Source: an uncultured Candidatus Saccharibacteria bacterium
GTDB taxonomy: Bacteria; Patescibacteriota; Minisyncoccia; Phycocordibacterales; Zambryskibacteraceae
Assembly: GCA_964355645.1 (NCBI GenBank)
Contig: CAYHDI010000001.1
Location: 28,778-92,777 of the forward strand
Length of the DNA: 64,000 nt
Direction of reading: 5' to 3'
Positions within the stretch are counted from its first letter, which is position 1. Every line of letters starts with the position of its first letter. The notes under the pieces are model-generated. The model made no database searches and was not told where the DNA came from. It worked only from the letters and a program-made list of their open reading frames with translations. The translations under genes were made by a program, and so were the position numbers. Below are positions 1 through 64,000 of this stretch, piece by piece.

Positions 1-252
1 TTTCGTCCATGATTCGCTTCGACCGCCATCTCTCCGAAGAGTTAAGGTCGGTCGGCACCACAAGGAATCATTAGAAAGCAACGAAAGACTGGGAACGCGC
101 TTTGAAACCGCCAACCAGAAACTTACGTGAAAGGTCAAAAGAAGGAAGTCGGTTTCAGATATTTTTAATCAAGGGCACCTACCAGTCGTCAAAAAATTCC
201 AAGGGCCTAAGTTTAGAAGAATATTGACTTCGAGGAAATCCGGCTTTGTGCA

Positions 253-277
253 CCACGACCCCCAATCGTGGTTTTTT
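253..277 (+). terminator. intrinsic terminator hairpin CCACGA-CCCCCAA-TCGTGG followed by T6
   Basis: perfect 6-bp stem plus T-run seen in sequence; ends an upstream plus-strand transcript of unknown identity. Confidence 0.55.
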
Positions 278-314
278 CATAGAATTTGTGTCTATCATAT
301 TTTCCCTCTTTTAT

Positions 315-350
315 ACTCTTCTTACTGCCTATAGGTAATTATTAGCGTAT
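315..350. repeat. 36-bp direct repeat copy A (ACTCTTCTTACTGCCTATAGGTAA..CGTAT), contains palindrome CCTATAGG; abuts stop codon of PaaX-like gene
   Basis: near-identical copy at 919-954; seen directly. Confidence 0.85.
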
Positions 351-916
351 TATGACAAACCAAATTCTTGACGCAAGTGACGATCATTTTCTATCTCATC
401 AGCAATAATATATAAGACATCCTTCCCTACCCCAAAGTCTGTTTTAAGTAACCCAATAATATCTTCACAGTCATAAGGATAAACCCATACACTATCCTGC
501 AATCGATATAATCCTGCTTGATTAAACAGCGAACAAATTTGCTTACGAATCTTCTTTTTCTTTTCTGGGATATCAAAGATTACAAGTCTCCATTTCTTAT
601 CCCATCTCTTGGGTTTATTGAATTTATAATCTGTAATTTCCCATAAACGCAAAACTCTTTCACCTTCATCGGTCAATTGATAACGGCCATTCTCAAACTT
701 GAGCAATCCTCTTTTTGTTAGTTTTGATGCTGAAGACAAAATATATTCATTCTGACGAGCTTTGGGTAATAATCCGAGCCTGTCCATTGCACTCAAAACA
801 TTTGGAGCAACAAGCCCAATGCTCAAAACCCCTGCAACTTGAATAGTATTAAGAACGATTTTCTGCAAATGTTCCCGCTTAGCTTTTTTCTTGTGATTTA
901 TTTCTAATTTACCCAT
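350..916 (-). CDS. PaaX-family-like regulator: N-terminal winged HTH plus C-terminal Cas2-like/PaaX_C domain
   Basis: motif W-RLVIFDIPE...R..I...L...G...LQDSVWVYP resembles PaaX C-terminal (Cas2-like fold) consensus; purine-rich RBS inside upstream repeat. Confidence 0.6.
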   Translation of the reverse strand: MGKLEINHKKKAKREHLQKIVLNTIQVAGVLSIGLVAPNVLSAMDRLGLLPKARQNEYILSSASKLTKRGLLKFENGRYQLTDEGERVLRLWEITDYKFNKPKRWDKKWRLVIFDIPEKKKKIRKQICSLFNQAGLYRLQDSVWVYPYDCEDIIGLLKTDFGVGKDVLYIIADEIENDRHLRQEFGLS

Positions 917-918
917 AC

Positions 919-954
919 ACTCTTCTTACTGCCTATAGGTAAATTATAACGTAT
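919..954. repeat. 36-bp direct repeat copy B, immediately upstream of PaaX-like start codon (carries its RBS)
   Basis: matches 315-350 with ~4 differences. Confidence 0.85.
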
Positions 955-960
955 GTGAGA

Positions 961-994
961 GAAAAAAGAATCCCCGCACCAATTGGTGCGGGGG
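961..994 (-). terminator. intrinsic terminator (minus strand): hairpin CCCCGCACC-AATT-GGTGCGGGG then T6
   Basis: perfect 9-bp GC stem plus TTTTTT on minus strand, directly downstream of small GC-rich ORF. Confidence 0.75.
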
Positions 995-1015
995 CCGCGT
1001 TGTGCGGGTTGCCGA

Positions 1016-1189
1016 CTACTTGTCGGCAGCGTCGAAGAACGGAGCGAGTTCGGCTTCGAGTTCAGGGAATCTCTCAATGAGATCGTCGGTGAGCCGACCG
1101 AGATTCTGGCGAAGTTCCATGACGGCGCTCTTGGGAGGCGCTTCGTTTCGTTTGACATAGAACTCTCCTCCCATTCCTGGGATAGCCAT
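1016..1189 (-). CDS. small GC-rich ORF (57 aa, MAIPGMGGEFYVKRNEAPPKSAVMELRQNLGRLTDDLIERFPELEAELAPFFDAADK), hypothetical
   Basis: ORF below the 60-aa track threshold found by manual translation; ends 20 nt before its own terminator; local GC far above window average. Confidence 0.4.
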   Translation of the reverse strand: MAIPGMGGEFYVKRNEAPPKSAVMELRQNLGRLTDDLIERFPELEAELAPFFDAADK

Positions 1190-1295
1190 TCCTGGCTTGT
1201 AATGGGCATTCCTGCCCGGGAACCATTCTCCTGCATACTATCATGGTTTAGTATAAAAGTCAAGGCTAAATTGGACAATAGTTAAAATATGGCTA

Positions 1296-1400
1296 TAATA
1301 GGTCGCACTATGCTTGAATATAGTGAAATTACTGAACACAAATACATTGTTTTCGAAAATGAGCCGTACGAGGTTTTGGGTGCACACGTCTTTAGAAAAC
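1296..1400 (+). pseudogene. duplicated 5' fragment of efp (first ~35 codons, ~85% nt identity to 3177-3281) fused to a Lys/Arg/Asn-rich tail (ORF 1289-1483)
   Basis: protein MLEYSEITEHKYIVFENEPYEVLGAHVFRKQ identical to EF-P N-terminus at 3177; diverges after codon ~37. Confidence 0.75.
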
Positions 1401-1472
1401 AAGAAGATTTCAAACGAAATCCTAAAAGAAATAAAGGAAAAACTAAAAGAAATTTAACAAACAATTTTCAAA

Positions 1473-2300
1473 CTATTTTGTGAGAGATTGAATCTTGGCG
1501 CGAGTGATTGGACCCATGATTCCTATTGCATCTATCCCATTAGCTTTTTGGAATTTAATGAGAGCTGCTTTAGTTAAAGTACCGAAGGTAATCGTTTCTT
1601 TACCCGTCGAACCGTCCCCTGTTTCTGCAATTAAAAAACCCTGACTATTAAGGAACTTCTGCAGATTCTTCACGTCTTCGCCTTTTGAACCAGAGCTCAA
1701 ATTATGTTTGAAGGAAGTATTTAGAGATGCACTAGTAGTCACGGCTTCAAGAGATGGGTTTGTTTGCATGATAGCAATCTGTGCTTTAAGCTTCGCAATT
1801 AAAGCTTTAATTTCTGCAATAGTGGTTGTGTTGGTGATCGCAGGGGCAACAGGGTTTGCATTTATTCTATGACTAGAGCCACCGCTTGAGCTTGAGAGAG
1901 TAGACAAAGTACAGGTACTTGATGTAGGAGTAACCGTTACTGTCACTGTGCTTCCATTATTGTAAGAAGAGAAAGTGGTTACAGACGCTGAGCTTGAACA
2001 ACTTGCTGAAGTGGTATACAAACCTCCACTCACGCTAGGAGCCAGTACCCTCTTGTCTGATGAACTCACAGTTACAGTTGAATTATCCAAAAGAACAAAG
2101 GTGAAGTTGTCTGCATTAACGATAATAGACTGAACAACAGCACTTGAGCCGGAAATATTGAGATTAATTCCCCCGACAGTGATGACCGTATCTGTAGTGA
2201 GAGTAACGTCATTGTAAGCCCCAAATGCTACAAAAGGCATCAGGCTTATACTCAATCCCAACACCAACGTTCCCAGTAGAACTTTTGTTGTTTTATACAT
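1473..2300 (-). CDS. secreted Ser/Thr-rich protein with C-terminal peptidoglycan-binding (PG_binding_1-like) domain
   Basis: N-terminal signal peptide; C-terminal motif DVKNLQKFLNSQGF...FGTLTKAALIKFQKANGIDAIGIMGPIT matches PG_binding_1 consensus. Confidence 0.7.
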   Translation of the reverse strand: MYKTTKVLLGTLVLGLSISLMPFVAFGAYNDVTLTTDTVITVGGINLNISGSSAVVQSIIVNADNFTFVLLDNSTVTVSSSDKRVLAPSVSGGLYTTSASCSSSASVTTFSSYNNGSTVTVTVTPTSSTCTLSTLSSSSGGSSHRINANPVAPAITNTTTIAEIKALIAKLKAQIAIMQTNPSLEAVTTSASLNTSFKHNLSSGSKGEDVKNLQKFLNSQGFLIAETGDGSTGKETITFGTLTKAALIKFQKANGIDAIGIMGPITRAKIQSLTK

Positions 2301-2339
2301 GGAGTGATGATTAATTATTAAGAATCAGTTAATCTCACT

Positions 2340-3113
2340 CTAGTTACGAATCATTACAATGTTGTATGTCCCAGCAGCAGGTGTACATGCCAATGCGGTC
2401 AATGTTGTGAAATCTAGTTGCAATATATCATTGGCAGATACACGATAACCTGTCATTGGACAAAGTGAAGTTGGAACAGGTCCATTAACGATTATCTTAT
2501 CCGTTGTTAATAAACTAGCAACTGCAAACGTCTGTTGAGTTGTTCCAATCGCGGCCGCAGTGGCAACTGGCGTTATAGCACCAGTCGTGAGAACAGAAAT
2601 TTTCGTAACAGCTGTTCCTCCACCAATTGCTATTGATGTCGCGGTTGCTACACCGAGAGCGGGGGTAATCAATACTGGAGATGTCATCGTTTGCACACCA
2701 GTGAATGTGTTGGCCGCATCGGTACGAGCAATTGTTGCAGATGTACTAGGAAAGGTCATCGTGGTGCCATCAGTACCAGCGAAGGTAAGAGTACTATTCG
2801 CTGTAAGAGTTTTCCCAGTAGCAAGAGTTAACACTCCTGTTCCTGTAGTAATAGTGTTGCCATTAATACTGGTGGCAGTTACCGTGCCTAAAGTGCTAGC
2901 ACCGGTGACTGTTAATGTCCCGCCCGTGTTGATATTGGTACTAATGGTCGTTGCTGCATTTACTATGCCTGTGACAAACAAAACCGAAACAATGACCGCT
3001 AGCCCAACACTAACCGGGCCTCGGCTAACAATCGTATTAAAGATATTTTTTATGGATGTCATGATGTCAAATTTATTAAAGAGGCATAATTCCTCTGCAA
3101 ATAATTGTACCAT
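2340..3113 (-). CDS. secreted Thr/Gly/Ala-rich repeat protein (putative surface/adhesin-like); start probably at MTSIKNIF (3062)
   Basis: signal peptide plus low-complexity T/G repeats; no recognisable catalytic motifs. Confidence 0.55.
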   Translation of the reverse strand: MVQLFAEELCLFNKFDIMTSIKNIFNTIVSRGPVSVGLAVIVSVLFVTGIVNAATTISTNINTGGTLTVTGASTLGTVTATSINGNTITTGTGVLTLATGKTLTANSTLTFAGTDGTTMTFPSTSATIARTDAANTFTGVQTMTSPVLITPALGVATATSIAIGGGTAVTKISVLTTGAITPVATAAAIGTTQQTFAVASLLTTDKIIVNGPVPTSLCPMTGYRVSANDILQLDFTTLTALACTPAAGTYNIVMIRN

Positions 3114-3176
3114 ACTGTTCTTTTATATATTAGGGAAATTGACAGACTGGGGATAACCCATTAAACTCCTATAACC

Positions 3177-3761
3177 ATGCTCGAATACAGCGAAATTACT
3201 GAACACAAATACATTGTTTTTGAAAATGAACCGTACGAGGTTTTGGGCGCCCATGTTTTCAGAAAACAACAGAGAAAGCCGGTGAACGCGACCAAACTGC
3301 GAAGTATGCTGACAGGTAGAATTGTAGAACATTCATTCCATGTTTCTGATAAGGCTGAAGAGGCTGATATCACCAAGAAGGAAGTGAAATATCTTTATAC
3401 GAACAAGGGCGAATTCTGGTTCTGTGAATCGAAAGATCCATCGAAAAGATTTGAACTGCCTGAAGTGATGATTGGAACTGCATCTAAATTTTTAAAACCA
3501 AATACAATTGTGGATGCCATGATTTGGGATGATGGGAAATCTGATGAAGGGAAAATCATTGGCCTGAAACTTCCAATTAAGATGGATTTGAAAGTGACCG
3601 AAGCTCATCCAGCGACGAAAGGCAACACTGCACAGGGTGCAAGCAAAATGGTCGTGCTCGAAACCGGCGCTGAAATCCAAGTCCCTATGTTTATCAAAGA
3701 AGGCGATGTCATTCGGGTAAATACTGACAACGGCGAGTATACGGATAGAATAACTAATTAG
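3177..3761 (+). CDS. efp: translation elongation factor P
   Basis: full-length alignment to EF-P (KLRSMLTG, YLYTNKGEFWF, GEYTDR motifs). Confidence 0.9.
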   Translation: MLEYSEITEHKYIVFENEPYEVLGAHVFRKQQRKPVNATKLRSMLTGRIVEHSFHVSDKAEEADITKKEVKYLYTNKGEFWFCESKDPSKRFELPEVMIGTASKFLKPNTIVDAMIWDDGKSDEGKIIGLKLPIKMDLKVTEAHPATKGNTAQGASKMVVLETGAEIQVPMFIKEGDVIRVNTDNGEYTDRITN

Positions 3762-3788
3762 ATTTAAAGAACTAAAATAAATTTAGTT

Positions 3789-4079
3789 TTAAGAAAATTT
3801 ATTTTCTTGATTATCTTCTAAAATATCAAACAATAATCCAACGAAAATTCCCACAATAATCCAATAGAAGAGAATGAAAATTGGCTCGTGAGCTATCACA
3901 AACGAGACATCTCCGAAAACTTTGTAGATAACCATGAGGGGCATGAACACGGGTGTGAGAAATGGATCAGCGAAGCATCCCTGCCCCGCCGATGCTGGGC
4001 AAGTGATTTTCAAAATGAACAAAACTCCAACGAGAGCTGGAGCGAAGAATGCACCTTGAATGGCATAAGGAATTTTCAT
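3789..4079 (-). CDS. small hydrophobic membrane protein, hypothetical
   Basis: ORF with 3 predicted TM segments. Confidence 0.45.
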   Translation of the reverse strand: MKIPYAIQGAFFAPALVGVLFILKITCPASAGQGCFADPFLTPVFMPLMVIYKVFGDVSFVIAHEPIFILFYWIIVGIFVGLLFDILEDNQENKFS

Positions 4080-4100
4080 GCATAAATTATAACTTATTCT

Positions 4101-4202
4101 GGTAACAAAAAAGCAGTTTTCGTGCCTCTCGGAAAGCTTGGCTTGAGAGGAGAAGTTTTCAACAGAGAACTATCGTGCAAAGAAAACTGCTTTTTTGTTA
4201 CC
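4101..4202. terminator. long inverted repeat (21-nt perfect arms GGTAACAAAAAAGCAGTTTTC / GAAAACTGCTTTTTTGTTACC enclosing a 60-nt structured core); candidate bidirectional terminator or small structured RNA
   Basis: seen directly; T-runs follow the inner stem on both strands; lies between rpsR stop and next gene. Confidence 0.5.
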
Positions 4203-4401
4203 TAGTAATATAAGGCAAGAATCCCATGAACCTTGCGCGTTTGATGGCCAAGGAAATCATTTGTTGAGACTTCGAAGAGATACCACTGCGCTTTTTGGAT
4301 TGAATCCTGGCGTGCGGGGTAAGGAATTTCTTCAAGGTATCTACATCCTTATAATCAACATAATTAATTTTGTGCTCTTTAAGAAAATCTGATTTTTTCA
4401 T
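4198..4401 (-). CDS. rpsR: 30S ribosomal protein S18
   Basis: INYVDYKDVDTLKKFLT...AIKRARFMGFLPY matches S18. Confidence 0.92.
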   Translation of the reverse strand: MKKSDFLKEHKINYVDYKDVDTLKKFLTPHARIQSKKRSGISSKSQQMISLAIKRARFMGFLPYITR

Positions 4402-4425
4402 TTTACTTGTAGCGAGTTAATCGAA

Positions 4426-4875
4426 CTAAAACGGGATATCTTCTGGGCTAATATTTTCTTCAGGATAATCTATGGTGTCTATGGATGGAGCTTCAGGAGC
4501 TGGATTTTCTTTCTTCGAAGCAGTCGAAGATCCTGACGGTACTCCGGAAGGACGGGGTCCGAATTGCACTCTGTCAGCCACAATTTCTGTACGATATTTC
4601 TTCGTCCCATCTGCGGCATCCCAACTTCGAGTTTGCATTCTACCTTCGACCAAGGCACTGGCTCCTTTGCGGAGATACTGCCCGGCTGTCTCAGCCTGTC
4701 GACCGAAAACCACAATATTGTGATAGTCCGCAGATTCTTGTTTCGCTCCATTCTTGTCTTTCCAAACTCGATTAGTAGCTAGAGAGAAAGAACAAACTTG
4801 AATTCCAGATGGAAGAGATTTAATCTCGGGATCTCGAGTAAGATTGCCTATGACTATGGCTTTGTTTAAATACAT
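4426..4875 (-). CDS. ssb: single-stranded DNA-binding protein
   Basis: OB-fold SSB signature (IVIGNLTRDPE...YHNIVVFGRQAE) and acidic C-terminal DIPF tail; start at MYLNK (4875), ORF track extension overlaps rpsF. Confidence 0.9.
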   Translation of the reverse strand: MYLNKAIVIGNLTRDPEIKSLPSGIQVCSFSLATNRVWKDKNGAKQESADYHNIVVFGRQAETAGQYLRKGASALVEGRMQTRSWDAADGTKKYRTEIVADRVQFGPRPSGVPSGSSTASKKENPAPEAPSIDTIDYPEENISPEDIPF

Positions 4876-4882
4876 AAAGATA

Positions 4883-5398
4883 TTATATATTATTTCCAGA
4901 CGTTTCAGTCGTAATTTCTGGCTCCTGGGCTTTCCCGACGCCTTCCAGGGTCGGGACTCCGATCTCTTCGAGCATCGGAGCTTCTTGTGCTCGACGAGCT
5001 TCACGTGCTTCAGCAAAGGTGAAAGTTGTCTCTCGAGGAGCTTTAATGAGCAAGAATCGAAGAATTTCTTCAATTTTCTCTATGCCAGCCTTAATCTCTT
5101 CAACTGCTGAAGGTTCAGCCTCGAATTTCATCCAACCGATATAAGCCTCGTTAACCACATATTTTCTCGCCCCAACAGTTTTGGACATCGAATATGCGAG
5201 TGTCTCGAGGAATGGCAATTCAGAATCTAGAGTCTTGCCTCCAGCTTTTTCTATTGTAGAAACAATTGTAGAGACCACTTTTGGAATATTGTCTTCGGTC
5301 ACACTTGGAAGGACCAAGTATCCGAGTTCATAAACAATAGCTTCCTTGTGGTCTTCTGTAATGGACATGAGTAAATCGTTAATCATTAATAATCTCAT
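4883..5398 (-). CDS. rpsF: 30S ribosomal protein S6 with acidic/Glu-rich C-terminal extension
   Basis: YELGYLVLP...GG...LAYS pattern of S6; classic rpsF-ssb-rpsR order. Confidence 0.85.
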   Translation of the reverse strand: MRLLMINDLLMSITEDHKEAIVYELGYLVLPSVTEDNIPKVVSTIVSTIEKAGGKTLDSELPFLETLAYSMSKTVGARKYVVNEAYIGWMKFEAEPSAVEEIKAGIEKIEEILRFLLIKAPRETTFTFAEAREARRAQEAPMLEEIGVPTLEGVGKAQEPEITTETSGNNI

Positions 5399-5471
5399 AT
5401 GCGCTTCCCCTATTTCAGAGATGCGTACAGAAGCCTGTCCGCCGTAGCCTTGGCGAAGGCGGGAGGTTTGG

Positions 5472-6254
5472 CTACTTTAGCACTAAGTTAAACATTCGGC
5501 AAGTGTTGGAAACTAAGGCTTTTTGGACAGTTTCCAAATCCTCTCCTCTTATTTCAGCGATTTTCTTCACTACCTCTTGCACATAGCTCGGCTCGTTGCG
5601 CTTGCCTCTATAAGGAACTGGCGAGACCCATGGGGCATCAGTCTCGGACATAATCATATTGAGTGGTGCATTCTTAATCACTTCATCATAATCTCGAGCA
5701 AAGGTTATCACTCCCGTGAATGACGTGGTGAATCCTATGGTCCAAAATCTTTTGGCTTGTTCGAGTGAACCGGTGAAAAAATGCAAATCCCCTCGAAGTT
5801 TTGGACCGTACAATTTAGCCAATGGTTCAAGGATTTCGAGAATTTCTTCGTACGCATCACGAGAGTGAATCATGATAGGTTTGTTGTGTTTAATAGCAAA
5901 GTTAATCTGCTCAAAGAAAAGATTTTTCTGTCTTTCAAAGTCTGTTGTTTTGTCTGTATGAAAAAAATCTAGCCCGCATTCCCCTATCGCGACTACTTTC
6001 GGGTGGTTTATTAATTCTTCAAATTTGTCTTCCTCAAAAACTATTTTGGGATCATCGACCGGATGAACACCAATACACGCATAAATTTCTTCGTGTTTTT
6101 CTGCGAGTTCTACTGCCCGTTTAGATGATTCGAAGTCTACACCCACTACAATTGTATGGGTTCCAGTTTCCTTGAGCCGATTGATGACTTCTTCTAAATC
6201 TTCACTGTAGTCAGGCAAATTTAAATGCGAATGTATATCAAAATATTTAGGCAT
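5472..6254 (-). CDS. tatD: TatD-family metal-dependent hydrolase/DNase
   Basis: FDIHSHL, GECGLDF, TDAP motifs. Confidence 0.88.
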   Translation of the reverse strand: MPKYFDIHSHLNLPDYSEDLEEVINRLKETGTHTIVVGVDFESSKRAVELAEKHEEIYACIGVHPVDDPKIVFEEDKFEELINHPKVVAIGECGLDFFHTDKTTDFERQKNLFFEQINFAIKHNKPIMIHSRDAYEEILEILEPLAKLYGPKLRGDLHFFTGSLEQAKRFWTIGFTTSFTGVITFARDYDEVIKNAPLNMIMSETDAPWVSPVPYRGKRNEPSYVQEVVKKIAEIRGEDLETVQKALVSNTCRMFNLVLK

Positions 6255-7706
6255 TTATAGTGAGCTTGTCGAACTATCTTTTCTTAAAAATAATGGTTCG
6301 CTTGGTTTCTTGTTTTCTTTTATTAGTTTCTGTATTTTTAATGCTGTATCAGGCATAAATGGGGCGAGCGCGTCTGCTACTCCACGAAGACCCGTGACTA
6401 ATTCGGAAATAATTTCTTTCGCTTTTTCTGGATCAGTTTTAACTAATTTAAATGGTTCTGTTTCTTGAATTTTTTTATCTAATTCTGCAATTTTTTCCCA
6501 AACTAAATTCATCGCCTTGGCTATTTCAAATTTTTCTAATTCACTTCCAATGGCCAACACTCGGTGTTGGCCAATTGGAACATCCGAATATTTTTCGGCC
6601 ATAGTCATAATTCTTGAGGTCAAATTCCCTATCCCATTCGCTAATCCTGAATTATAAGCTTCATTAAATCTCTCCCAGGTGAAATCGGAGTCTTCAAAAG
6701 TTGAGAGTTCCCTGCACACAAAGTATCTAAGAGCTTCAGCACCGTATTTCTCAACCACTTCTACGGGGTTTATCACGTTGCCTAGGGACTTGGACATTTT
6801 TTGACCATTTGCGCCCTGTATAAAGCCATTTATGACTATTTGATAAGAGGTTGGAAGACCGGCAGACATAAGCATGGCTTGCCACATAGCTGATTGTTGT
6901 CTAAGATTGTCCTTGCCCGCGTATTGAGTTGGATTGCCGTTGGCCCAATACTTTTCAAAATTTTCTTTGTTTTCGGGCCAACCGAGAGTGGAAACATAAT
7001 TAACCAAAGCATCAAACCAAACGTACATCACGTGGTCTTCATCTCCGGGAACAGGAATCCCCCAACTCATTTTTGACTTTAAGCGCGAGATAGAGAAATC
7101 TTCCAGTCCCCTTTCTACGAATGCTTTAATCTCATTAAACCGAAAATCCGGCACTACAAAATTTGGATTATTCTTGTACAAATCCAAAAGAGGTTTTTGA
7201 TATTTAGAGAACCTAAAGAAATAATTTTCTTCTTCTCTTTCTTCTAATTCAAGATTTGTATGAATACTACATCTTCCATTTTCAAGTTCTGAATCCGTTT
7301 TCTCCAATTCACAACCAATACAATATTTAATCTTGTAATTCTTTTTATATATATCTCCATTTGCCTCACATCTCTTCCAAAATTCTTGAGCCGATTTTAT
7401 ATGATGTTCATCTGTGGTGCGAATAAAATGTATTTCTGGGTCAATATGTAAATCAATAAGTATTTGTTTAAAATATTGGACGTATTCATCAACATAGCTT
7501 TGGGGGTCTTTGTTCTCTTCTACAGAACGTTGGTATATTTTTATTCCGTGTTCATCTGTGCCTGTATTAAAAAATACTTCAAAACCAATCAATTTTTTAT
7601 AACGATTTACAACATCGGCTCGTATAAATTCCATAGCGTGTCCTATGTGAGGTTGTCCGTTTACATACGGCAGGGTCGTGGTGATATAAAAACTTTTTCG
7701 GCTCAT
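6255..7706 (-). CDS. metG: methionyl-tRNA synthetase (core only, no C-terminal tRNA-binding domain); contains in-frame palindrome at 6552-6572
   Basis: P-x-x-NG-x-PHIGH, zinc knuckle CxxC, KMSKS. Confidence 0.92.
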   Translation of the reverse strand: MSRKSFYITTTLPYVNGQPHIGHAMEFIRADVVNRYKKLIGFEVFFNTGTDEHGIKIYQRSVEENKDPQSYVDEYVQYFKQILIDLHIDPEIHFIRTTDEHHIKSAQEFWKRCEANGDIYKKNYKIKYCIGCELEKTDSELENGRCSIHTNLELEEREEENYFFRFSKYQKPLLDLYKNNPNFVVPDFRFNEIKAFVERGLEDFSISRLKSKMSWGIPVPGDEDHVMYVWFDALVNYVSTLGWPENKENFEKYWANGNPTQYAGKDNLRQQSAMWQAMLMSAGLPTSYQIVINGFIQGANGQKMSKSLGNVINPVEVVEKYGAEALRYFVCRELSTFEDSDFTWERFNEAYNSGLANGIGNLTSRIMTMAEKYSDVPIGQHRVLAIGSELEKFEIAKAMNLVWEKIAELDKKIQETEPFKLVKTDPEKAKEIISELVTGLRGVADALAPFMPDTALKIQKLIKENKKPSEPLFLRKDSSTSSL

Positions 7707-7713
7707 TGTTTGT

Positions 7714-8766
7714 TTAGAGACTAGAGTCTGAAAAACGGGCGGCTTTGTTTTTCTCCAAGTCGTTTATTAACTCCATGAAAACCGCAGCCACAGGCACGGA
7801 GATGACTATTCCGAGGAAACCGGCGAGTTGTCCTCCAATCAGAAGCGCGAGGATAGAAATCATTGGGGGCACACCTACCACCTTTTTCACTACCAAAGGA
7901 TAAATAAGTTGATTCTCAAATTGTTGAACAATGACGAAAAGTCCAGCCACAATGAGAGCTTGAGACATTCCTCCGCCAGTGAAAGCTACGAGAATTGCAG
8001 GAATGGCGGCCAGGATTGGCCCGAAGAGAGGAATAATCTCAAACATCCCCGCTGCAACAGCCAGGAGAAGAGGGTGTTCAACCCGAACTAGGAGCAGACC
8101 TAAATATACCAAAACTGCAATGATGGCCGCGAGCAGAATTTGTCCCTGCATCCAAAGTCCGATTTTTTTCTTTGAGCGATCCCACAAATCCAAAATATAT
8201 TTTTCTTGTTTCCACGGAGTGACCACTCGGAGGAACATTCCCACCCCATCTTCCTGAACAGCCAAGTAGAAAGACAGAACAATTATGAGAACAAAACTAA
8301 ATACTCCACCAAAAAGAAAAGTGGCACTAGTAAACACTCCGGTTGAAAGAGTTGAGACAAATGAATTGATATGATCAGCGATGCTTTGAGCAGAAATCGA
8401 ATTAGTTACAGAACCGAAGAAATTTGAGAGGTTCGGGTCACTCACGAGAGCTTTTGAATATTCAGGAAAGGCACGAATGAAATTCGAAATTTCTCCGAGC
8501 AAAGGGAGGAATAGGAAATAGAAAAGCCCAGCGAACAATATCCCTGTGATGATATAAACTCCAAGGATGGTTGGTAATCGGGGAAAAGACATTTTCTTCG
8601 CCCAGACAGCCGCCGGTTCAATCGCCGAAGCTATCACTATGGAAACAAGGATGACCAAGACTAAATCCCGAAGAATAAACAGGGCTACCGCAGCCAAAAT
8701 GATGAGGACTCCTCTCACCCAGCTCCCAGTAGTTATAGTCAATTTGTGATTTTCGGCTTCTTTCAT
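7714..8766 (-). CDS. AI-2E family transporter (UPF0118/PerM-like)
   Basis: 8 TM segments and conserved C-terminal VGVPPMISILALLIGGQLAGFLG segment. Confidence 0.8.
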   Translation of the reverse strand: MKEAENHKLTITTGSWVRGVLIILAAVALFILRDLVLVILVSIVIASAIEPAAVWAKKMSFPRLPTILGVYIITGILFAGLFYFLFLPLLGEISNFIRAFPEYSKALVSDPNLSNFFGSVTNSISAQSIADHINSFVSTLSTGVFTSATFLFGGVFSFVLIIVLSFYLAVQEDGVGMFLRVVTPWKQEKYILDLWDRSKKKIGLWMQGQILLAAIIAVLVYLGLLLVRVEHPLLLAVAAGMFEIIPLFGPILAAIPAILVAFTGGGMSQALIVAGLFVIVQQFENQLIYPLVVKKVVGVPPMISILALLIGGQLAGFLGIVISVPVAAVFMELINDLEKNKAARFSDSSL

Positions 8767-10037
8767 TTGCCCAATAATAGCACCTTTTTAAGATTTTTCT
8801 CGTTTCTAATATCTCCTACCACCGCGAGGTTCAGATTCTTGTTTTGGAAAATTTCCTTGGCCACTTTCATGATGTCTTTGGCTGTGACCTTCTCTATTTC
8901 GATTCTCGATTGTTCAGGAGTTTTTATCGAACGTTTCAAAACTTCTTGGATACCATAAAATTCGGCAAGAGAATCAGAAGTTTCTAAGCCCAAGTACATT
9001 CGACCAATCATGAGGTTTTTTGTTTTTTTAAGTTCTGAGACATCTACCGGTTCAGTAGCAAATCTTTTGAGTTCTTTTAGAATAACTTCAATTACTTCAT
9101 TTACACGTTTTGAATTTACACCAACAGCCATTTCAAATGTTCCGTGGTCGGTATATCTGTCAGTTTCAGCATGAACATAGTAGCAAGCCCCCATTTCGTC
9201 TCTAAGTTTATGGAAAAGCCTTGAAGACATGCCTTTTCCTAAAATAGCAGCGAGAACTTTGAGAGTTGGCAAACGTTTGTCAAAAATATTATAAGCTCTA
9301 AAACCCAAAATAAGATGGGTTTGATCAGTTTTTTTGTATTTTATTATAACTTGTGGTGTTTTTTGGATTTCTATAACTTTTTTCTTTGGAGTTTTCTCTG
9401 TGGTAGAAATATCTTTAAAGATTTTCTCAACATCCTTAAAAACTTTTTTTGAATCACATTTACCAGCCACAATTACAGTTGTAGCCTGTGCCACATAATG
9501 CTGTTGGCGATATTTAATAAAGTCTTCTCGCTTCATATCACGAATGACTTCAGCGGGACCCAAAATACTCCAACCGGCCGGTTGATCTCCGTACAAAAGC
9601 TTCATGAACAATCTGCCCACATCTCGTTGAGGCAAATCTTCATTCATTGAAATCTCCTGGAGAATAACTCCTTTTTCTTTTTGCATTTCAGTTTCAGAAA
9701 ATATTGGGTTCAAATACATATCAGAAATAACATCAAGAATTTTATGGTATTGGCTGTGCTCTGCTTTCGCATAATAAGCCGTGAGTTCTTGAGAAGTGAA
9801 AGCGTTGGATTCTGCCCCTAAACTATCTAATTCTTTGTGAATGATAGCGGGGGTTGGTCGGCGTTTGGTGCCTTTGAAATTCATGTGCTCAAGAAAGTGC
9901 GAAATACCACTTTTGTTCTTGGTTTCGTATTTTGAACCCGCTTCTACCAAAACGAGAACCGTCACCGTCTTTGCGTCCTTCATTGGGACAGCCACAATTC
10001 GCATCCCGTTTTTAAGTATTTTCTTTTTATATTTCAT
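8763..10037 (-). CDS. M16 family zinc peptidase (insulinase-like)
   Basis: HFLEHM (HxxEH) inverted zincin motif near N-terminus. Confidence 0.85.
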   Translation of the reverse strand: MKYKKKILKNGMRIVAVPMKDAKTVTVLVLVEAGSKYETKNKSGISHFLEHMNFKGTKRRPTPAIIHKELDSLGAESNAFTSQELTAYYAKAEHSQYHKILDVISDMYLNPIFSETEMQKEKGVILQEISMNEDLPQRDVGRLFMKLLYGDQPAGWSILGPAEVIRDMKREDFIKYRQQHYVAQATTVIVAGKCDSKKVFKDVEKIFKDISTTEKTPKKKVIEIQKTPQVIIKYKKTDQTHLILGFRAYNIFDKRLPTLKVLAAILGKGMSSRLFHKLRDEMGACYYVHAETDRYTDHGTFEMAVGVNSKRVNEVIEVILKELKRFATEPVDVSELKKTKNLMIGRMYLGLETSDSLAEFYGIQEVLKRSIKTPEQSRIEIEKVTAKDIMKVAKEIFQNKNLNLAVVGDIRNEKNLKKVLLLGK

Positions 10038-10061
10038 AGTGAGAAGAGTGTACCAGAAATT

Positions 10062-10097
10062 AAGAATAAAAGAAAAAGGCCACTACTAGAGTGGCGC
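10062..10097 (-). terminator. intrinsic terminator (minus): GCCACT-ACTA-GAGTGGC plus T-run
   Basis: seen directly, immediately 3' of 10086-10277 ORF. Confidence 0.6.
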
Positions 10098-10277
10098 GAG
10101 CTCATCAATCCTGGCCATCAACCTTTCGATGGCCTCCAGATTCTTGGCCCTCAAAGCCGCCTGTTCTGGAGAGAGTGGGGCCATGTGAATGAATGCCAGA
10201 TTCTGCTCTTGGTGTCTTTGAAGATCGTCCATAAGGAGACCAATCTCACTACCAAACTCAGAAGTGCTGCTTGTCAC
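10086..10277 (-). CDS. small GC-rich hypothetical protein (63 aa)
   Basis: ORF with GC well above neighbours, own terminator, inserted between peptidase and glyQS. Confidence 0.4.
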   Translation of the reverse strand: MTSSTSEFGSEIGLLMDDLQRHQEQNLAFIHMAPLSPEQAALRAKNLEAIERLMARIDELAPL

Positions 10278-10330
10278 GATCTTCCTCCCAGGAATGGTCT
10301 ACAACCAACCTACACCTATTTAAACCTTTG

Positions 10331-11551
10331 TCAAATTGTCTCTTTTAGATTCGCAATCTTCGCTCTCTTCTGTTCCCCTGTGTCTCTATCACGAACAGTC
10401 ACCGTATCATCTTTCAAAGTATCAAAATCAATAGTGATGCAGGCCGGAGTACCTATCTCATCTTGTCTGCGATATCTCTTACCTATATTCCCATTATCAT
10501 CAAAAACAATTTGAGGAAAATCTTTCTTGAGCATCATATAAACCTCTCGGGCCTTGGCCACCAACTCTGGCTTGTTTTTCAAAAGTGGAAAGACTGCTGT
10601 CCGAACTGGCGCAATATTTTTTGAAAGTTTTAGGAAACTCCTCTTTTCTCCCCCGAGTTCATCTTCAGTATAAGCCGAGGACAAGACTGCAAGGATTGTT
10701 CGATCCACTCCGAAAGTCGGTTCAATCACGTGTGGAGAAAATCTATCTCCAGATTCTTCATCAAAATATTCAAGCGGTACACTGCTCGAAGCACTGTGGT
10801 TTTTCAAATCAAAATCAGTTCTGTAAGCAAGACCATATAATTCTTTCTTACCAAAAGGAAAATCAAATTCGAAATCTACAGTGCGTTTAGAATAATGCGC
10901 TCTCTCTTCTTCTGGGACTTCAAGTTCATGAATAGAATTTTTCGGCAGGCCGATTTCTTTCATCCAATCAAACATTTGTTCTTTCCAACTTTCGAAAAAA
11001 TCTTTCCAGTCTTTCTCTCGCACGAAATATTCTATTTCCATTTGCTCAAACTCTCGTGTTCTGAAGATAAAATCTCTTGGTGAAATCTCGTTTCTGAAAG
11101 CCTTACCAATTTGAGCCAAGCCGAAAGGCAATTTCGGATGAAAGGCATCAACTACATTTTTGAAATTTACAAACATTCCTTGCGCAGTTTCCGGACGAAG
11201 ATATGAATCAATCGCCTCTTCCCCTGCCCCAACAGCCGTCTTGAACATCACATTAAACTGCTTCCCTTCTTCGGTCGGATCGACGAATCCAGCCACATGT
11301 CCGGACGCTTCCCAAACTTTCGGATTCATAATAATAGCTGCATCAATCCCGAACATATCATCTCGGTTTTCTACAAATTTTCTCCACCACAAAGATTTGA
11401 TATTGTTTTTTAAAGTGACACCCAAAGGCCCATAGTCCCAAGTACCAGCTAGTCCGCCATAAATCTCTGAACCTTGAAAGATAAATCCGCGTCTTTTGCA
11501 GAGCGATATAACCTTGTCCATGAGTTCCGAATCTTTGGATATCATTTCCAC
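10331..11551 (-). CDS. glyQS: glycyl-tRNA synthetase, class II dimeric (GlyQS) type
   Basis: RRGFIFQGSEIYGGLAGTWDYGPLG N-terminal signature. Confidence 0.9.
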   Translation of the reverse strand: MEMISKDSELMDKVISLCKRRGFIFQGSEIYGGLAGTWDYGPLGVTLKNNIKSLWWRKFVENRDDMFGIDAAIIMNPKVWEASGHVAGFVDPTEEGKQFNVMFKTAVGAGEEAIDSYLRPETAQGMFVNFKNVVDAFHPKLPFGLAQIGKAFRNEISPRDFIFRTREFEQMEIEYFVREKDWKDFFESWKEQMFDWMKEIGLPKNSIHELEVPEEERAHYSKRTVDFEFDFPFGKKELYGLAYRTDFDLKNHSASSSVPLEYFDEESGDRFSPHVIEPTFGVDRTILAVLSSAYTEDELGGEKRSFLKLSKNIAPVRTAVFPLLKNKPELVAKAREVYMMLKKDFPQIVFDDNGNIGKRYRRQDEIGTPACITIDFDTLKDDTVTVRDRDTGEQKRAKIANLKETI

Positions 11552-11570
11552 AATATTAGCTATTTTCAGC

Positions 11571-13490
11571 CTATTTCACAACCACATCATCTCCTTGAAC
11601 AAATCTTGAATCAGAAGAAAGTGTGGTATTCACTGCTTGATTTGTAAGGTTTACCACTTTGCTCGTGAAGGTATCCGTACCGGAGAAAGAGATGTTGTTC
11701 ACGAGAGTTGGGACACTTCCTATTTGTCCGATGGATGGAGTGAGAGAAACTTGAAACGAAGCGGTGCGGAGTGGAGAATTGAAGCCTGCACCTGAATTTA
11801 ATTTGTTTAAAGACCAAGTGATTGTATTGTTGTTCGAATTGTAAGTGATATTTTCTGTAGAGGTGGCTGCGCTCAACCATTTCACATTCGGACCCAGGGT
11901 CGCAGTCACAGTAGGGGAATCTATATCATTCTGTGTATTGCTTAGGCTAAAGGTAATTGTATAAGTCGTAGGTTTCTCGGCTTTAGGAGGTAGTGACCCG
12001 GAATTTCTAAATGGTCCTTGAGAATAATAGGCCTTGGATGAAAGAGAAACTTGTGAGGCTATCTTCACCAAACTATTCTCGCTTACGGTTATGTCTCCAA
12101 ATCCACCTCCCTGAGTGGTACCCACAAAGCTTGCTTGAATACTGATTTGAGGATTCTTCGTCGTTGTAGGTAAATTCGCCAGAGAAGCGAAGCTGAAGGA
12201 AACAGTTCCCCCATCCCCCGGGGCCAGGGTACTCAAGGAATCGTTGTTGTCTTGGGACCAAGTGATGGTGTTGTCCGAAGAATTATAAAACCCTCCGCTC
12301 TGAGCGACCACAGAGAAACGATCAAGCGTGTTGCCCGAGAGTTTAATCACAATCCTTGAATTCAAAAGTGTTGAGGGTAAATTGTTTTGAAAAGAAATGT
12401 TTGATTGAATCGCTTTCCCCGCAGGCGCTGAATACGAATCTGAATTTTCTCCATTGAAATCTATTTTTAATCCGATATTCGGTCTGTTCAGAGAAATAGT
12501 CTTTGAAGTTTGAGCTAGAGCCGTATCAAATTTGTTTGAATTGTCCGCGCTTGCAATTCCGGCATAAAAACGAAAAGTTCGTTCATCTTGATTTTCCCCA
12601 GTGAGTACGCCTTTAATAGAAATGATTTTTTTGTCCCCCGGAGCAAGGTCGCCTAGGACCCAAAGATTGTTGTCCGAAGTGAGACTCGTTGGAGCAGAAG
12701 AAACTGGAGTAAATCCATACGGGTATTCACCTTTGACTACCACATTTTTTAAAATATTAGTCGAATTGGCGAGAACTGTGAGGGTAGTGGTGAAAGTATC
12801 CCCCGATGTGATGGATGATGGTTGATCAACAGAGAGAGTCACGGGCGTGGTACCCACCGCAATTTGATAAACTTTGGTTTTGTTGAAGGTCGCATTCGAA
12901 CCTTTCACTTGATATTCAATATTAATATTTATTTCTTTGATGTCACCTGTTTGACCGAATAGCACTGCTCGCTCTGTCTCGGTGACGCTCTGGCCCAAAC
13001 CCACGGAGCCTATGGCCACTTTTGTATGACTTAAGGCTTGAGAAACATCATCGGCACTTCGAGTGCCCTCCGGATAATCCACGGACATATTGGCCATTAC
13101 CAAATCGGCATTGTTTTTGTTGGTGATAATAATATTCAATTCAACAGGATCGCCGGCTGAAGCGGAGACTGGACCATTCACTGCGATGTCTAAATTCTTC
13201 GAAGAAATAAAATTGCCCCCTCCGAAATAAATAAAGGCTGCAATCGCTCCGGCCAAAACACAAAAGATTAAAGCAAAAATAAAAATCTTTTTCATCATTG
13301 GGTGGCCCTCAATAGGTTTGCGTTCATGGGCCAGAAGTTCATCCAGTTTGGGTGATTGAAAATTTTCTCCTACTTCTCTCGGTTCTTCGACTGTCTCAAT
13401 CTTCGAGCGCGTATCCTCCGGCGCCTTGTACAAAGTCCGCGAATAAAGTTCATCATTCAATTCCCCAACCTTGCCTTCGTTTTCGTTCAT
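11571..13490 (-). CDS. membrane-anchored surface protein with DUF11/CARDB-like repeats (repeated LAPGD motifs)
   Basis: cytoplasmic N-term, one TM, large extracellular repeat region. Confidence 0.6.
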   Translation of the reverse strand: MNENEGKVGELNDELYSRTLYKAPEDTRSKIETVEEPREVGENFQSPKLDELLAHERKPIEGHPMMKKIFIFALIFCVLAGAIAAFIYFGGGNFISSKNLDIAVNGPVSASAGDPVELNIIITNKNNADLVMANMSVDYPEGTRSADDVSQALSHTKVAIGSVGLGQSVTETERAVLFGQTGDIKEININIEYQVKGSNATFNKTKVYQIAVGTTPVTLSVDQPSSITSGDTFTTTLTVLANSTNILKNVVVKGEYPYGFTPVSSAPTSLTSDNNLWVLGDLAPGDKKIISIKGVLTGENQDERTFRFYAGIASADNSNKFDTALAQTSKTISLNRPNIGLKIDFNGENSDSYSAPAGKAIQSNISFQNNLPSTLLNSRIVIKLSGNTLDRFSVVAQSGGFYNSSDNTITWSQDNNDSLSTLAPGDGGTVSFSFASLANLPTTTKNPQISIQASFVGTTQGGGFGDITVSENSLVKIASQVSLSSKAYYSQGPFRNSGSLPPKAEKPTTYTITFSLSNTQNDIDSPTVTATLGPNVKWLSAATSTENITYNSNNNTITWSLNKLNSGAGFNSPLRTASFQVSLTPSIGQIGSVPTLVNNISFSGTDTFTSKVVNLTNQAVNTTLSSDSRFVQGDDVVVK

Positions 13491-13516
13491 GTATTAAGTA
13501 TATCAAGAAAAAGGCA

Positions 13517-14026
13517 CTAATCCGCTAGATGACTGGCCTCCAAACCTTTATTAATAGCCTTAATTAGGTCCTTTTTAGGAAGTTTTAAATCAACTTCTTT
13601 TAAATACCCAAGATGGAAAAGAATTTGTGAGACAAAATGAATTTCAAACATTTCATCTCGACTAGCAAGAACGGTTCTTGCTAGAATTTCGCGTGTCGCT
13701 TCAAAAAGTTCTGGATTCGGGGCTTCGCCTTGAACTAATTTCTCAAGAAGTATGAGGGGTTTCAAAATTTCAGGTGTTGAAAGAATAGTCTTTATAAATT
13801 CTGCAGAAGTGATTCTCCAATATTCTTTGCCCCGTACAAGAGAAACCGAAACAAAGGAAATCGGCTCGAGTAATCCTCGAAGCTTGGAATGCCCCTTCCT
13901 CACCCCCGTCGCTGTGGCTCTTATTAGCCCCAAATCCTTTGTGAGTATTGAATAAACCCTATCCGCTTCGCGTAGAGGCCTGTATGAGAGCACCAAACCT
14001 TCTGTGGTGTGTATTGTGTAAGACAC
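13517..14026 (-). CDS. recO: DNA repair protein RecO (short form)
   Basis: N-terminal OB-fold pattern EGLVLSYRPLREADRVYSILTKDLGLIRATATG. Confidence 0.65.
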   Translation of the reverse strand: MSYTIHTTEGLVLSYRPLREADRVYSILTKDLGLIRATATGVRKGHSKLRGLLEPISFVSVSLVRGKEYWRITSAEFIKTILSTPEILKPLILLEKLVQGEAPNPELFEATREILARTVLASRDEMFEIHFVSQILFHLGYLKEVDLKLPKKDLIKAINKGLEASHLAD

Positions 14027-14045
14027 AGAAATTAAAAATTATGAA

Positions 14046-17000
14046 TTAAGAATTACGAATTGTGATATTCGTAGCCCTTTTAATCTCTTCATTATATTTC
14101 TTAAATATTTCTCTTTCTTCATCTGGCACAACATAAGACATCACATCTTTTGGTTTTAGATTCTTTTCTTTTCTCATTTCTTGAATCGAACGAATAATGT
14201 CTCGAACTTTGCCTTCCTCGGCAAGTTCTGGAGTGATATTTGAATCCACTAATACATCTTCAGAAACTACATATTTAATTTCTTTTACATTCACTTCATC
14301 TTTTATAAGTTCTTCATAAACATCTAATCGTTGCATTGATAAAGATTGAAGCGGTTGTCTTATTTTGATTCCGGCTTTTGCTCTTGCTTCTAAACCTCGA
14401 GAAACAATCTCTCTCGTTTTATTCATTCTTGAGATAATATCTCCATTTACATTTTTATCTTCTAAAGGCCACACATCCAAATGCACACTTTCCAAATCCT
14501 CTTCTGTTCGAAGTTTCTGATACAGTTCTTCTGCATAGAATGGAGTGAATGGTGCGAGGAGCTTAGAAATTGTTTTCAAGACAAAATACAAAGTCTGCTT
14601 CGCATCTTCGTCTCCTTCTTTGATTCGCTCGCGGGAACGACGAAGATACCAAGTCGAAAGGTCATCGACGAAATCTCGAATGGCACGGGTAGGTTCGAGA
14701 AGTTTGTAGTTATCAAGATTCTCTGTAGTTAACTTAATTAACTCATTCAATCTTATGAGAATCCATTGGTCGAGAATATTTCCACTCCCCGACACCCCAC
14801 CCTTGCCCTCCCCTTGATAAGGGGAGGGTTGGGAGGGGTCAGCATAAAGTTCATAGAAAGAATAAATGTTGTCGAGCATATTGAATACTCGTTTATTAAC
14901 TTCATCCACCGTCTTGTCATCAAAGTTTTTTGAATCCCCTGGTTGATTGATTGAGTACATCCAGAAACGCACCGCATCTGCGCCGTGTTTCTCCATAGAT
15001 TCAAACGGGTCTACCACATTACCCACTGACTTGCTCATTTTTTTGCCTTCCTTGTCCAAGAGTAAACCGAGGCAAATCACATTTTTGTAGGCTGCACCTC
15101 GATTCATGAGCACTCCTATCGCGTGCATGGTATAGAACCATCCACGAGTTTGATCAAGTCCTTCAGAGATAAAATCAGCTGGATAAAGAATTTTTGAGAA
15201 ATCCCCCGCTTTTTCTCGATTGTCAGAATCTTGAGAGAAAGGCATTGAACCGGAATCAAACCAAACATCCATCACTTCCTTCACTCGTTTGTATTCCTTC
15301 CCATTTTTCTCTAGGACAACTTCATCAATAAATGGTTTATGCAGATCAAGTTCAAAATTCGCGTTGTGCGGAAAAGGAACAAAATCTATTTCTTTTATTT
15401 CTGCATTCTTAGGATAATTTTCTGCTTCTATGTCATCCCCTATTTGTTCAGCAGTCAAACCTTTTGAACCAAGAATCATGTTCATGATTGGGGCACCATG
15501 ACTTATAAACAAAATATTTTTACCTGAATATTTGTTTTCATATTCTTCTAAGACTGTCATCACCCGAAACTTTGTATCGGTATAATTTTCCCCATCAGGG
15601 TTATTTTGTTTGTATCTATCTGAATAATGTTCATATCTAACCAAAAAATCATCCATTTTTTGGTTTTGATATTTATGGCCCGGATCAAATTCAATCAAAC
15701 GGTTATCTACGATGATTTCATTTTCGAAACCAATGGTTTCTTTAATAAGTTCTGAAGTTTCTTGTGCTCGCAGAATTGGAGAACGAATAATAATATCAAT
15801 TTTCTTATTCTTCAAACTTTCGGCCATTTTTTTCACTTGTTCTATACCCAACTCCGTCAAATGATTATTTGGATCTCCTTCTGAATCCCAAACCTTATTC
15901 ACATTATTCATGGCTTGACCATGTCGAACAGCGAAATATTTGTTGCCGGATTTTTTGGAATATTTCTTCAGGGTTTCAACCGAATCAACGACGATTCTAT
16001 CCTTCCCATCTATTGATGATTCTGCAAGCCAGATTGGAAGAGGTGTGCCCCAATATCTTTCTCGACTAATGGCCCAATCTTTCGCTTCTCGGAGCCATTC
16101 ACCAAAACGACCTTCCTTAATGTGAGAAGGTTCCCAATTTATCTTTTCATTTTCTTTGACCAATTTGTCTCGGAGCTCTGACATCCTGATGTACCAAGAA
16201 TCACGGGCATAATAAATCAATCGAGTCTTGCATCTCCAACAAAACGGATATGAGTGAGTATAATTTTCTTTCTCAAAAAGCAAGCTCCGATTTTGTAAAT
16301 CTTTCAAAATATCTACTGCCAGAGTTTCGTCCACCACCGAACGACCTTCGAGCCAATCCGTGCCTTTCATAAATGTTCCTTCCGGAGTGACTAGGTGAAC
16401 CTTTGGTAAGCCGACTTTCGTCCCAAGTTCGAAGTCATCTTGTCCATACATCACAGCTGTATGTACAATGCCCGTCCCATCTTCGGTGTTCACAAAATCC
16501 GCAGGGTAAACCCTGAAAGCCTTATCATCTTTTTTAATAAATGGATAAAGCGGTTCATATTCAAGGCCGACCAAATCCTGACCTTTAATTTTCTCAATAA
16601 TCTCGTATTCTCCTTCAACCACTTTCAATCTTGATTCAGCCAAAATTAAAATTTCATTTTCTTTTTTTATTTTTACATAATCAATTTTCTCCCCCACAGC
16701 AAGCCCGACGTTCCCCGGGAGAGTCCACGGTGTAGTGGTCCAAGCAAGCAAATATGTTCCCGGCTCATCGACTAGTTCAAACTTCGCTGTAATGGTTAAA
16801 TCCTTTACATCTTTGTACCCTTGAGCAAGTTCGTGGGTTGAGAGAGTGGTGCCACAACGCGGACACCAAGGTACAACTTTGTAATCTTTATAGAGTAAAT
16901 TCTGCTTTTCAACTTCGGAGAGAATCGACCAGATAGATTCCATAAACGGATTATGATAAGTCACATACGCGTTGTCATAATCCGCCCAATATCCCATACG

Positions 17001-17426
17001 GTCGCTTAATCTTCTCCATTCATCCACATAAGTCCAAACGGATTTTTTGCACTCATCATTAAATTTCTCTACGCCGTATTCTTCAATTTCTTTTTTGCTT
17101 TTTAGTCCAAGCTTTTTCTCCACTTCGAGTTCTACAGGTAAACCATGAGTATCCCAACCAGCTTTTCTGCGGACATGAAATCCGCGCATGGTTTTGTAAC
17201 GCGGAATAGCGTCCTTAAACGCGCGAGCTTCGACGTGATGAATACCCGGCTTGCCGTTCGCAGTCGGGGGTCCTTCATAAAACACAAATTCACCCTTGTC
17301 AGCGGGCTTCTTTAGAGTCTTTTCAAATATTTTATTGTCTTTCCAGAACTGGAGAATTCTTTCTTCTCTCTCTGATCTGGTAAGCCTTTTATCTTCAGGT
17401 TTACCCTGAGTCTCATCGAAGGGCAT
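14046..17426 (-). CDS. ileS: isoleucyl-tRNA synthetase with inserted histidine-phosphatase domain and in-frame palindromic element
   Basis: class I motifs (P-x-x-NG-x-xHHV, W-ISRERYWG, KMSKS); 190-aa RHG...SHG insert at 15372-15938; palindrome at 14796-14839. Confidence 0.9.
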   Translation of the reverse strand: MPFDETQGKPEDKRLTRSEREERILQFWKDNKIFEKTLKKPADKGEFVFYEGPPTANGKPGIHHVEARAFKDAIPRYKTMRGFHVRRKAGWDTHGLPVELEVEKKLGLKSKKEIEEYGVEKFNDECKKSVWTYVDEWRRLSDRMGYWADYDNAYVTYHNPFMESIWSILSEVEKQNLLYKDYKVVPWCPRCGTTLSTHELAQGYKDVKDLTITAKFELVDEPGTYLLAWTTTPWTLPGNVGLAVGEKIDYVKIKKENEILILAESRLKVVEGEYEIIEKIKGQDLVGLEYEPLYPFIKKDDKAFRVYPADFVNTEDGTGIVHTAVMYGQDDFELGTKVGLPKVHLVTPEGTFMKGTDWLEGRSVVDETLAVDILKDLQNRSLLFEKENYTHSYPFCWRCKTRLIYYARDSWYIRMSELRDKLVKENEKINWEPSHIKEGRFGEWLREAKDWAISRERYWGTPLPIWLAESSIDGKDRIVVDSVETLKKYSKKSGNKYFAVRHGQAMNNVNKVWDSEGDPNNHLTELGIEQVKKMAESLKNKKIDIIIRSPILRAQETSELIKETIGFENEIIVDNRLIEFDPGHKYQNQKMDDFLVRYEHYSDRYKQNNPDGENYTDTKFRVMTVLEEYENKYSGKNILFISHGAPIMNMILGSKGLTAEQIGDDIEAENYPKNAEIKEIDFVPFPHNANFELDLHKPFIDEVVLEKNGKEYKRVKEVMDVWFDSGSMPFSQDSDNREKAGDFSKILYPADFISEGLDQTRGWFYTMHAIGVLMNRGAAYKNVICLGLLLDKEGKKMSKSVGNVVDPFESMEKHGADAVRFWMYSINQPGDSKNFDDKTVDEVNKRVFNMLDNIYSFYELYADPSQPSPYQGEGKGGVSGSGNILDQWILIRLNELIKLTTENLDNYKLLEPTRAIRDFVDDLSTWYLRRSRERIKEGDEDAKQTLYFVLKTISKLLAPFTPFYAEELYQKLRTEEDLESVHLDVWPLEDKNVNGDIISRMNKTREIVSRGLEARAKAGIKIRQPLQSLSMQRLDVYEELIKDEVNVKEIKYVVSEDVLVDSNITPELAEEGKVRDIIRSIQEMRKEKNLKPKDVMSYVVPDEEREIFKKYNEEIKRATNITIRNS

Positions 17427-17441
17427 TGTGGGCTTATCTTA

Positions 17442-19046
17442 TCACATCCTTTCTGGAGCGGGAATACCGAGGATAGTTAAGCCGTTTTTCATGACTGTAT
17501 TGAAAGCGCGAGTGAGAGCGATGAGGTATGAAGATTCTGGTTTGTCAGAAATGATTTGTTCGTTCGCATAAAGATTGTTGAAACTACCTGCAATTTCGGT
17601 TAAATATGTAGTAAGAAGATTTGGAGAATATTCTACACACGCTCGTTCAACAATTTCTGGGAATCTATAAAGAAGTTTTTCAACTACACGCACCTCACCT
17701 ACCGCAAGCGGTCCCCCCTCCCCTTGCCAAGGGGAGGGCTGGGAGAGGTGTACCTTAGCTTTCTCTAAAATTGAACATGTTCGCGCATAAGCATATTGAA
17801 GATAAACACCAGAATCACCTTCGATTGAAACCGATTTTTCTATATCAAAAATAATATCGTTGCCGACTGATTGACGAAGAATCATATATTTTATTGCTCC
17901 TATGGCTACTTGTTCATCGCCTTTTGTTTTTTCCTTCACACTCTCGATTAAAGTTTCTGCCTCTAATGCACCACCAGATCTAGAACTCATTTTGCCCGTA
18001 GGTAAGCGGAGCATACCGTGCCCAATATGTTTGGTAATCTCTGCGAGTTTGGGAGAAATAAGTTTAAGTGCTTGAAGCAACACTTTAAAATAAGCATTGA
18101 CCTCATTGCCCGTCACCACGATTGATTTGGTGTATGGATATTTCTCAAACTTTATTGGGGCTAAGCCAAGTTCTTTGGCTTCATAGGTTGGGATACCTTC
18201 TGAATTTATAAAGACACGAGTATGAAGCGCTTTATCATAATTTTCTGCATGAAAGACAACGGCTCCATTCTCCCCTGCTTCGAAAACTTTTCCCATATTT
18301 TCCTCTACGATTTTCTTGCCTCTTGGAGCTGATTCCGATTCAAAGAAAAAATAGTCAAAATGACTGCCTAATTTTTTATAAATAGAATCAAAATATTCTA
18401 AACTAGCTTTTCTACCTTCATCATAAAGTTTGTTTATAGATTCATCCGAACGATTATATATCTTTTTATTTATTTCTTGGATTTCTTTTCTGATATTCTC
18501 ATCTTCTTCAAATTTCTTATTCCCAAAAACATACGGCTCATTTGAGCCTTGCATTGTTCCCCAGACAGCTTTGGCTACATGAATTCCCACATCACCTTGG
18601 TAGCAAGCTTGTTTCACTTCGGCGCCGTTCCATTCAAAAATATTCGCGAGTGTTGAACCAACTACATTGGGCATAAGGTGACCAATATGGAATGACTTGA
18701 AAGGATTTGGGTCGGTGTGCTCCACCATCACCTTCTCTCCTTTTAAACTTTCATTCTTTCCAAATTCACTACCCTTCTCTACAATCTCTCCAATACTTCT
18801 CTTGAAAAATTCCTTGGATAAATAAAAATTTATGAAGCCGGACTTCAATTCTACTTTTTCAATCTCACTTGGGTGTCGGACAGCCAAGTAATCAACAATC
18901 TCCTGGGCCTTCTTGGAAACAATTCCAGCGTTGGTTGTATAGTCCCCGAAAGCAAGGTTCGTTGGGTGTTCTACTATGAATTTGGCGTTTTTAGTGCCAA
19001 CACTTTCTAAGGCCTTTTTGACTAGATTTTCTATAACTTTTTTCAT
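17442..19046 (-). CDS. argS: arginyl-tRNA synthetase with in-frame palindromic element (17714-17750)
   Basis: FHIGHL HIGH-motif, catalytic core and DALR anticodon-binding C-terminus. Confidence 0.9.
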   Translation of the reverse strand: MKKVIENLVKKALESVGTKNAKFIVEHPTNLAFGDYTTNAGIVSKKAQEIVDYLAVRHPSEIEKVELKSGFINFYLSKEFFKRSIGEIVEKGSEFGKNESLKGEKVMVEHTDPNPFKSFHIGHLMPNVVGSTLANIFEWNGAEVKQACYQGDVGIHVAKAVWGTMQGSNEPYVFGNKKFEEDENIRKEIQEINKKIYNRSDESINKLYDEGRKASLEYFDSIYKKLGSHFDYFFFESESAPRGKKIVEENMGKVFEAGENGAVVFHAENYDKALHTRVFINSEGIPTYEAKELGLAPIKFEKYPYTKSIVVTGNEVNAYFKVLLQALKLISPKLAEITKHIGHGMLRLPTGKMSSRSGGALEAETLIESVKEKTKGDEQVAIGAIKYMILRQSVGNDIIFDIEKSVSIEGDSGVYLQYAYARTCSILEKAKVHLSQPSPWQGEGGPLAVGEVRVVEKLLYRFPEIVERACVEYSPNLLTTYLTEIAGSFNNLYANEQIISDKPESSYLIALTRAFNTVMKNGLTILGIPAPERM

Positions 19047-19104
19047 TTGTCTTTGAATCCATCATACCCGAAATAAGCCAATAAAAAAGCCCGAGTCCGA
19101 AGAT

Positions 19105-19734
19105 TCAGGCAATAGCACGAGAAACAGCTTTGTATACATCTTCAGCTACTACTTCGAGCGGGCGATTCGCATCAATCACTACCGCATTGTGACGAGCGGC
19201 AAATTCGAGGAAGCCTCGGCGAACGTTCTCGAAAAACTCCAGAGGTCTGTCGTCGAACTTGTCCGCCTCAGTCGCATCCTTGGTTGCCTGGTGACGTTCG
19301 TAAGCAGTCTTGGGAGCAACATCGAGGATAACATAGAGATAGGGACTCACATCCTTTGAGACAACATACTCTCTAAGAACATTAAAAAGAGATCTCAAAT
19401 AATGAGCGTCCTCTCCCCACAAGTTGTAAGCATCGGTCGAACTATCAAACCGATCGCAGATAACATTTACGCCAGCTAGCAGGGCTGGAATAATCGTCTC
19501 TTCGATGTGGGCCCGACGAACCGCGAAGAAAATAAGCACATGGCTCAAAGGACTTAGGACAATCTTGCCTTCAAGCAGAATCTTCCTGACTGCCAGCCCG
19601 AAAGCCGTACCACCCGGCTCACGAGTGAACAAAGTAGTTTCTTTCGAAAATTTCTGTTCCAGCATCCTTATGATGCTGGTCTTGCCGGACTTGCCGAGTC
19701 CATCGATGACCACAAACCTGCCTTTCTTGTACAT
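19105..19734 (-). CDS. tmk: thymidylate (dTMP) kinase-like nucleoside monophosphate kinase
   Basis: P-loop DGLGKSGKTS and DRF..S..AYN lid region. Confidence 0.75.
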   Translation of the reverse strand: MYKKGRFVVIDGLGKSGKTSIIRMLEQKFSKETTLFTREPGGTAFGLAVRKILLEGKIVLSPLSHVLIFFAVRRAHIEETIIPALLAGVNVICDRFDSSTDAYNLWGEDAHYLRSLFNVLREYVVSKDVSPYLYVILDVAPKTAYERHQATKDATEADKFDDRPLEFFENVRRGFLEFAARHNAVVIDANRPLEVVAEDVYKAVSRAIA

Positions 19735-19796
19735 GCAAACCCCCCGAGAATGTCTTCCAACACTTTACTCACTTTTTATATAAAAGCAAAACTATC

Positions 19797-20219
19797 TTAC
19801 TTAACATCCACCCCCATTGACCTTGCGGTACCTTCAATGATTTTCATCGCAGCGTTTAAGTCGTTCGCATTGAGGTCAGACATTTTCTTCTCTGCAATTT
19901 CTTTCACTTGAGTTTTGGTGAGTGTGCCGATTTTCTTGGTGTTCGGAGTACCCGAACCTTTCTCTTGTTTTAAAACTTTTAATATCAAATTTGAAGCTGG
20001 CTCTGTTTTATAAGTGAGATGATATGTCCTGTCTTCATAAACTTCCACAATTGTAGGCACTGTATCTCCGATGCGATCCTTCGTCTCATCATTAAAACGC
20101 TTGACAAATTCGCCGATGTTTATACCCGCTCCTCCGAGAACTGGACCGAGAGCTTGTCCGGGCACAGCTTTGCCCCCAGGAATCTGTAATTTGAGAATTT
20201 TTGTAACTTTTTTGGCCAT
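19797..20219 (-). CDS. rplK: 50S ribosomal protein L11
   Basis: full-length L11 match. Confidence 0.93.
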   Translation of the reverse strand: MAKKVTKILKLQIPGGKAVPGQALGPVLGGAGINIGEFVKRFNDETKDRIGDTVPTIVEVYEDRTYHLTYKTEPASNLILKVLKQEKGSGTPNTKKIGTLTKTQVKEIAEKKMSDLNANDLNAAMKIIEGTARSMGVDVK

Positions 20220-20241
20220 ATATGTAGAGCGACAGAATAAC

Positions 20242-20787
20242 TTAGATTTTCTTGATTTGCAAGAAATCTAATTCGACAGGGGTCTCGCGACCGAACATCG
20301 GGACGAGGACTTTGACCTTGCCTCGTTCGCTGTCTACTTCTTTAATCTTGCCTTCCAAATCTTTGAACGGACCGTCGATGATGAGAACTGCATCATCCGG
20401 CACAAGGTTGATGGTGTGAGTCACCTTGTCTGCATTCATTCGAGAGAAGAGAGATTCGACTTCCTTCTCTTCAACAGGTACAGGATAAACTCCGGAACCG
20501 ACGAAGCCGGTCACGCGCGGAGTGTTGCGAACCACGTACCAAGAATCATCCGTCACAATCATATCTACGAGGATGTACCCCGGATAAATTTTCTCTTCTT
20601 CCTCGACTCGCTTGCCTCCTTTGATTTTTATTTTCTTTTCAGTTGGAACTATGACGTTGAAGATTTTGTCTTCCATGCCCAAGGATTCAATGCGCTGTTT
20701 GAGATTTCTCATCACCGCGTTCTCGTATCCAGCATAAGTATGAATCACATACCAATGTCTTCCTTCAGAGATTTTCTGTTTGGTCAT
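20242..20787 (-). CDS. nusG: transcription antitermination factor NusG
   Basis: NGN domain WYVIHTYAGYE and KOW motif. Confidence 0.9.
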   Translation of the reverse strand: MTKQKISEGRHWYVIHTYAGYENAVMRNLKQRIESLGMEDKIFNVIVPTEKKIKIKGGKRVEEEEKIYPGYILVDMIVTDDSWYVVRNTPRVTGFVGSGVYPVPVEEKEVESLFSRMNADKVTHTINLVPDDAVLIIDGPFKDLEGKIKEVDSERGKVKVLVPMFGRETPVELDFLQIKKI

Positions 20788-20799
20788 GGTTAATTAATT

Positions 20800-20982
20800 T
20801 TAAAGAACGAACTTTTGAATAATGAGAGTGAAGATGTAGTCGAAGAACCCGAGGAAGAAAGCAGTGAAAATCGAAATGGCTATCACAATAATGGTGAAAG
20901 CGATGGTTTGTTTGCGGGTGGGCCAAGAGACGTGTGCGAGTTCCCCTCGAGTATCCTTGATGTAGTCGATGAATCTGTTCAT
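20800..20982 (-). CDS. secE: preprotein translocase subunit SecE
   Basis: VSWPTRKQT plus single TM; ORF track extension upstream (to 21183) is GC-rich read-through, true start MNRF at 20982. Confidence 0.8.
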   Translation of the reverse strand: MNRFIDYIKDTRGELAHVSWPTRKQTIAFTIIVIAISIFTAFFLGFFDYIFTLIIQKFVL

Positions 20983-21034
20983 GGTGTTTGGTATTAAAAA
21001 ACGCCCCGTGGCGTCAATATATAGTACTACGCTA

Positions 21035-21083
21035 TTAAAAAAATTGCAAACAAATAGGCCGGTCGCAGAGTCTGCGACCGGCC
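21035..21083 (-). terminator. intrinsic terminator (minus): 12-bp stem GGCCGGTCGCAG-AGTC-CTGCGACCGGCC plus T-run; second small hairpin+T-run at 20995-21015
   Basis: seen directly downstream of GC-rich ORF 21134-21670. Confidence 0.7.
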
Positions 21084-21133
21084 ACCTAATATCTAGGATT
21101 TTGTGCAAACTACTTGCCTGTCTATGCGCAGGT

Positions 21134-21670
21134 TTACCTGCCCGCGATTTTTCTCGCCAACGTAAACGTGCGGGAAGAGACACCGCACTCTAGCGCTTCC
21201 TCTACCTCGAACAACTCCCTGATCGCCTGAACGTGCGTCACTTTTCGGCCATCGATCATGGTGACCGTGGTGCCCGCTAAACCAAATCGATCTGGATATG
21301 GTTGCACACGCACGAGCACCTCCATCGCTGCACCGATGGAACCATGCTCCCCGAAATCCACGACCGATGTCTCAATGATGTGACTTCCCCGGCGCCACCT
21401 CGCTTCCACGATCCTCTCTGATGTAGCTGTGGTTACCGTCGCCATGAGACCCCAGGCATCGAATTGGTAATTCCTCCTCGACGCCGTGCCTGTGGAATCT
21501 GCCCAGGTGTCAATAGCATTGGGCACCCACCACACATCAAGCGGTGGAACACTAGCGAATACTCGCGCCACGATTTCATAAAAACTTCGCGCAGCGTTTG
21601 GATCGGTCGCACATGACAAACATTCGATTCTCTTTACTCTCACTGTATTATCCTCACGACTTGTGCCCAC
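21134..21670 (-). CDS. GC-rich hypothetical protein (178 aa), compositionally foreign
   Basis: long ORF with strong terminator; no recognisable motifs. Confidence 0.5.
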   Translation of the reverse strand: MGTSREDNTVRVKRIECLSCATDPNAARSFYEIVARVFASVPPLDVWWVPNAIDTWADSTGTASRRNYQFDAWGLMATVTTATSERIVEARWRRGSHIIETSVVDFGEHGSIGAAMEVLVRVQPYPDRFGLAGTTVTMIDGRKVTHVQAIRELFEVEEALECGVSSRTFTLARKIAGR

Positions 21671-21900
21671 TTGGCAGTGAGCGTTTCTCGCTACGAGGAT
21701 AGACTAGAATAGTCTTCGCCATAGCTTCAAATTTACGAGTGTGCAACATCGAATGTTGCACAATTCATACACTCAAAGCTGTGGCGAATTGTGTTTGCAA
21801 GTAGTTAAAGAACTTAACCACATTTAGTATACACCTTTTATGTGTTTTGTCAAGGACTTTCTTGAGTACCAAAAAGAGCCTTGTTTATAGGCTCATTTTA

Positions 21901-21978
21901 CGCCCCCTCTTAATGTAAGAGGGGGTTGGGGGTGTTATAACCCCTCCCTTACCCTCCCCTTATATTAAGTGGAGGGAA
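21901..21978. repeat. two tandem GC-rich palindromic elements (CCCCCTCTTAATGTAAGAGGGGG-TTGGGGGTGT and CCCTCCCC-TTATATTAA-GTGGAGGG) of same family as in-frame inserts in ileS/argS
   Basis: seen directly; shared CCCTCCCC...GGGGAGGG TTGGGRG core. Confidence 0.8.
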
Positions 21979-21998
21979 ATAAATTCGTCAGGACGATT

Positions 21999-22799
21999 CT
22001 AGCGAATCTCGTAGGTCACAGTCACACTTGCAGTCACTTTGTTCTCCCCTGCTGGAATAGTTGGGGTTGAATCTACAGATTTCATCATCGGGCTTGCACC
22101 ATACCCCATGCCATAAATCGGAGTAGGGTTGTTGAAATTATCTGTGTACCCAACAACACGTACAATCCTGACACCGAGATTCTTGGCCAAATCATCTGCC
22201 TTAGCCTTCGCATCAAGAATGGCTTTCGCTCTCGCTTCATTTTGATTTTTGTTTGGATCATCCGTGGTGAAGTTTAAACCAGAAATATTTGTGGCTCCCT
22301 TGTCTCCCACGAGAGCAAGGGCCTTGCCCGCATCAGATGTCTTGCGAATTTTCACTGAGACGCCTTGATTCACTGTATATCCGTCGAGCACTTGTTTGGA
22401 TGGAGGACAATATCCGTTTGAGCAGAGAGACGAAACGTTGGTGTAGGAATATTTCGGATAAACAGAATAATCAACCGTCTTGATATCCTTCTCATCAACT
22501 CCTAAATCTTTCAATCCGGCGAAGATTACGTTTGTATCTTTCGTCACTTTGGCTTGTGCTTCAGAAACAATTTTCGCATCGGCGGAAACACTGAAGGTAA
22601 AGGTGGCAATGTCCGGCACAGAAACCGATTCGCCTTGTCCGGTCACCGAGATAGAATTATAAACAGCATTAACATTCTGCCAATCTTTGAAAGCATTGAG
22701 AGTCGCCACAATCAGAAATATCCCGAGAATCAGAAGGGCGAAAGAACCTCGTTTGAAAAATTTGTTCGCGTCTTCACTTTTCATGTTTTCTCTGTCCAT
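21999..22799 (-). CDS. SIMPL/DUF541 domain protein (YggE-like), membrane-anchored
   Basis: N-terminal TM plus SIMPL pattern. Confidence 0.7.
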   Translation of the reverse strand: MDRENMKSEDANKFFKRGSFALLILGIFLIVATLNAFKDWQNVNAVYNSISVTGQGESVSVPDIATFTFSVSADAKIVSEAQAKVTKDTNVIFAGLKDLGVDEKDIKTVDYSVYPKYSYTNVSSLCSNGYCPPSKQVLDGYTVNQGVSVKIRKTSDAGKALALVGDKGATNISGLNFTTDDPNKNQNEARAKAILDAKAKADDLAKNLGVRIVRVVGYTDNFNNPTPIYGMGYGASPMMKSVDSTPTIPAGENKVTASVTVTYEIR

Positions 22800-22845
22800 A
22801 GAAATAAAATTAGTATATTAATACTCTAATTCTAGCATACTGACT

Positions 22846-23514
22846 TTAACTTCGTCTCTTGCGTTTGAAAACTCCTTTTTCTTCAAGGAAAATATTGAAA
22901 ATAAGGGCCACAAAGCTGACCGAAAGGAGTCCGAGGGCTACCCCAGCGAGGATATCGAGTGACCAATGCGCCCCGAGATAAATCCTCGAGAATGAAATGA
23001 GTCCTCCTCCAACTACACAACCAACAACCAAGAGAGTTTTGCTCAAAGCTGTTTTCGTCCAATCAAAGAATGAATAAGCGGTGGTGAAGAAGAAAGCTGT
23101 GGAAATAGTTGCATGTCCTGATGGGAAACTCCAACCAGAAATACCAATCAGCGCCGCATCAGGACGAGCCATGTGGAACGTATCTTTCAAAATAAAAAGA
23201 GCGAGAAAGGCAATGATAATTGAAACCACATAAAGAAGAGCATCGTACGTATCTTTGTGAATGAGCAAAACTATGGCAAGAAAAACTGAAGCAAAAGCCA
23301 GAACATAAGGGTTCGCCACATTAGTTACCCAAATCATAAAAGTAGTTAGTTCTGGTTGTCGTAGAGAAACGATGACAGTTTCTATGGCCGTATTAAACGG
23401 AGTAAGCTCCGTACCCGAAATCAAACCTTCAATAATTACGATTAAAGCACCACCCGACAGGATATAGACTAATAGGAAAAATAGATTTTTCGCCCAATTT
23501 TTAAATGGAGTCAT
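22846..23514 (-). CDS. PAP2-family membrane phosphatase
   Basis: KDTFHMARP ... SFPSGHA ... SRIYLGAHWSLD tripartite PAP2 motif. Confidence 0.88.
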   Translation of the reverse strand: MTPFKNWAKNLFFLLVYILSGGALIVIIEGLISGTELTPFNTAIETVIVSLRQPELTTFMIWVTNVANPYVLAFASVFLAIVLLIHKDTYDALLYVVSIIIAFLALFILKDTFHMARPDAALIGISGWSFPSGHATISTAFFFTTAYSFFDWTKTALSKTLLVVGCVVGGGLISFSRIYLGAHWSLDILAGVALGLLSVSFVALIFNIFLEEKGVFKRKRRS

Positions 23515-24050
23515 AGATTTGGAGTTTCCGGTCTTGTTATCTGCACACCGATTTTCTCTTGAAGCATATCTCGCATTTCTCCTGCAAGTTCTTTGTCTAT
23601 CGCTTCAATCACTACTTCAGAGAAACCTTCCTGGCCCGCGTCTTCGTGTCCGGCGGTGGTCATAACAATCTTGCTTAAACCCAAAAGCTGGAAAGTGGGA
23701 TTTCTTTCGATATTTATATCTTGAATTTGTTTGTAGGGAATGGAAGTTTCTCTTTTTTTAATCAAACCTCTTTTCATCCGAAGATCATATTCTTCGAAAG
23801 TAAACGAGTATTTTGAATAATTAAGCCACCCGACGATGAAAGTAATGGCAAACAAAACAATCGTCATCAAAATCAAAAATGAAACGATGGAAGAAATAGT
23901 CGGTTGAGCGGATAATAGAGGTAAAACATCTCTAAACAACATCACAAAAATAGTTAGAATGAGAGCAATCCCTGGGATTTTGGATTTTTCCAAACACAAA
24001 ATCACGAAAGCTCTTTTGCCCAAATGTGTTTCTTGTCCTTTGGTAATCAT
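23511..24050 (-). CDS. membrane protein with bacterial PH (bPH_2/YdbT-like) domain
   Basis: two TM segments then PH-like region; 4-nt overlap with PAP2 gene. Confidence 0.6.
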   Translation of the reverse strand: MITKGQETHLGKRAFVILCLEKSKIPGIALILTIFVMLFRDVLPLLSAQPTISSIVSFLILMTIVLFAITFIVGWLNYSKYSFTFEEYDLRMKRGLIKKRETSIPYKQIQDINIERNPTFQLLGLSKIVMTTAGHEDAGQEGFSEVVIEAIDKELAGEMRDMLQEKIGVQITRPETPNL

Positions 24051-24082
24051 AAAAGAGAGACGAGTTCAATTATACTCCTCTT

Positions 24083-24484
24083 TCATTCTGTGGTCGCTCC
24101 GTCGAATTCTGGTCCATCTGCTTCAGCTTCTGCTTTGGTTGCACGTACTACTCCATCTTGGTGATGAGCGGGAGAATAAATCGTATAAAGTTTTAATTCG
24201 TTGTCCGATGATGTGTTAATCACATTGTGCTTTGAGCCGGCCGGCACGATGACGGCATCTCCGCCCGAGACATCATAAGTAGTTTCATTAATAACGATCT
24301 GACCATTACCACTTTCAAAACGGAAAAACTGATCATTGTCCGGGTGAACTTCTGAACCAATCTCTTCTTTCGGTTGAAGACTCATGAGCACAAGCTGGCT
24401 GTGCACTGAGGTGTACAAAACTTTTCTAAAATTTGTATTCTCAAGCGTCGCTTGTTCAATATTTTGTTTAAATCCTTTTTTCAT
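24083..24484 (-). CDS. cupin-domain protein
   Basis: cupin_2 two-motif pattern G-x5-H-x-H ... G-x5-P-x-G-x2-H-x3-N. Confidence 0.75.
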   Translation of the reverse strand: MKKGFKQNIEQATLENTNFRKVLYTSVHSQLVLMSLQPKEEIGSEVHPDNDQFFRFESGNGQIVINETTYDVSGGDAVIVPAGSKHNVINTSSDNELKLYTIYSPAHHQDGVVRATKAEAEADGPEFDGATTE

Positions 24485-24505
24485 AATTTACAGTATACCA
24501 AACAA

Positions 24506-24580
24506 TGGGGTGACTACTGGGAGTTGAACCCAGACTGAAAGCTCCACAAGCTTTAGTGCTACCGCTACACCATAGCCACC
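24506..24580 (-). tRNA. tRNA-His (anticodon GTG) with G-1 and encoded CCA
   Basis: manual cloverleaf: acceptor GTGGCTA/TAGTCAC, anticodon loop TTGTGGA, C73, extra 5' G. Confidence 0.85.
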
Positions 24581-24594
24581 ATTATGCGCACGAT

Positions 24595-25164
24595 TTAATT
24601 ATAACTCGGCGCGGACTCCTTTATACCAGACTTGTGGTTCGAGAGTCGAGCCAAGGCATAAAGAATACTTGAGAGACGATTCATGAATTGAAGGGTTTCT
24701 GCGCCGAGCTCCACCGCTTTTAGCGGGGCCCCGCCAGAGGCGGTGGTTACTCCAACCACTCGCCTCTCAGCTCGACGGGCAATGGTTCGAGCCACATCGA
24801 ATGTCGCACCGAGCTCCGTACCTCCAGAGATGAAGAAAGTTTTAATCGGAGGCATTTCTTTCTCTGCGAGGTCAATCCAATTTTCAACTTCTTTCACTTT
24901 CTCGCCAGAGAGATGCTTGTCCGCTCCGGCTACTTCGGCTTGAACCATGAACAAATTTTCTTGAAGACGATGAACAATTTCTTCGAAACTCTTTTCTCCA
25001 ATTTTAAATCCGGCTTCTGCAGACTTAACTTTGCACAAACCCAAGAATGAATTTATCTCATCGAGAGAACCGAGGGTCTCGGCAATATTCGAGCTCTTAG
25101 AAACCCTTTGGTCACAGCCAAAAGTTTTCGTTGTTCCATCATCACCCTTCTTGGTATAAAGCAT
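24595..25164 (-). CDS. PduO-type ATP:cob(I)alamin adenosyltransferase (MMAB family); contains palindromic element at 24721-24756
   Basis: YTKKGDDGTT N-terminal signature. Confidence 0.85.
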   Translation of the reverse strand: MLYTKKGDDGTTKTFGCDQRVSKSSNIAETLGSLDEINSFLGLCKVKSAEAGFKIGEKSFEEIVHRLQENLFMVQAEVAGADKHLSGEKVKEVENWIDLAEKEMPPIKTFFISGGTELGATFDVARTIARRAERRVVGVTTASGGAPLKAVELGAETLQFMNRLSSILYALARLSNHKSGIKESAPSYN

Positions 25165-25172
25165 AAACTCGG

Positions 25173-25415
25173 TTAAACCTTTTGGACTTCAGTACCTTCT
25201 TTGACTTTCTGTTCGGTTCGCAAGCCAATGATTTTGCCGACACCCGCTTTCTCTACCGGCTGATGGTCAATTTGAAGCGAATCTACATCTTGTTCAAAGT
25301 CGGCACCATGACCTTCAAACTTCACTCGATCGCCAACTTTCAAAGCAGACTTCAGCTCCACGATAGCCACCCCCAAGTGATCATAATAATGTGTAACTTT
25401 GCCTATCTTTTTCAT
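25173..25415 (-). CDS. small hypothetical protein (80 aa)
   Basis: ORF only. Confidence 0.4.
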   Translation of the reverse strand: MKKIGKVTHYYDHLGVAIVELKSALKVGDRVKFEGHGADFEQDVDSLQIDHQPVEKAGVGKIIGLRTEQKVKEGTEVQKV

Positions 25416-25455
25416 ACCACCTAATTATACACCCTGTGCGCGGGACAGGAATTGA

Positions 25456-25537
25456 ACCTGCATGCCTTTCGGCGCTACCACCTCAAGGTAGTGCGTCTAC
25501 CAATTTCGCCACCCGCGCATCGCGTTCACAATAACAG
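25456..25537 (-). tRNA. tRNA-Leu (anticodon GAG), type II with long variable arm
   Basis: manual fold: anticodon stem CTACC/GGTAG, loop TTGAGGT. Confidence 0.8.
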
Positions 25538-25565
25538 GAATGTGAGTACTCTTCAAGAATAATAA

Positions 25566-25639
25566 GTTTTCGTGCCTTGCGCAGGCCGACGGGCCGAGCA
25601 GAGCAAATTTCTAGCAAGAAATTATGTGTGCAAAGAAAA
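25566..25639. repeat. 74-nt conserved element, copy 1 (93% identical to 31298-31371); contains hairpins GGCC-GACG-GGCC and AATTTCT-AGCA-AGAAATT
   Basis: seen directly; 5 mismatches in 74 nt. Confidence 0.85.
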
Positions 25640-25643
25640 ATTA

Positions 25644-26033
25644 TTATTCTGAAGTTACTGTGGCTTCAGTTTCAACCTCTTTGGCCATACGAGTATTGCG
25701 CATCTGGCGACGAATATCCTTGGCTGCTTTGTCTCGAATATGATAGAGCTTGGCTCGACGAACCTTTGAACGCTTCACTACTTCGATTTTATCAATCATT
25801 GGAGAATAAAGGAGGAAAGTTTTCTCTACCCCTACTCCTGAAGCGACTCGGCGAACGGTGAAAGTAGCTCCCGCTTCGTGGCCGTGCTTGCGCGCAAGCA
25901 CGAGACCCTCGAAAGCCTGCAGGCGAGTCTTACCCTTTTCCTGAATCTTCTGCCAGACACGAGTAGAATCACCCGCTCGAAAATCAAGCTTGGCTCTTTC
26001 CTCCGTATTTACTGGTGAATGCACTGTTTTCAT
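25644..26033 (-). CDS. rplS: 50S ribosomal protein L19
   Basis: RLQAFEGLVLARKHG...TFTVRRV...GVEKTFLLYSPMIDKIEV matches L19. Confidence 0.9.
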   Translation of the reverse strand: MKTVHSPVNTEERAKLDFRAGDSTRVWQKIQEKGKTRLQAFEGLVLARKHGHEAGATFTVRRVASGVGVEKTFLLYSPMIDKIEVVKRSKVRRAKLYHIRDKAAKDIRRQMRNTRMAKEVETEATVTSE

Positions 26034-26063
26034 AAGTCAGACCAATTTAACACGTAGTGCTCT

Positions 26064-27137
26064 TTATGGCAAATCCCTAACAAATTTTTTATATCTATGA
26101 ATCAAACTTCGCATGCTTTGTGATTTTGTATGAGATAAATGGCCTAAATATGAAGAAAAGGATTGATTGAATTCTCCTTTTGTTGATTTTCCATTTTGTA
26201 AGTTATAAGTCATTTTTCCTAACTTTTTTTGTATTCTTTTTTTAGTTTTAGTTCTAGGCACAACGTGATAAGGCATTGCAACGGCTCCTAAAAAATCTAC
26301 ACCTTGGAGAAACGAACGGATACTAACCTTACTTGGATGTAATTCGAGCTTTAAATGTTCTATTAAAAACTTTTGTATAGGATAGATAAATAGATTCAAT
26401 TTTTCACGACTCGAATCAAGGATAACAAAATCATCGCAGTATCTAATGTAATTTTTACTTATTTTGGTTTTAATAAACCAATCAAACTTGTTCATGTATA
26501 CATTAGCGAAAAGCTGACTGGTAACATTACCGAGAGGTAAACCCTTCCCTGATATTTTATGAAAGGTATCAATTATCTTCGCCAATAAATCTAAGGTTTT
26601 CTTGCATTCAATTTTTTCTTTTAGGAGATTATTTAAAATATTGTGGTTAATTGAATCAAAAAACTTTCGTATATCACACTTGAGCGCATAGGTCTGACCT
26701 GTGTAGTTTCGACTGATTTTTCGAGACATTTTGACAAGTCTATCTATACCTGCATGAGTACCCTTGCCCGTTCTACTAGCATACGAATCAAAAATAAAAT
26801 CATTATCAAAAATTGGATACAAAACCTGATGGATGGCTTGATACAAAACCCTATCTCGAACTGAGGCTTTATGAATCTTTCTTGGTTTTGGATCACGAAT
26901 AGAAAAAGATGTATATCCATCACATGTCCATTGTCCTGAAATTAGTTCTTTTTGAAGCCCAAAAATGTTATTCTCAAGATTGAGAGAAAAATTTACAATA
27001 TCAAGTTTTTTGTTTTTGTTTTTTTTGAATTCTCGCCAAGCGAAAAATAAATTCTCGAGCGAAATAATTTTATGGAAAATACTTCTATCAAGACCCCCCC
27101 CCCCAACGGTATTTTGGTGGCTCCGATTATCGTTCAT
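26064..27137 (-). CDS. DGR-type reverse transcriptase (first ATG 27137; ORF track start 27143 is TTG)
   Basis: RT domains with LPLGNVTSQ (DGR-specific I/LGxxxSQ motif 4) and YCDDFVIL (YxDD); no maturase/endonuclease domains; N-terminal GGGG encoded by (G)11 tract. Confidence 0.88.
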   Translation of the reverse strand: MNDNRSHQNTVGGGGLDRSIFHKIISLENLFFAWREFKKNKNKKLDIVNFSLNLENNIFGLQKELISGQWTCDGYTSFSIRDPKPRKIHKASVRDRVLYQAIHQVLYPIFDNDFIFDSYASRTGKGTHAGIDRLVKMSRKISRNYTGQTYALKCDIRKFFDSINHNILNNLLKEKIECKKTLDLLAKIIDTFHKISGKGLPLGNVTSQLFANVYMNKFDWFIKTKISKNYIRYCDDFVILDSSREKLNLFIYPIQKFLIEHLKLELHPSKVSIRSFLQGVDFLGAVAMPYHVVPRTKTKKRIQKKLGKMTYNLQNGKSTKGEFNQSFSSYLGHLSHTKSQSMRSLIHRYKKFVRDLP

Positions 27138-27461
27138 GTGCAAAAATTATATCAGGAATTATACATAATCGCCGAACAAATTCCGAAGCGAGATAAGCTT
27201 GGCCTACATGCCGAGATTGAGAAAACTTGTATCAAAACACTCTCACTCTGTATTCAGGCATCACTGGCTTCTAAAGGTGACAAATTTTCTTTAATTCGTG
27301 ATATAAGAGTATTAATAGAAACAATGAAATACCTTATTCGCGTTTCTCATGAACTTTTAATCATTAATCAGAAAAAATATATTTCTTTGGAATCAAAACT
27401 GCAGGAAATTTCTAAGATGGCTAACGGGTGGGAGAGATATGCAACAAACAATCCCGCTTAA
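27072..27461 (+). CDS. avd: Avd-like accessory variability determinant (four-helix-bundle, TIGR02436-like), antisense to RT; possibly starts at GTG 27112
   Basis: IPKRDKLGL...KY...L.EI.KM.NGW pattern of Avd/four-helix-bundle family; (C)11 tract 27094-27104 in N-terminal codons. Confidence 0.7.
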   Translation: MENTSIKTPPPNGILVAPIIVHVQKLYQELYIIAEQIPKRDKLGLHAEIEKTCIKTLSLCIQASLASKGDKFSLIRDIRVLIETMKYLIRVSHELLIINQKKYISLESKLQEISKMANGWERYATNNPA

Positions 27462-27482
27462 GCGGGATTGTTGTAAAACTTC

Positions 27483-27590
27483 GGGAACCGAGGTTCGAAT
27501 TGCGATTCGTCGGAGCGTACCAGTTCACGTTCGACTTGTCGTCGTTCCAGTTCGCGTTCGGCACGTTGCCATTCGAATTGCGAGAACCTC
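27483..27590 (-). repeat. DGR1 template repeat (TR)
   Basis: 108-nt match to VR 27833-27940; ~17 of 18 differences at TR adenines (minus strand); TR ORF is Asn-rich. Confidence 0.85.
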
Positions 27591-27763
27591 CGTTGCTCTC
27601 CTCCGTCCGTATCACCGAAAGACGTTTGCCTTTCTGCGTTTATGAATTTCTCGCGGTACTCTCGAGCGTTGTGTTGAAGAAAGCAAGCAGTTTTGTTTTA
27701 TTGCGATAAATTGTTATTCAAAAGAATCAATTAAACAATCGCGTAAATATTATATATGAAAAT

Positions 27764-27790
27764 CCGCCAAGCACACGAGGTGCTTGGCGG
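27764..27790 (-). promoter_or_regulatory. GC hairpin CCGCCAAGCAC-ACGAG-GTGCTTGGCGG ~30 nt 3' of VR1, preceded by conserved TTATATGAAAATC; DGR homing-associated stem-loop candidate
   Basis: perfect 11-bp stem; equivalent motif+hairpin at DGR2. Confidence 0.6.
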
Positions 27791-27816
27791 AGGGTTAAAG
27801 AGAAAAGATGCAAGGT

Positions 27817-28524
27817 TTAGACACAAACCCTGCGGGAACCGAGGTGCGAATCGCGACTCGTCGGAGCGTACCAGCCCACGCCCGACTTGCCGCCGCCCCC
27901 GTACGCGCCCGGCACGTCGCCACTCGAATCGCGAGAACCTGAATTGAGTGTCCAGGTCTGGCGGTCGGGATGGTGGCCGTGCTTCAGGAAATACATCGCC
28001 GAGAACAGCGCGTACTCGAGATGAGTCGATGTCTTGATGCCCATCTCGGCGATTTGGTTCGCCGATTTGTTCATCAGATTCTCGTCCGGGGTTTCCGAGT
28101 CGAGCATCAGCACGACGTACGAATCATTCCCGGGATTGCGCTCGTCCTTGTGGGTCGGAATGGCAAGATCGAGGGAGTCGCTCGTGTACTTCCAACACGG
28201 GAAGAGTTTCTTCCGAGCTTGGAACACGTCCTCCTTCGGTTCGCCATTCGTCCACTCGACGAGCTCGCGCATCATGGGTACCGCGAGGTACTGCCGAGCA
28301 TCCGGGGCCCGCGGGATGAAAAGGTTCGAGAAGTCCAGGGCCTTGCCGAAGAGCTTTTCGTACAACACCGACATGAACGAAACGTCGATGTTGCTGTCAA
28401 CCACTTGCGTGGCGACAGCAACCTTCTTCACCAGAGCGTCCCGAAGACGCCGAGCGAGAAGCGAAGGATTGCTGATGTAGCGCTGTTGCTCCTTCGTTGT
28501 GAGAAGTGGCAACTGCGCGAGCAC
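27817..28524 (-). CDS. DGR1 target (variable) protein; VR at 27833-27940 encodes C-terminal CLec-like NSGSRDSSGDVPGAYGGGGKSGVGWYAPTSRDSHLGSRRV
   Basis: VR/TR pairing; GC-rich gene; no signal peptide evident. Confidence 0.8.
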   Translation of the reverse strand: MLAQLPLLTTKEQQRYISNPSLLARRLRDALVKKVAVATQVVDSNIDVSFMSVLYEKLFGKALDFSNLFIPRAPDARQYLAVPMMRELVEWTNGEPKEDVFQARKKLFPCWKYTSDSLDLAIPTHKDERNPGNDSYVVLMLDSETPDENLMNKSANQIAEMGIKTSTHLEYALFSAMYFLKHGHHPDRQTWTLNSGSRDSSGDVPGAYGGGGKSGVGWYAPTSRDSHLGSRRVCV

Positions 28525-28717
28525 AGCACCCCCCGAAGGTGAGCGTCTGCTTGTGGAGCTCGGGCGTGAATGGAGCTTTCCCAGCGCGTGGCATGGTTTC
28601 TTCTCCTCGTTGTAGATGTTCAGACAGAAGCTCAGGTGCTTCTTTGTCTAAGTCTGATTATATCACACTCTATTATAAAAAGCAAGTTTCCAAATGGTTC
28701 ACCACCTTGGAACCAAT

Positions 28718-29449
28718 TTATGGCTTAAAATCTATCTTTTTAAAGGCTTCTAGGAAATCCTCTGGGAAATTGGCCAACACTCGGTGTTGACCACCTTTAG
28801 TATCTACGAACACTACCTCTCGAGCATGAAGGGCAAGACGCTTGAATCCGAGCATCATGGGTTTAGTCGAGGCATAGAGTTTGTCTCCTATCACTGGTCG
28901 TTGAAGAGATTGAAAATGCACCCGAATTTGATGCGTGCGGCCAGTCTTCGGCTTGGCTTCCACAAGAGTTATCCCTTCTGCCCGTTTGAGCACTCTAAAG
29001 TATGTGACCGCATCTCTCATCTCCCCCGTGGCTCCTCGACCAGCAGAATATTTGCGAAAATCGCTCGGGCTCTTGCCTATCGGCATGCTGAGTGTCCCAT
29101 GGTTTTCTTTCATGTTGCCGTACACAAATGCATAGTAAGTTTTTTGAATTTTTCTATCAAGAAATTGCTTTTTTAGACACTCGAAACCTTTTTGAGTTTT
29201 CGCCAGGAGAAGAACACCAGAAGTATCTCGGTCCAGACGATGCACAATCCCACTTCGATCAATAATCTCCCCACCCTCAAGTCGAATCATTTCTCCCACA
29301 TTCTTCGCTTCAGGATATTTTTCTACGAGCCATTCCGAAACAGATGGCTCCTTGGTCCGTCCATCACTATGCACCACAATCCCCGCCGGTTTGTTCAGTG
29401 CGAGAATATCTTCGTCTTCATAAATAATGTTGGGTGTGAGATCGGTCAT
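28718..29449 (-). CDS. RluA-family pseudouridine synthase; contains in-frame palindrome at 28771-28790
   Basis: HRLDRDTSGVLLLAK catalytic motif. Confidence 0.88.
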   Translation of the reverse strand: MTDLTPNIIYEDEDILALNKPAGIVVHSDGRTKEPSVSEWLVEKYPEAKNVGEMIRLEGGEIIDRSGIVHRLDRDTSGVLLLAKTQKGFECLKKQFLDRKIQKTYYAFVYGNMKENHGTLSMPIGKSPSDFRKYSAGRGATGEMRDAVTYFRVLKRAEGITLVEAKPKTGRTHQIRVHFQSLQRPVIGDKLYASTKPMMLGFKRLALHAREVVFVDTKGGQHRVLANFPEDFLEAFKKIDFKP

Positions 29450-30117
29450 TTGTTTCCAAGAATAATATCACCAATTCTTTCAATCCATCCTTTGATGGTT
29501 AAAAACAACTTGGTGTCCTGTATTGAAATATCAATCGTACCGAAGGGTAAGGTTTTCCTTTTTTGTGAGCTTGCACTACTTGGTTTTATATAAGTTTTAT
29601 AAAATTGTTTCTTTGGTATACCAGATATTTGTGACCAATACTTTTCAATTTTGTTTATATCAGCACCTTCAAAAGTGTGTATATGGGCATGAAATTTCTC
29701 TTCAGAGACCCGACATATCTCCCTAAAAAATCTCATCATTACTTTTATAATTCTTGGATCACTATTCGCTAAGCTAACAGACCAATTGCCCGCTTTTCTT
29801 CCCTCTCCCCAATATATCATTGCTCCTACAAGTTTGAGTTCTTTTTTTGATATAGTCAAAAAATCCTCTTTGGCTAAATTGATTATCACTTGTCTTTTTT
29901 TGTTTTCATTAATGACCCGACTGGTTCGGCGTCGTTCTATAGATTCCATACTTCTTCCTCTTTCAGAAATTGTGTTCCTTTGAATGTCTGTGAGCAAAAT
30001 ATCCCGCGTCCAAAAACTAACACTGGCTTTTGAATAACCGGTCTCCTTTACAATTTGATTCATTGATTTACCTTGTTTACGCAAGGCTCTCGCTCGCTCC
30101 CTTTCTTTTATTTTCAT
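29446..30117 (-). CDS. HTH-domain protein with possible degenerate LAGLIDADG-like core, adjacent to tRNA cluster
   Basis: N-terminal HTH (ALRKQGKSMNQIVKETGYSKASV); LVGAMIYWGEGRK weakly LAGLIDADG-like; layout similar to 47124-47966. Confidence 0.35.
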   Translation of the reverse strand: MKIKERERARALRKQGKSMNQIVKETGYSKASVSFWTRDILLTDIQRNTISERGRSMESIERRRTSRVINENKKRQVIINLAKEDFLTISKKELKLVGAMIYWGEGRKAGNWSVSLANSDPRIIKVMMRFFREICRVSEEKFHAHIHTFEGADINKIEKYWSQISGIPKKQFYKTYIKPSSASSQKRKTLPFGTIDISIQDTKLFLTIKGWIERIGDIILGNK

Positions 30118-30197
30118 AAGTAGAGTATAACATACATAATAGAGATACTCCAGTCCAAACTTGAGATTTACCTGATTTAGTGTATAAATTAGGTGGC

Positions 30198-30273
30198 GCG
30201 GGATTAGCTCAGTTGGTAGAGCAGTCGCTTTACACGCGGATGGTCACAGGTTCGAGTCCTGTATCCCGCACCA
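30198..30273 (+). tRNA. tRNA-Val (anticodon TAC), CCA encoded
   Basis: manual cloverleaf; acceptor GCGGGAT/ATCCCGC; loop TTTACAC. Confidence 0.85.
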
Positions 30274-30281
30274 AACCAAGT

Positions 30282-30365
30282 GCCGAGGTGGTGAAATCGG
30301 TAGACACGCAGCGTTCAGAACGCTGTCACCGCAAGGTGGTAGGAGTTCAAGTCTCCTCCTCGGCA
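30282..30365 (+). tRNA. tRNA-Leu (anticodon CAG), long variable arm
   Basis: acceptor GCCGAGG/CCTCGGC; anticodon loop TTCAGAA. Confidence 0.8.
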
Positions 30366-30390
30366 CAAAAATGTGTTAATTTGAATGCAC

Positions 30391-30462
30391 GTCCTCGTAG
30401 CTTAATGGATAAAGCAGTGCTCTTCTAAGGCATTGATGCAGGTTCGATTCCTGCCGAGGACA
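30391..30462 (+). tRNA. tRNA-Arg (anticodon TCT)
   Basis: acceptor GTCCTCG/CGAGGAC; loop CTTCTAA; T-loop TTCGATT. Confidence 0.8.
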
Positions 30463-30575
30463 CAAAATTAAAAAATGCCGACTTTGGTTGGAGTTTTTTA
30501 ATTATTTTGAACAAAAAATAAGTCTGTGCTAGGGTTAATTTAGGCGAAACAGATCACACCAACCTTGAGGACAAG

Positions 30576-30914
30576 ATGTGCTCACCAATGACAGCATGGC
30601 ATTACGCCATTATCCGAATGGCATTCGCTGTTGCGGTTAACAGGGTGTTCCCGAACATCAGACTGGATGAGACAAAAATTGGGGTCAAATGGAGTGAGCG
30701 TGGAGACGTCAGCTTCCAAGTTAGCGCCGACCACACTGATGGTCGTACTTTTCAAGGAGAAGTTCGCCCCCAATGGATACAAGATTACAGTCGTTGGTGT
30801 CTTGTTGAACTGAGAGGGCATCAAATACCTGTAACAGGCAGAATTCAAGGTGAGAAGCCTGGTGAAGTATGGTATGTCGGATATGAATATTCCAAAATGA
30901 CCCAAAGCGCCTAG
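30576..30914 (+). CDS. hypothetical protein (112 aa), moderately GC-rich
   Basis: ORF followed by terminator AAAGCGCCTAGGCGCTTTTT (30904-30930). Confidence 0.4.
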   Translation: MCSPMTAWHYAIIRMAFAVAVNRVFPNIRLDETKIGVKWSERGDVSFQVSADHTDGRTFQGEVRPQWIQDYSRWCLVELRGHQIPVTGRIQGEKPGEVWYVGYEYSKMTQSA

Positions 30915-30940
30915 GCGCTTTTTCTTTTTTTTAAAAATAA

Positions 30941-31267
30941 TTATTTCACTTTCAATCCAACGGGTACATCGTCTGCGACTCGGAGAAGAGAGAAAACTTC
31001 ATCGTTAGAGACAGCGAGAATCATCGCTTCGCTTGTAAGACCCATGAGGGCGCGGGGTTCGAGATTCGTGGCAAACGCACATTTCACTCCAACTATCGCT
31101 TCGGGTTCAGGGAAATACTTTCTAATACCAGAAACGACTGTACGGGGCTTCTCTTCGCCAAAGTTCACCGTAAGTTTAAAGAGCTTGTCGCTTCCTTCGA
31201 TGATTTCCGCAGACACAATTTCACCTACACTTATTTCTCCTTTTTTGAATTCATCTATAGTTATCAT
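30941..31267 (-). CDS. stand-alone tRNA-binding domain protein (CsaA/Trbp111/MetRS-C-terminal-like)
   Basis: OB-fold pattern VGEIVSAE...KL.KL.VNFGEE..R.VVSGI. Confidence 0.75.
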   Translation of the reverse strand: MITIDEFKKGEISVGEIVSAEIIEGSDKLFKLTVNFGEEKPRTVVSGIRKYFPEPEAIVGVKCAFATNLEPRALMGLTSEAMILAVSNDEVFSLLRVADDVPVGLKVK

Positions 31268-31297
31268 TTCAATATTATATCAGAAGCAAAGTAATTG

Positions 31298-31371
31298 GTT
31301 TTCGTGCCTCGCGCAGGCCGACGGGCCGAGCGGAACAAATTTCCAGCAAGAAATTATGTGTGCTAAGAAAA
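31298..31371. repeat. 74-nt conserved element, copy 2
   Basis: 93% identity to 25566-25639. Confidence 0.85.
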
Positions 31372-31752
31372 TCAATTATTTTGCGAGTCTAAATAGCTTT
31401 TAAGTATCAAAGCGGCTGCGCTTGCATCATTCATCGCGGTTTTGCCTTGAATCTGTTGGGCTTCCATCGAGGTATAAACTTCCGAATGAAAGACTACTTC
31501 TAGTCCATCTTCGCCGAGAGCATCGGCGAACTTCACAATGTCCTCCATGATTGGGTTCATCTTACCTTTTAAATTTTTCGACTCCCCTATTACTACTTTC
31601 TCTATTTTATTTTCTTCAATAAAGTCCAAAACAGTTCTCAATAAATTTTCATCATTCGGCAGAACCATTCTCGGCAAGGCAAACTCCCCCGCTTCGTCGG
31701 TCGAGGCGATTCCCACCCTCTTGGAACCAAAATCTATGGCTATTAACTTCAT
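31372..31752 (-). CDS. ruvX: Holliday junction resolvase-like YqgF/RuvX
   Basis: MKLIAIDFGSKRVGIASTD N-terminal signature; start at MKLIAIDFG. Confidence 0.85.
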   Translation of the reverse strand: MKLIAIDFGSKRVGIASTDEAGEFALPRMVLPNDENLLRTVLDFIEENKIEKVVIGESKNLKGKMNPIMEDIVKFADALGEDGLEVVFHSEVYTSMEAQQIQGKTAMNDASAAALILKSYLDSQNN

Positions 31753-31777
31753 AAGGGCATTATAGTATAATAATCGC

Positions 31778-32008
31778 ATGACAAACATAACAACCATGAT
31801 TGAGTGGTTCAACACTCATCCAACCCTTGTATTCGCTTTAGTAATTTGGTCTCTTATTTGGAAAGGTCTCGCTCTCTGGAAATCCGCCGAACTTAGACAG
31901 AAGTATTGGTTCATCGCTCTACTTGTTCTCAACACTTTCGGTATCCTCGAAATCATTTACATCTTCCTCATCGCCCGCCGATACAAAGTCGAAGTGGTTG
32001 AGAATTAG
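31778..32008 (+). CDS. small membrane protein (2 TM), hypothetical
   Basis: ORF only. Confidence 0.45.
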   Translation: MTNITTMIEWFNTHPTLVFALVIWSLIWKGLALWKSAELRQKYWFIALLVLNTFGILEIIYIFLIARRYKVEVVEN

Positions 32009-32057
32009 GTTTGAACTGAAGGTAAAATTCTGGCACATTTTGTGGTATACTGGATGA

Positions 32058-32519
32058 GTGACTGAGGAATACAAAAGACATCCAAATACTAAATGCTGTA
32101 TTTGTGGAAAGAGTATTTATAAGAGGCCATCAATAATTAAAGCCAACAAAGGCTTGGTATTTTGTAGCCAAAAGTGCTATGGATTTTCGTGTCGTAAGGA
32201 AATACCTTGTATTGTCTGTGGAAAAGCAATCTTGGCCGGACTTAACAAAAAAACCTGCAGTAGGAAATGTTCAAATATTTACAGAACTGGAATTAAATAC
32301 AAAATTGGTAGACCAAATGACAAAGCTGAAAAAGCTAGACATTTAAAAATAAAATTGCTTAGGGAAAGAGGAGAGAAATGTGAAAGGTGCGGTTATTCAA
32401 AGGGCAAAATATTGCAAATTCATCACAAAAATTGTGACAGAAATGATAATCATTTAGATAATCTAGAGATTGTTTGTCCAAACTGTCATTATGAGGAACA
32501 TTATTTAGAAAAAAGTTAA
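32058..32519 (+). CDS. HNH endonuclease with N-terminal Cys-rich zinc ribbons
   Basis: C-terminal HHKNCDRNDNHLDNLEIVCPNCH HNH motif. Confidence 0.8.
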   Translation: MTEEYKRHPNTKCCICGKSIYKRPSIIKANKGLVFCSQKCYGFSCRKEIPCIVCGKAILAGLNKKTCSRKCSNIYRTGIKYKIGRPNDKAEKARHLKIKLLRERGEKCERCGYSKGKILQIHHKNCDRNDNHLDNLEIVCPNCHYEEHYLEKS

Positions 32520-32565
32520 TCAAACAAATAAGTGCCAAAATAAGAGCATTCTGGTATTATCGTTA

Positions 32566-32656
32566 ACAAGGAGGAGTCGCATAGAGGCCTAGTGCGGTAG
32601 TCTTGAAAACTACTATACCGAAAGGTATCGTGAGTTCGAATCTCACCTCCTCCGCC
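32566..32656 (+). tRNA. tRNA-Ser (anticodon TGA), long variable arm, CCA encoded
   Basis: acceptor GGAGGAG/CTCCTCC; loop CTTGAAA. Confidence 0.85.
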
Positions 32657-32731
32657 AAGTTTAACACTCAGTTAATGTGTTCTTTTAATTCTATGTCTTC
32701 TTTTTTCTTATCAAATTTAACAATAAAGATA

Positions 32732-33022
32732 TCAAAAAAAACCTTTTTGTCCCAAAACTCCATATCCCATTTTTGAGATTTTTGGCATAAAGCCCACTTC
32801 CATATCATAATTCCATCCACCAACATTTAGTTTAACCTTATGAAGAAAATATTCCCCTTCTACCCCATCTACTATTCCAAATGTCGTTCTTTTTATTCCA
32901 GTAGTAATATCTTTTATCCCTATTAGCTTAGCTATTTCTGCTTGAAAAATACATTCATCTGCCCCCGAATCAAGCAAAGCAAAATACCCAATTGGGTTAT
33001 TATTCTCATAAGAAACTTTCAC
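32732..33022 (-). CDS. retropepsin-like (clan AA) aspartic protease
   Basis: ALLDSGAD active-site motif. Confidence 0.7.
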   Translation of the reverse strand: MKVSYENNNPIGYFALLDSGADECIFQAEIAKLIGIKDITTGIKRTTFGIVDGVEGEYFLHKVKLNVGGWNYDMEVGFMPKISKMGYGVLGQKGFF

Positions 33023-33087
33023 GGGGATAATTGGTCTTAAAGTTTTTTAGTCAACTTTTATATAAGGAAATTTCATTTCCTTTTTAA

Positions 33088-33303
33088 TTACCCAATATAT
33101 GTAACAACAGCTTTTGGTATTTTATTCAAAAACACATCTTTGTGACCTTTTTTGTTTGCTGATTCCAAAGCTGATTTAGCACTTTTACCAAAACCAACAA
33201 CTGTGAGCTGATCGCCTAAAATGGCCACCCACATACCTTTGTATTTCTTATACATTTTAGACCAATCTTTTTTCATAGAATTTATAACACCCATAATAAC
33301 CAA
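33088..33303 (-). CDS. small hypothetical protein paired with retropepsin gene
   Basis: ORF only. Confidence 0.4.
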   Translation of the reverse strand: MVIMGVINSMKKDWSKMYKKYKGMWVAILGDQLTVVGFGKSAKSALESANKKGHKDVFLNKIPKAVVTYIG

Positions 33304-33341
33304 AAATTAGTAATCTTTCAATCTTTTATTTTTAACCGTAA

Positions 33342-33737
33342 TTACCCCTTAAACTCAATCTCGAATCTATACATACCCATTCCGCAGGAGCCGAGGATGG
33401 TTGAGGCTTGTGGGCTACCCAAATCAATATTCGTGGCACCAGTTTGAGGAAGTAATTTCGAGATATTCATACTCGGGATTCGCACAGATGAAGAACAATC
33501 GAACGAGCCGTTGGTATCAAATTCAATGACCGTAGGAATACCCGCTTTGGCCACACTTCTGCGGGGCTGATATCCTCCTCGGGCTTGAATCTTTATAATT
33601 TGCTTGCCGTCTACAATACTTACGTTGTTTGCATTAACTTGGCCAACCGCAGACGATGTTCCACCTCGATTAACCATGAAGATTGCTCCGACGATAATCA
33701 CTCCGGCGATAATGATTGAGATGACTGTGCCTTTCAT
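33342..33737 (-). CDS. membrane-anchored protein with Cys/Met motif (CGMGM), possible metal-binding; first gene after copper cluster
   Basis: N-terminal TM; weak cupredoxin-like features only. Confidence 0.4.
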   Translation of the reverse strand: MKGTVISIIIAGVIIVGAIFMVNRGGTSSAVGQVNANNVSIVDGKQIIKIQARGGYQPRRSVAKAGIPTVIEFDTNGSFDCSSSVRIPSMNISKLLPQTGATNIDLGSPQASTILGSCGMGMYRFEIEFKG

Positions 33738-33749
33738 AGAGGTATTGTA

Positions 33750-34790
33750 CTAAAAATTAAAAATTGGCGGTAATATCCCAGCGATAACTAAACTATTAAT
33801 AATATTAAACAAAGCGAAAATTATCACAATCAGTCCGGCTGATTTAAAGAAAATACCAGATTTAGAATTATTTTTAATACTAAACGAGCTGAAGCTAATC
33901 AAAGCAAGGATCGGCAAGGTCCCAAGCGCGAACGAAAGCATGGTCAAACCACCTTTCAAAAAACTTCCGGTAGTGAGTGTAAACAACTGCATTGATTGAG
34001 TAAATCCGCATGGCAGAAAGAAAGTGGCGACTCCCACAAGCATTGGGGTAAGGGTGTGATTTAATTTAGAAACCCCGTGCGCATGTCGAGCAATAAACTT
34101 CGGCATGGATGGCTGAAATTTCTTCGCCCAAGGAAAAACGTCCAAGAGATTCAATCCTAAAACAAGCATCACCAACCCAATAATTAAACCCAAGATAAAT
34201 GAAGCAGAAGTGCTCAGAGTAAATGCTGAACCCAAAGCTCCTATGATACCCCCAAGGACAAAAAATGAAACGATTCTCCCACCGTGGAACATGAGCTGAG
34301 GCTTCACTCGATCCCCTTCCTTCGCAAAGGTGGCGGACATGGAGAGAAGCAATCCCCCAACCACAGCTGCACATGAAGAAAGTGAGGCTATAATTCCAAT
34401 CACAAACGCTGTCCCATAATTCACATCACTGACCTTCACCAAATTTATTAAACCAAGTCTTTGCAAGAGAACAAACAGAATTACAAAACCCAGAGCAATC
34501 GGTAAAGCCATTTTTAAATCTCTCCATTTCGCTTGATGTTTAATTTTTTCTACTGAAATGGTATAGCCGTGTTTGATTGTTGTTTGAGTAAGCTCGTTTG
34601 TGATTTGTTCTGGGGTTTTATTTCCGAAATCCCCCACAATTTCAATTTGATGATTTTTGAGACTCGGTTTGATAGAAGAAAGATTCGACAATTCCTTTAA
34701 TTCACTTTCAATCACAAATTCACACGCCTTGCAGTGCATACCCTGAACATGAAAGGTGTATGTTTTATTGGGTTTAGTCACAAAGACCAT
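33750..34790 (-). CDS. heavy-metal-associated (HMA, GMHCKAC) domain fused to multi-TM permease (TauE/SafE- or DsbD-TM-like)
   Basis: MxCxxC motif and ~8 TM segments. Confidence 0.65.
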   Translation of the reverse strand: MVFVTKPNKTYTFHVQGMHCKACEFVIESELKELSNLSSIKPSLKNHQIEIVGDFGNKTPEQITNELTQTTIKHGYTISVEKIKHQAKWRDLKMALPIALGFVILFVLLQRLGLINLVKVSDVNYGTAFVIGIIASLSSCAAVVGGLLLSMSATFAKEGDRVKPQLMFHGGRIVSFFVLGGIIGALGSAFTLSTSASFILGLIIGLVMLVLGLNLLDVFPWAKKFQPSMPKFIARHAHGVSKLNHTLTPMLVGVATFFLPCGFTQSMQLFTLTTGSFLKGGLTMLSFALGTLPILALISFSSFSIKNNSKSGIFFKSAGLIVIIFALFNIINSLVIAGILPPIFNF

Positions 34791-34845
34791 CCTAGCACAA
34801 AACCCTTTCTAGCTTAATTTTCTCCAAACAAACCAATGATAATAA

Positions 34846-35790
34846 TTATATTCCACACCCGCTTTGCTGTCTTGGGGCAGGAGCAACAGCGGACGTATCC
34901 GTATCAACCCCGCATCCACCAGCGTTTTGTGGACTACTCGGCAAAGTAACTTGCGAAGCAATCCTCGCGTATCCTTGCGCGCTAGAATAATTTGCCCCTA
35001 GTATCTCTTGCGGATTTACATTTTCCCACTTAACTCCTTTGACCGACTTCATGTATGTCGCAATGGTCATATATGTATTCGGGAACCAGTATGAATTCAC
35101 AACCAAAGCAGTTTTCCACATCTCTTGTTCACTTGCTCCTTGTGAGGCCATGAGTTCAAGCAGACCGAGCATGGCCATCCCATGATTACAATCCGGAAAG
35201 TGCGTAGAATTTCCGCAACACGGCCTATAAATTCCCCGCGAAACCTTATCCACAAGTGCTTGTTGTTCTATCGTCAGATTAAAGAACTTGTGTTTACTAT
35301 AATGATTCATCGGATTACCTTGAGCCATGGTCCATCCGCCTGTTGAGGCGAAGTTTTGAGCCCCCCCATATCTTGGGTCCATCATTTCTCCTTCTTCTAA
35401 AATGGGATTTTTGTTTGCCAACCCAAGAGCCCAAAATAGATTGAGCAAATAACCTGAATTTTCTTTTGTAATTTTTAATTTACCCGTATTGTTTCCTTCG
35501 AGTAATCTTGAATATTCTTGAGTAAATTTTCCACGATTTTCATAAATCGATTTGAATTTGGCTTCATCAACGGCTCCGCTTTGCACAAGTTGCGACCCCA
35601 AATCCCCCCACGAAACCGGCAATTCTACACCGGCTGTAGGCAAAACGGTTTGTTCGAGAACAGAGACTGGCAAAGACACCTCTTTCGCATCACTTTGAAC
35701 ATTTTTTGAACTATAAAAGATACTTCCAGAGAGAAGAACCCCAGCGACAACAATGGCCATCGGAATAGTGTATGTGTTTTCGTTTTTCAT
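34846..35790 (-). CDS. secreted hypothetical protein (314 aa)
   Basis: signal peptide/TM at N-terminus; no motif recognised. Confidence 0.45.
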   Translation of the reverse strand: MKNENTYTIPMAIVVAGVLLSGSIFYSSKNVQSDAKEVSLPVSVLEQTVLPTAGVELPVSWGDLGSQLVQSGAVDEAKFKSIYENRGKFTQEYSRLLEGNNTGKLKITKENSGYLLNLFWALGLANKNPILEEGEMMDPRYGGAQNFASTGGWTMAQGNPMNHYSKHKFFNLTIEQQALVDKVSRGIYRPCCGNSTHFPDCNHGMAMLGLLELMASQGASEQEMWKTALVVNSYWFPNTYMTIATYMKSVKGVKWENVNPQEILGANYSSAQGYARIASQVTLPSSPQNAGGCGVDTDTSAVAPAPRQQSGCGI

Positions 35791-35802
35791 TTTTGCTTTT
35801 AA

Positions 35803-36048
35803 TTATTCCTTGCAACAATCAACCAATCTGCTAATAATTTCTTCCATCGACCTTTTTTCGTCCGAACGCTTTGAGGACACAGAAACTCCAACTGCCCTTA
35901 ACCTTTTTATCGTTTCTTTTATACCAGACGACTTCACTGCGTTGAGAATAAGACGGCGCTGTTCGCATTTCTCACAATGAGGTATATGGAACGACTTGGC
36001 TATCTTGGCGATCATATCACCGAGTCTAATTTGTTGTTTGTTGTCCAT
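35803..36048 (-). CDS. small hypothetical protein with CxxC
   Basis: ORF; HCEKCEQ motif. Confidence 0.4.
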   Translation of the reverse strand: MDNKQQIRLGDMIAKIAKSFHIPHCEKCEQRRLILNAVKSSGIKETIKRLRAVGVSVSSKRSDEKRSMEEIISRLVDCCKE

Positions 36049-36060
36049 AATTTTGATTGA

Positions 36061-36654
36061 TTATTTTAATTCTCCAATTTTAGTGAAGAGTATGTCGTTC
36101 GCAATAGCCATGTTTGGATCATCAAGCACGTATCTCACTATCCCGTTCTTGTCTATGAGCACATAAGTATGACCGGGCAAAATTCCTTTGTGCATTGATG
36201 AAGCCGTGGTTAACATACCGAGTTGTCTGGAAGCATAGGTATTCACATCAAACAGAGTGGTTGATTTGGCCAGCTGGGGCATCTGCATGATGGCTCTTTG
36301 CCAATCACCGACAGAGTCTGCCACCACCGAGATGGCCTGAATTTCATCATTATTGAAGCGTGGATCGCCCCCGAATGCCGCAATCTGGTTCCAACAAGCC
36401 GGATAACACATCAGTCCTTCATTGAAGAAAAGGACCACTGTTTTCCCTTTGAAATCCGCCAGGGTGTATACTCTCCCATTTTTGTCCAACAATTTTATTT
36501 CTGGCATAGGTTTGCCCGCAAGATCGCTCGGAGTACTAGCCGAGGCTTGTGAACCTTGACCCTGCGGAGAATTTTTGGACAAGAAGTATCCAAGAAGCAA
36601 AACGATAATCGCAAATAGAGAAACAATAATGACGGTCGATTTATTGTTGTTCAT
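36061..36654 (-). CDS. thioredoxin-fold redoxin (TlpA/AhpC-TSA-like), membrane-anchored
   Basis: redoxin fold with CYPAC active-site region. Confidence 0.65.
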   Translation of the reverse strand: MNNNKSTVIIVSLFAIIVLLLGYFLSKNSPQGQGSQASASTPSDLAGKPMPEIKLLDKNGRVYTLADFKGKTVVLFFNEGLMCYPACWNQIAAFGGDPRFNNDEIQAISVVADSVGDWQRAIMQMPQLAKSTTLFDVNTYASRQLGMLTTASSMHKGILPGHTYVLIDKNGIVRYVLDDPNMAIANDILFTKIGELK

Positions 36655-37507
36655 TTTTTTGTTTTTTATACTGCTTAATAAACACCCGAGAAACCCAAAT
36701 CACAATCCCAATAAAGACAACAGCCCAAACATATTCAGGAATTAAAGTCACGAAACCATTAATGGCGCCCAGAAACTTTGCATTCCACAAATTCATTTCC
36801 AACTGATAGCTTGAATGAGTGAACAACTTATTGTTGAAAGCCAAATAAGTAATATAACCACCCATAAGCAGAAAGATTAGTCCAGAAATTAATTCGGAAA
36901 CAGTAATGCTCCAACTGAAACTACCGACTCTTAACCCAACAGTTTTCTTGATATTAGTAAATCTTTCGGTCAGATTAACTTTGTCCAAAAACACTGCGAT
37001 GATGAAGAGTGGCAAGGTCATTCCGATCACATAAGCCAGAGTATAGAGTGCCCCCCAAATCATTGTGCCACTGGCGACCGAGAGAGTGATCACTCCAGCC
37101 AAGACCGGTGCACAACAGGTAGTGGCGATGGCCGAGAATATTCCCAAAACATAGATTGAGGACACATGTCGTTTCATTCCATCACGAACAGAGGTTGGAG
37201 TAGCAAACTTTTTGCCGAAAAGCATCATTATTCCTAACCCAATCAAGAAGACCCCACCGACAGTGAAGATAATGTTGTGATATCGACCAAAAAGTTGGGC
37301 CAAGAATGAGGCCCCCAAACCGATTGGCAAGAAGACAGTTAACACTCCCAAGAAAAAAACAAAAGTCATGAAGAAAATTTTGTATTTTTCTTTGAAGATA
37401 TTACCGAGATAAGACGGAAGCAAGACAGTGATACAGCAAGGAGCGAAAAGTGCAGCGACCCCGGCCACGAATGCGGCTATCATTGATGTTCCTACAAGGA
37501 TTCCCAT
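36641..37507 (-). CDS. CcdA/DsbD-transmembrane-domain-like thiol-disulfide transporter
   Basis: multi-TM with paired Cys in TM1 (APCC) and TM4 (TCCAP). Confidence 0.6.
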   Translation of the reverse strand: MGILVGTSMIAAFVAGVAALFAPCCITVLLPSYLGNIFKEKYKIFFMTFVFFLGVLTVFLPIGLGASFLAQLFGRYHNIIFTVGGVFLIGLGIMMLFGKKFATPTSVRDGMKRHVSSIYVLGIFSAIATTCCAPVLAGVITLSVASGTMIWGALYTLAYVIGMTLPLFIIAVFLDKVNLTERFTNIKKTVGLRVGSFSWSITVSELISGLIFLLMGGYITYLAFNNKLFTHSSYQLEMNLWNAKFLGAINGFVTLIPEYVWAVVFIGIVIWVSRVFIKQYKKQKNEQQ

Positions 37508-37626
37508 AATAGTTATTAATTAATTTGTAATGTTGCAATTTGATTATTGATTTGTAAGATTAACCCAAACACAAAAAGTCCAAACAAGGACTTGGTATCG
37601 CTCAATAGACTCTAAGGATAGAGGTA

Positions 37627-38058
37627 TTAAGCGCTTAGATATTGAGATGGAGAATGCTCAAACAAAGAAAGCCAGCGGGTTATTTTTCTGATACTCTGAA
37701 AGGCTTGGAGGGAATCTTGGAAACGTTTTTTGATTAATCTATCGGGTAAATTTGGTTTGATGAAGAACTCAAAAAGCAAACTAATAGAAACAAGGAGCAA
37801 GGCCAGGATTGCCATCAGCCCGAAATTTGCGGTGATATTCAAAAACGATTGATAAGAAAAGATATGATGAACCGCCGAAGCGATGGTGTTCTGCAGACAA
37901 TTTATTGTTTCAACAAATGAAAATGGGCAATCACCGAGCATACTTCCATCCGATCGATGAGTCATCTCGAGGGCCCCAAAGAAGACCGATGCGAGAAAGG
38001 TGACGAGGATGAGTAGGGCTATAGTTTTTTTGGTAGTGAATGACATCGGTTTTTTCAT
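37627..38058 (-). CDS. membrane protein, hypothetical
   Basis: ORF with 2 TM. Confidence 0.4.
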   Translation of the reverse strand: MKKPMSFTTKKTIALLILVTFLASVFFGALEMTHRSDGSMLGDCPFSFVETINCLQNTIASAVHHIFSYQSFLNITANFGLMAILALLLVSISLLFEFFIKPNLPDRLIKKRFQDSLQAFQSIRKITRWLSLFEHSPSQYLSA

Positions 38059-38068
38059 TTTAACATTT

Positions 38069-40429
38069 TTAGCTTATTCTTTTTAACCGTAGCGAATTTA
38101 AGACAACACTAATGCTACTAAAGGCCATGGCGGCACCGGCAAAAATCGGATTGAGTAAAATCCCAAAAAACGGATAGAGAGCACCCGCCGCGATAGGAAT
38201 AAAGGCAACGTTGTAGAAGAAGGCCCAAAATAGATTTTGTTTGATGATTCTCATCGTTTGTCTGGAAATCTGAATCACCTCGGAAATAAGCATGAGATCT
38301 CCTCTCATAAGAGTGATGTTCGCTGACTCCATGGCGATATCCGTTCCTTCGCCCATTGCAATACCAATGTCTGCCTGAGTAAGGGCTGGAGCATCATTTA
38401 TCCCGTCCCCTATCATGGCCACAATTCTTCCCTGCTTTTGAAGTTCACGAACTTTTTCTGATTTTTTGTCCGGTAAAACTTCACTCATCACATTGTCTAT
38501 ACCAACTTCCTTCGCAATGGCTCTGGCCGTGCGGTCATTATCTCCCGTGAGCATCCAAACATCAATATTATTTTTTCTCAGGGCTTGCACTGCTTTAATC
38601 GACTCTTTTTTCAAAACATCAGCCACCGCAAGTGCCCCCTTAACCTCTCTATCAACCGCCAGGATCATGACAGTCTTGCCTTCATTTTCAAGTTTACTAA
38701 TACCCTCTTCATACACAGAAACATCAAGTCCAATATCAATCATCAAGGCCCTATTGCCCAAATAAGCTTCAACCTTTTTGTCTTGAATCTGAAGAAAACC
38801 TTTTAAACCTTTTCCTGAAATAGCTTTGAAGTCTTCGAGTTTATACAATTCAATCTTTTCTCTTTGGGCTTCCTCAATAATAGTTTGGTCAAGCGGATGA
38901 GATGACTTTTGATCCAGGCTCGCTGCGTATTGAAGGATGGCTTGGGCCAAAGGATGTTCAGATCGTTGTTCTAATGAAGCGGCCAGATGAAGAATTTCTT
39001 TCTGATGGCCACCGCCAAAAACAATAATGTCTGTTAGCTGGGGTTCACCTTGAGTTAGAGTCCCCGTCTTGTCTAAGATGACGGTGTTTATCTTGTTCGC
39101 AATTTCAAGAGAAGTAGCGTCCTTAATTAAAATTCCTCGAGTCGAAGCTGTGCCTGAAGAAACCATAATAGCCATGGGTGTGGCCAGCCCAAGAGCACAC
39201 GGGCAAGCGATGATTAGCACCGCCACGAAATTCACCAAAGCAAACGTGAAGGCAGGATTTGGCCCAAAGAAAAACCAAACGGCGAAAGTAAGACCGGCAA
39301 CCACAAACACAGCAGGAACAAAATAAGAAGAAACTATGTCAGCCAACCGTTGAATCGGGGCCTTAGAACCCTGGGCCTCTTCAACCATTTTAATAATTTG
39401 AGAAAGGACAGTATCCTTCCCAACTTTCGTGGCTTGGAAAGTAAACGCCCCAAATTTATTTATAGTGCTTCCAATCACAGCACTTCCAACTTTCTTGTGC
39501 ACCGGCATTGATTCTCCGGTTACCATTGATTCATCAATTTCTGAATCTCCTTCGACTATTTTCCCATCTACAGGTATTCTTTCTCCGGGTCGAACCACAA
39601 CTAAATCACCCACCTGAACTTCAGAAATGGAAATTTCAATTTCTTTATTATCTCGAATAATTTTCGCAGTTTTTGGTTGCAAACCAACAAGTTTTTTTAT
39701 CGCCTCCGAAGCCCGACCTTTCATCAAAACTTCGAAATATTTTCCAAGAAGAATAAGAACGATAATAATGGCTGAGGTATCGAAGTAGAGTGCCGGGGTC
39801 AAACCACCTCTGGTGAAAAAGACTGGGAAAATGGTAACCGCCGCGCTGTACAGATACGCAGCCAATGTTCCTATGGCAATCAAAGTATTCATATCGGCCG
39901 AGCGATATTTAATGAGAAGTTTAAGCCCGCTATAGAATTGGGACCCGATCCAAAACTGCACTGGTGTAGTCAGAGCGAAAAGCACCCAATGATTGTTTAA
40001 AATTTGTGGGACAAAGGTAAACCATTCTGGGAAACTGCCTAAAAATATAAGGATAGAAAGAATACCCCCAACAACCAATTTGAGTTTCATTTCCTTTATC
40101 TGACTTTCACGTTCCATTTTCATATGATCATGGTGTGGTGAACCCATACCCATATCATCCTCGCTCGTCTCTGGACTTTTTGGGTCTTCTCTGATTTGAT
40201 GAGCAATCGCATCTGTGTTTTTAGAAAAAAGATGATACCCAACATCTTCGACGGCCTTTGAAAGACCGGGCTCGGAAATAATATTTTCATCAAATTCAAT
40301 TAAGGCCGATTCTGAAGCAAAATTAACCGAAGCTGAATGCACTCCGAGTGTATTTTTGAGCGCGTGTTCAATCTTTGAGACGCAACTTGCGCAATGTATG
40401 CCTTCTATTCTGAACGTTTCTTTTTTCAT
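38069..40429 (-). CDS. copA: copper-translocating P1B-type ATPase
   Basis: N-terminal HMA GIHCASC, CPC, DKTGTLT, GDGINDAP. Confidence 0.92.
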   Translation of the reverse strand: MKKETFRIEGIHCASCVSKIEHALKNTLGVHSASVNFASESALIEFDENIISEPGLSKAVEDVGYHLFSKNTDAIAHQIREDPKSPETSEDDMGMGSPHHDHMKMERESQIKEMKLKLVVGGILSILIFLGSFPEWFTFVPQILNNHWVLFALTTPVQFWIGSQFYSGLKLLIKYRSADMNTLIAIGTLAAYLYSAAVTIFPVFFTRGGLTPALYFDTSAIIIVLILLGKYFEVLMKGRASEAIKKLVGLQPKTAKIIRDNKEIEISISEVQVGDLVVVRPGERIPVDGKIVEGDSEIDESMVTGESMPVHKKVGSAVIGSTINKFGAFTFQATKVGKDTVLSQIIKMVEEAQGSKAPIQRLADIVSSYFVPAVFVVAGLTFAVWFFFGPNPAFTFALVNFVAVLIIACPCALGLATPMAIMVSSGTASTRGILIKDATSLEIANKINTVILDKTGTLTQGEPQLTDIIVFGGGHQKEILHLAASLEQRSEHPLAQAILQYAASLDQKSSHPLDQTIIEEAQREKIELYKLEDFKAISGKGLKGFLQIQDKKVEAYLGNRALMIDIGLDVSVYEEGISKLENEGKTVMILAVDREVKGALAVADVLKKESIKAVQALRKNNIDVWMLTGDNDRTARAIAKEVGIDNVMSEVLPDKKSEKVRELQKQGRIVAMIGDGINDAPALTQADIGIAMGEGTDIAMESANITLMRGDLMLISEVIQISRQTMRIIKQNLFWAFFYNVAFIPIAAGALYPFFGILLNPIFAGAAMAFSSISVVLNSLRLKRIS

Positions 40430-40441
40430 ATTTTGGTTAAA

Positions 40442-40741
40442 TTATTTTCGCTTCAGCTGATAAACTTTTAAAATTTCGTTTACGACAACATTCTTCTTGC
40501 CCTTCTTCATCTGAGGAGCAACGCAAGTGGTCAAATGATTTTCCATAATAATATCTTCTATACTGGAGAGAGCCTGTTTCACCGCGCTTGTTTGAGTGAT
40601 GATGTCTATGCAGTAAACTCCCTTCTCAATCATTTCTTCCAAACCGCGAATCTGGCCCTCAACAATCTTGAGACGGCGAATTAATTTTTTGTTCTGTGTG
40701 TTCATGACTACCATACTATACCCCCCAAGGGTATTAGTCAA
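40442..40741 (-). CDS. csoR: CsoR/RcnR-family metal-sensing repressor
   Basis: W-x-Y-C-x-D...H-L..C pattern (VYCIDII...ENHLTTCV). Confidence 0.85.
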   Translation of the reverse strand: MTNTLGGYSMVVMNTQNKKLIRRLKIVEGQIRGLEEMIEKGVYCIDIITQTSAVKQALSSIEDIIMENHLTTCVAPQMKKGKKNVVVNEILKVYQLKRK

Positions 40742-40784
40742 GTCAGAAATCTGTTAAACTATTCTTGTCTAATTTCAACTCTTC

Positions 40785-41432
40785 ATGGCTAAACCAAAAC
40801 TTATTGTCTTTTCATCGGGGACCAAAACTGGCGGAGGGAGCGGTTTTGAAAATCTTGTAAGGAGCGCTGAGAGTGGGGTGCTTAAAGCAGAGATTGTGGC
40901 TGTTGTTTCTAATCATGAAGCCGGGGGTGTGAGAAAAAGGGCCAAACGACTCGGTGTGCCGTTCGTTTTGTTCCAAGGGCCCTTCGAGGCAAGCGAATAT
41001 CAGAAAATTATTAGAGAAACTGGGGCAGAATGGGTCGCTCTTTCAGGCTGGTTAAAGCTTGTAGTGGGACTTGATCCAGCGAGAACATTTAATATTCACC
41101 CGGGACCCCTACCTCGTTTTGGAGGCAAAGGGATGTATGGATACCATGTTCATGAAGCGGTGGTGGAAGCATCTCGGCGTAGTGAGATAACACATTCGGC
41201 CGTGACCATGCATTTCGTTACCTCCATTTATGATGAGGGTCCAATTATTTTCTCATTACCTGTGGAGATTTTGGCAGATGATACGGCTGAAACTCTCGGA
41301 GCCCGAGTTTTAGAAGCCGAACATGAGTGGCAACCGAAAATCACAAACATGATAGTGACTGGTGAAATATCCTGGGATAGCAAAGATAGACAGAGTTTGA
41401 AGGTACCTACTGACTACAAATTTCTGTTATAA
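40785..41432 (+). CDS. purN: phosphoribosylglycinamide formyltransferase-like (formyl transferase family)
   Basis: NIHPGPLPRFGG and SGW motifs. Confidence 0.8.
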   Translation: MAKPKLIVFSSGTKTGGGSGFENLVRSAESGVLKAEIVAVVSNHEAGGVRKRAKRLGVPFVLFQGPFEASEYQKIIRETGAEWVALSGWLKLVVGLDPARTFNIHPGPLPRFGGKGMYGYHVHEAVVEASRRSEITHSAVTMHFVTSIYDEGPIIFSLPVEILADDTAETLGARVLEAEHEWQPKITNMIVTGEISWDSKDRQSLKVPTDYKFLL

Positions 41433-41439
41433 TTTTCAT

Positions 41440-41910
41440 ATGGCTAAAGAGATCTTTAAAATCGAATGGGATGCTCATGTATACGAACACAAAGAGCGTT
41501 CTTCGGATTGGTTTTGGGCTGTGGGCATCGTGGTCGCTTCCCTCGTCATAGCCGCTATAGTTCTCGGGAATATTATTTTCGGTCTACTCATCATCGTGGG
41601 CTCCTTCGCTCTTTCTCTTTTTATTAATCGTCCGCCGGAGATTATTCATATGATTATTGATGAGAACGGGGTAACCCGTGCGAATATTCGCTATCCATAC
41701 AACACTCTGCATTCATTTTGGATTGACGAAATCCACCCACACAAAAAAATCATTCTCCGTTCGCAGAAAATGTTCATGCCTCTTATTATTGTTCCTTTAG
41801 GAAACGACACAGACCCAGAAAAATTGCAGGAGCTTCTGCTCAAAAAACTCCCGGAAGAATATTATTCCCTCCCTTTCGTCGAAAAGATTTTGGAATACTT
41901 GGGGTTTTAG
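41440..41910 (+). CDS. membrane protein, hypothetical
   Basis: ORF with 2 TM. Confidence 0.45.
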   Translation: MAKEIFKIEWDAHVYEHKERSSDWFWAVGIVVASLVIAAIVLGNIIFGLLIIVGSFALSLFINRPPEIIHMIIDENGVTRANIRYPYNTLHSFWIDEIHPHKKIILRSQKMFMPLIIVPLGNDTDPEKLQELLLKKLPEEYYSLPFVEKILEYLGF

Positions 41911-41938
41911 TTTCTCTGTGATAGTCTTTTCGCGTATA

Positions 41939-42010
41939 GCTCCCATCGTTCAATGGATAGGACATAACTTTGCGGAAGTTAAAATGTAGGTTCGATTCCT
42001 ACTGGGAGCA
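41939..42010 (+). tRNA. tRNA-Arg (anticodon GCG, G37)
   Basis: acceptor GCTCCCA/TGGGAGC; anticodon stem TAACT/AGTTA; loop TTGCGGA. Confidence 0.75.
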
Positions 42011-42056
42011 CAAAAGACAGAAACATCTCGCCTGCGCGAGATTTTCTGCTTTTGTG
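42011..42056 (+). terminator. intrinsic terminator: ATCTCGC-CTGC-GCGAGAT within longer IR, followed by TTTTCTGCTTTTGTG
   Basis: seen directly after tRNA-Arg. Confidence 0.65.
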
Positions 42057-42182
42057 CTGGACGGAGCGATGTTTCGAGAGCACGAGAAACCGCGAGTCAG
42101 GGTCGTGGAAATTTCCGAGCGACGGCAAGGAAATTATCTATGACCACAAGCTAACGATATAAAACCGTAGTATCATAAATAT

Positions 42183-42470
42183 ATGTTTGGATTCGGAAAC
42201 AAATACTCAAAAGAGAAGTTCGACGACCTAGAAGCAAGTCGCCTTAAAACCGAAGGGGCGATAAGAGATTCTGATGAAATCCTCACAGAAATCGCAGACT
42301 TATCATCCAGTTCAGAATTGAACAGAGCTTTGCATAGAAGCGACGAAGAGGACGAGAGACGTAGATTGGAAGAAAAAAGGAATGAGCTTGCTCGTATTAA
42401 AACTGAAGAAGAAAGATTGCTAAGATTGGCAGAAAAAGAGGCCTATGAGAAATTAGACCGAGCTGCCTAG
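42183..42470 (+). CDS. charged coiled-coil hypothetical protein
   Basis: ORF only. Confidence 0.4.
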   Translation: MFGFGNKYSKEKFDDLEASRLKTEGAIRDSDEILTEIADLSSSSELNRALHRSDEEDERRRLEEKRNELARIKTEEERLLRLAEKEAYEKLDRAA

Positions 42471-42490
42471 AGAAACTTTCTAGGTTTCTA

Positions 42491-42754
42491 CTATTGAATC
42501 TTTCTTATCATCCTCGAGAGACGGGATTTCTTGCGAGAAGCGGTGTTCTTGTCCAAAGTGTGACCTTTGACCGCTTTGTCTAAAGCTTTTTGGACTGAAC
42601 GCATCATCACCATCGCTTCTTTCTTGTTTTTGTCTGCGATTAATTTCTTCAAAGACTTTAAAGACTTTTGAACTTTAGATTTTCGAGCAATATTAAATTC
42701 TCGCTTTCGGAGCGAGCTTCTGAGAGCTTTCTTGGCACTGCGTGTTATAGGCAT
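42491..42754 (-). CDS. rpsT: 30S ribosomal protein S20
   Basis: MPITRSAKKALRSS N-terminus; ORF track extension upstream not used. Confidence 0.88.
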   Translation of the reverse strand: MPITRSAKKALRSSLRKREFNIARKSKVQKSLKSLKKLIADKNKKEAMVMMRSVQKALDKAVKGHTLDKNTASRKKSRLSRMIRKIQ

Positions 42755-42858
42755 GGGGCTTATAGTAGTCAGTAGACAGTAAATAGTCAAGTTTTTGTTA
42801 TCTATTTTTTGTTTTCTGTCTACTGTTTACTATTTACTATTTCCTGTATTATTTCTAT

Positions 42859-43440
42859 ATGATTGCCACTCTAAAGGGTCTGGTCACCCACAAGGATCTC
42901 CATATGCTCATAGTTGATGTGAAGGGTGTGGGCTACAAAGTTTTCGTCCCCACAGACACCGCTCTCGACGCCCTGCCGGGTCAAGAAATTTCACTTTGGA
43001 CCTATCTCTCCGTGAGAGAGAACGCTCTTGATTTGTTCGGATTTAAAGATAAAGAAAATTTGGATCTTTTCGAACTACTCATCGGAATTTCGGGTATTGG
43101 CCCGAAAACGGCCCTCGGAATACTGAATGTCGCTTCCCCATCGATGCTTAGACAAGCAGTAGCCGAAGAAGATACTTCGTATCTCACTCGAGTTTCTGGG
43201 ATTGGCAAGAAAAATGCAGACAAGATTGTTCTCGAACTTCGAGACAAACTAATCACCACTTCGGCAGACACGGGTCTAAACATGCGGGCAGAAGGTGATG
43301 CCTTGGAAGCCCTTGTTTCCCTCGGCTATACAGAACGTGATGCACGCGAAGCTTTGAAAAAAGTCCCAAATAATCCGCCAGCTGGCGGAGAAAACCCGAG
43401 CGAACGAGTGAAGCAAGCCCTAAAAATACTTTCCAGGTAA
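42859..43440 (+). CDS. ruvA: Holliday junction branch-migration protein RuvA; contains in-frame NPPAGG palindrome (43374-43389)
   Basis: N-terminal OB domain and two HhH motifs (GIGPKTA, GIGKKNA). Confidence 0.9.
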   Translation: MIATLKGLVTHKDLHMLIVDVKGVGYKVFVPTDTALDALPGQEISLWTYLSVRENALDLFGFKDKENLDLFELLIGISGIGPKTALGILNVASPSMLRQAVAEEDTSYLTRVSGIGKKNADKIVLELRDKLITTSADTGLNMRAEGDALEALVSLGYTERDAREALKKVPNNPPAGGENPSERVKQALKILSR

Positions 43441-43441
43441 A

Positions 43442-44722
43442 ATGCTCGACAACATTCTTCGTAGAATCAAGAAATTCATCCCGAAGGAGCTTTTCAATGC
43501 TCTCGCGCCAATTTATCATTTCGGGCTCGCTTTGGTTGGCGCACTTATCTATCGCTTCCCTTCGAAGCGAATCACGGTCATCGCGGTCACGGGCACGAAA
43601 GGCAAATCTTCAACGAGCGAAATGCTCTCTTCAATCTTTGAAGCTAACGGGAAGAAAACTGCGCTCCTCAACACCATCCGATTTAAAATTGGAGACAATT
43701 CAAAACCCAACACTCGCAAGATGACCGTGCCTGGACGATTCTTTGTCCAAAAATTTATTAGACAAGCAGTTGATGCACATTGCGATGTGGTCATCCTCGA
43801 ACTTTCAAGCGAAGCATCCAAGCAGTTTAGACACAAATTCATCGACCTCGATGCTCTCGTCTTCACCAACCTTTCGCCAGAGCATATCGAATCACACGGT
43901 TCGTTCGAGAAATACAAACAGGCCAAGCTTTCTATCGCCAAGGCTCTTTCGAGAAGTTCAAAGAAAAGAGTGATTGTGGTCGTGAATGGGGATGACAAGG
44001 AATACAAAGCTTTTTTGAACTATGGAGTTGATGAAGCTTATTCGTTCTCCATAAAAGATGCTGGGTTATACAAAAATGATTCGGATGGATTGAAGTTCGT
44101 CTTTCGCAATACCACCATTGCTTCACCTCTTGTAGGAATTTTCAATTTGTACAACATGCTCGGAGCAGCCACGCTCGCAAGCGCCTTCGGGGTTAAGGCC
44201 GAAAATATTAAGAAGGGATTAGAAGGTCTTTCTATCATTCGAGGACGGGTAGAGTTTATAAAATCAGAAAATCAGAAGCAGGATTTTGATGTGGTGGTGG
44301 ATTATGCGCACACTTCCGGTTCACTCGAAGCACTTTATAAAACCTTTGAAGGTAAGAAAAAAATTTGCGTACTTGGAAATACTGGAGGAGGGAGAGACAA
44401 ATGGAAACGGCCCGAGATGGCGAAAGTGGCTGATGAATATTGTGATGAAGTTATCTTGACTAACGAAGATCCTTACGACGAAGACCCGAAGAAAATTATC
44501 GAAGATATGCTTCCAGGATTTGCGAAAAGAAAAGTAACTATCATTATGAATCGCAGAGAAGCCATTCATGAGGCTATCAAACGCGCGAAGAGAGGCAATG
44601 CGGTTTTAATCACGGGCAAAGGCACTGACCCGTACATCATGGGTGCTGACGGAGAGAAAACTCCGTGGAGTGATGAAAAGGTTGCACGAGAGGAATTGGA
44701 GAAAATTTTGGAGGTTAAATAG
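43442..44722 (+). CDS. murE: Mur ligase family protein, MurE-like (lacks N-terminal domain)
   Basis: VTGTKGKSST P-loop; GGGRDKWKRPEM and DYAHTSGSL. Confidence 0.75.
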   Translation: MLDNILRRIKKFIPKELFNALAPIYHFGLALVGALIYRFPSKRITVIAVTGTKGKSSTSEMLSSIFEANGKKTALLNTIRFKIGDNSKPNTRKMTVPGRFFVQKFIRQAVDAHCDVVILELSSEASKQFRHKFIDLDALVFTNLSPEHIESHGSFEKYKQAKLSIAKALSRSSKKRVIVVVNGDDKEYKAFLNYGVDEAYSFSIKDAGLYKNDSDGLKFVFRNTTIASPLVGIFNLYNMLGAATLASAFGVKAENIKKGLEGLSIIRGRVEFIKSENQKQDFDVVVDYAHTSGSLEALYKTFEGKKKICVLGNTGGGRDKWKRPEMAKVADEYCDEVILTNEDPYDEDPKKIIEDMLPGFAKRKVTIIMNRREAIHEAIKRAKRGNAVLITGKGTDPYIMGADGEKTPWSDEKVAREELEKILEVK

Positions 44723-45059
44723 TTTTGCGCGCAATCATAGCAAACTGCATAAAATATGGTTCCAGGGCTAATAATGAAGTGTTGTACTCCTTTCCTCCCA
44801 AAACCGCATCGGCAAAAATTTCCCTTGAACGAACAATCTCATTCAAGCGAAGAGCCCATCTTTTGTCCTTGATGGTCAAATTAAACAAATCCAGAGCGCG
44901 AATCACTGCTCCCCAAAACAAATCCTGATCCTTGTTTTGCCATTTGGCAGAACGTCCAACTTCACTTCCAATATTCCCTAATTGCTCTGCTAGAGACATC
45001 GAGAACCATCGGCTTTCTGATACTGTTCTTTGCATTTTATTTAACCAAATTATTAACAA
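44715..45059 (-). CDS. hypothetical protein (114 aa)
   Basis: ORF only. Confidence 0.35.
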   Translation of the reverse strand: MLIIWLNKMQRTVSESRWFSMSLAEQLGNIGSEVGRSAKWQNKDQDLFWGAVIRALDLFNLTIKDKRWALRLNEIVRSREIFADAVLGGKEYNTSLLALEPYFMQFAMIARKTI

Positions 45060-45179
45060 TCATTCTTATTTTGTTTTGATTACATCACCGTATTGTTCGT
45101 GCGCCAAGGCTTTTAATTCATCGTGGGTTATCGTCGAATCTTTGATAATTTTCGTTTCCATTGGTCCGTGTATTATACC

Positions 45180-46070
45180 TTAGATAAAGAGTTTCTGATG
45201 AACTGGGCAGAAATGTGCACTGCGGGTACCAACAACAATTCGTTTGATAATTCCTTTGCATCCAGGTTTCAAACATTTCAAACCGGTTCTTTGATACGCT
45301 CGGTGGTAATCTTGAAACTTCCCTTTCTCTCCGTTGATATTTCTATAGTCGAACATCGAATCACCACCAAAATCAATTCCCTTTTTCAAAGTTTCTTTCA
45401 TCGCTTTGAACATTTCTTTCAATCCGCCAGCTGGCGGATTTTCTGGAATCGCCTGCACAATAGAGAGTGGATGAACGGACGTACGCCAGAGTATTTCGTC
45501 AGAATAAATATTCCCTATTCCCACAATAATTTCTTGGTCCATCAATACAGTTTTGATTTTGCCTTTCGGTTTTTTCAGTAATCCTTCTTTGAAAATTTCA
45601 AAAGTAAATTTCTTGTCTAGTGATTCTGGCCCAAGATGCAGAACATGGAGAGATTCGTCTAATTTGTCCGTTGGAATGAGAGTAATCTTCGCAAACTTGC
45701 GCATATCAGAAAACGCAAGATGTTTCTTGTTGTCTAAAGTCAAATCAAAGTGAATAAACGAGGCATTCTTCGGTGGATTGTAGAAAAAGTGGCCCGTCAT
45801 CTTCATGTGAACGAGAATAGTTTCGTGATTATTCAAATCTATCAGAACATTCTTACCTCTTCTTCTAGCTTTCAAAATTCTCGCCCCAACAATTTTCTTT
45901 TTGAATTCTTTAAAATACTTTGAATTCTTAATCTGGTTTTTATTGAAAATTGAAAATCGTGAATTGTAAATTTTCGAGCCATAGTCCGTCCAAACATCTA
46001 AAATCTTCCGACCCTTCACCGTTCGGTTCAAGCCATTCACTGTTGTTTGGACTTCTGGAAGTTCGGGCAT
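45180..46070 (-). CDS. mutM: formamidopyrimidine-DNA glycosylase (Fpg/MutM/Nei family); in-frame NPPAGG palindrome at 45423-45438
   Basis: MPELPEVQT N-terminus, H2TH, C-terminal CxxC-x-CxxC zinc finger. Confidence 0.9.
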   Translation of the reverse strand: MPELPEVQTTVNGLNRTVKGRKILDVWTDYGSKIYNSRFSIFNKNQIKNSKYFKEFKKKIVGARILKARRRGKNVLIDLNNHETILVHMKMTGHFFYNPPKNASFIHFDLTLDNKKHLAFSDMRKFAKITLIPTDKLDESLHVLHLGPESLDKKFTFEIFKEGLLKKPKGKIKTVLMDQEIIVGIGNIYSDEILWRTSVHPLSIVQAIPENPPAGGLKEMFKAMKETLKKGIDFGGDSMFDYRNINGEKGKFQDYHRAYQRTGLKCLKPGCKGIIKRIVVGTRSAHFCPVHQKLFI

Positions 46071-46071
46071 A

Positions 46072-46542
46072 TTAGATAAGGTTAAACAATGCGATACCTG
46101 TGGCCACCGAAACATTCATCGATTCTTTCTGACCTCGCATGGGGATTTCTATTATTTCATCACACTTGTTAAGAAACGACTTTGAAATTCCTTCGACTTC
46201 ATTACCCACTACTAGTGCAAACTTCTCTAGACTTTTGACTTTAAGACTTTTCAACTTTATAGACTTCTTGTCCTGCTCCAATGCAATTATTTTGTACCCT
46301 TCTTTTTTAAAATTGTTTATTGTCAATTGAATTTTGTCTATGTATTCCCATTTCACAAATTCCTCCGCGCCTAAGGAAACCTTGATGAAATCTTTACGTT
46401 TGCGCCCGAATCGGTCAATAGGAGTCGGGGTTGTGCCTACTAGGATAATTCTAGAAACCCCGAGACAATCAGCGGTGCGAAAAATAGAGCCAACATTAGC
46501 CACACTGCGTATATTGTCGAGAATTAAAATACATTCCCTCAT
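46072..46542 (-). CDS. SpoU/TrmH-family RNA 2'-O-methyltransferase
   Basis: SPOUT motifs (NVGSIFRTA, LVVGNEVEGIS, IPM.G..ESMNVSVA). Confidence 0.85.
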   Translation of the reverse strand: MRECILILDNIRSVANVGSIFRTADCLGVSRIILVGTTPTPIDRFGRKRKDFIKVSLGAEEFVKWEYIDKIQLTINNFKKEGYKIIALEQDKKSIKLKSLKVKSLEKFALVVGNEVEGISKSFLNKCDEIIEIPMRGQKESMNVSVATGIALFNLI

Positions 46543-46567
46543 ATCTTGAGTATGCTATCATAAATAC

Positions 46568-46972
46568 ATGCTTAATCCATTCCCAGAACTTTTGAGTTTC
46601 TCCCCACTTGCTCCTTTCATTCTTCGCCTTGTCTTGGGATTAATTTTCCTTGACCTCGGGATACTTAAATTCAGAAGTGAACGGGCAAGGTGGATTAAAT
46701 CTTTCCAAGCTCTTCATTTGAATCCGGCGGAACTTTTCTTGATTATTTTCGGATTGATTGAAGTGGTAGGAGGAGCTTTCTTGCTCATTGGTGCATGGGT
46801 TCAGATTTCGGCTCTCGCATTTGTCCTGCTTGTTGGTTTGGAATTCTTTGTTGAATACAAAGATAAATCTGTTTTGAAACGTGATTTTGTTTTTTATCTT
46901 CTCGTCCTCACTATCGCCATTTCCCTTCTCCTCTCCGGCGCTGGTGCTTTCGCGTTTGACGTTCCGCTATAA
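46568..46972 (+). CDS. DoxX-family membrane protein
   Basis: 4 TM with DoxX pattern. Confidence 0.7.
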   Translation: MLNPFPELLSFSPLAPFILRLVLGLIFLDLGILKFRSERARWIKSFQALHLNPAELFLIIFGLIEVVGGAFLLIGAWVQISALAFVLLVGLEFFVEYKDKSVLKRDFVFYLLVLTIAISLLLSGAGAFAFDVPL

Positions 46973-47063
46973 TCTCGACAAATAATAGTTTTTCAGCTAT
47001 AGTTTTTTTACTTTTGTATTATCCACAAAGGTAGAACCTGCGTGTGTTATAATATTAAGGTAA

Positions 47064-47136
47064 GCCCCCATAGCTCAATGGTAGAGCATTCGCCTTTTAA
47101 GCGATCGATCATGGTCCGATTCCATGTGGGGGCACA
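47064..47136 (+). tRNA. tRNA-Lys (anticodon TTT), atypical T-loop
   Basis: acceptor GCCCCCA/TGGGGGC; anticodon loop CTTTTAA; D-arm GCTCAATGGTAGAGC. Confidence 0.7.
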
Positions 47137-47966
47137 TGAATATTTTCGGTCAAAAATGTTTGGCTTTAAGGAGGTTGGGACACACATTGACTGAAATCTC
47201 TAAAATCACTGGTAGACCAAAGTCTTCGGTCTATGGATATATACAAAATATACCGTTAGATACAAAAAAACTAAAGTCTATAAAACAGGCCTCTGGTATT
47301 AGAGCCCGGAAACTTGCTCAAGATAGAAAAGGCAAAAGTAACAGAATTTTCAAAAAGTTTAACGCTTGGAATAAAGATACGATAAACATAGTTTCTCATT
47401 TTTTATTTGATGGAGAGATTAAAAAAGAAGGATGTATTTATAATAACCGTAACACTTCTTTGGTTCATGGGGTAGAAAAATCCATGAAAAAAATCTATGA
47501 CTTTAAGCCTAAATATTATTTTAACAGCAAGACCGGGGTAAGCAGAGTATCTTATTTTAATGTTGTTCTTGGTGCATATATGAAAAATAAATCAGAAGAA
47601 TTATTGAGGGAAATTTTAAATTTACCAGTGAACCTAAAACGAATATTTTTGCGTGCTTTTTTTGATGATGAGGGGTGTATGGATTATAGACCAAAACGTA
47701 ATCTCAGAAGAATACGGGGCTATCAAAAGAACAATAAAATTCTTCATCTAATCCAAAAATTGCTCAAAAGCTTTGATATCGAATCTTCTATAATTCCACC
47801 TAATGAAGTGGTTGTTTCCGGTAAAAAAAATCTGCAAAAATTTCAAGAAAAAATTAATTTCTCGTCCGGTGTAAAAATCAACGGGAAACGACCAAACAGT
47901 ATCTGGAAAAAATCTCTAGAGAAACGAGGTTTGCTTGACCAAGCCATTCGTTCTTTTAAAACTTGA
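47124..47966 (+). CDS. LAGLIDADG-type homing-endonuclease-like protein with N-terminal HTH, abutting tRNA-Lys 3' end
   Basis: two LAGLIDADG-like motifs (SHFLFDGEI, LRAFFDDEGCMD) plus HTH. Confidence 0.6.
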   Translation: MWGHMNIFGQKCLALRRLGHTLTEISKITGRPKSSVYGYIQNIPLDTKKLKSIKQASGIRARKLAQDRKGKSNRIFKKFNAWNKDTINIVSHFLFDGEIKKEGCIYNNRNTSLVHGVEKSMKKIYDFKPKYYFNSKTGVSRVSYFNVVLGAYMKNKSEELLREILNLPVNLKRIFLRAFFDDEGCMDYRPKRNLRRIRGYQKNNKILHLIQKLLKSFDIESSIIPPNEVVVSGKKNLQKFQEKINFSSGVKINGKRPNSIWKKSLEKRGLLDQAIRSFKT

Positions 47967-47991
47967 TACTGATTCCTGCTGGGCGCACCAG

Positions 47992-48435
47992 TCATAGCCT
48001 CAAAAGTATTTTCTCAATCAAAGTCTCAATCTCTCCTATTCCACGGCGGGCGTTGTGGTAGCCAACAACGAGAGATTCGGAAAGATTTTCTAGTTCATCT
48101 TTAGAAAAATTCTTCGCATAACCTTTCGCTTTTTTGTACGGGAATTCTTTCATCTCGGTCTCTGAATAATCCTTCGTGCGCGAAGCGATGAGCATCGACT
48201 TCACTATCCAAACAATTTTCCAGAAAATTTCTTCACCCACCATGCCCGAAGCAAGAGCTTTTTGATACAAAACCCAAGCCTTTTTCTTGTTCCTTGCTCC
48301 TACAGCATCGGTCAGGGAAAAAATATTGAAATCAGAGTGTTTGGATTTTATTTCATCGGTTTCCTCAACTTCTTCAACAAAATCAACATCCACCACTTCT
48401 CCAAAAATATTTTTGTGATAAAAGTCGTCGCTCAT
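47992..48435 (-). CDS. DNA polymerase III delta subunit (HolA) C-terminal-domain-like protein, short
   Basis: weak pattern match to HolA domain III. Confidence 0.35.
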   Translation of the reverse strand: MSDDFYHKNIFGEVVDVDFVEEVEETDEIKSKHSDFNIFSLTDAVGARNKKKAWVLYQKALASGMVGEEIFWKIVWIVKSMLIASRTKDYSETEMKEFPYKKAKGYAKNFSKDELENLSESLVVGYHNARRGIGEIETLIEKILLRL

Positions 48436-48437
48436 AT

Positions 48438-50855
48438 TTATATGCGTTTCATCTCACCCCAATTCTTACCCGCAGAAGCTTCGGACACAATAGGCACTCC
48501 GTAGGTTTCCTTGCCCGACATCACATTCTCCATAATTTTCTTAAATTCTTTCGATGTTTCTTCGATTAAAGAATCTTTCACTTCAAAAACAATTTCGTCG
48601 TGCACATTAAGAATGGGGCAAACATCTTTCTCCCATTTTTTCTTTTTTATTAGTTTATCAATTTCGTTCATCGAAATCTTCACGATATCGGCTTCTGTCC
48701 CTTGAATCGGCGCATTAATAGCCATCCTCTCTGCCGAGGCGCGAATGAACGGAAGAGGAGACTTCAAACCAGCGAAATATCTTCTGCGTCCAAACATCGT
48801 TTCTGTATAACCCTTCCTCTCTGCCTCAGCTTTTGTATGATCCAAATATTTTGAGAGTCCCGAGAACGTTTTGAAATAATTATTATAAAATTCCTGCGCT
48901 TCTTGTCTGTTTGTACCTAAATTTGTTTTCAAAGCATTCACCCCCATGCCGAACAACACACCGAAGTTAATCACCTTGGCTTTTCTTCTCATTTCTTTGG
49001 TTACTTCATTTTCTGAAACTTTGAAAACTCTAGAAGCTACCCCCGTATGAACATCTATCCCTTTTTTGAAAATCTCTATAAGGTTTTCATCTTTCGAGAG
49101 AATAGCTGCAATGCGAAGTTCGATTTGAGAATAATCAAGAGAGAGAAGTGAGGAACCTTTCTCGACCACGAATGCATGCCTTATGGCTTGGCCAAGTGCA
49201 GATTTAGTCGGAATATTCTGCAAATTAGGGCTCTCTGAAGCCATTCTTCCGGTAGTGGTGCCGGCTTGAAGAAAATTTGAATGCAGACGAGAATTCTGGT
49301 CTAGAAGTTTCGGGATTACATCAATATAAGTTGAAAGGAGTTTCTGAAGTTCCCGATAACCCAAAATCTTTTCAATGATTGGGTGTTTGTCTTTGAGCTT
49401 CACTAATTCTGATTCTTTGGTCGAGAATCCGCCGGTCGCGGTTTTCTTCTGTCTCTGTCCTGCGAGGTTTAATTTTACAAACAGAATTTCCCCGAGTTGT
49501 TTGGGCGAATTGATATTAAACTCTGTGCCTGATTCTTTCCAAATTTCTTTCTCAAGACGGGCAAGTTCTTTGTGATAATCCGTAGAAAGTTTTTTGAGCG
49601 CCTCTGCATCAATCTTCACTCCGTGTTCGTTCATTCTTTCTACCACTTTCATAAGGGGTTTCTCTATCTCATCATAAATATTTTTCACGCCTCGCTTGGA
49701 CAACTCGGTGTCTACGACCTTCCAAGCGTCTTTGATATTTGAGGTTTTCGTGAAGTCAAAAACATCCTGAATAGTTGGGGTAGTTAAATTTGAATCTATG
49801 ACCCACAAAGCAAGTGTGAGTTCTTTCTCTTCTTTTGTATTTGTGGGCAAAGTTGCAGAAATTCGATCGGTGTCGGAGCCCCCGGTAGAGAGGGTAAAGC
49901 CGTCGACATTTCTGCGACTTTGCCCACTGAGTAACATCTTTACTCTCTCCCCCATTGTTCTAAACTCAAGTTCTTTGAAAAGTTCAATTAAACTTTCTAC
50001 AACCAAACTTTCTTTCCACGGCTTCGGTAATTTAAAATCAATCGGCGCATCACGACGAATGGTAGCCAAAGTTTTCGAGAACAAGGCTTCTTCTTCGTTC
50101 GCCAACAACAAATCTCTCACGCGTTCGTTGATTCCGGCCTTCTTGTATTCCCCATTCTTTTTCAAAGCTTTATACATTTTCTCCACTGTCCCAAATGTGG
50201 TGATGAGTGAAGTAGCTGTTTTCTCTCCGATGCCTTTCACTCCGATAATATTGTCAGAAGGATCCCCTCGCAAACCCTTATAATCAGGCAAAAGTTCAGG
50301 CCCGAAACCAAACCGGGCATTAACTGCCTTCTCATCATAAAGAATTGTGTCTCGAATCCCTTTTTTCAAGGTATAAACTTGAACTTTCTTGTCGTCCACG
50401 AGCTGAAGAGTATCCATGTCGCCCGAAGCAATAATAATTTCCGTCTCTTTGTCCTTTTTTAATTTCTCAACAATCGTTCCGAGAATGTCATCTGCTTCAA
50501 ATCCTTTCTCTGAATAAATTGGGATGCCCCAAGCTTTGAAAATATCTTTTGAACGTTCAAGCTGAAGCACAAGGTTATCATCCGTCTTGGCTCTACCCGC
50601 TTTGTAAGCTTCATAAGCTTCGTGTCTATGAGTCGGTTCGGGCAAATCGTAGCAGGCCACGATATAATCCGATTTTAATTCTTCAATAATCTTGATGAGC
50701 ATGGTCACCACGCCGTATAGAGCCCCCGTCGGTTCACCTTTCGAAGTAGAAAACTCCGGAAGAGCATGATACGCACGATGAATAATCGCGTGAGCATCAA
50801 GAAGAACCAGACACTTTCGACTTTCAACTTTCAACTTTTTAATATTAGTCTTCAT
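48438..50855 (-). CDS. polA: DNA polymerase I (5'-3' exonuclease + polymerase)
   Basis: 5'-nuclease N-terminus (LVLLDAHAIIHRAYHAL), DYSQIELRI motif A, RRKAKVINFG motif B, HDEIVFE motif C; start likely MKTNIKKL. Confidence 0.92.
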   Translation of the reverse strand: MKTNIKKLKVESRKCLVLLDAHAIIHRAYHALPEFSTSKGEPTGALYGVVTMLIKIIEELKSDYIVACYDLPEPTHRHEAYEAYKAGRAKTDDNLVLQLERSKDIFKAWGIPIYSEKGFEADDILGTIVEKLKKDKETEIIIASGDMDTLQLVDDKKVQVYTLKKGIRDTILYDEKAVNARFGFGPELLPDYKGLRGDPSDNIIGVKGIGEKTATSLITTFGTVEKMYKALKKNGEYKKAGINERVRDLLLANEEEALFSKTLATIRRDAPIDFKLPKPWKESLVVESLIELFKELEFRTMGERVKMLLSGQSRRNVDGFTLSTGGSDTDRISATLPTNTKEEKELTLALWVIDSNLTTPTIQDVFDFTKTSNIKDAWKVVDTELSKRGVKNIYDEIEKPLMKVVERMNEHGVKIDAEALKKLSTDYHKELARLEKEIWKESGTEFNINSPKQLGEILFVKLNLAGQRQKKTATGGFSTKESELVKLKDKHPIIEKILGYRELQKLLSTYIDVIPKLLDQNSRLHSNFLQAGTTTGRMASESPNLQNIPTKSALGQAIRHAFVVEKGSSLLSLDYSQIELRIAAILSKDENLIEIFKKGIDVHTGVASRVFKVSENEVTKEMRRKAKVINFGVLFGMGVNALKTNLGTNRQEAQEFYNNYFKTFSGLSKYLDHTKAEAERKGYTETMFGRRRYFAGLKSPLPFIRASAERMAINAPIQGTEADIVKISMNEIDKLIKKKKWEKDVCPILNVHDEIVFEVKDSLIEETSKEFKKIMENVMSGKETYGVPIVSEASAGKNWGEMKRI

Positions 50856-51279
50856 ATTCAATACTCCTCGCATTATCTCCCAAGTGCCCAAAGAAAATTT
50901 TCTTCGCCTCGTTTGGAATAATTCCTTGCACTTTTTCTGGCCATTCAATGAGAATTAAATTCTCTGGTTCTTGAATTATTTCCTCCCAGCCCAAATGTAG
51001 AAGTTCTGAATCTTTTTCCAACCTATACGCATCAATATGAATCAAGTTTTTGAAACCTTGAAAATCAATCGGGTAAATTTTCTCTATTACAAATGTCGGG
51101 CTTTGCATTGTTTCCTTCACTCCTAAAAAACTTCCAACCGCTTGAGAAAACGCCGTCTTGCCCGAACCGAGCTCTCCAGCAAGCGCAACTACGACGGCTC
51201 GGTCCCCAGATTTTAATCCTTCTATAAACCCCCGTGCCACTTCGCCCGTCTCCTCCAGACTCTTAGAAATATGCTTCAT
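50845..51279 (-). CDS. tsaE: tRNA threonylcarbamoyladenosine biosynthesis ATPase TsaE
   Basis: GELGSGKT Walker A. Confidence 0.85.
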   Translation of the reverse strand: MKHISKSLEETGEVARGFIEGLKSGDRAVVVALAGELGSGKTAFSQAVGSFLGVKETMQSPTFVIEKIYPIDFQGFKNLIHIDAYRLEKDSELLHLGWEEIIQEPENLILIEWPEKVQGIIPNEAKKIFFGHLGDNARSIEYED

Positions 51280-51698
51280 TTCTCTATTGTACCATTTTGA
51301 GCTTCTGGTGCTCTAAGGATTGTTTGAGTAAGTTTATTTGTATTCCCGTGTTTCAACAGCCCTAAATAGGACTGGGTGGTTTCTTGGTTATTTTGGCTAT
51401 CTTTGAGTCTTTTAAACATTCTATTTTTTGTACTAGTTCTCAAAATTCTATAATCAGAAAAATGTACCCACCCCAGAAAATCAATACCTGAAACTAGGGT
51501 TTTAATGGAAACTTTGTTTGGATGTAATTCAAGTTTAAGAATCTGGTTTAGATAACATACGATATATCGCATGTTAAGCATAAGATAATTTTTGTTTTGA
51601 AAGAACTTTCGCACATCACATTTCAATACCCAACATTGTTTTGTGTTGTTCTTGGAAACTTTGTATGAAAATTCTCTAAACCTGTTCATATGATACAT
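51276..51698 (-). pseudogene. degenerate DGR reverse transcriptase remnant (140 aa; lacks domains 1-2 and motifs 4/5 incl. YxDD)
   Basis: N-terminus ~RT1 FAWREFKK fused to ALKCDIRKFF region; C-terminus ~RT1 thumb (LELHPNKVSI...GIDFLGW). Confidence 0.7.
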
Positions 51699-52076
51699 AA
51701 TATCGCGACCCCCCCCCCCGCAAAAGCACCCGAGGTGCTTTTTAAGGGAAGAGCAACTTATAAATATTGGCTTCAGTTATATAAACAATTTCGGAAACCA
51801 GAACGTTTTGGACTCGGTGAAAAAATAGATACACTGTTTCTAGAGGTATTAGAACTTATCTATACAGCAATCTATTTAGAAACATCAGCGAAAATACCAA
51901 AACTTGAGCTCGCTATTCTTAAATTAGACAGAATAAAATTGTTCTCTGAAATTGCTTGGGAAAATAAACTGATACTCACAGATAAATACACTCTTTTTCT
52001 AACACAACTTCAAGAAATCGGCAGGCAACTTTCCGGTTGGAAGAAAAGTTTGATAACAAAAACTTCCACCCTATAA
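51690..52076 (+). CDS. avd: Avd-like four-helix-bundle protein (paralog of 27072-27461), (C)11 at 51709-51719
   Basis: RKPERFGL...KY...L.EI....SGW pattern; ATG overlaps RT-remnant ATG in CATATGATACATATG. Confidence 0.7.
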   Translation: MIHNIATPPPAKAPEVLFKGRATYKYWLQLYKQFRKPERFGLGEKIDTLFLEVLELIYTAIYLETSAKIPKLELAILKLDRIKLFSEIAWENKLILTDKYTLFLTQLQEIGRQLSGWKKSLITKTSTL

Positions 52077-52100
52077 AAAGCGGAAGAAAATATATAGTTT

Positions 52101-52210
52101 CGGAAAAGTACCACGTTCTCGGCATTCCAACGATTCGAGTTCTCGAGCTTGTTGACGTTCACGTTCCAGCCATTCGAGTTCCGGTTCACGTTGAGAAAGA
52201 ACACTGACGC
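52101..52210 (-). repeat. DGR2 template repeat (TR)
   Basis: 110-nt match to VR 52491-52600 with ~26 differences, all but one at TR adenines (minus strand); Asn-rich TR ORF. Confidence 0.85.
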
Positions 52211-52412
52211 TTTTGTACAACAAGCCATCTATGCCACTACCCCTTGATCACTCTCGAGGTTGTATCGTATTCGGAATCTCTATTCCTTAGTTTGTTATAC
52301 CAACTGTTTATTTTTTTGTGAGTCGTGACTTACGACTCGAGCCCACCACACTAAGCGTAACAGCGAAGTGTGCCAGTGTAGCCTGATTTTATTATATGAA
52401 AATCGGGTGACT

Positions 52413-52438
52413 CTTGCGAGTCACCCGAGTAGTTTTGT
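52413..52438 (-). promoter_or_regulatory. GC hairpin TCGGGTGACTC-TTGC-GAGTCACCCGA preceded by TTATATGAAAATC, ~45 nt 3' of target2 stop
   Basis: perfect 11-bp stem; same arrangement as DGR1. Confidence 0.6.
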
Positions 52439-52483
52439 TTCTGGCCCAGATCAGAAGTGACCAAGGGTCAAAGAGACAGAGGT

Positions 52484-53143
52484 TCAGTTGCGGAAAAGTA
52501 CCACGCCCCCGGCACGCCAACGATTCGAGAACTCGAGCCTGAGGACGAACACGCGCCAGCCAAGCGAGCGCAGGTACACGTCGAGAAAGAACACCGACGC
52601 TCCATCGAAGATGGGAACCAAGTTCGCCCAACCGTCCGTGCGGAGGTGGAAGGGGTTCTCACCCCGGTCACAAGCAACGAGCATGTCGTCGACCTGCTTG
52701 GGAGAGAAACACTTGCCACACTCGACGAGCGTCCCCGCGACAAGATCGAGATTCTTCTCGATGCCGAGGTGCTCGACGGACATCTCAATGAAGTTCATCT
52801 CTGCACCGAGCTGGTAACTCGACGCACGACCTTCGATCATCGCCGGCACGGACTTCCGAAGCCAGTTGTCTAGATCTCCATCACGGTAAACGATGTGCTT
52901 ACCGCGGAAGAGATCCTTGGTCTTGCACTCGCCGACTGCTTGTACGGTGATGTTCGTGGCGAGAGCGATGAGGCTGGCAACGACTGCCTTGAAGCGGTTC
53001 TTGATCGCCTCACCCCAAAGTCTGATGGCTTCGACGGTATTCTGAATCGCCCACTGTGCATCCTCATTCGAGAACTCACGGATGGACGACTGGTGTTCGA
53101 CCACGAGGCCAGCGAGCTTGTACTGCTGTTGTTCGGTTGCCAT
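52484..53143 (-). CDS. DGR2 target protein; VR 52491-52600 at C-terminus (...NRWRAGGVVLFRN)
   Basis: VR/TR pairing; GC-rich. Confidence 0.8.
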   Translation of the reverse strand: MATEQQQYKLAGLVVEHQSSIREFSNEDAQWAIQNTVEAIRLWGEAIKNRFKAVVASLIALATNITVQAVGECKTKDLFRGKHIVYRDGDLDNWLRKSVPAMIEGRASSYQLGAEMNFIEMSVEHLGIEKNLDLVAGTLVECGKCFSPKQVDDMLVACDRGENPFHLRTDGWANLVPIFDGASVFFLDVYLRSLGWRVFVLRLEFSNRWRAGGVVLFRN

Positions 53144-53358
53144 TGTAGGCGTCTCCGTTTTTACAGCATGAATGCCAGAGGACTACCGGATTGGTAGTCA
53201 TAGCCAGAAAATGCCTAGAATTAAGCACCTTTTGGCTATGACCACCTGCAAGTTAAATTTGAAGGAACTTACTGCCCTCTATTATACACATAATTAGTAT
53301 CCTGTCAAGTTTAGAAAAATAAGCTTAAATTTAGAGCTCTTTAGAGTATAATTAAAAA

Positions 53359-55041
53359 ATGTTAATTTTCGATGAAGAAAAGGAAAAAGGGAAAGTGGAA
53401 ACACTCCTTAGACAAGAAGAAGAAAACTTGGCTTCGACTCTTTCGGCCAAATATGGTGTGCCGTACATTGACCTTTCGACTCATCCTATAAACATTGATG
53501 CTCTTCGAATAATTAAAGAAGCAGACGCGCGGGCTTCGGATACGGCGGCCTTTAATATCACAGACAAAAAAATAGATGTGGCGGTTCTTTCGCCTGCAAA
53601 CGAGAAGACTCTTCAAACCATGGAAGATTTGAAAGGTCGAGGATTTATTCCTCAGATGTATATGGTCTCGCACGCTTCTCTAAACAAAGTGTGGGACAGG
53701 TACAAGGATTTGTCTTATTCCTCAGAAACAAGTTCAGGCGCTTTGGATATTTCAAACGAAGACATTCTCGAAATGATGAAGAAGGTCGAGACCCTTGAAG
53801 ATGTGAAGAAACTCATCGAAGGAGTGCTTTCGATGAAACGCGCCTATAGAATTTCAAAAATTCTTGAAATAATTCTCGCCGGTGGTATCGCTCTCAAGGC
53901 CTCGGACATTCATATCGAACCGGAAGAAATCGCGGTCCGATTGCGCTATAGACTCGACGGCGTGCTCACAGATATTTTGAAATTTGATAAGGAAACCTTC
54001 GAACTTTTGCTCTCGAGAGTAAAATTGATTTCAAATTTGAAATTAAATACCAAGGCTCGAGCCCAAGACGGACGCTTCTCTATTAAACTCAAAGACACCG
54101 AAATTGAAATTCGTACTTCCCTCCTGCCTGGACCATACGATGAGTCCGTCGTGCTTCGTATCCTCACTCCGGAAGCCATCTCCGTACCTCTCGAGGAACT
54201 CGGCATTCATCCTCGACTGCTTGAAGTCTTGAAGAAAGAAATAACCAAACCGAACGGCATGATTCTCACCACTGGACCAACCGGTTCAGGAAAAACAACA
54301 ACTCTCTACGCCTTCCTGCGCAAAATTTATACTCCAGATATAAAAGTGATTACTATAGAAAATCCGATTGAATATCACATTAAAGGAATTGTTCAAACTC
54401 AAACGGATGAAGCGGGAGACTATACTTTCGCTTCAGGACTCAGAAGTGCTTTGCGCCAGGACCCCGACGTCATCATGGTTGGAGAAATTAGAGACAATGA
54501 GACGGCTGAGGTGGCGGTGAACGCTGCGCTCACCGGACACCTTGTGCTCTCAACTCTACACACGAATAACGCCGCGGGTTCATTCCCTCGTCTCTTGGAC
54601 CTCGGAGTAAATCCAAAAGTTATTTCTTCGGCTTTAAATGTTTCTATCGCCCAAAGATTGGTGAGGAAACTTTGTCCGGTTTGCAAAAAAGAAAAAATAT
54701 TAATCGGCAAGGATAAAGATTTGATTGAAAGAGTTATTTCTGAAATCCCTGATACAAGCTATCTCGAAGGAATTCAGAAAGAAAAAGTTTGGGAACCGGT
54801 GGGTTGTAAGGAGTGCAACAACCTAGGCTTCAAAGGCAGAATAGGTGTCTACGAAGCCATACAAATTGACAACACCATAGAGAAAGCGGTCATCGAAAAC
54901 CCGAGCGAGCGCGACATCGTCCTCGCGGCCAAACCACAGAAACTTTTGAATTTGGTGGAAGATGGAATTTTGAAAGTTCTCGCAGGAGTCACTTCAATCC
55001 CCGAACTCGAACGCGTCGTAGACCTTTCAAGAACAGAATAA
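53359..55041 (+). CDS. pilB: type IV pilus / type II secretion ATPase (PilB/GspE family)
   Basis: GSPII_E N-domain, Walker A GPTGSGKTTTL, Asp box, His box, tetracysteine motif. Confidence 0.9.
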   Translation: MLIFDEEKEKGKVETLLRQEEENLASTLSAKYGVPYIDLSTHPINIDALRIIKEADARASDTAAFNITDKKIDVAVLSPANEKTLQTMEDLKGRGFIPQMYMVSHASLNKVWDRYKDLSYSSETSSGALDISNEDILEMMKKVETLEDVKKLIEGVLSMKRAYRISKILEIILAGGIALKASDIHIEPEEIAVRLRYRLDGVLTDILKFDKETFELLLSRVKLISNLKLNTKARAQDGRFSIKLKDTEIEIRTSLLPGPYDESVVLRILTPEAISVPLEELGIHPRLLEVLKKEITKPNGMILTTGPTGSGKTTTLYAFLRKIYTPDIKVITIENPIEYHIKGIVQTQTDEAGDYTFASGLRSALRQDPDVIMVGEIRDNETAEVAVNAALTGHLVLSTLHTNNAAGSFPRLLDLGVNPKVISSALNVSIAQRLVRKLCPVCKKEKILIGKDKDLIERVISEIPDTSYLEGIQKEKVWEPVGCKECNNLGFKGRIGVYEAIQIDNTIEKAVIENPSERDIVLAAKPQKLLNLVEDGILKVLAGVTSIPELERVVDLSRTE

Positions 55042-55332
55042 TTGCGACAGACGAATAAACGCTGTCAATCATTGCTAACTCTTTCTTTCTGTGAATAATT
55101 GAAGGAAGGAGAGAAGCTCAAAAGCATAAATCTCCAAGCAACACTTTCAACCCGGAAGTTAAAAGTTAAGCGAGGCTTTCTAGGATAGTCTCAGAAAGCA
55201 TGAGGCCCCCAAGAACGTCCTCAAAGGAACGCCCGAAGTGCCTTGCGGCGGTTGTTGCTTAGAGATTTATGATTTGGAGCACTATTTGGAGAACAAAAAC
55301 CTCACTCAGTATCCTAGCATATAATAAATTTT

Positions 55333-56385
55333 ATGTCAAGTAAAAAGTCGCCGGCCAAAAAGATTACAAAAGGGGTAAATCCGCCAGCTGGCGGAGAAAG
55401 CGAAGAGGTTTTTGTAGGTGAAGAGCTTCGTCCCTCAAAATGGGATGATTATATTGGTCAAAAAGCGATTAAAGAGAATCTCCGAATCCTCCTCCAAGCC
55501 GCCTCAGAACGTGGTACTCCGCCTGAACATATCCTGTTTTATGGCCCCCCTGGGCTCGGGAAGACCACCCTGGCGCATTTGATATCCAAGACGACAGGAA
55601 GAGCCATGAAGATTACCTCGGGCCCCGCTCTCGAGAAGGTGGGTGACCTTGCTTCAATCCTCACGAACCTCACTCCAGGAGATATTTTATTCATTGATGA
55701 GATTCATCGCTTGAACAAAACTATTGAAGAAGTCCTCTACCCCGCGATGGAGTCCGGTTCACTCGACATCATTATTGGGAAAGGCCCTTCGGCTCGAACC
55801 ATTCAACTTGAACTCCCGCCTTTCACTTTACTCGCGGCTACCACCCGCGTCGCGATGATTTCTTCTCCGCTTCGTTCAAGGTTTTCGGGCGGAGTTTTTC
55901 GATTAGAATTTTATACAGATGAAGAAATAGAAAAGATTGTGAAGCGCTCGGCGAAAATATTGGGTGTAGAAACAGACGGCACCGCAGAAAAAGAAATTGC
56001 CAAGCGAAGCAGATTCACCCCGCGCACGGCCAACTACTTTTTGAAACGTGCGCGAGACTTCGCCCAAGTACACAAAAAAACTTTGGACAAAAATACCGTT
56101 GAGGAATCTCTGAAACTTCTCGGAATAGATGAGATTGGACTTTCTCCGTCGGACAGAAAACTTCTTGAAACTATGGCGAAGAAATTTAATGGTGGCCCCG
56201 TTGGTCTCGGTACTCTCGCCGCAGCTCTCTCCGAAGAAGAAGCGACCATCGAAGAATTCAACGAACCATATCTTATTCAAATGGGAATGATTGAACGTAC
56301 CCCGCGTGGTCGTACACTCTCCGAGGCCGCGTATCGACATCTGGATATTCCCATTCCCAAAAATTTACAAGAAAAGCTGTTGTAA
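55333..56385 (+). CDS. ruvB: Holliday junction helicase RuvB; NPPAGG palindrome in N-terminal tail (55380-55395)
   Basis: GPPGLGKTTLA Walker A, FIDEIHRL sensor, winged-helix C-terminus. Confidence 0.92.
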   Translation: MSSKKSPAKKITKGVNPPAGGESEEVFVGEELRPSKWDDYIGQKAIKENLRILLQAASERGTPPEHILFYGPPGLGKTTLAHLISKTTGRAMKITSGPALEKVGDLASILTNLTPGDILFIDEIHRLNKTIEEVLYPAMESGSLDIIIGKGPSARTIQLELPPFTLLAATTRVAMISSPLRSRFSGGVFRLEFYTDEEIEKIVKRSAKILGVETDGTAEKEIAKRSRFTPRTANYFLKRARDFAQVHKKTLDKNTVEESLKLLGIDEIGLSPSDRKLLETMAKKFNGGPVGLGTLAAALSEEEATIEEFNEPYLIQMGMIERTPRGRTLSEAAYRHLDIPIPKNLQEKLL

Positions 56386-56390
56386 CTAAC

Positions 56391-56870
56391 ATGGAAGATT
56401 TATCAAACTACAATAAGCTACGAGAAGATTCCTTAAATTTCTACAACAATATTGGAAAAATATTTTCTCCGATTTTCAAGGAAGAAATTTATTTCAGCGC
56501 AGAAGGATTCAATCATATTGTTTTCAAAGGATCACGATCAGAAAGGGAAAAGTCGTCTCAAATATTAAGATTCAAACTTTTACCTCTAGCCACAAAGCTA
56601 ATACAAATATCAACTACCTATCAAGAATTCGAGGAAACACTAAAAGAGTTTGAGGTTAAAAGTTATAAAAAACGAGTTAGAAAAACACGACCTGTGAAAT
56701 ATTGGGGTATCATTGCCATTATTGACGGAAGAAAAATTAAGGTGATTGTTAGAAAAATCGGAGACAATGGTCACCTTCATTTCTGGAGTATTGTACCAGC
56801 ATGGATGACAAACAAGTATCGCGATATAAAACTTTTTAGCACAATGAAGGGAAACCCTGAAGAAGATTAG
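56391..56870 (+). CDS. hypothetical protein (159 aa)
   Basis: ORF followed by terminator CACCGCCAGAGGCGGT (56881-56908). Confidence 0.4.
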   Translation: MEDLSNYNKLREDSLNFYNNIGKIFSPIFKEEIYFSAEGFNHIVFKGSRSEREKSSQILRFKLLPLATKLIQISTTYQEFEETLKEFEVKSYKKRVRKTRPVKYWGIIAIIDGRKIKVIVRKIGDNGHLHFWSIVPAWMTNKYRDIKLFSTMKGNPEED

Positions 56871-57042
56871 AAACAAAAACACCGCCAGAGGCGGTATCTT
56901 TGTTGTGCCTGCCTTCGGCTTAGCTTATAGCCGAATAGGGCTGACGCCCCACAAGCACATCCTCATTGTACCCCATGTGGGTACCAACTGTCCACACCTT
57001 ATCCAAAGTGTAAACTTTTATAAAAATAGCCCGCTAAACGGG

Positions 57043-57282
57043 CTATTGAAAATCTTCTCCATAATGACCTTCCTCTTCTTTTTTTTGAAGCTCTTTCAAA
57101 GCTTCGTACAAAATACCCGCTGCTTTTTGATTTCCTCTTTGCAAAAACCTCCATCCTGCTTGCTCAACCATCGTCATGGTCGATGACCAGATCCCCATCT
57201 CTTTCCACTTTGTCAAAAGCTGTGTATCTCCTTCAAGAGACCGCTCGAGCGCTCCATCTGAATACTGGATCCTTGGTCGCAT
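57043..57282 (-). CDS. small hypothetical protein (79 aa)
   Basis: ORF with terminator 57014-57046. Confidence 0.35.
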   Translation of the reverse strand: MRPRIQYSDGALERSLEGDTQLLTKWKEMGIWSSTMTMVEQAGWRFLQRGNQKAAGILYEALKELQKKEEEGHYGEDFQ

Positions 57283-57400
57283 CTTTCAAATCTCCAGTTA
57301 AGTGGTTTAAAGCCACAATGAACTTCTGCCCTGACTATGCCTATTTAATATTTATTGTCAAGCCATTGGAAACTTCTGTTAAAACCTATAAGCTATCTAT

Positions 57401-57931
57401 ATGTCAGGTCACAATAAATGGTCAAAGATTAAGAGGCAGAAAGAGGGCACAGATGCGGCTAAGTCTAAAATATTTGGGAAGATGGGAGCCTTGATTGCCT
57501 CTGAATCAAGACGAGCAAAAGGTGATACTTCTTCCCCATCGCTTCGAGCCGCGATTGAAAAAGCTCAAGGATACAATATGCCCAAAGATACAATTGACCG
57601 CGCGGTGAAGAAAGGTCTCGGTGCAGATGCAGAAACTATGGACGCTATTACCTATGAAGCCTATGGTCCGGGCGGTTCGGCTTTGATTATTGAAGCTCTC
57701 ACTACCAACAGAAACAAAGCGGCTCAAGAAGTGAAGCATGCTCTCGCTCTCCATGGATTCGAACTTGCCACACCCGGTTCGGCCACTTGGGCTTTCAAAA
57801 GAGAGCACCACGAGTGGATACCCACGATGACTATTCCCCTTTCGCCCGAAGACGAAACTATTTTAGAAAAAGTTATAAATGATTTAGAAGAAAATGAAGA
57901 GATTCAAGAAGTCTATACCAATGCAGAGTAA
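57401..57931 (+). CDS. YebC/PmpR-family protein (short)
   Basis: MSGHNKWSKIKRQK N-terminus. Confidence 0.8.
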   Translation: MSGHNKWSKIKRQKEGTDAAKSKIFGKMGALIASESRRAKGDTSSPSLRAAIEKAQGYNMPKDTIDRAVKKGLGADAETMDAITYEAYGPGGSALIIEALTTNRNKAAQEVKHALALHGFELATPGSATWAFKREHHEWIPTMTIPLSPEDETILEKVINDLEENEEIQEVYTNAE

Positions 57932-58478
57932 ACCAGAAGTCGAAAGTCGAAAGTCGAAAGTGTTGGCGATTGATCCTGGGTTTGATCGAATTGGGATAGC
58001 TATTCTTGTGAAGGAGGAAACAAACCCCACTTCGCCAAGGCTTCGAGGGGCGAGGGAGAAGCTTTTGTTTTCTGAATGTATCCTTACAAACAAAAAAGAA
58101 ACTCAATCTGAAAGATTAAAACAAATTGGTTTAGAGATTAAAAAAATAATAAAGAAATGGCATCCGAAAAGTTTGGCTATAGAGAAATTATTTTTTAATC
58201 AAAACACTTCGACCGCTCTACGAGTAGCCGAAGCGCGCGGAGTAATATTGTACGAATCAATTTGTGCTGGGCTCGAAATCTTCGAATACAGTCCCCAGGA
58301 AATAAAGCTTGCCGTCACAGGATATGGGAAAGCCGGCAAGAAAGAAGTGGAAACTATGACTTTAAGACTTTTGACTTTAAAGACTGCCCCTAAATATGAT
58401 GATGAGATGGACGCTCAGGCGATTGGTATCACTCATCTCGTTTCTTATAAACACAAAAGATTGCTATCCACAGATTGA
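57894..58478 (+). CDS. ruvC: crossover junction endodeoxyribonuclease RuvC
   Basis: VLAIDPGFDRIGIAIL catalytic N-terminus. Confidence 0.85.
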   Translation: MKRFKKSIPMQSKPEVESRKSKVLAIDPGFDRIGIAILVKEETNPTSPRLRGAREKLLFSECILTNKKETQSERLKQIGLEIKKIIKKWHPKSLAIEKLFFNQNTSTALRVAEARGVILYESICAGLEIFEYSPQEIKLAVTGYGKAGKKEVETMTLRLLTLKTAPKYDDEMDAQAIGITHLVSYKHKRLLSTD

Positions 58479-58551
58479 AGCTCTAGTTTGTTTGCAAAAG
58501 ATACGGGCATTTGCTACAAATATGGAGTTAAAAATAAAACGATAATACAAA

Positions 58552-58734
58552 ATGGACGATCTTTTAAAAGATGACCTTAAGGACGAAGAATTCGACGACC
58601 CGTTCCTCCCAGGCAAGAAACCTGTAGTTCCTCTTGATGAAGAAGACCTTGATCCGAATACTGTTTCAATTGATGAAATCATAGACGAAGAGGAAGAAGA
58701 GGAAGAAGGATTCGGCGACGTAGATGAAATGTAA
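58552..58734 (+). CDS. small acidic (Asp/Glu-rich) protein
   Basis: ORF followed by terminator ATCCGTCACT-AACA-AGTGACGGAT T5 (58751-58778). Confidence 0.45.
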   Translation: MDDLLKDDLKDEEFDDPFLPGKKPVVPLDEEDLDPNTVSIDEIIDEEEEEEEGFGDVDEM

Positions 58735-58864
58735 GAAAAAATCCGTCACTAACAAGTGACGGATTTTTGCATTTTCGCACGAAAGAACAACTGTGAAGGT
58801 TCGAAGTAACGGGTCAACTCCTCCAAAGATCTAGGGGCTTACACTCCAACTAACGCCCCCTCTT

Positions 58865-59674
58865 CTACCTTTCGAAATATCTCTCTGCTTCTTCCCTTTC
58901 ATCAAGAAGTGGTGAGTGTAGGTTACGTGTGTGCAATTCTCTTTCAATCGTGTGCATACGTGTGGCTTCTCTTTCGCCTGCTTCTCTTGCGTGTGCATCG
59001 TGAAGCTTCTTTGCTCCCTTCTTCCGAGCTCTGACAACTGCCAGTTCTCGTTCTCCGAGTTCCTTTCGGAGTTCGGATATCAACTGAATCAACTCAACTT
59101 TGCTTTTCTGTTCAAGCTTCTCGCTTTTCACAATGGGAGCGAGAAAGATCCACCCGCCGTTACGATTGAGTTCCTCATCAGGGTCATCCTTACACTCTGC
59201 GGTATGCCACCACTCGGGACCGCTAGGGCAAATACTGAGATGGAGAATGGTGCCGAGAAAAGGCCCGTCGTTTTTTTCAATGACAATGGGCTCGTGCATA
59301 ACAACAAGCCACTCCACTCCCATCTTCTTCAAATCTTCCCCAGAAAGAGATTCGGAAAGAAGCGAGGCAACTTCAATCGGAGGGATTTGACAGTTAAGAC
59401 CAATTGCTACTGCCGCAACTTCTGCCTCCGACGGATCCTCGGGAAATTCTGTACCCTTGATAACGACGGGTTGATAAATTACACCTGTCGTTAGGCGAGA
59501 ACTTTTCTCGAGAAGCTTATTTACTTTTCTGTCATCAAAGGAATACTCTGTCTTCAACATTTTGATGAGCTTTTTCGAAATCCGACCGCAGGAAATAACC
59601 GGAGGAAGGTGGAGAAGCTGAATCTTTTTCCTTGTCTTAGACACAAAATCCTCACTTTTCAAGGTTCGAAACAC
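58865..59674 (-). CDS. hypothetical protein (269 aa)
   Basis: ORF only. Confidence 0.4.
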   Translation of the reverse strand: MFRTLKSEDFVSKTRKKIQLLHLPPVISCGRISKKLIKMLKTEYSFDDRKVNKLLEKSSRLTTGVIYQPVVIKGTEFPEDPSEAEVAAVAIGLNCQIPPIEVASLLSESLSGEDLKKMGVEWLVVMHEPIVIEKNDGPFLGTILHLSICPSGPEWWHTAECKDDPDEELNRNGGWIFLAPIVKSEKLEQKSKVELIQLISELRKELGERELAVVRARKKGAKKLHDAHAREAGEREATRMHTIERELHTRNLHSPLLDEREEAERYFER

Positions 59675-59862
59675 TAGAACAGGAGAGATTCCTGATCCAT
59701 ACCAAAAATTCCTTGAGAGTTCTAAGTTTTACGTCCGTGAGCTCACAATATTTATAGGACGACCTATCTGTCTTACTTACTATTAGACTAGCATAGTCTG
59801 GGTTTTTTGTCAAGCATTCTTTATTTCACCTCAAAATAGGGTTACAATGACACAAGTTAAAC

Positions 59863-60327
59863 ATGAAAAAACTCACTTGGGAGAATATAGAAATAATGAC
59901 AGACGAATTGGCCACAAAAATTAAAACTAGTGGTTTTAAACCTGATTATATTATCGGCATCACAACCGCCGGGTTAATTCCCCTTTATTTTATGGCAAGG
60001 AAATTAGATAACATACGTAATATTTTAACTGTATCAGTAAACTCTTATGATAAGGACAAGAGAAAAAATTTAGAAATTTTATACTTACCCGAAATAGATT
60101 TGAGTAATAAAAAAGTATTGCTCGTAGATGAAATTTCAGGCACTGGCGACACACTAAAAAGCGTTTCCAATATTTTAGTTGATAAATACAAAGTAGGAGA
60201 GTTAAAAACGGTTACTTTGGTTGTGTCGAAGAGCAGTAAGTTTTATCCTGACTTCTACTCTTTGGAAGACGGGAGTGATTGGGTTGTGTTTCCTTGGGAC
60301 AAACATGAGTTTCCAGAACACTTCTAA
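59863..60327 (+). CDS. phosphoribosyltransferase (purine PRTase-like)
   Basis: PRPP-binding motif VLLVDEISGTGDT. Confidence 0.8.
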   Translation: MKKLTWENIEIMTDELATKIKTSGFKPDYIIGITTAGLIPLYFMARKLDNIRNILTVSVNSYDKDKRKNLEILYLPEIDLSNKKVLLVDEISGTGDTLKSVSNILVDKYKVGELKTVTLVVSKSSKFYPDFYSLEDGSDWVVFPWDKHEFPEHF

Positions 60328-61508
60328 AGTATTTCTATTTTTATAAATCTTCGTTTCCCTACTTTCAAAATAATATCTGACATTACTGTTTCGTCCGCGG
60401 ATTTAATCGGTTCGCTCGTTTCCGCGTTTGTGATGGCACCTTCATCTATGAGTCTTCGCCACTCACTTTTGGATTCAACTATTTTTTCAGCAAGCAAGGC
60501 GTCGATTATTTTCGACCCAAGCATAACTTGAACAACCGGAACATCGTTTGGAATTTTTCTCTCTGAGAAAGTTTTGATAAAATTTTCTTCGGCAAACTTG
60601 GCCGATTTTTCTCCGTGATACAACGCGACAATTTCTCGAGCCAAATGCATCTTGGCATCTTTGGGATGAAGTTTCTCACTCTCGAGATCTTCTGATATCT
60701 TTTTTATTTCTTCTTCAGAAACTCTGGTGCACAATTCAAAATAAATTAACATTTGAGCATCAACAATACTCATAACCTTCCCGTACATATCATTCGGTTC
60801 AGCGTTTAAATTTATTGTATTTCCCCAGCTTGAACTCATCTTGCGACCGTCCAAGCCCTCTATGAGCGGGCTCATAATGATTGATTGTGGTTCCTGCCCG
60901 TACTTCACCTGAAGAGTTCTACCGGCCAAAAGATTAAACCTCTGGTCCGTTCCTCCAAGCTCTATATCAGCTTTGACGGCGACGCTGTCGTATCCCTGCA
61001 TAAGCGGGTACAGAACTTCTCGAAGCGAAACCCTCTTCCCTGCATCTAATCTTTTTTTAATATTCTCTCGATCTATAAAATCAGAAACCGAAAAGCAGTC
61101 GGCCTGTTCTCCTATCTCTCTAAAAGTTAAGGTCTCGAGCCATTCACTGTTTTGCCTCAATTCCGCTTTGTCCAAATCAATAATCTTGCCAATTTGTTCA
61201 AAATAAGTTTTTTTGTTTTCTTCTATTTTTTCTTTGTTGAGCATTGGACGCTCGCTGTCTTTGTCCGAAGTATCTCCGATGATACCAGTGAAATCCCCAA
61301 TGATTAAAACCGCGATATGCCCGTCCTTTTGAAAATCTCTGAGTTTGAGGAGGGGGATAGAACGTCCAATATGAATATTTGGGCTCGTTGGATCAATTCC
61401 TAGTTTAATACGAAGCTTCTTGCCCGAGTTTAATTTCTCTTGAAGTTCTTTCGCCCCGATGATTTCGGACACCCCGCGGGTCAAAAGGTCGTTTTCTGTA
61501 GATTTCAT
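60324..61508 (-). CDS. tyrS: tyrosyl-tRNA synthetase
   Basis: class I HIGR and KMSSS motifs. Confidence 0.88.
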   Translation of the reverse strand: MKSTENDLLTRGVSEIIGAKELQEKLNSGKKLRIKLGIDPTSPNIHIGRSIPLLKLRDFQKDGHIAVLIIGDFTGIIGDTSDKDSERPMLNKEKIEENKKTYFEQIGKIIDLDKAELRQNSEWLETLTFREIGEQADCFSVSDFIDRENIKKRLDAGKRVSLREVLYPLMQGYDSVAVKADIELGGTDQRFNLLAGRTLQVKYGQEPQSIIMSPLIEGLDGRKMSSSWGNTINLNAEPNDMYGKVMSIVDAQMLIYFELCTRVSEEEIKKISEDLESEKLHPKDAKMHLAREIVALYHGEKSAKFAEENFIKTFSERKIPNDVPVVQVMLGSKIIDALLAEKIVESKSEWRRLIDEGAITNAETSEPIKSADETVMSDIILKVGKRRFIKIEIL

Positions 61509-61540
61509 ATAGGTTCAATTTAACATGTTAGAATGAATTA

Positions 61541-63751
61541 ATGAAGTTTTGGAAATATTTGCCTGGTTGGAAAAACAAGCTTCTTTTTGTTGTCTCAGCC
61601 GGTCTTGTCCTCCTAGGAATTCTTTTCCTGTGGGCAGCCACTCTGCGAGTCCCGGACCTTTCTGATTTGGCCACAAGGAAAGTGGTCCAATCGACCAAGA
61701 TTTATGACCGCACAGGGCAGATTCTCCTCTATGATATGTCTCAAAACGTGAGACGCACTCTTGTACCTTTTGAAGACATTTCTCCGTATATTAAAAACGC
61801 CACTCTGGCCATAGAAGACAAGAATTTTTATACTCACGGAGGCGTCGACCCTCAATCAATCCTTCGAGCAATATATGTAGACATCACGACCCTATCTACA
61901 AAACAGGGTGGTTCAACTATCACTCAACAGGTGGTGAAAAATTCTATTCTGACAGGAGACAAAACCGTCACCAGGAAACTAAAGGAGCTGGTTCTCGCTC
62001 TTAAACTCGAAAAGGTCTTAACCAAGGACCAGATTTTTAATCTTTATCTAAACGAAATTTCTTATGGTGGAAGCATTTATGGCGTTGAGGAAGCTTCTGA
62101 AAACTTTTTTGGCAAACCAGCGAAAGAAGACACTTTGACGGAAGCGGCCTACCTAGCCGCAATGGAAAACGCGCCGACTTTTTATTCTCCGTATGGACCG
62201 AACAGAGACAAACTTGAAGCTAGAAAAAATCTAGTCCTCAGAGAAATGCTCAACAACAAATTTATCACTCAAGATGAGTTTGATAAATCAACGAAAGAAA
62301 CCGTCACCTTTAAACCAAAAGAAAATACCGGCGGAATCAAGGCCCCACACTTTGTTTTCTTTGTTATTGATTATCTGGTAAAAAGATATGGGGAGGATGT
62401 TCTCGACACAGGTGGTTTGAAGGTCACGACCACTCTCGACTACGATATCCAATCTAAAGCTGAAGTTTTGGCCAAACAATACGGTATAAGCAACCAAGAA
62501 AAATTCCATGCGGACAATGATGCGGTAGTGGCCATAGATCCAAAGACAGGAGACCTTCTCGCCATGGTTGGTTCTCGGGATTATTTTGACAAAACGATAA
62601 ACGGCAACTTCAATGTGGCCACAGCACATAGACAGCCAGGTTCAACCTTTAAACCTTTTGTTTATTCGACTCTTTTCAACAAAGGATATACTCCTGAGAC
62701 AATCCTCTTTGATGTCCCGACCCAATTCAATCCTTCATGCGCCCCTTACAATACTATCGATGATGCTACCCGAAGCGCTGATGGTTGCTATGCCCCAGTT
62801 GATTATGATGGAAATTATCGAGGCCCGATGACTATTCGCGATGCCCTCGCTCAATCAATCAACATTCCCGCGGTTGAAGCCCTCTATCTCGCGGGAGTTC
62901 AAAATTCTCTAAATTTGGCGAAGGATATGGGCATAGACAAACTGGCCTCGTCTGATCAATACGGACTTTCCCTCGTCCTTGGTGGTGGTGAAGTTTCTCC
63001 GCTTGATATTACTTCGGCTTATTCAGTCTTTGCTAATGATGGAATCCGGAATCCTTACAATTTAATTTTAGAAGTTCAAGATGAAAACGGACGAGTCCTT
63101 GAAGAGGCTTCTTATTCTCCTAAACGCGTCCTTGATGAAGAAACGGCTAGAAAAATCTCAAGCATTCTTTCTGATAACGTGGCCAGGACTCCTGCCTATG
63201 GGGCAAATTCTGTTTTGTATATTCCGAACCAAGATGTCGCGGTCAAAACAGGAACCACGAATGATTATAAAGACGCATGGATAGTCGGATACACCCCGAA
63301 CATCACGGTGGGCATGTGGGTTGGAAACAACGAGAACACCCCGATGGACAAAAAGGTGGCCGGATACATCGTAGCCCCAATGTGGAGAGATTTGATGGAT
63401 CAGATTCTTCCGAATCGGCCTGTGGAATCTTTTGTCTCTCCGACTCCCGATGAATCGACAATTAAACCGGTGCTTCGCGGGGTCTGGCAGGGAGGATTTT
63501 CAAATCTCACCTCAAACAATAATCAAACAACAGAAATTATTTCCGGGGGGGTTCATTCAATTCTTTATTGGGTAAACAAAGATGACCCTCGAGGGCCTAT
63601 TCCGTTTGATCCGTCTAATGACCCTCAATTCAAAAATTGGGAATATTCTGTTCGCAATTGGGTTGTCTCGCATGGAATAAAAGACAATCCTGTTTATCGC
63701 CCTGTGTTAACAAACTTTGGAAAAGAAACTTCAACCACTACTCCGTTTTAA
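61541..63751 (+). CDS. class A penicillin-binding protein (glycosyltransferase GT51 + transpeptidase)
   Basis: EDKNFYTHGGVD GT51 motif; STFKPF (SxxK); N-terminal TM. Confidence 0.9.
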   Translation: MKFWKYLPGWKNKLLFVVSAGLVLLGILFLWAATLRVPDLSDLATRKVVQSTKIYDRTGQILLYDMSQNVRRTLVPFEDISPYIKNATLAIEDKNFYTHGGVDPQSILRAIYVDITTLSTKQGGSTITQQVVKNSILTGDKTVTRKLKELVLALKLEKVLTKDQIFNLYLNEISYGGSIYGVEEASENFFGKPAKEDTLTEAAYLAAMENAPTFYSPYGPNRDKLEARKNLVLREMLNNKFITQDEFDKSTKETVTFKPKENTGGIKAPHFVFFVIDYLVKRYGEDVLDTGGLKVTTTLDYDIQSKAEVLAKQYGISNQEKFHADNDAVVAIDPKTGDLLAMVGSRDYFDKTINGNFNVATAHRQPGSTFKPFVYSTLFNKGYTPETILFDVPTQFNPSCAPYNTIDDATRSADGCYAPVDYDGNYRGPMTIRDALAQSINIPAVEALYLAGVQNSLNLAKDMGIDKLASSDQYGLSLVLGGGEVSPLDITSAYSVFANDGIRNPYNLILEVQDENGRVLEEASYSPKRVLDEETARKISSILSDNVARTPAYGANSVLYIPNQDVAVKTGTTNDYKDAWIVGYTPNITVGMWVGNNENTPMDKKVAGYIVAPMWRDLMDQILPNRPVESFVSPTPDESTIKPVLRGVWQGGFSNLTSNNNQTTEIISGGVHSILYWVNKDDPRGPIPFDPSNDPQFKNWEYSVRNWVVSHGIKDNPVYRPVLTNFGKETSTTTPF

Positions 63752-63752
63752 A

Positions 63753-64000
63753 TTATTTATAAAATATTTTAGAAATCTTTTGTCCGGTAAGAGCTCTAAC
63801 TCGAGCAAGAATTTCTTGTTCGTGGAGACGAATTTCATTTTTTTTAATCGGCGAGGAATTTATTTCTAAAACAAATTCTTTGATATTTATTTCTTCCGGA
63901 GAAAGATTGATTCCAGCGACAGAATCAATCGCAGAGATAACCGACTCTTTGGCCAAAACATTTCTACCGATAGATTTTCTAAACCGGCCGAGGAGAGATT
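63753..64000 (-). CDS. hypothetical protein, 5' end beyond window
   Basis: reading frame continues open to window edge; ORF-track M at 63956 is TTG. Confidence 0.35.
   Translation of the reverse strand, partial: SLLGRFRKSIGRNVLAKESVISAIDSVAGINLSPEEINIKEFVLEINSSPIKKNEIRLHEQEILARVRALTGQKISKIFYK

Follow-up and report, generated by a model that had tools for sequence, protein, structure and literature searches.

Why is a small regulator gene enclosed between two copies of a repeat, one of them overlapping its stop codon and the other running up to its start codon? The sequence-only reading of this DNA had described the gene as a PaaX-like regulator composed of a winged helix and a Cas2-like domain, and had considered the repeats either as autoregulatory operators or as the edges of a small gene cassette, mobile or recombined. 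A repeat search of the window, that is, of the whole stretch of 64,000 nucleotides analysed, located a direct repeat of 39 nt at 312-350 and 916-954 with a spacing of 604 nt, in agreement with the positions given earlier, and the pair is absent elsewhere in the 64 kb. The element common to both copies (313-350 and 917-954) is 38 nt long; the copies are identical over the first 27 nt but for one base, and their tails align with a 1-nt indel. The downstream copy overlaps the stop codon as described, one base being shared with TAA; the upstream copy, believed to end 2 nt before the start codon, ends one base before the ATG. The 24-mer ACTCTTCTTACTGCCTATAGGTAA has exactly two occurrences in the 64 kb with up to three mismatches tolerated, the number expected from shuffled sequences being 0.00, and a 21-mer of the repeat core has no exact match among 185,579 GTDB species genomes. 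The pair is thus not a common intergenic repeat, an objection that had been raised in advance. Past the repeat, the similarity continues as a weak extension of about 30 nt in which two 4-nt gaps are needed. A degenerate tandem paralog beyond the downstream copy was also considered and rejected, since tblastn of the protein against the window returned the gene itself only.

Table 1. Features around the regulator gene (positions are those of the window).
Feature	Position	Strand	Description
Regulator gene ("mini-PaaX")	350..916	minus	188 aa, from the ORF list; start codon ATG at 914-916, stop codon TAA at 350-352
Upstream operator (predicted)	917..954	minus	reads ATACGTTATAATTTACCTATAGGCAGTAAGAAGAGTGT, with the ATG immediately after; left outer box TACGTT, -10 box, central box, degenerate right outer box
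Central box of upstream operator	932-939		CCTATAGG
-10 hexamer (predicted)	943..948	minus	TATAAT, read off the sequence; lies in the upstream operator's left arm
Downstream operator (predicted)	313..350	minus	reads ATACGCTAATAATTACCTATAGGCAGTAAGAAGAGTAT; its first A is the final base of the stop codon
Central box of downstream operator	328-335		CCTATAGG
Intrinsic-terminator-like hairpin	966..1000	minus	CCCCGCACCAATTGGTGCGGGG and a T run, just 5' of the upstream operator
Stretch without a called gene	1..312		part of about 400 nt separating the downstream operator from recA, which is convergent
Terminator-like hairpin	~253-283	plus	within the stretch without a called gene

The protein, here called mini-PaaX, consists of an N-terminal winged helix and a Cas2-like PaaX_M domain and is without the C-terminal PaaX_C effector domain. 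The Cas2-like domain occupies residues 109-185 of the 188-aa protein, PF20803 matching residues 103-176 with an E-value of 5.3e-18 and 65.3 bits (cutoff 24). The winged-helix signal in Pfam was weak (HTH_45 at 0.007), and PF07848 was undetected in the Pfam search of the same protein. In the AlphaFold model (pLDDT 75.6), helices are present at residues 37-46 and 52-68, followed by a β-hairpin wing at residues 72-81, and the recognition helix presumably corresponds to about residues 52-68, preceding the wing. The best Foldseek match in the PDB was PaaX from E. coli (8a39, E 6e-5), with Rv0674 (3kfw) and proteins of the PadR/LmrR type (ranks 3, 13 and 21) among the others; a family-profile sequence search of the PDB gave nothing at E ≤ 1, PaaX being found by fold search alone. 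The description as a PaaX-like regulator with winged-helix and Cas2-like parts thus holds, as judged from PF20803, the 8a39 match and the modelled secondary structure. The TIGR02277 profile of PaaX (cutoff 264.55) gave a score of only 30.8 bits and was aligned with residues 58-157 alone. Mini-PaaX stops at residue 188, about 10 residues past the Cas2-like domain, and the best 150 family representatives are all of about 180-200 aa.

Cas2 itself (TIGR01573) has in common with mini-PaaX the ferredoxin-like fold and a conserved aspartate at the end of strand β1 (FDIPE). The TIGR01573 score of 26.3 lies just over the cutoff of 24.5, which accounts for the name 'CRISPR-associated endonuclease Cas2' given to some members in NCBI records, but the match covers only the 37 residues 109-145 (model positions 2-39 of 96), and mini-PaaX has a DNA-binding domain at its N-terminus. 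The CRISPR_Cas2 family of Pfam reached 18.2, which is under its cutoff of 23.8, and PADLOC returned partial Cas2 and winged-helix matches only, with no defence system assigned. No tandem array of CRISPR-like period was found in the 64 kb, and the genes called within ±10 kb include no Cas1 family; in contrast to CRISPR repeats, the two copies here would be operators 600 bp apart. The database label 'Cas2' is misleading for mini-PaaX proteins.

The reading that we favour, with a probability of roughly three in four, is that the two repeats are cognate operator sites of a repressor encoded between them, which through the upstream site would repress its own synthesis. Mini-PaaX would bind a palindrome of about 36-38 bp, most likely as a symmetric dimer, in which the two winged-helix recognition helices would read 6-bp outer boxes (TAC-R-Y-T) situated 24 bp apart, and the Cas2-like dimerisation domain would lie over a central box (C-T/G-A/G followed by T-A/C-G), probably in contact with it. 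The predicted -10 hexamer would put the start of transcription near the palindrome centre, about 18-20 nt 5' of the ATG. Since the upstream site lies over both the -10 box and this predicted start, its occupancy would exclude RNA polymerase, amounting to negative autoregulation. The hairpin just upstream, the best palindrome of the upstream flank, closes a GC-rich 57-aa ORF and would protect the regulator promoter from read-through. The sequence-only reading had placed a ribosome-binding site within the upstream copy; its right arm GCAGTAAGAAGAGT is purine-rich, but no consistent Shine-Dalgarno motif was found in the equivalent right arm across the family.

Repression of its own promoter is known for PaaX, the repressor of phenylacetate catabolism in E. 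coli and Pseudomonas, and is proposed here for mini-PaaX. In E. coli, PaaX hinders RNA polymerase at its own Px promoter, and its operator is TGATTC-N27-GAATCA (PMC9493321). The geometry of 6-bp inverted boxes set far apart resembles, by sequence comparison, the TACRYT-N24-ARYGTA of the present sites, to which a central box is added, and both proteins have the same winged helix followed by a PF20803 domain, PaaX being the best structural match. PaaX is, however, about 305-316 aa long, the 188-aa mini-PaaX being without the C-terminal effector domain. Mini-PaaX further differs in occurring as several orthogonal paralogs per genome, in a central box that co-varies with helix α1 of the Cas2-like domain and in a second operator right after the stop codon. 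No paa genes were found near mini-PaaX genes, whose neighbours in the loci examined are housekeeping genes, such as efp, recA, ftsK and ribosomal and glycolytic genes. The PadR/LmrR proteins, typically small autoregulated repressors, have a structurally similar N-terminal domain; they dimerise through a C-terminal helix and have short operators, whereas here the Cas2-like domain would space the DNA-binding domains about 28 bp apart. In the literature, no papers were found joining PaaX with Patescibacteria, the candidate phyla radiation or Cas2-like domains.

The comparison was extended to 83 unique relatives of the gene, from about 57 Parcubacteria genomes, and a pair of bracketing sites was found for about 80% of these genes. 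In the main clade, the upstream palindrome, of about 36-38 bp, has its centre 17 nt 5' of the ATG; the downstream cognate copy is specific to its locus and lies 0-85 nt past the stop codon, whichever strand the neighbouring gene is on. Nearly every locus has exactly two copies within ±3 kb, mostly in direct arrangement, the downstream site being inverted with respect to the upstream one in nine loci, and a third cognate site is present about 1.6 kb upstream in two loci (L019 and L023). The similarity of cognate upstream and downstream sites exceeds the 95th percentile of non-cognate pairs in 69 of the 83 unique genes, and the 99th in 48. In loci L007, L008 and L009, for example, a repeat of 36-40 nt precedes the ATG and recurs past the stop codon, with sequences differing between the loci. 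The sites of paralogs in one genome are orthogonal: of 16 specificity positions, a median of 8 are different, compared with 2 between the members of a cognate pair. The analysis as a whole shows that the two-site architecture is family-wide, that the sites are locus-specific with bases co-varying with protein residues (see below) and that the unit is not mobile; dimeric binding, repression by occlusion of the promoter, the part played by the downstream site and any effector are inferred.

The earlier reading had stressed the palindrome CCTATAGG. It is present in both copies but forms only the centre of the real unit, a palindrome of about 36-38 bp with outer TACR boxes. Counted from the centre, pairs 0-3 and 10-17 are symmetric at 80-100% and pairs 4-9 at only 44-70%, which is the pattern of a protein site. 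The identity between upstream and downstream sites is concentrated at pairs 14, 13, 10-12, 3 and 1 and is about equal in direct and inverted comparison. Palindromy is more perfect in the downstream than in the upstream sites, as expected of a binding site free from promoter constraints. Single bases of the sites switch together with single residues of the protein. Pair 14 (the G or A of TAC[G/A]) agrees with residue 58 (Tyr/Phe or Ile/Val/Ser/Thr) in 72 of 73 tips (mutual information 0.92 bit, z 24.7); on a tree from which those columns had been left out, it switched independently 8-9 times. Pair 13 agrees with residue 61 in 55 of 57 (6 switches), and pair 4 of the inner box with residue 125 in 45 of 49 (10 switches). 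In this code, G is paired with Tyr or Phe at residue 58 and A with Ile, Val, Ser or Thr there; C is paired with Arg61, and C in the inner box with Asp125. In the AlphaFold model, residues 58-64 fall in the helix 52-68 that precedes the wing, and residues 121 and 125 in α1 of the Cas2-like domain. The autoregulatory part of the earlier proposal gains strong support from these locus-specific pairs and their co-variation with the putative recognition helix. Transposases likewise co-vary with their terminal repeats, so that co-variation proves cognate binding and not regulation.

Instead, the palindromes could act as hairpins in RNA (or single-stranded DNA), one structuring the 5' leader and the other terminating or stabilising the 3' end, and the RRM-like Cas2 fold might bind them. 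Many downstream copies are perfect palindromes of 36-40 nt in the 3' UTR, 57 of 64 loci lack any further terminator-like hairpin over a distance of 260 nt, and the two arms co-vary, all of which would suit such a role. The mismatches, however, display no G-U bias (upstream, 42 G.T and 31 A.C; downstream, 32 G.T and 35 A.C) and are mostly of transversion type (129 upstream, 115 downstream), and the six pairs beside the central box, complementary at only 44-70%, would form a large internal loop. The -10 box lies in the left arm of the upstream site, so that only the right arm would be transcribed; no consistent U-tract comes after the downstream site, and no Rfam family was matched; the inverted downstream site in nine loci and the co-variation of bases with residues of the winged-helix recognition helix also speak against hairpins, which we regard as highly improbable. 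As a separate observation, terminator-like hairpins follow 7 of 64 of these genes against 74 of 372 other ORFs, and are not significantly rarer; the downstream site as the sole terminator of the gene was rejected, the difference not being clear.

Operators under selection would be retained where the surrounding DNA is not, and the location between efp and recA, common to the window and the orthologous loci L007 and L092, allows such a comparison. Both sites are retained in the three loci, the flanking intergenic DNA being unalignable; the upstream site is nearly identical in L007 and L092, and orthologous downstream sites are present there too, with the downstream-specific left arm TAATAATTACC in common. 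This conservation indicates that both sites are under purifying selection. A downstream copy left as a neutral, functionless relic after the promoter region had recently been duplicated locally or had undergone gene conversion would account for the 27 identical bases shared in the window, asymmetric right arm included, and for the two of three changes in the window's downstream copy that, relative to L092 and L007, go toward the upstream sequence, as in a short conversion tract; locus L023 in addition carries a partial duplicate consisting of the site and the first codons of the gene. Such a relic is scarcely credible and is already contradicted by conservation: the downstream site persists in orthologs at 80-86% identity together with TAATAATTACC, its flanks not being conserved, and features specific to the downstream site and common to the orthologs make it older than their split. 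It is also found in about 80% of the family and is more symmetric than the upstream site.

A further possibility, the second one offered by the sequence-only reading, was that the repeats delimit a small cassette that moves or recombines, the protein binding the palindromes to bring about its excision, integration or homing, much as at REP/RAYT units, IS200/IS605 ends or integron attC sites. REP/RAYT and IS200/IS605 elements, too, carry cognate palindromes on either side of a gene, and these evolve together with the DNA-binding protein that the gene encodes, as the ends of transposons do with the transposase. The orientation of the neighbours looks random, several paralogs are present in each genome, the Cas2 fold has nuclease relatives, and a module lies between rpsG and fusA of the str operon in some genomes but not in others. 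Among the closest relatives (77-80% identity), two different locations are seen, efp/recA and rpmB/M50, the latter group, 77-79% identical, pointing to some relocation over deeper time. Nevertheless, paralog lineages keep their neighbours across many genomes at 47-70% identity, with at least eight conserved synteny groups across different genomes, for example, tpiA-pgk, X, HIT; gatB-obg, X; and rpsL-rpsG, X, fusA, where X is the mini-PaaX gene. Within-genome paralogs are divergent (about 72% or less) and have different sites; the contig of the window carries another paralog with 72% identity, and no near-identical copies were seen in the genomes examined. The palindromes are not dispersed, with two per locus, and no further ones of the operator class, as a regulon or a REP-like spread would give, rise above chance in the 64-kb window. 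No transposase, recombinase or integrase family of Pfam occurs among the neighbours, the mini-PaaX gene is the only one in the unit and its product is without the HUH/Y1 transposase fold, the two sites are arranged mostly directly, and the fixed position of the upstream site relative to the -10 box and the ATG fits a promoter operator. With synteny this stable and no relatives among 2.9 million viral contigs (IMG/VR), the cassette boundaries proposed earlier have to be considered very unlikely. Carriage by phages or plasmids was likewise rejected, IMG/VR containing no relative.

It had also been foreseen that the downstream copy might be the promoter of another gene. The same repressor would then control, through this promoter or operator, a separate downstream transcription unit, which in the window could be a minus-strand 39-aa ORF or an RNA antisense toward recA, and elsewhere a co-directional neighbour, for example M50-rpsL-rpsG-fusA. 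The stretch beyond the downstream copy, where the recA stop codon lies about 85 nt before the window start, indeed contains the 39-aa ORF with a good Shine-Dalgarno sequence and start codon, AAAAGAGGGAAAAT-ATG, after the copy, and the copy itself retains a -10-like TAATAAT. Two loci (L008 and L093) have downstream copies with a perfect TATAAT ahead of co-directional genes, and the third cognate sites of L019 and L023 would also fit. However, the 39-aa ORF has no Pfam match; the spacer has no Rfam, tRNA or tmRNA match and folds no better than its shuffles (z-scores -1.5 and -1.2); and the 400-nt spacer is missing in the orthologous loci, where it measures about 100 nt (L007) and about 70 nt (L092), yet the downstream site is kept. 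In the family, 43 loci have a convergent and 37 a co-directional next gene, the distance to downstream start codons is not fixed, and -10-like boxes are not enriched with a co-directional neighbour (6/24 against 21/38). A perfect TATAAT is present in the left arm of 26 of 58 upstream sites, but in only 3 of 58 right arms and in 9 of 64 downstream-site left arms. From this family-wide behaviour of the downstream copies, a promoter of another gene appears unlikely.

Under the preferred reading of two cognate operators, the downstream site would most likely be a promoter-free auxiliary operator belonging to the same self-contained unit. It might serve to loop out the gene of about 600 bp and so raise the occupancy of the weaker promoter site, or to form a protein roadblock insulating the unit from its neighbours, or both; a specific role of either kind is tentatively suggested, at somewhat less than even odds. 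Repressors with auxiliary operators and looping are exemplified by λ CI, whose OL and OR flank the immunity region, and by LacI with O1 and O2. As in these systems, the repressor gene stands between or beside two cognate operators, of which the promoter-proximal one is compromised and the distal one nearer to ideal symmetry; unlike them, looping by mini-PaaX is only inferred, with no phasing of distances, and the second site stands precisely at the 3' end of the gene throughout the family. The distances between upstream and downstream sites displayed no helical phasing (Rayleigh p ≥ 0.4 for periods of 9.5-12), which is uninformative for loops of 600 bp. The right outer box is degenerate in the upstream site of the window and its orthologs (TACT and not TACG), and that of the window's downstream site is defective in the same way, so that a symmetric dimer would find there one good outer half-site and the centre only. 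No operator targets beyond the gene's own flanks were detected within the about 85 kb of the genome checked, and a regulator whose detectable sites are only at its own flanks would have no obvious physiological output, which counts against the operator model.

A bolder proposal is that operator, gene and operator form a self-contained module targeting only its own flanks, which might be selfish, serve as a "memory" element or represent a family of programmable insulators, and in which the Cas2-fold domain reads the palindromic repeat of about 36 bp directly. Direct reading is suggested by the inner-box bases that co-vary with α1 residues 121 and 125, and the module would have multiplied into orthogonal paralogs in Parcubacteria; as a whole, the proposal is improbable. 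If true, it would be a living case of a Cas2-like protein with cognate palindromic repeats of about 36 bp outside CRISPR, and the invariant VWVYPYDCED and FDIPE surfaces might bear an activity (nuclease, ligand or partner binding) at the repeats. The Cas2-like domain is very strongly conserved, VWVYPYDCED being invariant, and this conservation suggests an extra function (ligand, partner or catalysis) beyond the operator model.

The findings suggest that the Cas2-like domain of PaaX-type proteins helps to read DNA; we know of no PaaX-DNA structure that shows this yet. To our knowledge, almost nothing is known of transcription control in bacteria of the Candidate Phyla Radiation, which cannot be grown alone. 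Small repressors with two binding sites attached to each gene allow regulator/operator pairs to be read directly from metagenomes, the repeated independent co-switching of single residues and bases provides directly testable recognition rules, and a natural set of orthogonal repressor/operator pairs may serve as a toolkit. At 50% identity, the family forms 272 clusters (E ≤ 1e-30); over 590 of its loci lie in species-representative genomes, and a protein identical to that of the window is encoded on 10 contigs from groundwater samples.

On sequence grounds, the mini-PaaX gene is best explained as a candidate repressor gene flanked on either side by an operator of its own. A PaaX-like gene framed by direct repeats had been described in the sequence-only reading, and this was borne out by the coordinates of the repeats and of the ORF between them (see the table) as well as by the match of the encoded protein to PF20803, the PaaX central Cas2-like domain, at 5.3e-18, the winged-helix matches being weak. 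Alignment of both copies extended their similarity to 38-39 nt once one 1-nt indel was allowed. The check for further copies, proposed in the same reading, located the 24-mer ACTCTTCTTACTGCCTATAGGTAA exactly twice in the 64 kb, at both flanks of the gene, with 3 mismatches permitted (shuffles expect 0.00), and the 21-mer repeat core had zero exact matches among GTDB species genomes.

Repeat copies and the enclosed gene in the window
Feature	Position	Strand	Details
Direct repeat	312-350 and 916-954		Spacing 604 nt; repeat search of the window
mini-PaaX ORF	350-916	minus	188 aa, between the repeat copies
Upstream copy	917-954	gene strand	ATACGTTATAATTTACCTATAGGCAGTAAGAAGAGTGT; ATG immediately after
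Downstream copy	313-350	gene strand	ATACGCTAATAATTACCTATAGGCAGTAAGAAGAGTAT; first A is the final base of the stop codon

The same layout was found throughout the family. The genes of L007 (an 86% ortholog with syntenic efp and recA neighbours), L008 (a 78% relative at another site) and L009 (a 72% paralog between rpsG and fusA on the window's own contig) are each bracketed by a 36-40-nt repeat, with one copy running up to the ATG and the other shortly past the stop, and the repeat sequence differs from locus to locus. The family set comprised 80 loci from species-representative genomes (Zambryski-, Kaiser-, Taylor-, Adler-, Ryanbacteria and others), and 83 unique genes were analysed. Similarity between a gene's own upstream and downstream flanks exceeded that of 95% of non-cognate flank pairs in 69/83 cases and of 99% in 48/83. 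Nearly always exactly two site copies are present per ±3 kb, the centre of the upstream one being 17 nt ahead of the ATG (or 37 nt, in a more distant clade) and that of the downstream one 17-85 nt past the stop. The family counts 2,206 proteins at E ≤ 1e-5 (90%-identity clusters); at E ≤ 1e-30 there are 272 clusters of 50% identity, all of about 180-200 aa. GTDB genomes gave matches at over 590 loci, a single genome contributing up to five of the best 80. In the orthologous loci L019 (~1363) and L023 (~165), a third cognate site lies 1.5-1.6 kb upstream of the gene, beyond a TrmB-like regulator gene, and in L023 a leftover of the first codons of the gene (IGKLEKK...) comes after it; the site may reflect partial duplication of operator and gene start, or be a true additional target.

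The palindrome CCTATAGG noted earlier is indeed present, but it is only the central box of the full unit, each repeat being by itself a palindrome of ~36-38 bp. Numbering operator base pairs outward from the centre, pairs 0-3 form this box (CTATAG, CGGTCG or CGATCG), with pair 2 being C-G in ~100% of sites; symmetry is low at pairs 4-9 (44-70%) and rises to 80-100% at pairs 10-17, the outer box TAC-R-Y-T-A-W, whose right copy has drifted to TACT in the window and its orthologs. Pair 14 alternates between G-C and A-T and is complementary in 98-100% of sites. Upstream and downstream copies agree chiefly at pairs 14, 13, 10-12, 3 and 1, and the downstream copy is inverted in nine loci. Such a pattern is the signature expected where a symmetric protein dimer binds duplex DNA. 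An RNA hairpin is disfavoured by the poor symmetry of pairs 4-9, by upstream-downstream identity that is roughly equal in direct and inverted comparison, and by arm mismatches that lack a G-U bias (upstream 42 G.T and 31 A.C, downstream 32 and 35) and are in the majority of transversion type.

Operator bases were then correlated against protein alignment columns. Pair 14 co-varies with residue 58 (Tyr/Phe with G, Ile/Val/Ser/Thr with A; MI 0.92 bit, z 24.7), pair 13 with residues 61, 63 and 64 (Arg61 with C, Ser61 with T), and the inner-box pairs 3-4 with residues 121 and 125 (Asp125 with C). On a neighbour-joining tree built leaving out the co-varying columns, the paired characters switch repeatedly while staying matched: nine base changes at pair 14 accompany eight residue-class changes at residue 58 (72/73 tips agree), six at pair 13 accompany six at residue 61 (55/57), and ten at pair 4 accompany ten at residue 125 (45/49). 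Since bases and residues co-vary, the palindromes are taken to be the sites cognate to the protein encoded next to them. The AlphaFold model (pLDDT 75.6) places residues 58-64 within helix 52-68, preceding the beta-hairpin wing, and residues 121 and 125 within helix alpha-1 (118-134) of the Cas2-like domain, which is very strongly conserved across the family; this domain appears to read the central box, or at any rate to constrain it. Paralogs within a genome have orthogonal sites, a median of 8/16 specificity positions differing versus 2/16 for cognate pairs. Taken alone, this locus would be of modest interest; what merits experimental follow-up is that, across a family in an uncultured lineage, the architecture co-evolves and its recognition code can be read. 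The L009 paralog (4965-5620), in the str operon, has its own operator pair (ATACGCTATAATTTATCTATAGCAAAAATATAGCGTAT). In L094 (gene 3001-3567), the downstream site at ~3600-3640 has retained CGCTATAGCG, the cognate central box, its outer boxes being of another specificity class (TACATCTA) despite Tyr58 in the protein; some downstream sites, as here, may be read by a different paralog, resulting in cross-regulation.

Of 58 upstream sites, 26 carry a perfect TATAAT in the left arm and 3 in the right; among downstream sites the left arm has one in 9/64. The upstream site is therefore considered to overlap the -10 box as well as the predicted start of transcription. Loci of the more distant clade have the palindrome just upstream of a separate TATAAT beside the ATG. 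The proposal of autoregulatory operators is upheld, as regards cognate sites, by the family-wide co-variation, and the upstream site would presumably mediate negative autoregulation through promoter occlusion. PaaX itself hinders RNA polymerase at its own Px promoter, repressing it, and its operator has been published as TGATTC-N27-GAATCA (PMC9493321). E. coli PaaX (8a39) was the best structural match in Foldseek (E 6e-5), followed by Rv0674, PadR/LmrR and Cas2 proteins, and the geometry of the predicted operator, with 6-bp outer boxes 24 bp apart, is alike in kind. Mini-PaaX probably works like PaaX yet is not its equivalog: the C-terminal domain and paa context are lacking, and the score is 30.8 versus 264.55 bits. 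Nor does it look like a CRISPR Cas2: its HMM match is only partial, and neither an array in the 64 kb nor cas1 within ±10 kb was found. Some NCBI records (e.g. P0032 and P0118, both family proteins) read 'CRISPR-associated endonuclease Cas2'; TIGR01573 is barely above cutoff, over a 37-residue stretch only, and as there is no CRISPR context the label is misleading. No literature on the mini-PaaX family was found.

The downstream site is conserved. The window, L007 and L092 have a common downstream-specific left arm, TAATAATTACC, and the intergenic DNA around it is unalignable; the site is also more perfectly symmetric than the upstream one. In general it is probably not the promoter of another gene: the next gene is convergent in 43 loci and co-directional in 37, -10-like boxes are not enriched at downstream sites when the neighbour is co-directional, and no fixed distance to a downstream start codon exists. 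It is most economically read as an auxiliary operator, free of a promoter, within the mini-PaaX unit. It could raise occupancy of the compromised promoter site via looping out the ~600-bp gene, or act as a protein roadblock insulating the unit, or both together. Upstream-downstream distances revealed no helical phasing, and the scarcity of terminators after family genes was not significant. The window's 27-nt identity is partly secondary. A resemblance to the upstream site was already present in the ancestral downstream site, as in L092, and two of three changes in the window's copy go toward the upstream sequence, which suggests a short conversion tract.

The alternative of a small mobile or recombined cassette was not borne out, given stable synteny, divergent copies and palindromes that are not dispersed beyond the locus flanks in the window and family loci. 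Paralog lineages retain their neighbours across many genomes (between tpiA-pgk and HIT, beside gatB-obg, between rpsL-rpsG and fusA, beside mnmA, and others), the efp/recA position is common to the window, L007 and L092, and copies within a genome are divergent, each with different sites. No relatives were found on viral contigs, and no recombinase among the gene's neighbours. Relatives of 77-79% identity are located between rpmB and M50, and the str operon contains the module in some genomes and lacks it in others; such relocation over deeper time is ordinary gene-family turnover. Behind the L009 paralog come a bidirectional terminator and a 123-aa ORF without Pfam match; rpsG and fusA are adjacent in L008, L093 and L094, which have the module between rpmB and the gene for the M50 peptidase. 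The window's genome has, at this latter place (L009 2777-3269), two overlapping small ORFs instead, which may be a toxin-antitoxin pair, as the first weakly matches Phd/YefM antitoxin (7e-5, below cutoff).

Homologs belong to Patescibacteria/Parcubacteria, chiefly Zambryskibacteria, and the identical protein occurs on 10 groundwater-metagenome contigs, e.g. Hain_H52 (189 kb). The order on the gene strand is efp (opposite strand), two secreted-protein genes, an efp 5' fragment, a GC-rich 57-aa ORF with terminator, upstream site, mini-PaaX gene, downstream site, ~400 nt without called gene, and convergent recA. The initial 96 nt of efp occur twice (1307-1402 and 3174-3269, 89% identity), enclosing 1.87 kb with two minus-strand genes of 275 aa (PG_binding_1) and 257 aa (no Pfam match). 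In L007 efp adjoins the regulator gene directly, and in L092 the two genes are present and the efp fragment absent; the segment looks like an insertion into the efp 5' end with the gene start rebuilt. The GC-rich island (~960-1260; 53-56% GC versus ~36-40% around) may be foreign DNA, since it is missing from L007 and L092; its minus-strand ORF (1016-1189, no Pfam match) closes with a strong terminator hairpin, which lies shortly before the regulator promoter. The uncalled spacer between downstream operator and recA (1-312 plus ~85 nt beyond the window's start; L001 10606-11001) is shorter in L007 (~100 nt) and in L092 (~70 nt). It contains a plus-strand terminator-like hairpin (~253-283), a minus-strand 39-aa ORF with a good SD and UUCG/GAAA-type hairpins, with no Rfam match and fold z-scores of merely -1.5 and -1.2. 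Finally, a perfect 21-nt inverted repeat (4101-4121 / 4182-4202, GGTAACAAAAAAGCAGTTTTC / GAAAACTGCTTTTTTGTTACC; 60 nt between arms) overlaps with its right arm the 3' end of a minus-strand 67-aa ORF (4198-4401), which may be ribosomal protein S18, from synteny with the rpsF-ssb-rpsR order of L007.

What the first reader, a model, noticed from the sequence alone, without database searches (positions are those of the whole stretch)
961..1189. Small GC-rich minus-strand ORFs with private intrinsic terminators scattered among housekeeping genes
- Three ORFs have GC content far above the ~38% background, similar to the DGR target genes:
  - 1016-1189 (57 aa, manual call);
  - 10086-10277 (63 aa);
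  - 21134-21670 (178 aa).
- Each is followed by a strong hairpin-plus-T-run terminator: 961-994, 10062-10097, 21035-21083.
- They interrupt otherwise conserved gene strings: before efp, between the M16 peptidase and glyQS, and upstream of secE-nusG-rplK.
- None has recognisable motifs.
- They may be horizontally acquired small genes (toxin/antitoxin-like or DGR-related cargo).
Basis: seen in the sequence. Interest (0 to 1): 0.5.

Follow-up and report, generated by a model that had tools for sequence, protein, structure and literature searches.

The report
Orphan gene cassettes, one decayed
The three GC-rich small ORFs are unrelated, lineage-specific gene cassettes sitting in variable gaps between housekeeping genes of a groundwater Parcubacteria genome: one is a real protein gene, one cannot be verified, and the headline one is the broken stump of a gene that keeps a conserved, previously undescribed folded RNA leader.

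Summary
The three ORFs are 52-55% GC against 41.5% for the window, with GC3 of 0.57-0.60 against 0.41±0.09. Only the two DGR target genes rank higher. Each ORF ends at a real intrinsic terminator.

None of the three resembles a toxin-antitoxin or DGR component, and they are unrelated to each other; the 'ELAP' similarity is noise.

- **ORF3:** the true start is GTG 21643, giving 169 aa. It is a genuine orphan protein gene, with dN/dS 0.22 against a syntenic homologue, and only two members among about 15 billion proteins.
- **ORF2:** seen in this genome only. It lies in a glyS-M16 gap that is under 100 bp in about half of 41 relatives and carries unrelated cargo in others.
- **ORF1:** not a 57-aa gene.
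  - Its first 16 codons are a conserved RNA leader.
  - Its last 41 codons match the C-terminus of a roughly 140-aa orphan gene in the same efp-recA gap of two relatives.
  - About 280 nt are missing, and a 5-nt tandem duplication puts the start codon out of frame.

The leader has three 5-bp hairpins, each capped by a GNRA tetraloop, between a UUCC and the ribosome-binding site. Five compensatory pairs support it, and it has no Rfam match. Its function is inferred, not shown.

The parts
1235..1263 (-). ORF1-locus promoter: TTGACT, 17-nt spacer, TAGTAT preceded by TG (extended -10)
   Evidence: Found by the promoter scan. The -35 and the TGATAGTAT/TGATATTAT -10 are conserved in L003 and L009.
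1159..1229 (-). Structured 5' leader. Anti-SD UUCC 1222-1219; hairpin 1 1217-1204; hairpin 2 1197-1184; hairpin 3 1182-1169, each a 5-bp stem with a GGAA (GNRA) loop; SD GGAGAG 1168-1163.
   Evidence: The minimum-free-energy fold is a four-way junction, z -3.1. All 18 pairs are paired in all 3 sequences, 5 pairs show compensatory changes, and 0 of 500 shuffles match this. The covariance model finds only the window, L003 and L009. No Rfam match. Coordinates checked.
1156..1158 (-). AUG served by the Shine-Dalgarno sequence; homologous to the start codon of the full-length gene in L009 and L003
   Evidence: Alignment. This reading frame has no similarity to the homologues and runs through the terminator to 904.
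1144..1153 (-). Tandem 5-nt duplication AAACG AAACG that puts the AUG out of frame with the relic C-terminal coding sequence
   Evidence: Removing one copy gives an in-frame 45-aa ORF, MSNEAPPKSAV...AADK.
1016..1141 (-).
   Evidence: Ungapped, end-to-end match to residues 103-143 of P0003 (L009). Smith-Waterman score 60 against 22.4±3.8 for shuffles, 0 of 5000; 12 of 40 identical and 22 of 40 positive. RNA folding z -0.5, so it is not a structured RNA.
962..993 (-). Intrinsic terminator of the ORF1 locus
   Evidence: 9-bp stem with 8 GC pairs, followed by TTCTTTTTT. It is the top-ranked site of the scan of 1-20000.
10307..10334 (-). Candidate ORF2 promoter: TTGACA (overlaps the glyS stop codon), 16-nt spacer, TAGGTT
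   Evidence: Read from the sequence. It is below the scan's threshold, so it is weak evidence.
10086..10277 (-). ORF2: 63 codons, GTG start, SD GGGAGGA at 10289-10283. A single-genome orphan whose coding status is unverified.
   Evidence: Not called as a gene in public gene calls. RNA folding z -0.6. No relative among the cargo of the same gap in 18 other genomes. No family match.
10062..10097 (-). Terminator after ORF2 and the glyS unit; the ORF2 stop codon lies in its loop
   Evidence: 6-bp stem plus T-run. The stretch between it and the M16 start is conserved in L009.
21826..21853 (-). ORF3 promoter: TTGACA, 16-nt spacer, TATACT (11 of 12 matches)
   Evidence: Found by the scan. Identical in L002.
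21644..21825 (-). ORF3 5' UTR, with an 83-nt conserved block (21726-21644) ending in SD GAGGA
   Evidence: The block is 87% identical to L002, against 73.5% for the coding sequence. A hairpin is predicted in both sequences.
21134..21643 (-). ORF3: 169-aa orphan protein gene, intact and under purifying selection
   Evidence: P0001 is 99% identical and P0002 is 67% identical at the syntenic site. There is an in-frame 3-nt indel. dN/dS is 0.22. The profile search of 1.84 billion representatives finds only its own cluster.
21047..21133 (-). ORF3 3' UTR (50 nt, 90% conserved) and intrinsic terminator 21083-21057
   Evidence: 12-bp stem with 10 GC pairs. The stem sequence differs in L002 but still pairs. 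Identity figures.

Best explanation
The three ORFs are three unrelated, lineage-restricted ('orphan') accessory gene cassettes in a groundwater Parcubacteria genome. Each is its own transcription unit: a sigma-70-type promoter, a leader, a small ORF and an intrinsic terminator. Each sits in a gap between conserved housekeeping genes that is empty or differently filled in related genomes.

- **ORF3** is an intact protein gene of 169 aa, kept by purifying selection. Its function is unknown.
- **ORF2** may be a 63-aa protein gene, but it exists in this genome only and cannot be verified.
- **ORF1** is the decayed stump of a roughly 140-aa orphan gene ('X'). In two relatives X occupies the same efp-recA gap.
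  - The stump keeps the promoter, a roughly 70-nt folded leader, the ribosome-binding site, the start codon, the last 41 codons and a strong terminator.
  - It has lost about 280 nt of coding sequence.
  - A 5-nt tandem duplication shifts the reading frame.

In the leader, an upstream UUCC is predicted to pair with the ribosome-binding site across a junction of three GNRA-capped hairpins. This most likely limits translation of X until some factor opens it; that factor is unknown and may be the X protein itself.

Shown here: the anatomy, the synteny, the homology, the selection on ORF3 and the covariation in hairpins 1 and 2. Inferred: masking of the ribosome-binding site, the regulatory role, and horizontal origin as the cause of the high GC.
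For: **Composition and transcription-unit anatomy:**

**Variable gaps**

- glyS-M16.
- efp-recA.

**ORF3**

- Syntenic homologue at 67% identity.
- An in-frame indel and a compensatory terminator stem.
- dN/dS is 0.22, against 0.03-0.10 for neighbouring genes.
- Nothing else found among 5.8 billion clusters or 1.84 billion representatives.

**ORF1**

- The leader is 86% identical over 73 nt to L009.
- The three-genome alignment includes a conserved promoter.
- The structure has 100% of cells paired and 5 compensatory pairs; 0 of 500 shuffles match, and slid controls pair only 35-47%.
- The C-terminal 41 aa are homologous to P0003, z about 10.
- The L009 and L003 proteins are homologous to each other: Smith-Waterman score 69, z about 9.7.
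- The frame served by the ribosome-binding site shows no homology and has no stop codon before the terminator.
- A 5-nt duplication causes the frameshift.
- The sequence is identical in six independent assemblies, so it is not an assembly error.
- Public gene calls leave both the ORF1 and ORF2 regions empty.
Against: - ORF2 has no comparative support at all. It could be a chance ORF in GC-rich DNA.
- The UUCC:GGAG pairing never varies, so covariation cannot test it. Thermodynamic prediction supports it in the window and L009, but L003 prefers another fold that leaves the ribosome-binding site free.
- Only three examples of the leader are known.
- The promoter, leader and terminator of the ORF1 stump are all intact. 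That could mean the RNA still has a role rather than being a dead gene.
- Horizontal origin is not proven. The ORF1 family is syntenic in a distant relative at native GC. ORF3 has kept a high GC3 in both relatives (0.59 and 0.64) across dS of about 0.95. That could equally reflect gene-specific selection on composition.
Confidence: 0.7

Rival explanations
1. The ORF1 locus is now a small non-coding RNA gene. A transcript of about 265 nt, made of the folded leader, the coding relic and the terminator, is kept because the three-hairpin leader still binds and titrates the same factor that controls X genes. It would act as a decoy, in the way CsrB acts on CsrA.
For: The promoter (extended -10), all three hairpins, the ribosome-binding site and a very strong terminator are intact even though the coding sequence is broken. 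The whole transcript folds far better than shuffles, with z -4.6 and 0 of 200.
Against: The folding signal comes only from the leader and the terminator; the relic itself has z -0.5. A recent deletion plus a 5-nt duplication explains the intact flanks just as well. No factor is known, and no second target with this leader exists in the 64-kb window or in 1.4 Mb of relatives.
Confidence: 0.15
2. The leader is a CsrA/RsmA-type target. GGA motifs presented in hairpin loops, plus one in the ribosome-binding site, would be bound by a CsrA dimer to repress translation.
For: In the window and L009 every loop reads CAGGAAUG, close to the CAGGA(U/A/C)G repeats of CsrB (from established knowledge). The spacing of 12-20 nt suits a dimer. 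csrA transcripts have been reported from groundwater ultra-small prokaryotes (PMC9938205).
Against: In the closest relative, L003, all three loops are GCGA and contain no GGA, while the hairpins are kept by compensatory changes. No csrA or fliW was found in the window or in 1.4 Mb of related loci. That covers only part of each genome.
Confidence: 0.08
3. One reading: the three are horizontally acquired toxin-antitoxin-like genes or DGR-related cargo.
For: They are small, GC-atypical, have their own promoter and terminator, and lie in variable gaps. The two DGR target genes of this window share the same layout of high GC, a strong promoter and a strong terminator.
Against: They are single genes without partners. 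There is no match to PADLOC, Pfam, NCBIfam or PHROGs. There are no relatives in phage, plasmid or viral collections. They share no sequence with either TR/VR pair. They show no similarity to the DGR target proteins or to each other.
Confidence: 0.05
4. ORF2, and the 57-aa reading of ORF1, are chance open frames. GC-rich DNA has few stop codons, so ORFs appear in several frames without being genes.
For: Several overlapping ORFs of 50-124 aa occur on both strands at 900-1290 and 10185-10514. Gene callers called nothing there. ORF2 has no homologue anywhere tested.
Against: ORF2 has a perfect -35 box, a strong ribosome-binding site 6 nt before its GTG, and a stop codon inside the terminator loop. 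For ORF1 the C-terminal frame is demonstrably ancestral coding sequence.
Confidence: 0.3

Closest known systems
Lineage-specific orphan (ORFan) genes in variable intergenic gaps ('genomic islets') between conserved operons
   Same: The genes have few or no homologues and atypical composition. Each has its own promoter and terminator. The flanking genes are conserved, while the gap is empty or differently filled in relatives.
   Different: There are no integrase, tRNA or repeat hallmarks at the ORF2 and ORF3 sites. The ORF1 family is syntenic across fairly distant genomes, so it is not simply a recent import.
Ribosome-binding-site-sequestering 5' leaders (translational riboswitches, RNA thermometers, protein-controlled leaders)
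   Same: An upstream pyrimidine stretch (UUCC) is predicted to pair with GGAG. A multi-helix junction sits directly before the start codon. The leader is better conserved than the gene it precedes.
   Different: It matches none of the 4227 Rfam families. No ligand or protein is known. The masking helix is only 4 bp and never varies. Only three examples exist. The three loops are identical within each genome (GGAA three times, or GCGA three times).
CsrA/RsmA-binding leaders and CsrB-type decoy RNAs
   Same: Tandem short hairpins present CAGGAAUG, with a further GGA in the ribosome-binding site.
   Different: The GGA is not conserved; the orthologue in L003 has GCGA loops.
Bacterial pseudogenes formed by internal deletion plus slipped-strand duplication
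   Same: The gene is truncated relative to its orthologues. A short tandem repeat causes a frameshift. The regulatory flanks remain intact.
   Different: The deletion may have first produced a viable 45-aa mini-gene, since the frame is restored by removing one AAACG copy. Its age is unknown.

Membership tests
Type II toxin-antitoxin module | Two adjacent, co-transcribed small genes (toxin plus antitoxin) | tested here: not met
   Each locus holds a single ORF between its own promoter and terminator.
Type II toxin-antitoxin module | Sequence match to a known toxin, antitoxin or defence family | tested here: not met
   There were no significant matches in Pfam, PADLOC, PHROGs or NCBIfam at E up to 0.1. 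The only rows listed at that threshold are chance-level: for ORF1, PF13887 at E 0.049 and 13.3 bits against a 24.1-bit cut-off; for the ORF3 homologue P0002, TIGR00522 at E 0.044 and 13.2 bits against a 114.3-bit cut-off.
DGR target or accessory gene | A variable region matching a template repeat, with mismatches at template adenines | tested here: not met
   A self-comparison of the window finds TR/VR pairs only at 27479-27589/27830-27940 and 52096-52211/52486-52601. Nothing touches the three ORFs.
DGR target or accessory gene | Homology to the DGR targets of the same element | tested here: not met
   Smith-Waterman z scores against both target proteins range from -1.0 to 3.4.
Intrinsic (Rho-independent) terminator | GC-rich hairpin followed directly by a T-run, on the strand of the gene | tested here: met
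   Sites at 993-972, 10095-10079 and 21083-21057. The stem of the last one is kept by different sequence in L002.
Protein-coding gene under selection (ORF3) | dN/dS well below 1, with indels in multiples of three, against an orthologue | tested here: met
   dN/dS is 0.22 with dS 0.95, and the only indel is 3 nt.
Pseudogene or gene remnant (ORF1) | Truncation and frame disruption relative to intact orthologues at the same site | tested here: met
   The orthologues are 143 aa (L009) and 138 aa (L003), against 41 homologous codons here. The AUG served by the ribosome-binding site is out of frame because of a 5-nt duplication.
CsrA/RsmA-binding leader | GGA in the hairpin loops, conserved among orthologous leaders | tested here: not met
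   The loops are GGAA in the window and L009 but GCGA in L003.
CsrA/RsmA-binding leader | The genome encodes CsrA | tested here: inconclusive
   tblastn finds none in the window or in 80 related loci, but only part of each genome was held.
Any described RNA family (Rfam 15) | Covariance-model match at or near the gathering score | tested here: not met
   At the leader positions no match appears even at E up to 10 in the window or L009. In L003 one chance-level row, on the opposite strand, lies inside the leader: RF01334 (CRISPR-DR21) at 18985-19000, 13.8 bits against a gathering score of 48, E 8. Elsewhere in the searched stretches only chance-level rows far below gathering scores are listed, on the terminator in the window and on the promoter region in L009. 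The ORF2 and ORF3 regions also gave no credible match.
Structured cis-regulatory leader (generic) | Helices supported by compensatory base changes among homologues | tested here: met
   Hairpins 1 and 2 have 5 of 10 pairs with changes on both sides and none broken. Hairpin 3 and the UUCC:GGAG helix never vary, so they are untested.
Structured cis-regulatory leader (generic) | Ribosome-binding site occluded in the folded state | tested here: inconclusive
   The ribosome-binding-site G residues are predicted paired with probability above 0.9 in the window and L009, but unpaired in the preferred fold of L003.

The most novel reading that the evidence does not exclude
The roughly 70-nt leader would be a new class of cis-regulatory RNA in Parcubacteria. 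It is a four-way junction whose three arms carry identical GNRA tetraloops, and these change in concert between genomes (GGAA three times in two genomes, GCGA three times in a third). That pattern implies one multivalent partner that reads all three loops. The partner could be the fast-evolving X protein itself, repressing its own translation by locking the ribosome-binding site. In this window the coding part has decayed while the RNA part survives, so the locus may persist as a decoy RNA.
Probability: 0.2. Interest if true: 0.6.

Novelty: new member of a known kind. Interest (0 to 1): 0.33.

Why it matters
As posed, the finding is mostly ordinary. Small genomes of uncultivated Parcubacteria carry a few strain- or clade-specific orphan genes in the gaps between housekeeping operons, and one of the three here is a dead stump.

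Three points are useful.

- **Gene calling in AT-rich genomes.** GC-rich islands throw up mechanical ORFs, and the 57-aa 'ORF1' fuses an RNA leader to a coding relic.
- **Variable gaps as landmarks.** The glyS-M16 and efp-recA junctions are recurrent variable gaps across this clade. In different genomes they carry sigma factors, anti-sigma-like proteins and orphans. That makes them good places to study gene gain and loss in organisms that cannot be grown.
- **A candidate RNA element.** The three-tetraloop leader is a compact regulatory RNA candidate supported by covariation, in a phylum where almost no regulation is understood. If more examples confirm it, it would be a testable entry point.

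Tried and rejected
- **Rfam.** The gathering-threshold search of the whole window found only 8 tRNAs. Permissive searches of each locus and of the two orthologous leaders found nothing credible.
- **Metagenome and viral pattern scans.** A viral scan for hairpin 3 plus the ribosome-binding site found nothing.
- **CsrA idea.** It was attractive at first, then undercut by the GCGA loops of L003 and by the absence of csrA in the DNA held.
- **Protein homology.** ORF1 shared no index words with anything. The L009 protein P0003 found only itself. The ORF3 profile against 1.84 billion representatives found its own cluster plus three repetitive surface proteins, judged spurious because they arise from many weak stretches.
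- **Structure prediction.** It failed for ORF3 (pLDDT 34) and for P0003 (pLDDT 41), so no fold search was run.
- **Phage, plasmid and viral relatives.** None for ORF2, ORF3 or P0003.
- **More relatives of this strain.** Exact look-ups of EF-P and the PaaX-like protein returned only the same strain, from six assemblies.
- **ORF2 as a remnant of other gap cargo.** Comparing all six frames of the ORF2 gap with the cargo of the same gap in 18 genomes gave 2740 comparisons and no meaningful score.
- **Shared origin of the GC-rich ORFs.** All pairwise tests between ORF1, ORF2, ORF3 and the two DGR targets were at noise level.

Full report
**Source and setting**

The window comes from an uncultivated Parcubacteria (Paceibacteria-like) genome from Hainich groundwater. 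It is identical to part of the contig Hain_H52_01um_R2_11, 189 kb. The nearest genomes in the reference set are Parcubacteria and Paceibacterota MAGs. The window is 41.5% GC.

**Checking the observation**

- The three ORFs are 55.2%, 51.6% and 54.4% GC.
- At third codon positions they score 0.60, 0.57 and 0.59. The mean over 55 other ORFs is 0.41±0.09. Only the two DGR target genes are higher, at 0.77 and 0.74.
- The hairpin-plus-T-run terminators are real. Two of them (993-972 and 21083-21057) are the best-scoring sites in their 20-kb scans.
- The two DGR targets have the same layout of strong promoter, GC-rich ORF and strong terminator.
- No Rfam family matches any of the three regions, even at E up to 10.
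- There were no significant matches for the peptides in Pfam, NCBIfam, PHROGs or PADLOC. The only rows listed at E up to 0.1 score far below their curated cut-offs.

**ORF3 (21134-21643)**

A search of 5.8 billion protein clusters returned two hits. One is the same protein called from GTG 21643 (169 aa, P0001). The other is P0002, 67% identical.

P0002 lies at the same place, after the SIMPL-domain gene and before secE, on a contig whose flanks are 86.5% identical to the window. The alignment shows:

- an identical promoter (TTGACA, 16 nt, TATACT);
- a single 3-nt indel in the coding sequence;
- a terminator whose stem differs in sequence but still pairs.

Nei-Gojobori dN/dS is 0.22 at dS 0.95, against 0.03-0.10 for five neighbouring genes. 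ORF3 is therefore a real protein gene that evolves fast but is under purifying selection.

Its homologue is just as GC-rich: 55% against 41% for the rest of that contig, with GC3 0.64.

The non-coding flanks are better conserved than the coding sequence, which is 73.5% identical:

- an 83-nt block of the 5' UTR is 87% identical;
- the 50-nt 3' UTR is 90% identical.

A profile search of 1.84 billion representatives found only its own cluster plus spurious multi-stretch hits in repetitive surface proteins. AlphaFold gave pLDDT 34. Its function remains unknown.

**ORF1 (961-1189)**

No homologue was found for the 57-aa peptide. Public gene calls leave the region empty.

A nucleotide comparison showed that 1153-1222 is 86% identical to a site in L009, a Parcubacteria genome whose GlyRS is only 72% identical to the window's.

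*The hairpins.* The stretch consists of three tandem 5-bp hairpins with GGAA loops:

- GGGCA-GGAA-UGCCC
- AGCCA-GGAA-UGGCU
- UCCCA-GGAA-UGGGA

These are followed by GGAGAG, 4 nt and then AUG.

*The relatives.*

- In L009 the same AUG opens a 143-aa ORF followed by a terminator. The whole unit lies divergent to efp and before recA.
- In the closest relative, L003 (GlyRS 87% identical), the same gap holds the same promoter and leader and a 138-aa ORF.
- The two proteins are homologous, with Smith-Waterman score 69 and z about 9.7. They are orphans: P0003 finds only itself.

*The relic coding sequence.*

The score is 60 against 22.4±3.8 for shuffles, 0 of 5000; 12 of 40 residues are identical.
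- The frame opened by the AUG at 1158, the one served by the ribosome-binding site, shows no homology. It has no stop codon until 904, beyond the terminator.
- The two frames differ because of a tandem AAACG AAACG at 1153-1144. Removing one copy gives an in-frame 45-aa ORF.
- About 280 nt of the ancestral gene are missing.
- The sequence is identical in six independent assemblies.

ORF1 is therefore a gene remnant. Its apparent N-terminus, MAIPGMGGEF..., is the leader read as protein.

**The leader**

- All three versions share the promoter (TTGAC, 17 nt, TGATAGTAT), a UUCCC element, three hairpins, a ribosome-binding site and an AUG.
- In L003 the loops are GCGA, not GGAA. Both sequences are GNRA tetraloops.
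- The stems of hairpins 1 and 2 differ through compensatory changes. On an 18-pair model, 100% of cells pair and 5 pairs change on both sides. No shuffle of 500 matches this, and slid controls pair only 35-47%.
- The minimum-free-energy folds of the window and L009 leaders are four-way junctions closed by UUCC pairing with GGAG of the ribosome-binding site.
- L003 prefers an alternative fold that frees the ribosome-binding site. Masking is therefore inferred, not shown, and the closing helix never varies.
- A covariance model built from the three sequences finds no further copy in the window or in 80 related loci totalling 1.42 Mb. A simple search for three GNRA hairpins in a row also finds no further compact copy followed by a ribosome-binding site; it lists six other loose triplets in other loci, which I judged to be chance.
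- None of the three leaders matches an Rfam family.
- The CsrA-site reading, suggested by CAGGAAUG, fails on the GCGA loops. No csrA was found in the DNA held.
- The relic coding part is not unusually structured (z -0.5). The strong folding signal of the whole transcript (z -4.6) comes from the leader and the terminator.

**ORF2 (10086-10277)**

- It has a perfect -35 box overlapping the glyS stop codon, a weak -10, the ribosome-binding site GGGAGGA 6 nt before its GTG, and a stop codon inside the terminator loop.
- Its RNA is not unusually structured (z -0.6).
- No homologue exists in any held locus or in the phage records searched.
- The glyS-M16 adjacency is present in 41 related loci. The gap is at most about 100 bp in 23 of them and 147-3197 bp in the rest.
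- The inserts are unrelated to each other. L003 carries a 251-aa FliA-like sigma factor at 52% GC in a 41% GC genome, with its own promoter and terminator. L009 carries a 79-aa zinc-ribbon ORF.
- All six frames of the ORF2 gap were compared with all cargo ORFs of 18 such gaps. Nothing meaningful emerged.
- Its coding status stays open. I put it near 50%.

**Relations among the ORFs and to the DGR**

- Pairwise tests among ORF1, ORF2, ORF3, the L009 protein and the two DGR target proteins are at noise level, apart from ORF1 against the L009 protein.
- The 'ELAP' resemblance has z about 2.2.
- The window's repeats include two TR/VR pairs, at 27.5/27.8 kb and 52.1/52.5 kb. Neither touches these ORFs.

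**Origin of the high GC**

Three observations favour exchange among Parcubacteria of differing GC:

- the gaps are variable;
- the L003 copy of X is also GC-enriched, at 48% against 41%;
- the window's leader and relic resemble the distant 53%-GC genome L009 more than the closest relative L003.

Two observations count against a simple recent import:

- the X family is syntenic in three genomes;
- ORF3 has kept its high GC3 in two lineages separated by dS of about 1.

I treat horizontal origin as plausible but unproven.

**Verdict**

The finding comes down to three unrelated orphan cassettes: one live, one unverifiable and one dead. The dead one carries a compact RNA leader supported by covariation and not described before. 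That leader is the only part worth further work.

Noticed in passing
window 1307-1402 and 3174-3269 (64-aa ORF 1289-1483): The first 31 codons of efp are duplicated, with 89% nucleotide identity. All 10 differences are synonymous. The upstream copy is a stump that runs into unrelated sequence. The two copies bracket two surface-protein genes (1473-2300 with a PG_binding domain; 2340-3113). This looks like a rearrangement or recombination scar. The purely synonymous differences are odd for a dead fragment.
   Followed up: partly
window 312-350 and 916-954, flanking 350-916: A 188-aa PaaX_M/Cas2-like winged-helix gene is bracketed by 39-nt direct repeats that are 87% identical. It is absent from the same efp-recA gap in L003 and L009, so it looks like a separate insertion next to the ORF1 stump.
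   Followed up: partly
window 27479-27589/27830-27940 and 52096-52211/52486-52601; RT at 26064-27143: There are two DGR template/variable repeat pairs but only one reverse transcriptase in the window. The second pair lies 25 kb from the RT. Both target genes (27817-28524 and 52484-53143) have no Pfam match and have the highest GC3 in the window.
   Followed up: no
window 25560-25651 and 31292-31383: A 92-nt intergenic repeat, 88% identical, with a GC-rich core (GGCCGACGGGCC). One copy lies just after rplS. Its function is unknown.
   Followed up: no
window 21644-21726 and 21084-21133: The ORF3 5' UTR block (87%) and 3' UTR (90%) are more conserved against L002 than the coding sequence (73.5%). 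They could be regulatory RNA elements or a 3'-UTR-derived small RNA.
   Followed up: partly
window about 21900-21975: A roughly 75-nt insert of G-tract and C-tract inverted repeats (CCCTCC...GGGAGGGG...CCCCC...GGGGG) lies between the SIMPL gene and the ORF3 promoter. It is absent from the relative L002 and drew only chance microRNA-like Rfam hits.
   Followed up: no
window 21000-21015: A terminator-like hairpin plus T-run sits immediately before the secE start codon and is conserved in L002. It could be an attenuator of the secE-nusG operon.
   Followed up: no
L003 11343-12098; L011, L013, L035, L037, L048, L065 and L081 efp-recA gaps: In relatives the same gaps carry regulators. L003 has a GC-rich FliA-like sigma factor between glyS and M16. 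Seven genomes have an ECF-type sigma factor between efp and recA; in four of them (L011, L037, L048, L065) it is followed by a small membrane protein of about 110 aa that could be an anti-sigma factor, a role I did not test.
   Followed up: partly

Follow-up and report, generated by a model that had tools for sequence, protein, structure and literature searches.

Homology-facilitated illegitimate recombination (HFIR) during natural transformation, reportedly described by de Vries and Wackernagel in 2002 and said to operate in Acinetobacter baylyi and Streptococcus pneumoniae, is a mode of exchange in which one end is anchored by homology, the other is joined at a short microhomology, and foreign DNA is added rather than substituted. 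The locus that we analysed, the region upstream of efp in a window of DNA (the whole stretch of 64,000 nucleotides), would resemble HFIR in its homology anchor, which would lie in efp or recA, in its microhomology end, which here measures 9 nt, and in having gained foreign DNA without a matching loss. Unlike in the HFIR experiments, the event is reconstructed here from natural genomes of uncultivated Parcubacteria, and the donor would be a sister lineage with the same flanking genes, so that both neighbouring core genes, unlike in HFIR, would have been partially duplicated. Previous work on transformation-triggered merodiploidy in S. pneumoniae described duplications of 100-900 kb that form when IS-derived repeats pair by homology (Johnston et al. 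2013, PMC3784515). As in that system, intact and disrupted copies of a presumably essential gene coexist at our locus, the borders are direct repeats, and recombination with incoming DNA would be involved; unlike in that system, a unit of ~1.9 kb has its novel joint at a microhomology of 9 nt, and the cargo differs between the units. Core-gene integration hotspots, so far as the account of Oliveira et al. 2017 in PMC12359135 describes them, arise by clean replacement through double homologous crossover. The similarity to those hotspots, within the scope of that account, is that variable accessory genes lie between conserved recA and efp and that tracts end inside the flanking core genes; the difference is that one crossover here would be illegitimate, leaving gene-end duplicates. 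Gene-end islands with a replacement copy also have gene-end direct repeats that bracket cargo and a displaced fragment at one border, but the efp locus has no recombinase and no conserved core, and its border is the 3' end of the neighbouring chromosomal gene.

The order of the locus is recA, a left gap (G1) with a PaaX-like gene and a remnant ORF, the efp 5' end fused to a recA tail, a right gap (G2) with a PG-binding gene and a tail-fibre-like gene, and efp. The source contig also carries a full-length recA, whose end lies 85 nt to the left of where the window starts. The features, with positions counted from the first letter of the window, are as follows.

350..916, minus strand: PaaX-like/Cas2-like-domain gene, cargo of G1 (Pfam PaaX_M, E = 5e-18; PADLOC Cas2, E = 2e-6)
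1016..1189, minus strand: GC-rich 57-aa ORF in G1 (56% GC vs ~40% locally)
1268..1299, plus strand: predicted promoter of the efp fragment (-35 TGGACA at 1272-1277, -10 TATAAT at 1294-1299; promoter scan 11/12)
1310..1402, plus strand: e1, truncated efp copy, codons 1-31 (MLEYSEITEHKYIVFENEPYEVLGAHVFRKQ), identical in amino acids to efp 3177-3269
1394..1402, plus strand: junction microhomology AGAAAACAA, common to efp codons 29-31 and recA codons ~322-325
1395..1457, plus strand: a2, detached recA 3' end (ENKKISNEILKEIKEKLKEI followed by a stop), RecA residues 323-342 plus stop codon
1473..2300, minus strand: cargo gene 1 of G2, with signal peptide, Ser/Thr-rich, C-terminal PG_binding_1 domain (Pfam, E = 1e-10)
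2340..3113, minus strand: cargo gene 2 of G2, secreted or membrane-anchored, Thr/Gly-rich, likely start ATG 3062
3139..3167, plus strand: promoter-like site of intact efp (TTGACA-17-TAAACT), its -10 ending 9 nt before the ATG
3177..3761, plus strand: intact efp, 194 aa (Pfam EFP_N, EFP, Elong-fact-P_C); codons 1-31 (3177-3269) are e2

The direct repeat extends over 1307-1402 and 3174-3269 (96 nt, 85/96 identical or 89%, spacing 1867, blastn E = 9e-26), occurs in two copies only within the 64-kb window, and loses homology sharply at 1402/3269. The first-pass annotation had recognized this repeat but set it at 1296-1400 and 3177-3281, a register that we corrected, and it had credited the upstream copy with the first 37 residues of EF-P, where we found 31 codons from ATG 1310. 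In their coding part (1310-1402 vs 3177-3269) the copies agree at 83/93 nt and encode the same 31 EF-P residues, all 10 of the coding differences being synonymous and at third positions and none non-synonymous; the sample of 31 codons is small, and purifying selection on an expressed fragment may also have contributed to this pattern. Among 100,000 random placements of 10 substitutions on the efp repeat, none gave an all-synonymous outcome. The same pattern is seen in the same codons between distinct species, for instance L014/L015 and L029/L037, which differ by 8-18 synonymous and 0 non-synonymous changes. The EF-P encoded in the window is 89% identical to that of the close relative L001, and the synteny downstream of efp is conserved. 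The fragment had also been called pseudogene-like, which was right as to the truncation; as a neutrally decaying pseudogene we rejected it, since it has accumulated no non-synonymous change and is truncated, yet undecayed. A template and variable repeat (TR/VR) pair of a diversity-generating retroelement was likewise rejected, because the mismatches are not confined to template adenines (one involves A in either copy) and are mostly T/C transitions at third codon positions.

At the end of the homology, efp codon 31 is fused to recA codon 323 inside the 9-nt microhomology, and when the junction was aligned to efp and to the L001 recA, the exact 9-mer was present in both genes. Directly after efp codon 31 comes the C-terminal end of recA, intact, in its own frame and complete with stop codon, and a tblastn search with RecA matched 1368-1451 (E = 2e-4). 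In nucleotides, a2 is nearest to the recA tail of L001 (score 35, vs 23 for the genome's own recA tail, a1); it differs from a1 at 4/20 residues and at many synonymous sites. The earlier suspicion that insertion or recombination had left its mark ahead of efp was borne out as a join of two genes at a microhomology. The Lys/Arg-rich tail behind the efp fragment, which had been noticed but not traced to its source, is a2 translated in the efp frame, i.e. an out-of-frame recA 3' end that completes a 57-aa ORF at 1310-1483. The longer ORF reported at 1289-1483 starts from an ATG that lies within the promoter spacer, the fragment itself starting at ATG 1310, and this 64-aa ORF should be annotated as the remnant of an efp/recA fusion rather than a new gene.

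The two gaps have no sequence similarity to each other. In G1, 39-nt direct repeats (312-350 and 916-954) bracket the PaaX-like gene, and the ORF at 1016..1189, with an intrinsic terminator at 972-993 on the minus strand, is to judge from its sequence a C-terminal remnant of a family that occupies the recA-efp gap of the closest relatives L001, L010, and L013 (blastp against the gap ORFs of L010 and L013, E = 2-3e-4 in a small database). Moreover, window positions 1153-1374 have DNA homology to the region upstream of efp in L010. In G2, cargo gene 1 matches PHROG endolysin families through its PG-binding domain only, and cargo gene 2, which has no Pfam match, contains a central motif (residues ~70-160) that is common to many viral-contig proteins (121 viral-contig matches) and looks tail-fibre-like in sequence; it has 923 partial homologues, none of them above 61% identity besides itself. 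Both translations, inspected by eye, begin with hydrophobic signal-like segments, which agrees with the first-pass description of two minus-strand genes of secreted type, one with a peptidoglycan-binding domain. A phage origin of the cassette was considered and rejected, since all that the cassette has in common with viral contigs is a PG-binding domain and a generic tail-fibre-like motif. Rfam scans of window positions 1-8000 and of the recA-downstream region returned nothing meaningful, no tRNA was found near the repeat locus, and no integrase, transposase or defence cargo was found at it.

Of 80 related genomes, 72 have recA upstream of efp with both genes on one strand, and this adjacency is the ancestral gene order. 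The gap between the two genes ranges from 17 nt to ~4 kb and is filled with unrelated cargo families, and it thus behaves as a hotspot. The same gene pair upstream of efp without a duplicated efp segment would have pointed to local decay; in 0/80 relatives does the pair lie directly upstream, and each G2 cargo gene is represented by distant homologues only, in the L024 and L080 gaps. A duplicated recA tail beside efp was not supported as a general rule, with p <= 0.05 in only 10% of 51 gap loci. Other joins in the efp 5' end were found: L062, which belongs to another species, has an independent 266-nt repeat of promoter plus efp 5' end around a GC-rich insert, joined at codon 65, and L088 has an illegitimate join after ATGCT (base 5, codon 2).

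The junction of e1 and a2 was found in at least six independent assemblies from several samples (ENA Hainich H52 and H43, and Logan runs), which represent different wells, replicates, pipelines, and diverged variants; one junction-bearing contig is 189 kb long with ~18x coverage as written in its name. Strain variants from H43 have the junction and G2 in common at ~97.5% identity, and to the left of a breakpoint at ~1267 (L087) or 1363 (L088/L089) they diverge by 17-24%. Inside e1 their changes are synonymous only, and the crossover points lie within e1 and just upstream of it, which makes the fragment itself a mosaic. All contigs that encode exactly the same EF-P (9/9) carry the cassette. When metagenomes were scanned for the e1 3' end, the H43 contig already known was the sole match, and no parental lineage was found among the exact-EF-P contigs, the matches to the e1 3' end, or the homologues of cargo gene 2. 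A sliding-window comparison of recA, aimed at telling donor from recipient, was saturated and only suggestive.

The predicted promoter of the fragment is near-consensus (TGGACA-16-TATAAT), and its -10 ends 10 nt before ATG 1310, a canonical distance. This segment (a0) appears from its sequence to be a decayed relic of a recA 3' end that still serves as an efp promoter: it resembles the recA-tail/efp-leader of L034 and L014, and 0/200 shuffles scored as high as observed. The two efp promoters have matching geometry and are unalignable beyond the hexamers. In many relatives a TANAAT starts at -15/-14, and 33/78 have one in the interval -26 to -12, vs a 2% background.

Taken together, we consider it probable that one illegitimate join and a homologous exchange combined two sister-lineage versions of the recA-efp region into a chimeric locus. 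Lineage X would have supplied recA, the PaaX-like gene and remnant ORF, a promoter and efp, and lineage Y would have supplied recA, the PG-binding and tail-fibre-like genes, a promoter and efp. A single illegitimate crossover in AGAAAACAA would have joined efp codons 29-31 of X to recA codons 322-325 of Y, and the other end of the exchange would have been closed by ordinary homologous recombination in efp or recA, for which the efp and recA sequence on the flanks of the added unit, conserved throughout the clade, offers an anchor. HFIR would yield the observed structure; so would insertion-duplication of the Campbell type, and so would allelic replacement after a small tandem duplication. Since efp is presumably essential, the survivors would be products that regenerate a full efp with its promoter, which would leave the 31-codon efp start upstream, out of frame with the orphaned recA tail. 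The divergence patterns of e1/e2 and a1/a2 are compatible with two functional parental genes: e1 has not decayed neutrally, which suggests that its divergence arose inside functional efp genes of different lineages, and a2 is a normal recA tail diverged from the genome's own, which suggests the same for recA. The anatomy of the locus, the microhomology, the ancestral recA-efp order, the all-synonymous divergence and the strain mosaics are observed, whereas which way the DNA moved, how it entered the cell and in what sequence the steps took place are inferred. By analogy, entry by natural transformation is plausible; natural competence and homologous recombination have been demonstrated in Saccharibacteria (Patescibacteria) (PMC10633639), and a type IV pilus ATPase gene is present in the window. 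The event is of an ordinary, known kind, clearly preserved here, and no new molecular system.

A purely local history, in which the recA tail, spacer and efp 5' end were tandemly duplicated by slippage at the microhomology and diverged in place, the fragment remaining under purifying selection for a functional 57-aa peptide or for transcription, is in our judgment unlikely. The junction topology (recA-G1-e1|a2-G2-efp) is exactly that of the novel joint of a tandem duplication, the fragment retains its promoter at the canonical distance, and e1, e2 and the L088 allele (e1') differ at 9-10 nt in every pair yet specify the same residues. However, the gap contents of the two units are entirely different, so that the units are not collinear copies, and a2 has diverged strongly from a1 and yet remains a perfect recA tail, functionless as it is away from recA. 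Moreover, in L088 a 66-nt insertion separates the canonical promoter from e1', yet the changes in e1' are still all synonymous, which fits import from functional alleles and not selection on the fragment. The single tail substitution among the strains, 1439 A>G, also argues against selection on the fragment, since it is non-synonymous (K>E) in the fragment frame and synonymous in the recA frame.

We regard it as highly improbable that a site-specific integrative element, whole or remnant, targets the efp 5' end, brings a replacement efp start and has the repeats as its attL and attR. Gene-end direct repeats around foreign-looking cargo are typical of such islands, and the efp-5' repeat of L062 also brackets an insert, but no recombinase was detected between or next to the repeats (Pfam, PHROGs, and PADLOC; all ORFs in 350-3113), and the left boundary is chromosomal recA at a microhomology and no element end. 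In addition, the gap cargo of the 80 relatives is heterogeneous, its recombinase-like members being only RAYT/IS200-like ORFs at four loci (family assigned by eye), and the breakpoints at codon 31 in the window, codon 2 in L088, and codon 65 in L062 indicate that there is no common core site. The probability that metagenome assembly produced a chimera, two strains of one sample having been fused at the efp repeat, is virtually negligible: several related strains do occur in the sample, but the 9 nt in common at the join are too short to mislead an assembler, and the identical junction recurs across the independent assemblies, diverged variants included. The best reading of the duplicated efp start is therefore that of a recombination scar, neither a decaying local duplicate nor a site-specific element.

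Nothing about the efp fragment, taken as such a scar, requires a function. The 57-aa peptide may be expressed, as the first-pass annotation had suggested for the fragment and as is predicted from the promoter and reading frame, and the promoter would probably give antisense read-through into the PG-binding gene. There is a slim chance that the fragment is more than a scar, namely an expressed micro-protein, a promoter for antisense control, or a homology arm. One possibility is a selected 57-aa product that would consist of the EF-P start, which we take, by analogy with solved EF-P structures, to be the first strands of a KOW-like domain, and a basic tail from the out-of-frame recA end. Another is that the fragment would drive antisense control of the two surface-protein genes, and a third is that the duplicated efp start would let the surface-protein cassette spread among strains by transformation, efp never being inactivated.

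These results identify the recA-efp region as a gene-gain hotspot in Parcubacteria/Zambryskibacteria. The promoter-like -10 sits immediately upstream of efp and, in loci where recA and efp adjoin, falls within the recA 3' end, and this embedding helps explain why gene-end duplicates are present after some insertions. The locus provides a clean natural case, from ultra-small groundwater bacteria that are uncultivated, of one-sided recombination that combines an illegitimate with a homologous step, with its breakpoint resolved to a 9-nt microhomology and with strain-level mosaics that record further exchange.

In the window, a 96-nt sequence occurs twice in direct orientation, at 1307-1402 and 3174-3269 (spacing 1867); the copies are 89% identical, and the 64 kb contain no third one. 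The first-pass annotation had recognised the repeat, but its coordinates (1296-1400 and 3177-3281) were shifted by about 14 nt from the true alignment. The right copy (e2, codons 1-31) is the beginning of an intact efp (194 aa), in which each of the three Pfam domains of EF-P is present, and the left copy (e1) is a truncated efp 5' end, which starts at ATG 1310, has a length of exactly 31 codons and matches e2 at a blastn E of 9e-26. Their 10 differences in 93 coding bases are all synonymous third-position changes, an outcome reached in 0 of 100,000 random placements of 10 substitutions, and the product of both copies is MLEYSEITEHKYIVFENEPYEVLGAHVFRKQ. The efp homology of e1 ends abruptly at 1402. 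On the source contig, a 189-kb sequence from Hainich groundwater (ENA ERZ1292618) that was found via an exact protein match, a complete recA (342 aa, tail ENKKISAQILKEIKTKLKEV and stop) ends 85 nt left of the window.

Features of the recA-efp locus, from left to right
Left end of the locus: FtsK, then a 114-aa ORF, then recA with its own tail (a1)
Between recA and a0: left gap contents (G1), about 430 nt, PaaX-like gene, GC-rich 57-aa ORF
350-916, minus strand: PaaX-like gene (G1)
1016-1189, minus strand: GC-rich 57-aa ORF (G1)
1268-1299: a0, promoter relic in a decayed recA tail
1310-1402: e1, joined directly to a2
1395-1457: a2, detached recA 3' end
Between a2 and the efp promoter-like site: right gap contents (G2), two surface-protein genes
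1473-2300, minus strand: cargo gene 1, signal-like N-terminus, C-terminal PG_binding_1
2340-3113, minus strand: cargo gene 2, no Pfam match
3139-3167: promoter-like site of intact efp
3177-3761: intact efp, right end of the locus

In the closest related genome (L001, EF-P 89% identical), recA is the gene upstream of efp and RecA ends in ENKKVSNEILKEIKAKLRE and stop. In the window, 1395-1457 encodes ENKKISNEILKEIKEKLKEI in the frame of ORF 1314-1457, which corresponds to RecA residues 323-342 with the stop codon at the usual place (tblastn E = 2e-4). The Lys/Arg-rich tail that the first-pass annotation had assigned to ORF 1289-1483 is indeed present, but its nature, a recA 3' end read in the efp frame, had been missed. 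The join is located inside AGAAAACAA (1394-1402), which forms efp codons 29-31 (AGA AAA CAA) and occurs verbatim in the L001 recA (..CG AGAAAACAA AAAAG..). Because this 9-mer is found in both genes, the breakpoint is an illegitimate join of the efp 5' end to a recA 3' end at a 9-nt microhomology. Of the 20 residues of the detached tail a2, 4 differ from a1, as do many synonymous sites; its nucleotide similarity is higher to the L001 recA tail (score 35) than to a1 (score 23), and it is still a perfect recA C-terminus though it can have no function of its own.

In a fragment that evolves neutrally, synonymous and non-synonymous changes should build up at similar rates per site. A decaying local duplicate is contradicted by the 0 non-synonymous versus 10 synonymous differences, the perfect a2 and the gap contents, those of G1 and G2 being unrelated. 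Pairs of distinct species (e.g. L014/L015, L029/L037, L062/L063) likewise show 0 non-synonymous and 8-18 synonymous codon differences over efp codons 1-31. The simplest reading of these sequences would be that e1/e2 and a1/a2 diverged inside functional genes of different, closely related lineages and were later united. The recombination footprint proposed in front of efp is thus supported and becomes more precise: an efp::recA join at microhomology with lineage-type divergence.

We scanned species-representative genomes and obtained 80 efp loci of the Parcubacteria/Zambryskibacteria type, of which 72 have a same-strand recA upstream of efp (in 5 of the other 8, the sequence upstream of efp is shorter than 400 nt). 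The distance from recA to efp varies between 17 nt and about 4 kb (<=30 nt in 11 loci), and expanded gaps contain mostly minus-strand ORFs of many unrelated families, which marks the space between these two core genes as a gene-gain hotspot. Both cargo genes of the window have distant homologues in the gaps of L024 and L080, and the 57-aa ORF of G1 is a C-terminal remnant of the gene family filling the gap in L001, L010 and L013. The genes that follow efp keep a conserved order (small membrane protein, S18, SSB, S6, TatD); tatD is split into two separated matches in L017 (6614-7337) and L019 (6892-7922), which suggests insertion or disruption.

Several other elements were observed in and around this region. 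A 39-nt direct repeat (87% identical, TAYACTCTTCTTACTGCCTATAGGTAA..., 312-350 and 916-954) directly flanks the minus-strand ORF 350-916, whose product has a PaaX-like/Cas2-like domain, and looks like a duplicated promoter/leader module or the loss of a neighbouring paralogue. The recA stop is followed by a GC-rich gene-free stretch of about 360 nt (L081 10568-11001, window about -84 to 349), bounded by a plus-strand hairpin at 252-272 that resembles a terminator; the stretch may encode a structured RNA, with no credible Rfam match. In the interval that separates rpsR from the small membrane-protein gene, two 21-nt arms (GGTAACAAAAAAGCAGTTTTC, 4101-4121 and 4182-4202) form a perfect inverted repeat around a 60-nt loop; it has no match in Rfam and may be a small mobile element, a terminator acting in both directions or a long hairpin. 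Farther right, an IleRS-like class I aminoacyl-tRNA synthetase (14046-17426, minus strand, 1126 aa) has a His_Phos_1 domain (histidine-phosphatase superfamily, E = 3e-29) inserted at residues 499-662, splitting the catalytic domain.

The 50 nt that precede e1 are similar to the recA-tail/efp-leader found in L034 and L014 (0 of 200 shuffles reach the score), and the a0 stretch contains a near-consensus promoter, TGGACA-16-TATAAT, at canonical distance to e1. Upstream of intact efp only promoter-like hexamers of the same geometry are present (TTGACA-17-TAAACT-9 nt-ATG), beyond which no similarity to the e1 upstream region was found. Many relatives have a TANAAT hexamer whose first base lies 14-15 nt ahead of the efp ATG (corresponding window sites 1294-1299 and 3162-3167), and 33 of 78 relatives have it between -26 and -12 against a background of 2%. 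Where recA and efp abut, TAG, the stop codon of recA, supplies the first three bases of this hexamer, and the recA 3' end therefore contains a -10-like promoter element. Transcripts of efp are probably near-leaderless and seem to lack a Shine-Dalgarno sequence.

An assembly artefact is excluded, since the fragment ORF with an identical junction occurs in independent assemblies (other wells, replicates and pipelines) and 9 of 9 contigs encoding the exact EF-P carry the cassette. Strain variants from Hainich H43 are about 97.5% identical to the window from about 1364 rightwards, across a2 and G2; their only a2-region substitution, 1439 A>G, is silent when read as recA and gives K>E when read as the fragment. 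Over 1199-1267, L087 has diverged by 24%, and farther left it is unrelated to the window; L088 and L089 have 9 differences in e1 codons 2-18, all synonymous, 4 of them with the e2 state. The residues LGAH are derived and common to all three fragment alleles, and the 40 closest species representatives listed all lack them. L088 has a third, nested efp start (124-195; also L089, 1-35), in which the promoter and ATGCT lead into a 66-nt insert that begins with a GC-rich hairpin (CCCCCAGTAGAACAGCGAAGCTGTCTACGGGG) and also contains a different leader; the variant e1 allele (e1') comes next. The H43 variant boundaries are recombination breakpoints within and just upstream of e1, which show that diverged functional efp sequences repeatedly recombined into the fragment site.

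Moreover, L062 (EF-P 63% identical) has an independent efp 5' duplication, a 266-nt repeat (6672-6937 and 7928-8194) of promoter plus efp codons 1-65. Its 9 differences within these codons are all synonymous (7 in the last seven codons), and it brackets an insert of about 990 nt (55-62% GC) with a 237-aa minus-strand ORF of no recognised family, without match in Pfam, PHROG or PADLOC. Illegitimate breakpoints in the efp 5' end therefore fall at three different positions: codon 2 (L088), codon 31 (window) and codon 65 (L062).

Two processes are needed to account for these data: an illegitimate join at microhomology, which produced the efp-recA fusion, and homologous exchange between sister lineages, which accounts for the strain mosaics, the difference in cargo and the coding-type divergence. 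Both would be combined in a single event by homology-facilitated illegitimate recombination, in which one end of the incoming fragment pairs with its homologue in efp (or recA) and the other is joined at AGAAAACAA. The same product would result if a circularised segment (recA tail-cargo-efp 5') integrated in Campbell fashion, or if a small tandem duplication arose in situ and one of its units was then replaced by another allele. No parental lineage was found among cargo-gene homologues, in a metagenome scan for the e1 3' end or among the exact-EF-P contigs, and a recA sliding-window comparison for the donor side was saturated. Since efp is presumably essential, only events regenerating a complete efp with promoter should survive, which would account for a duplicated 5' end at every breakpoint inside efp. 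Natural competence with homologous recombination has been demonstrated in Saccharibacteria (PMC10633639), transformation-generated duplications retaining an intact essential-gene copy are documented in S. pneumoniae (PMC3784515), and hotspots gain genes via recombination in flanking core genes, illegitimate ends included (PMC12359135).

Selection on an expressed 57-aa peptide might instead have kept e1, as its strong promoter is intact and its residues are invariant; however, this explanation is not needed, and it is disfavoured by L088, where the promoter is disrupted, and by a2, which is intact although functionless. That the repeats are borders of a site-specific element is not supported, because Pfam, PHROGs and PADLOC scans at the locus revealed no recombinase, the breakpoints share no core site and, on one side, the border consists of chromosomal recA. 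A DGR is excluded by the e1/e2 mismatch spectrum.

The two minus-strand genes described between the copies were confirmed, as was the C-terminal peptidoglycan-binding domain of one (Pfam PG_binding_1, E = 1e-10). Residues ~70-160 of cargo protein 2, a Thr/Gly-rich central motif, share 50-86% identity with proteins on >100 IMG/VR viral contigs, and some cellular homologues have Peptidase_S74 (tail-fibre chaperone) domains, which points to a surface protein with a tail-fibre-like module.

In annotation, the called 64-aa ORF (1289-1483) is an efp::recA remnant. The locus is a well-resolved instance of a known event type, not a new system, and is of some value for annotation and for insight into gene flow in Patescibacteria.
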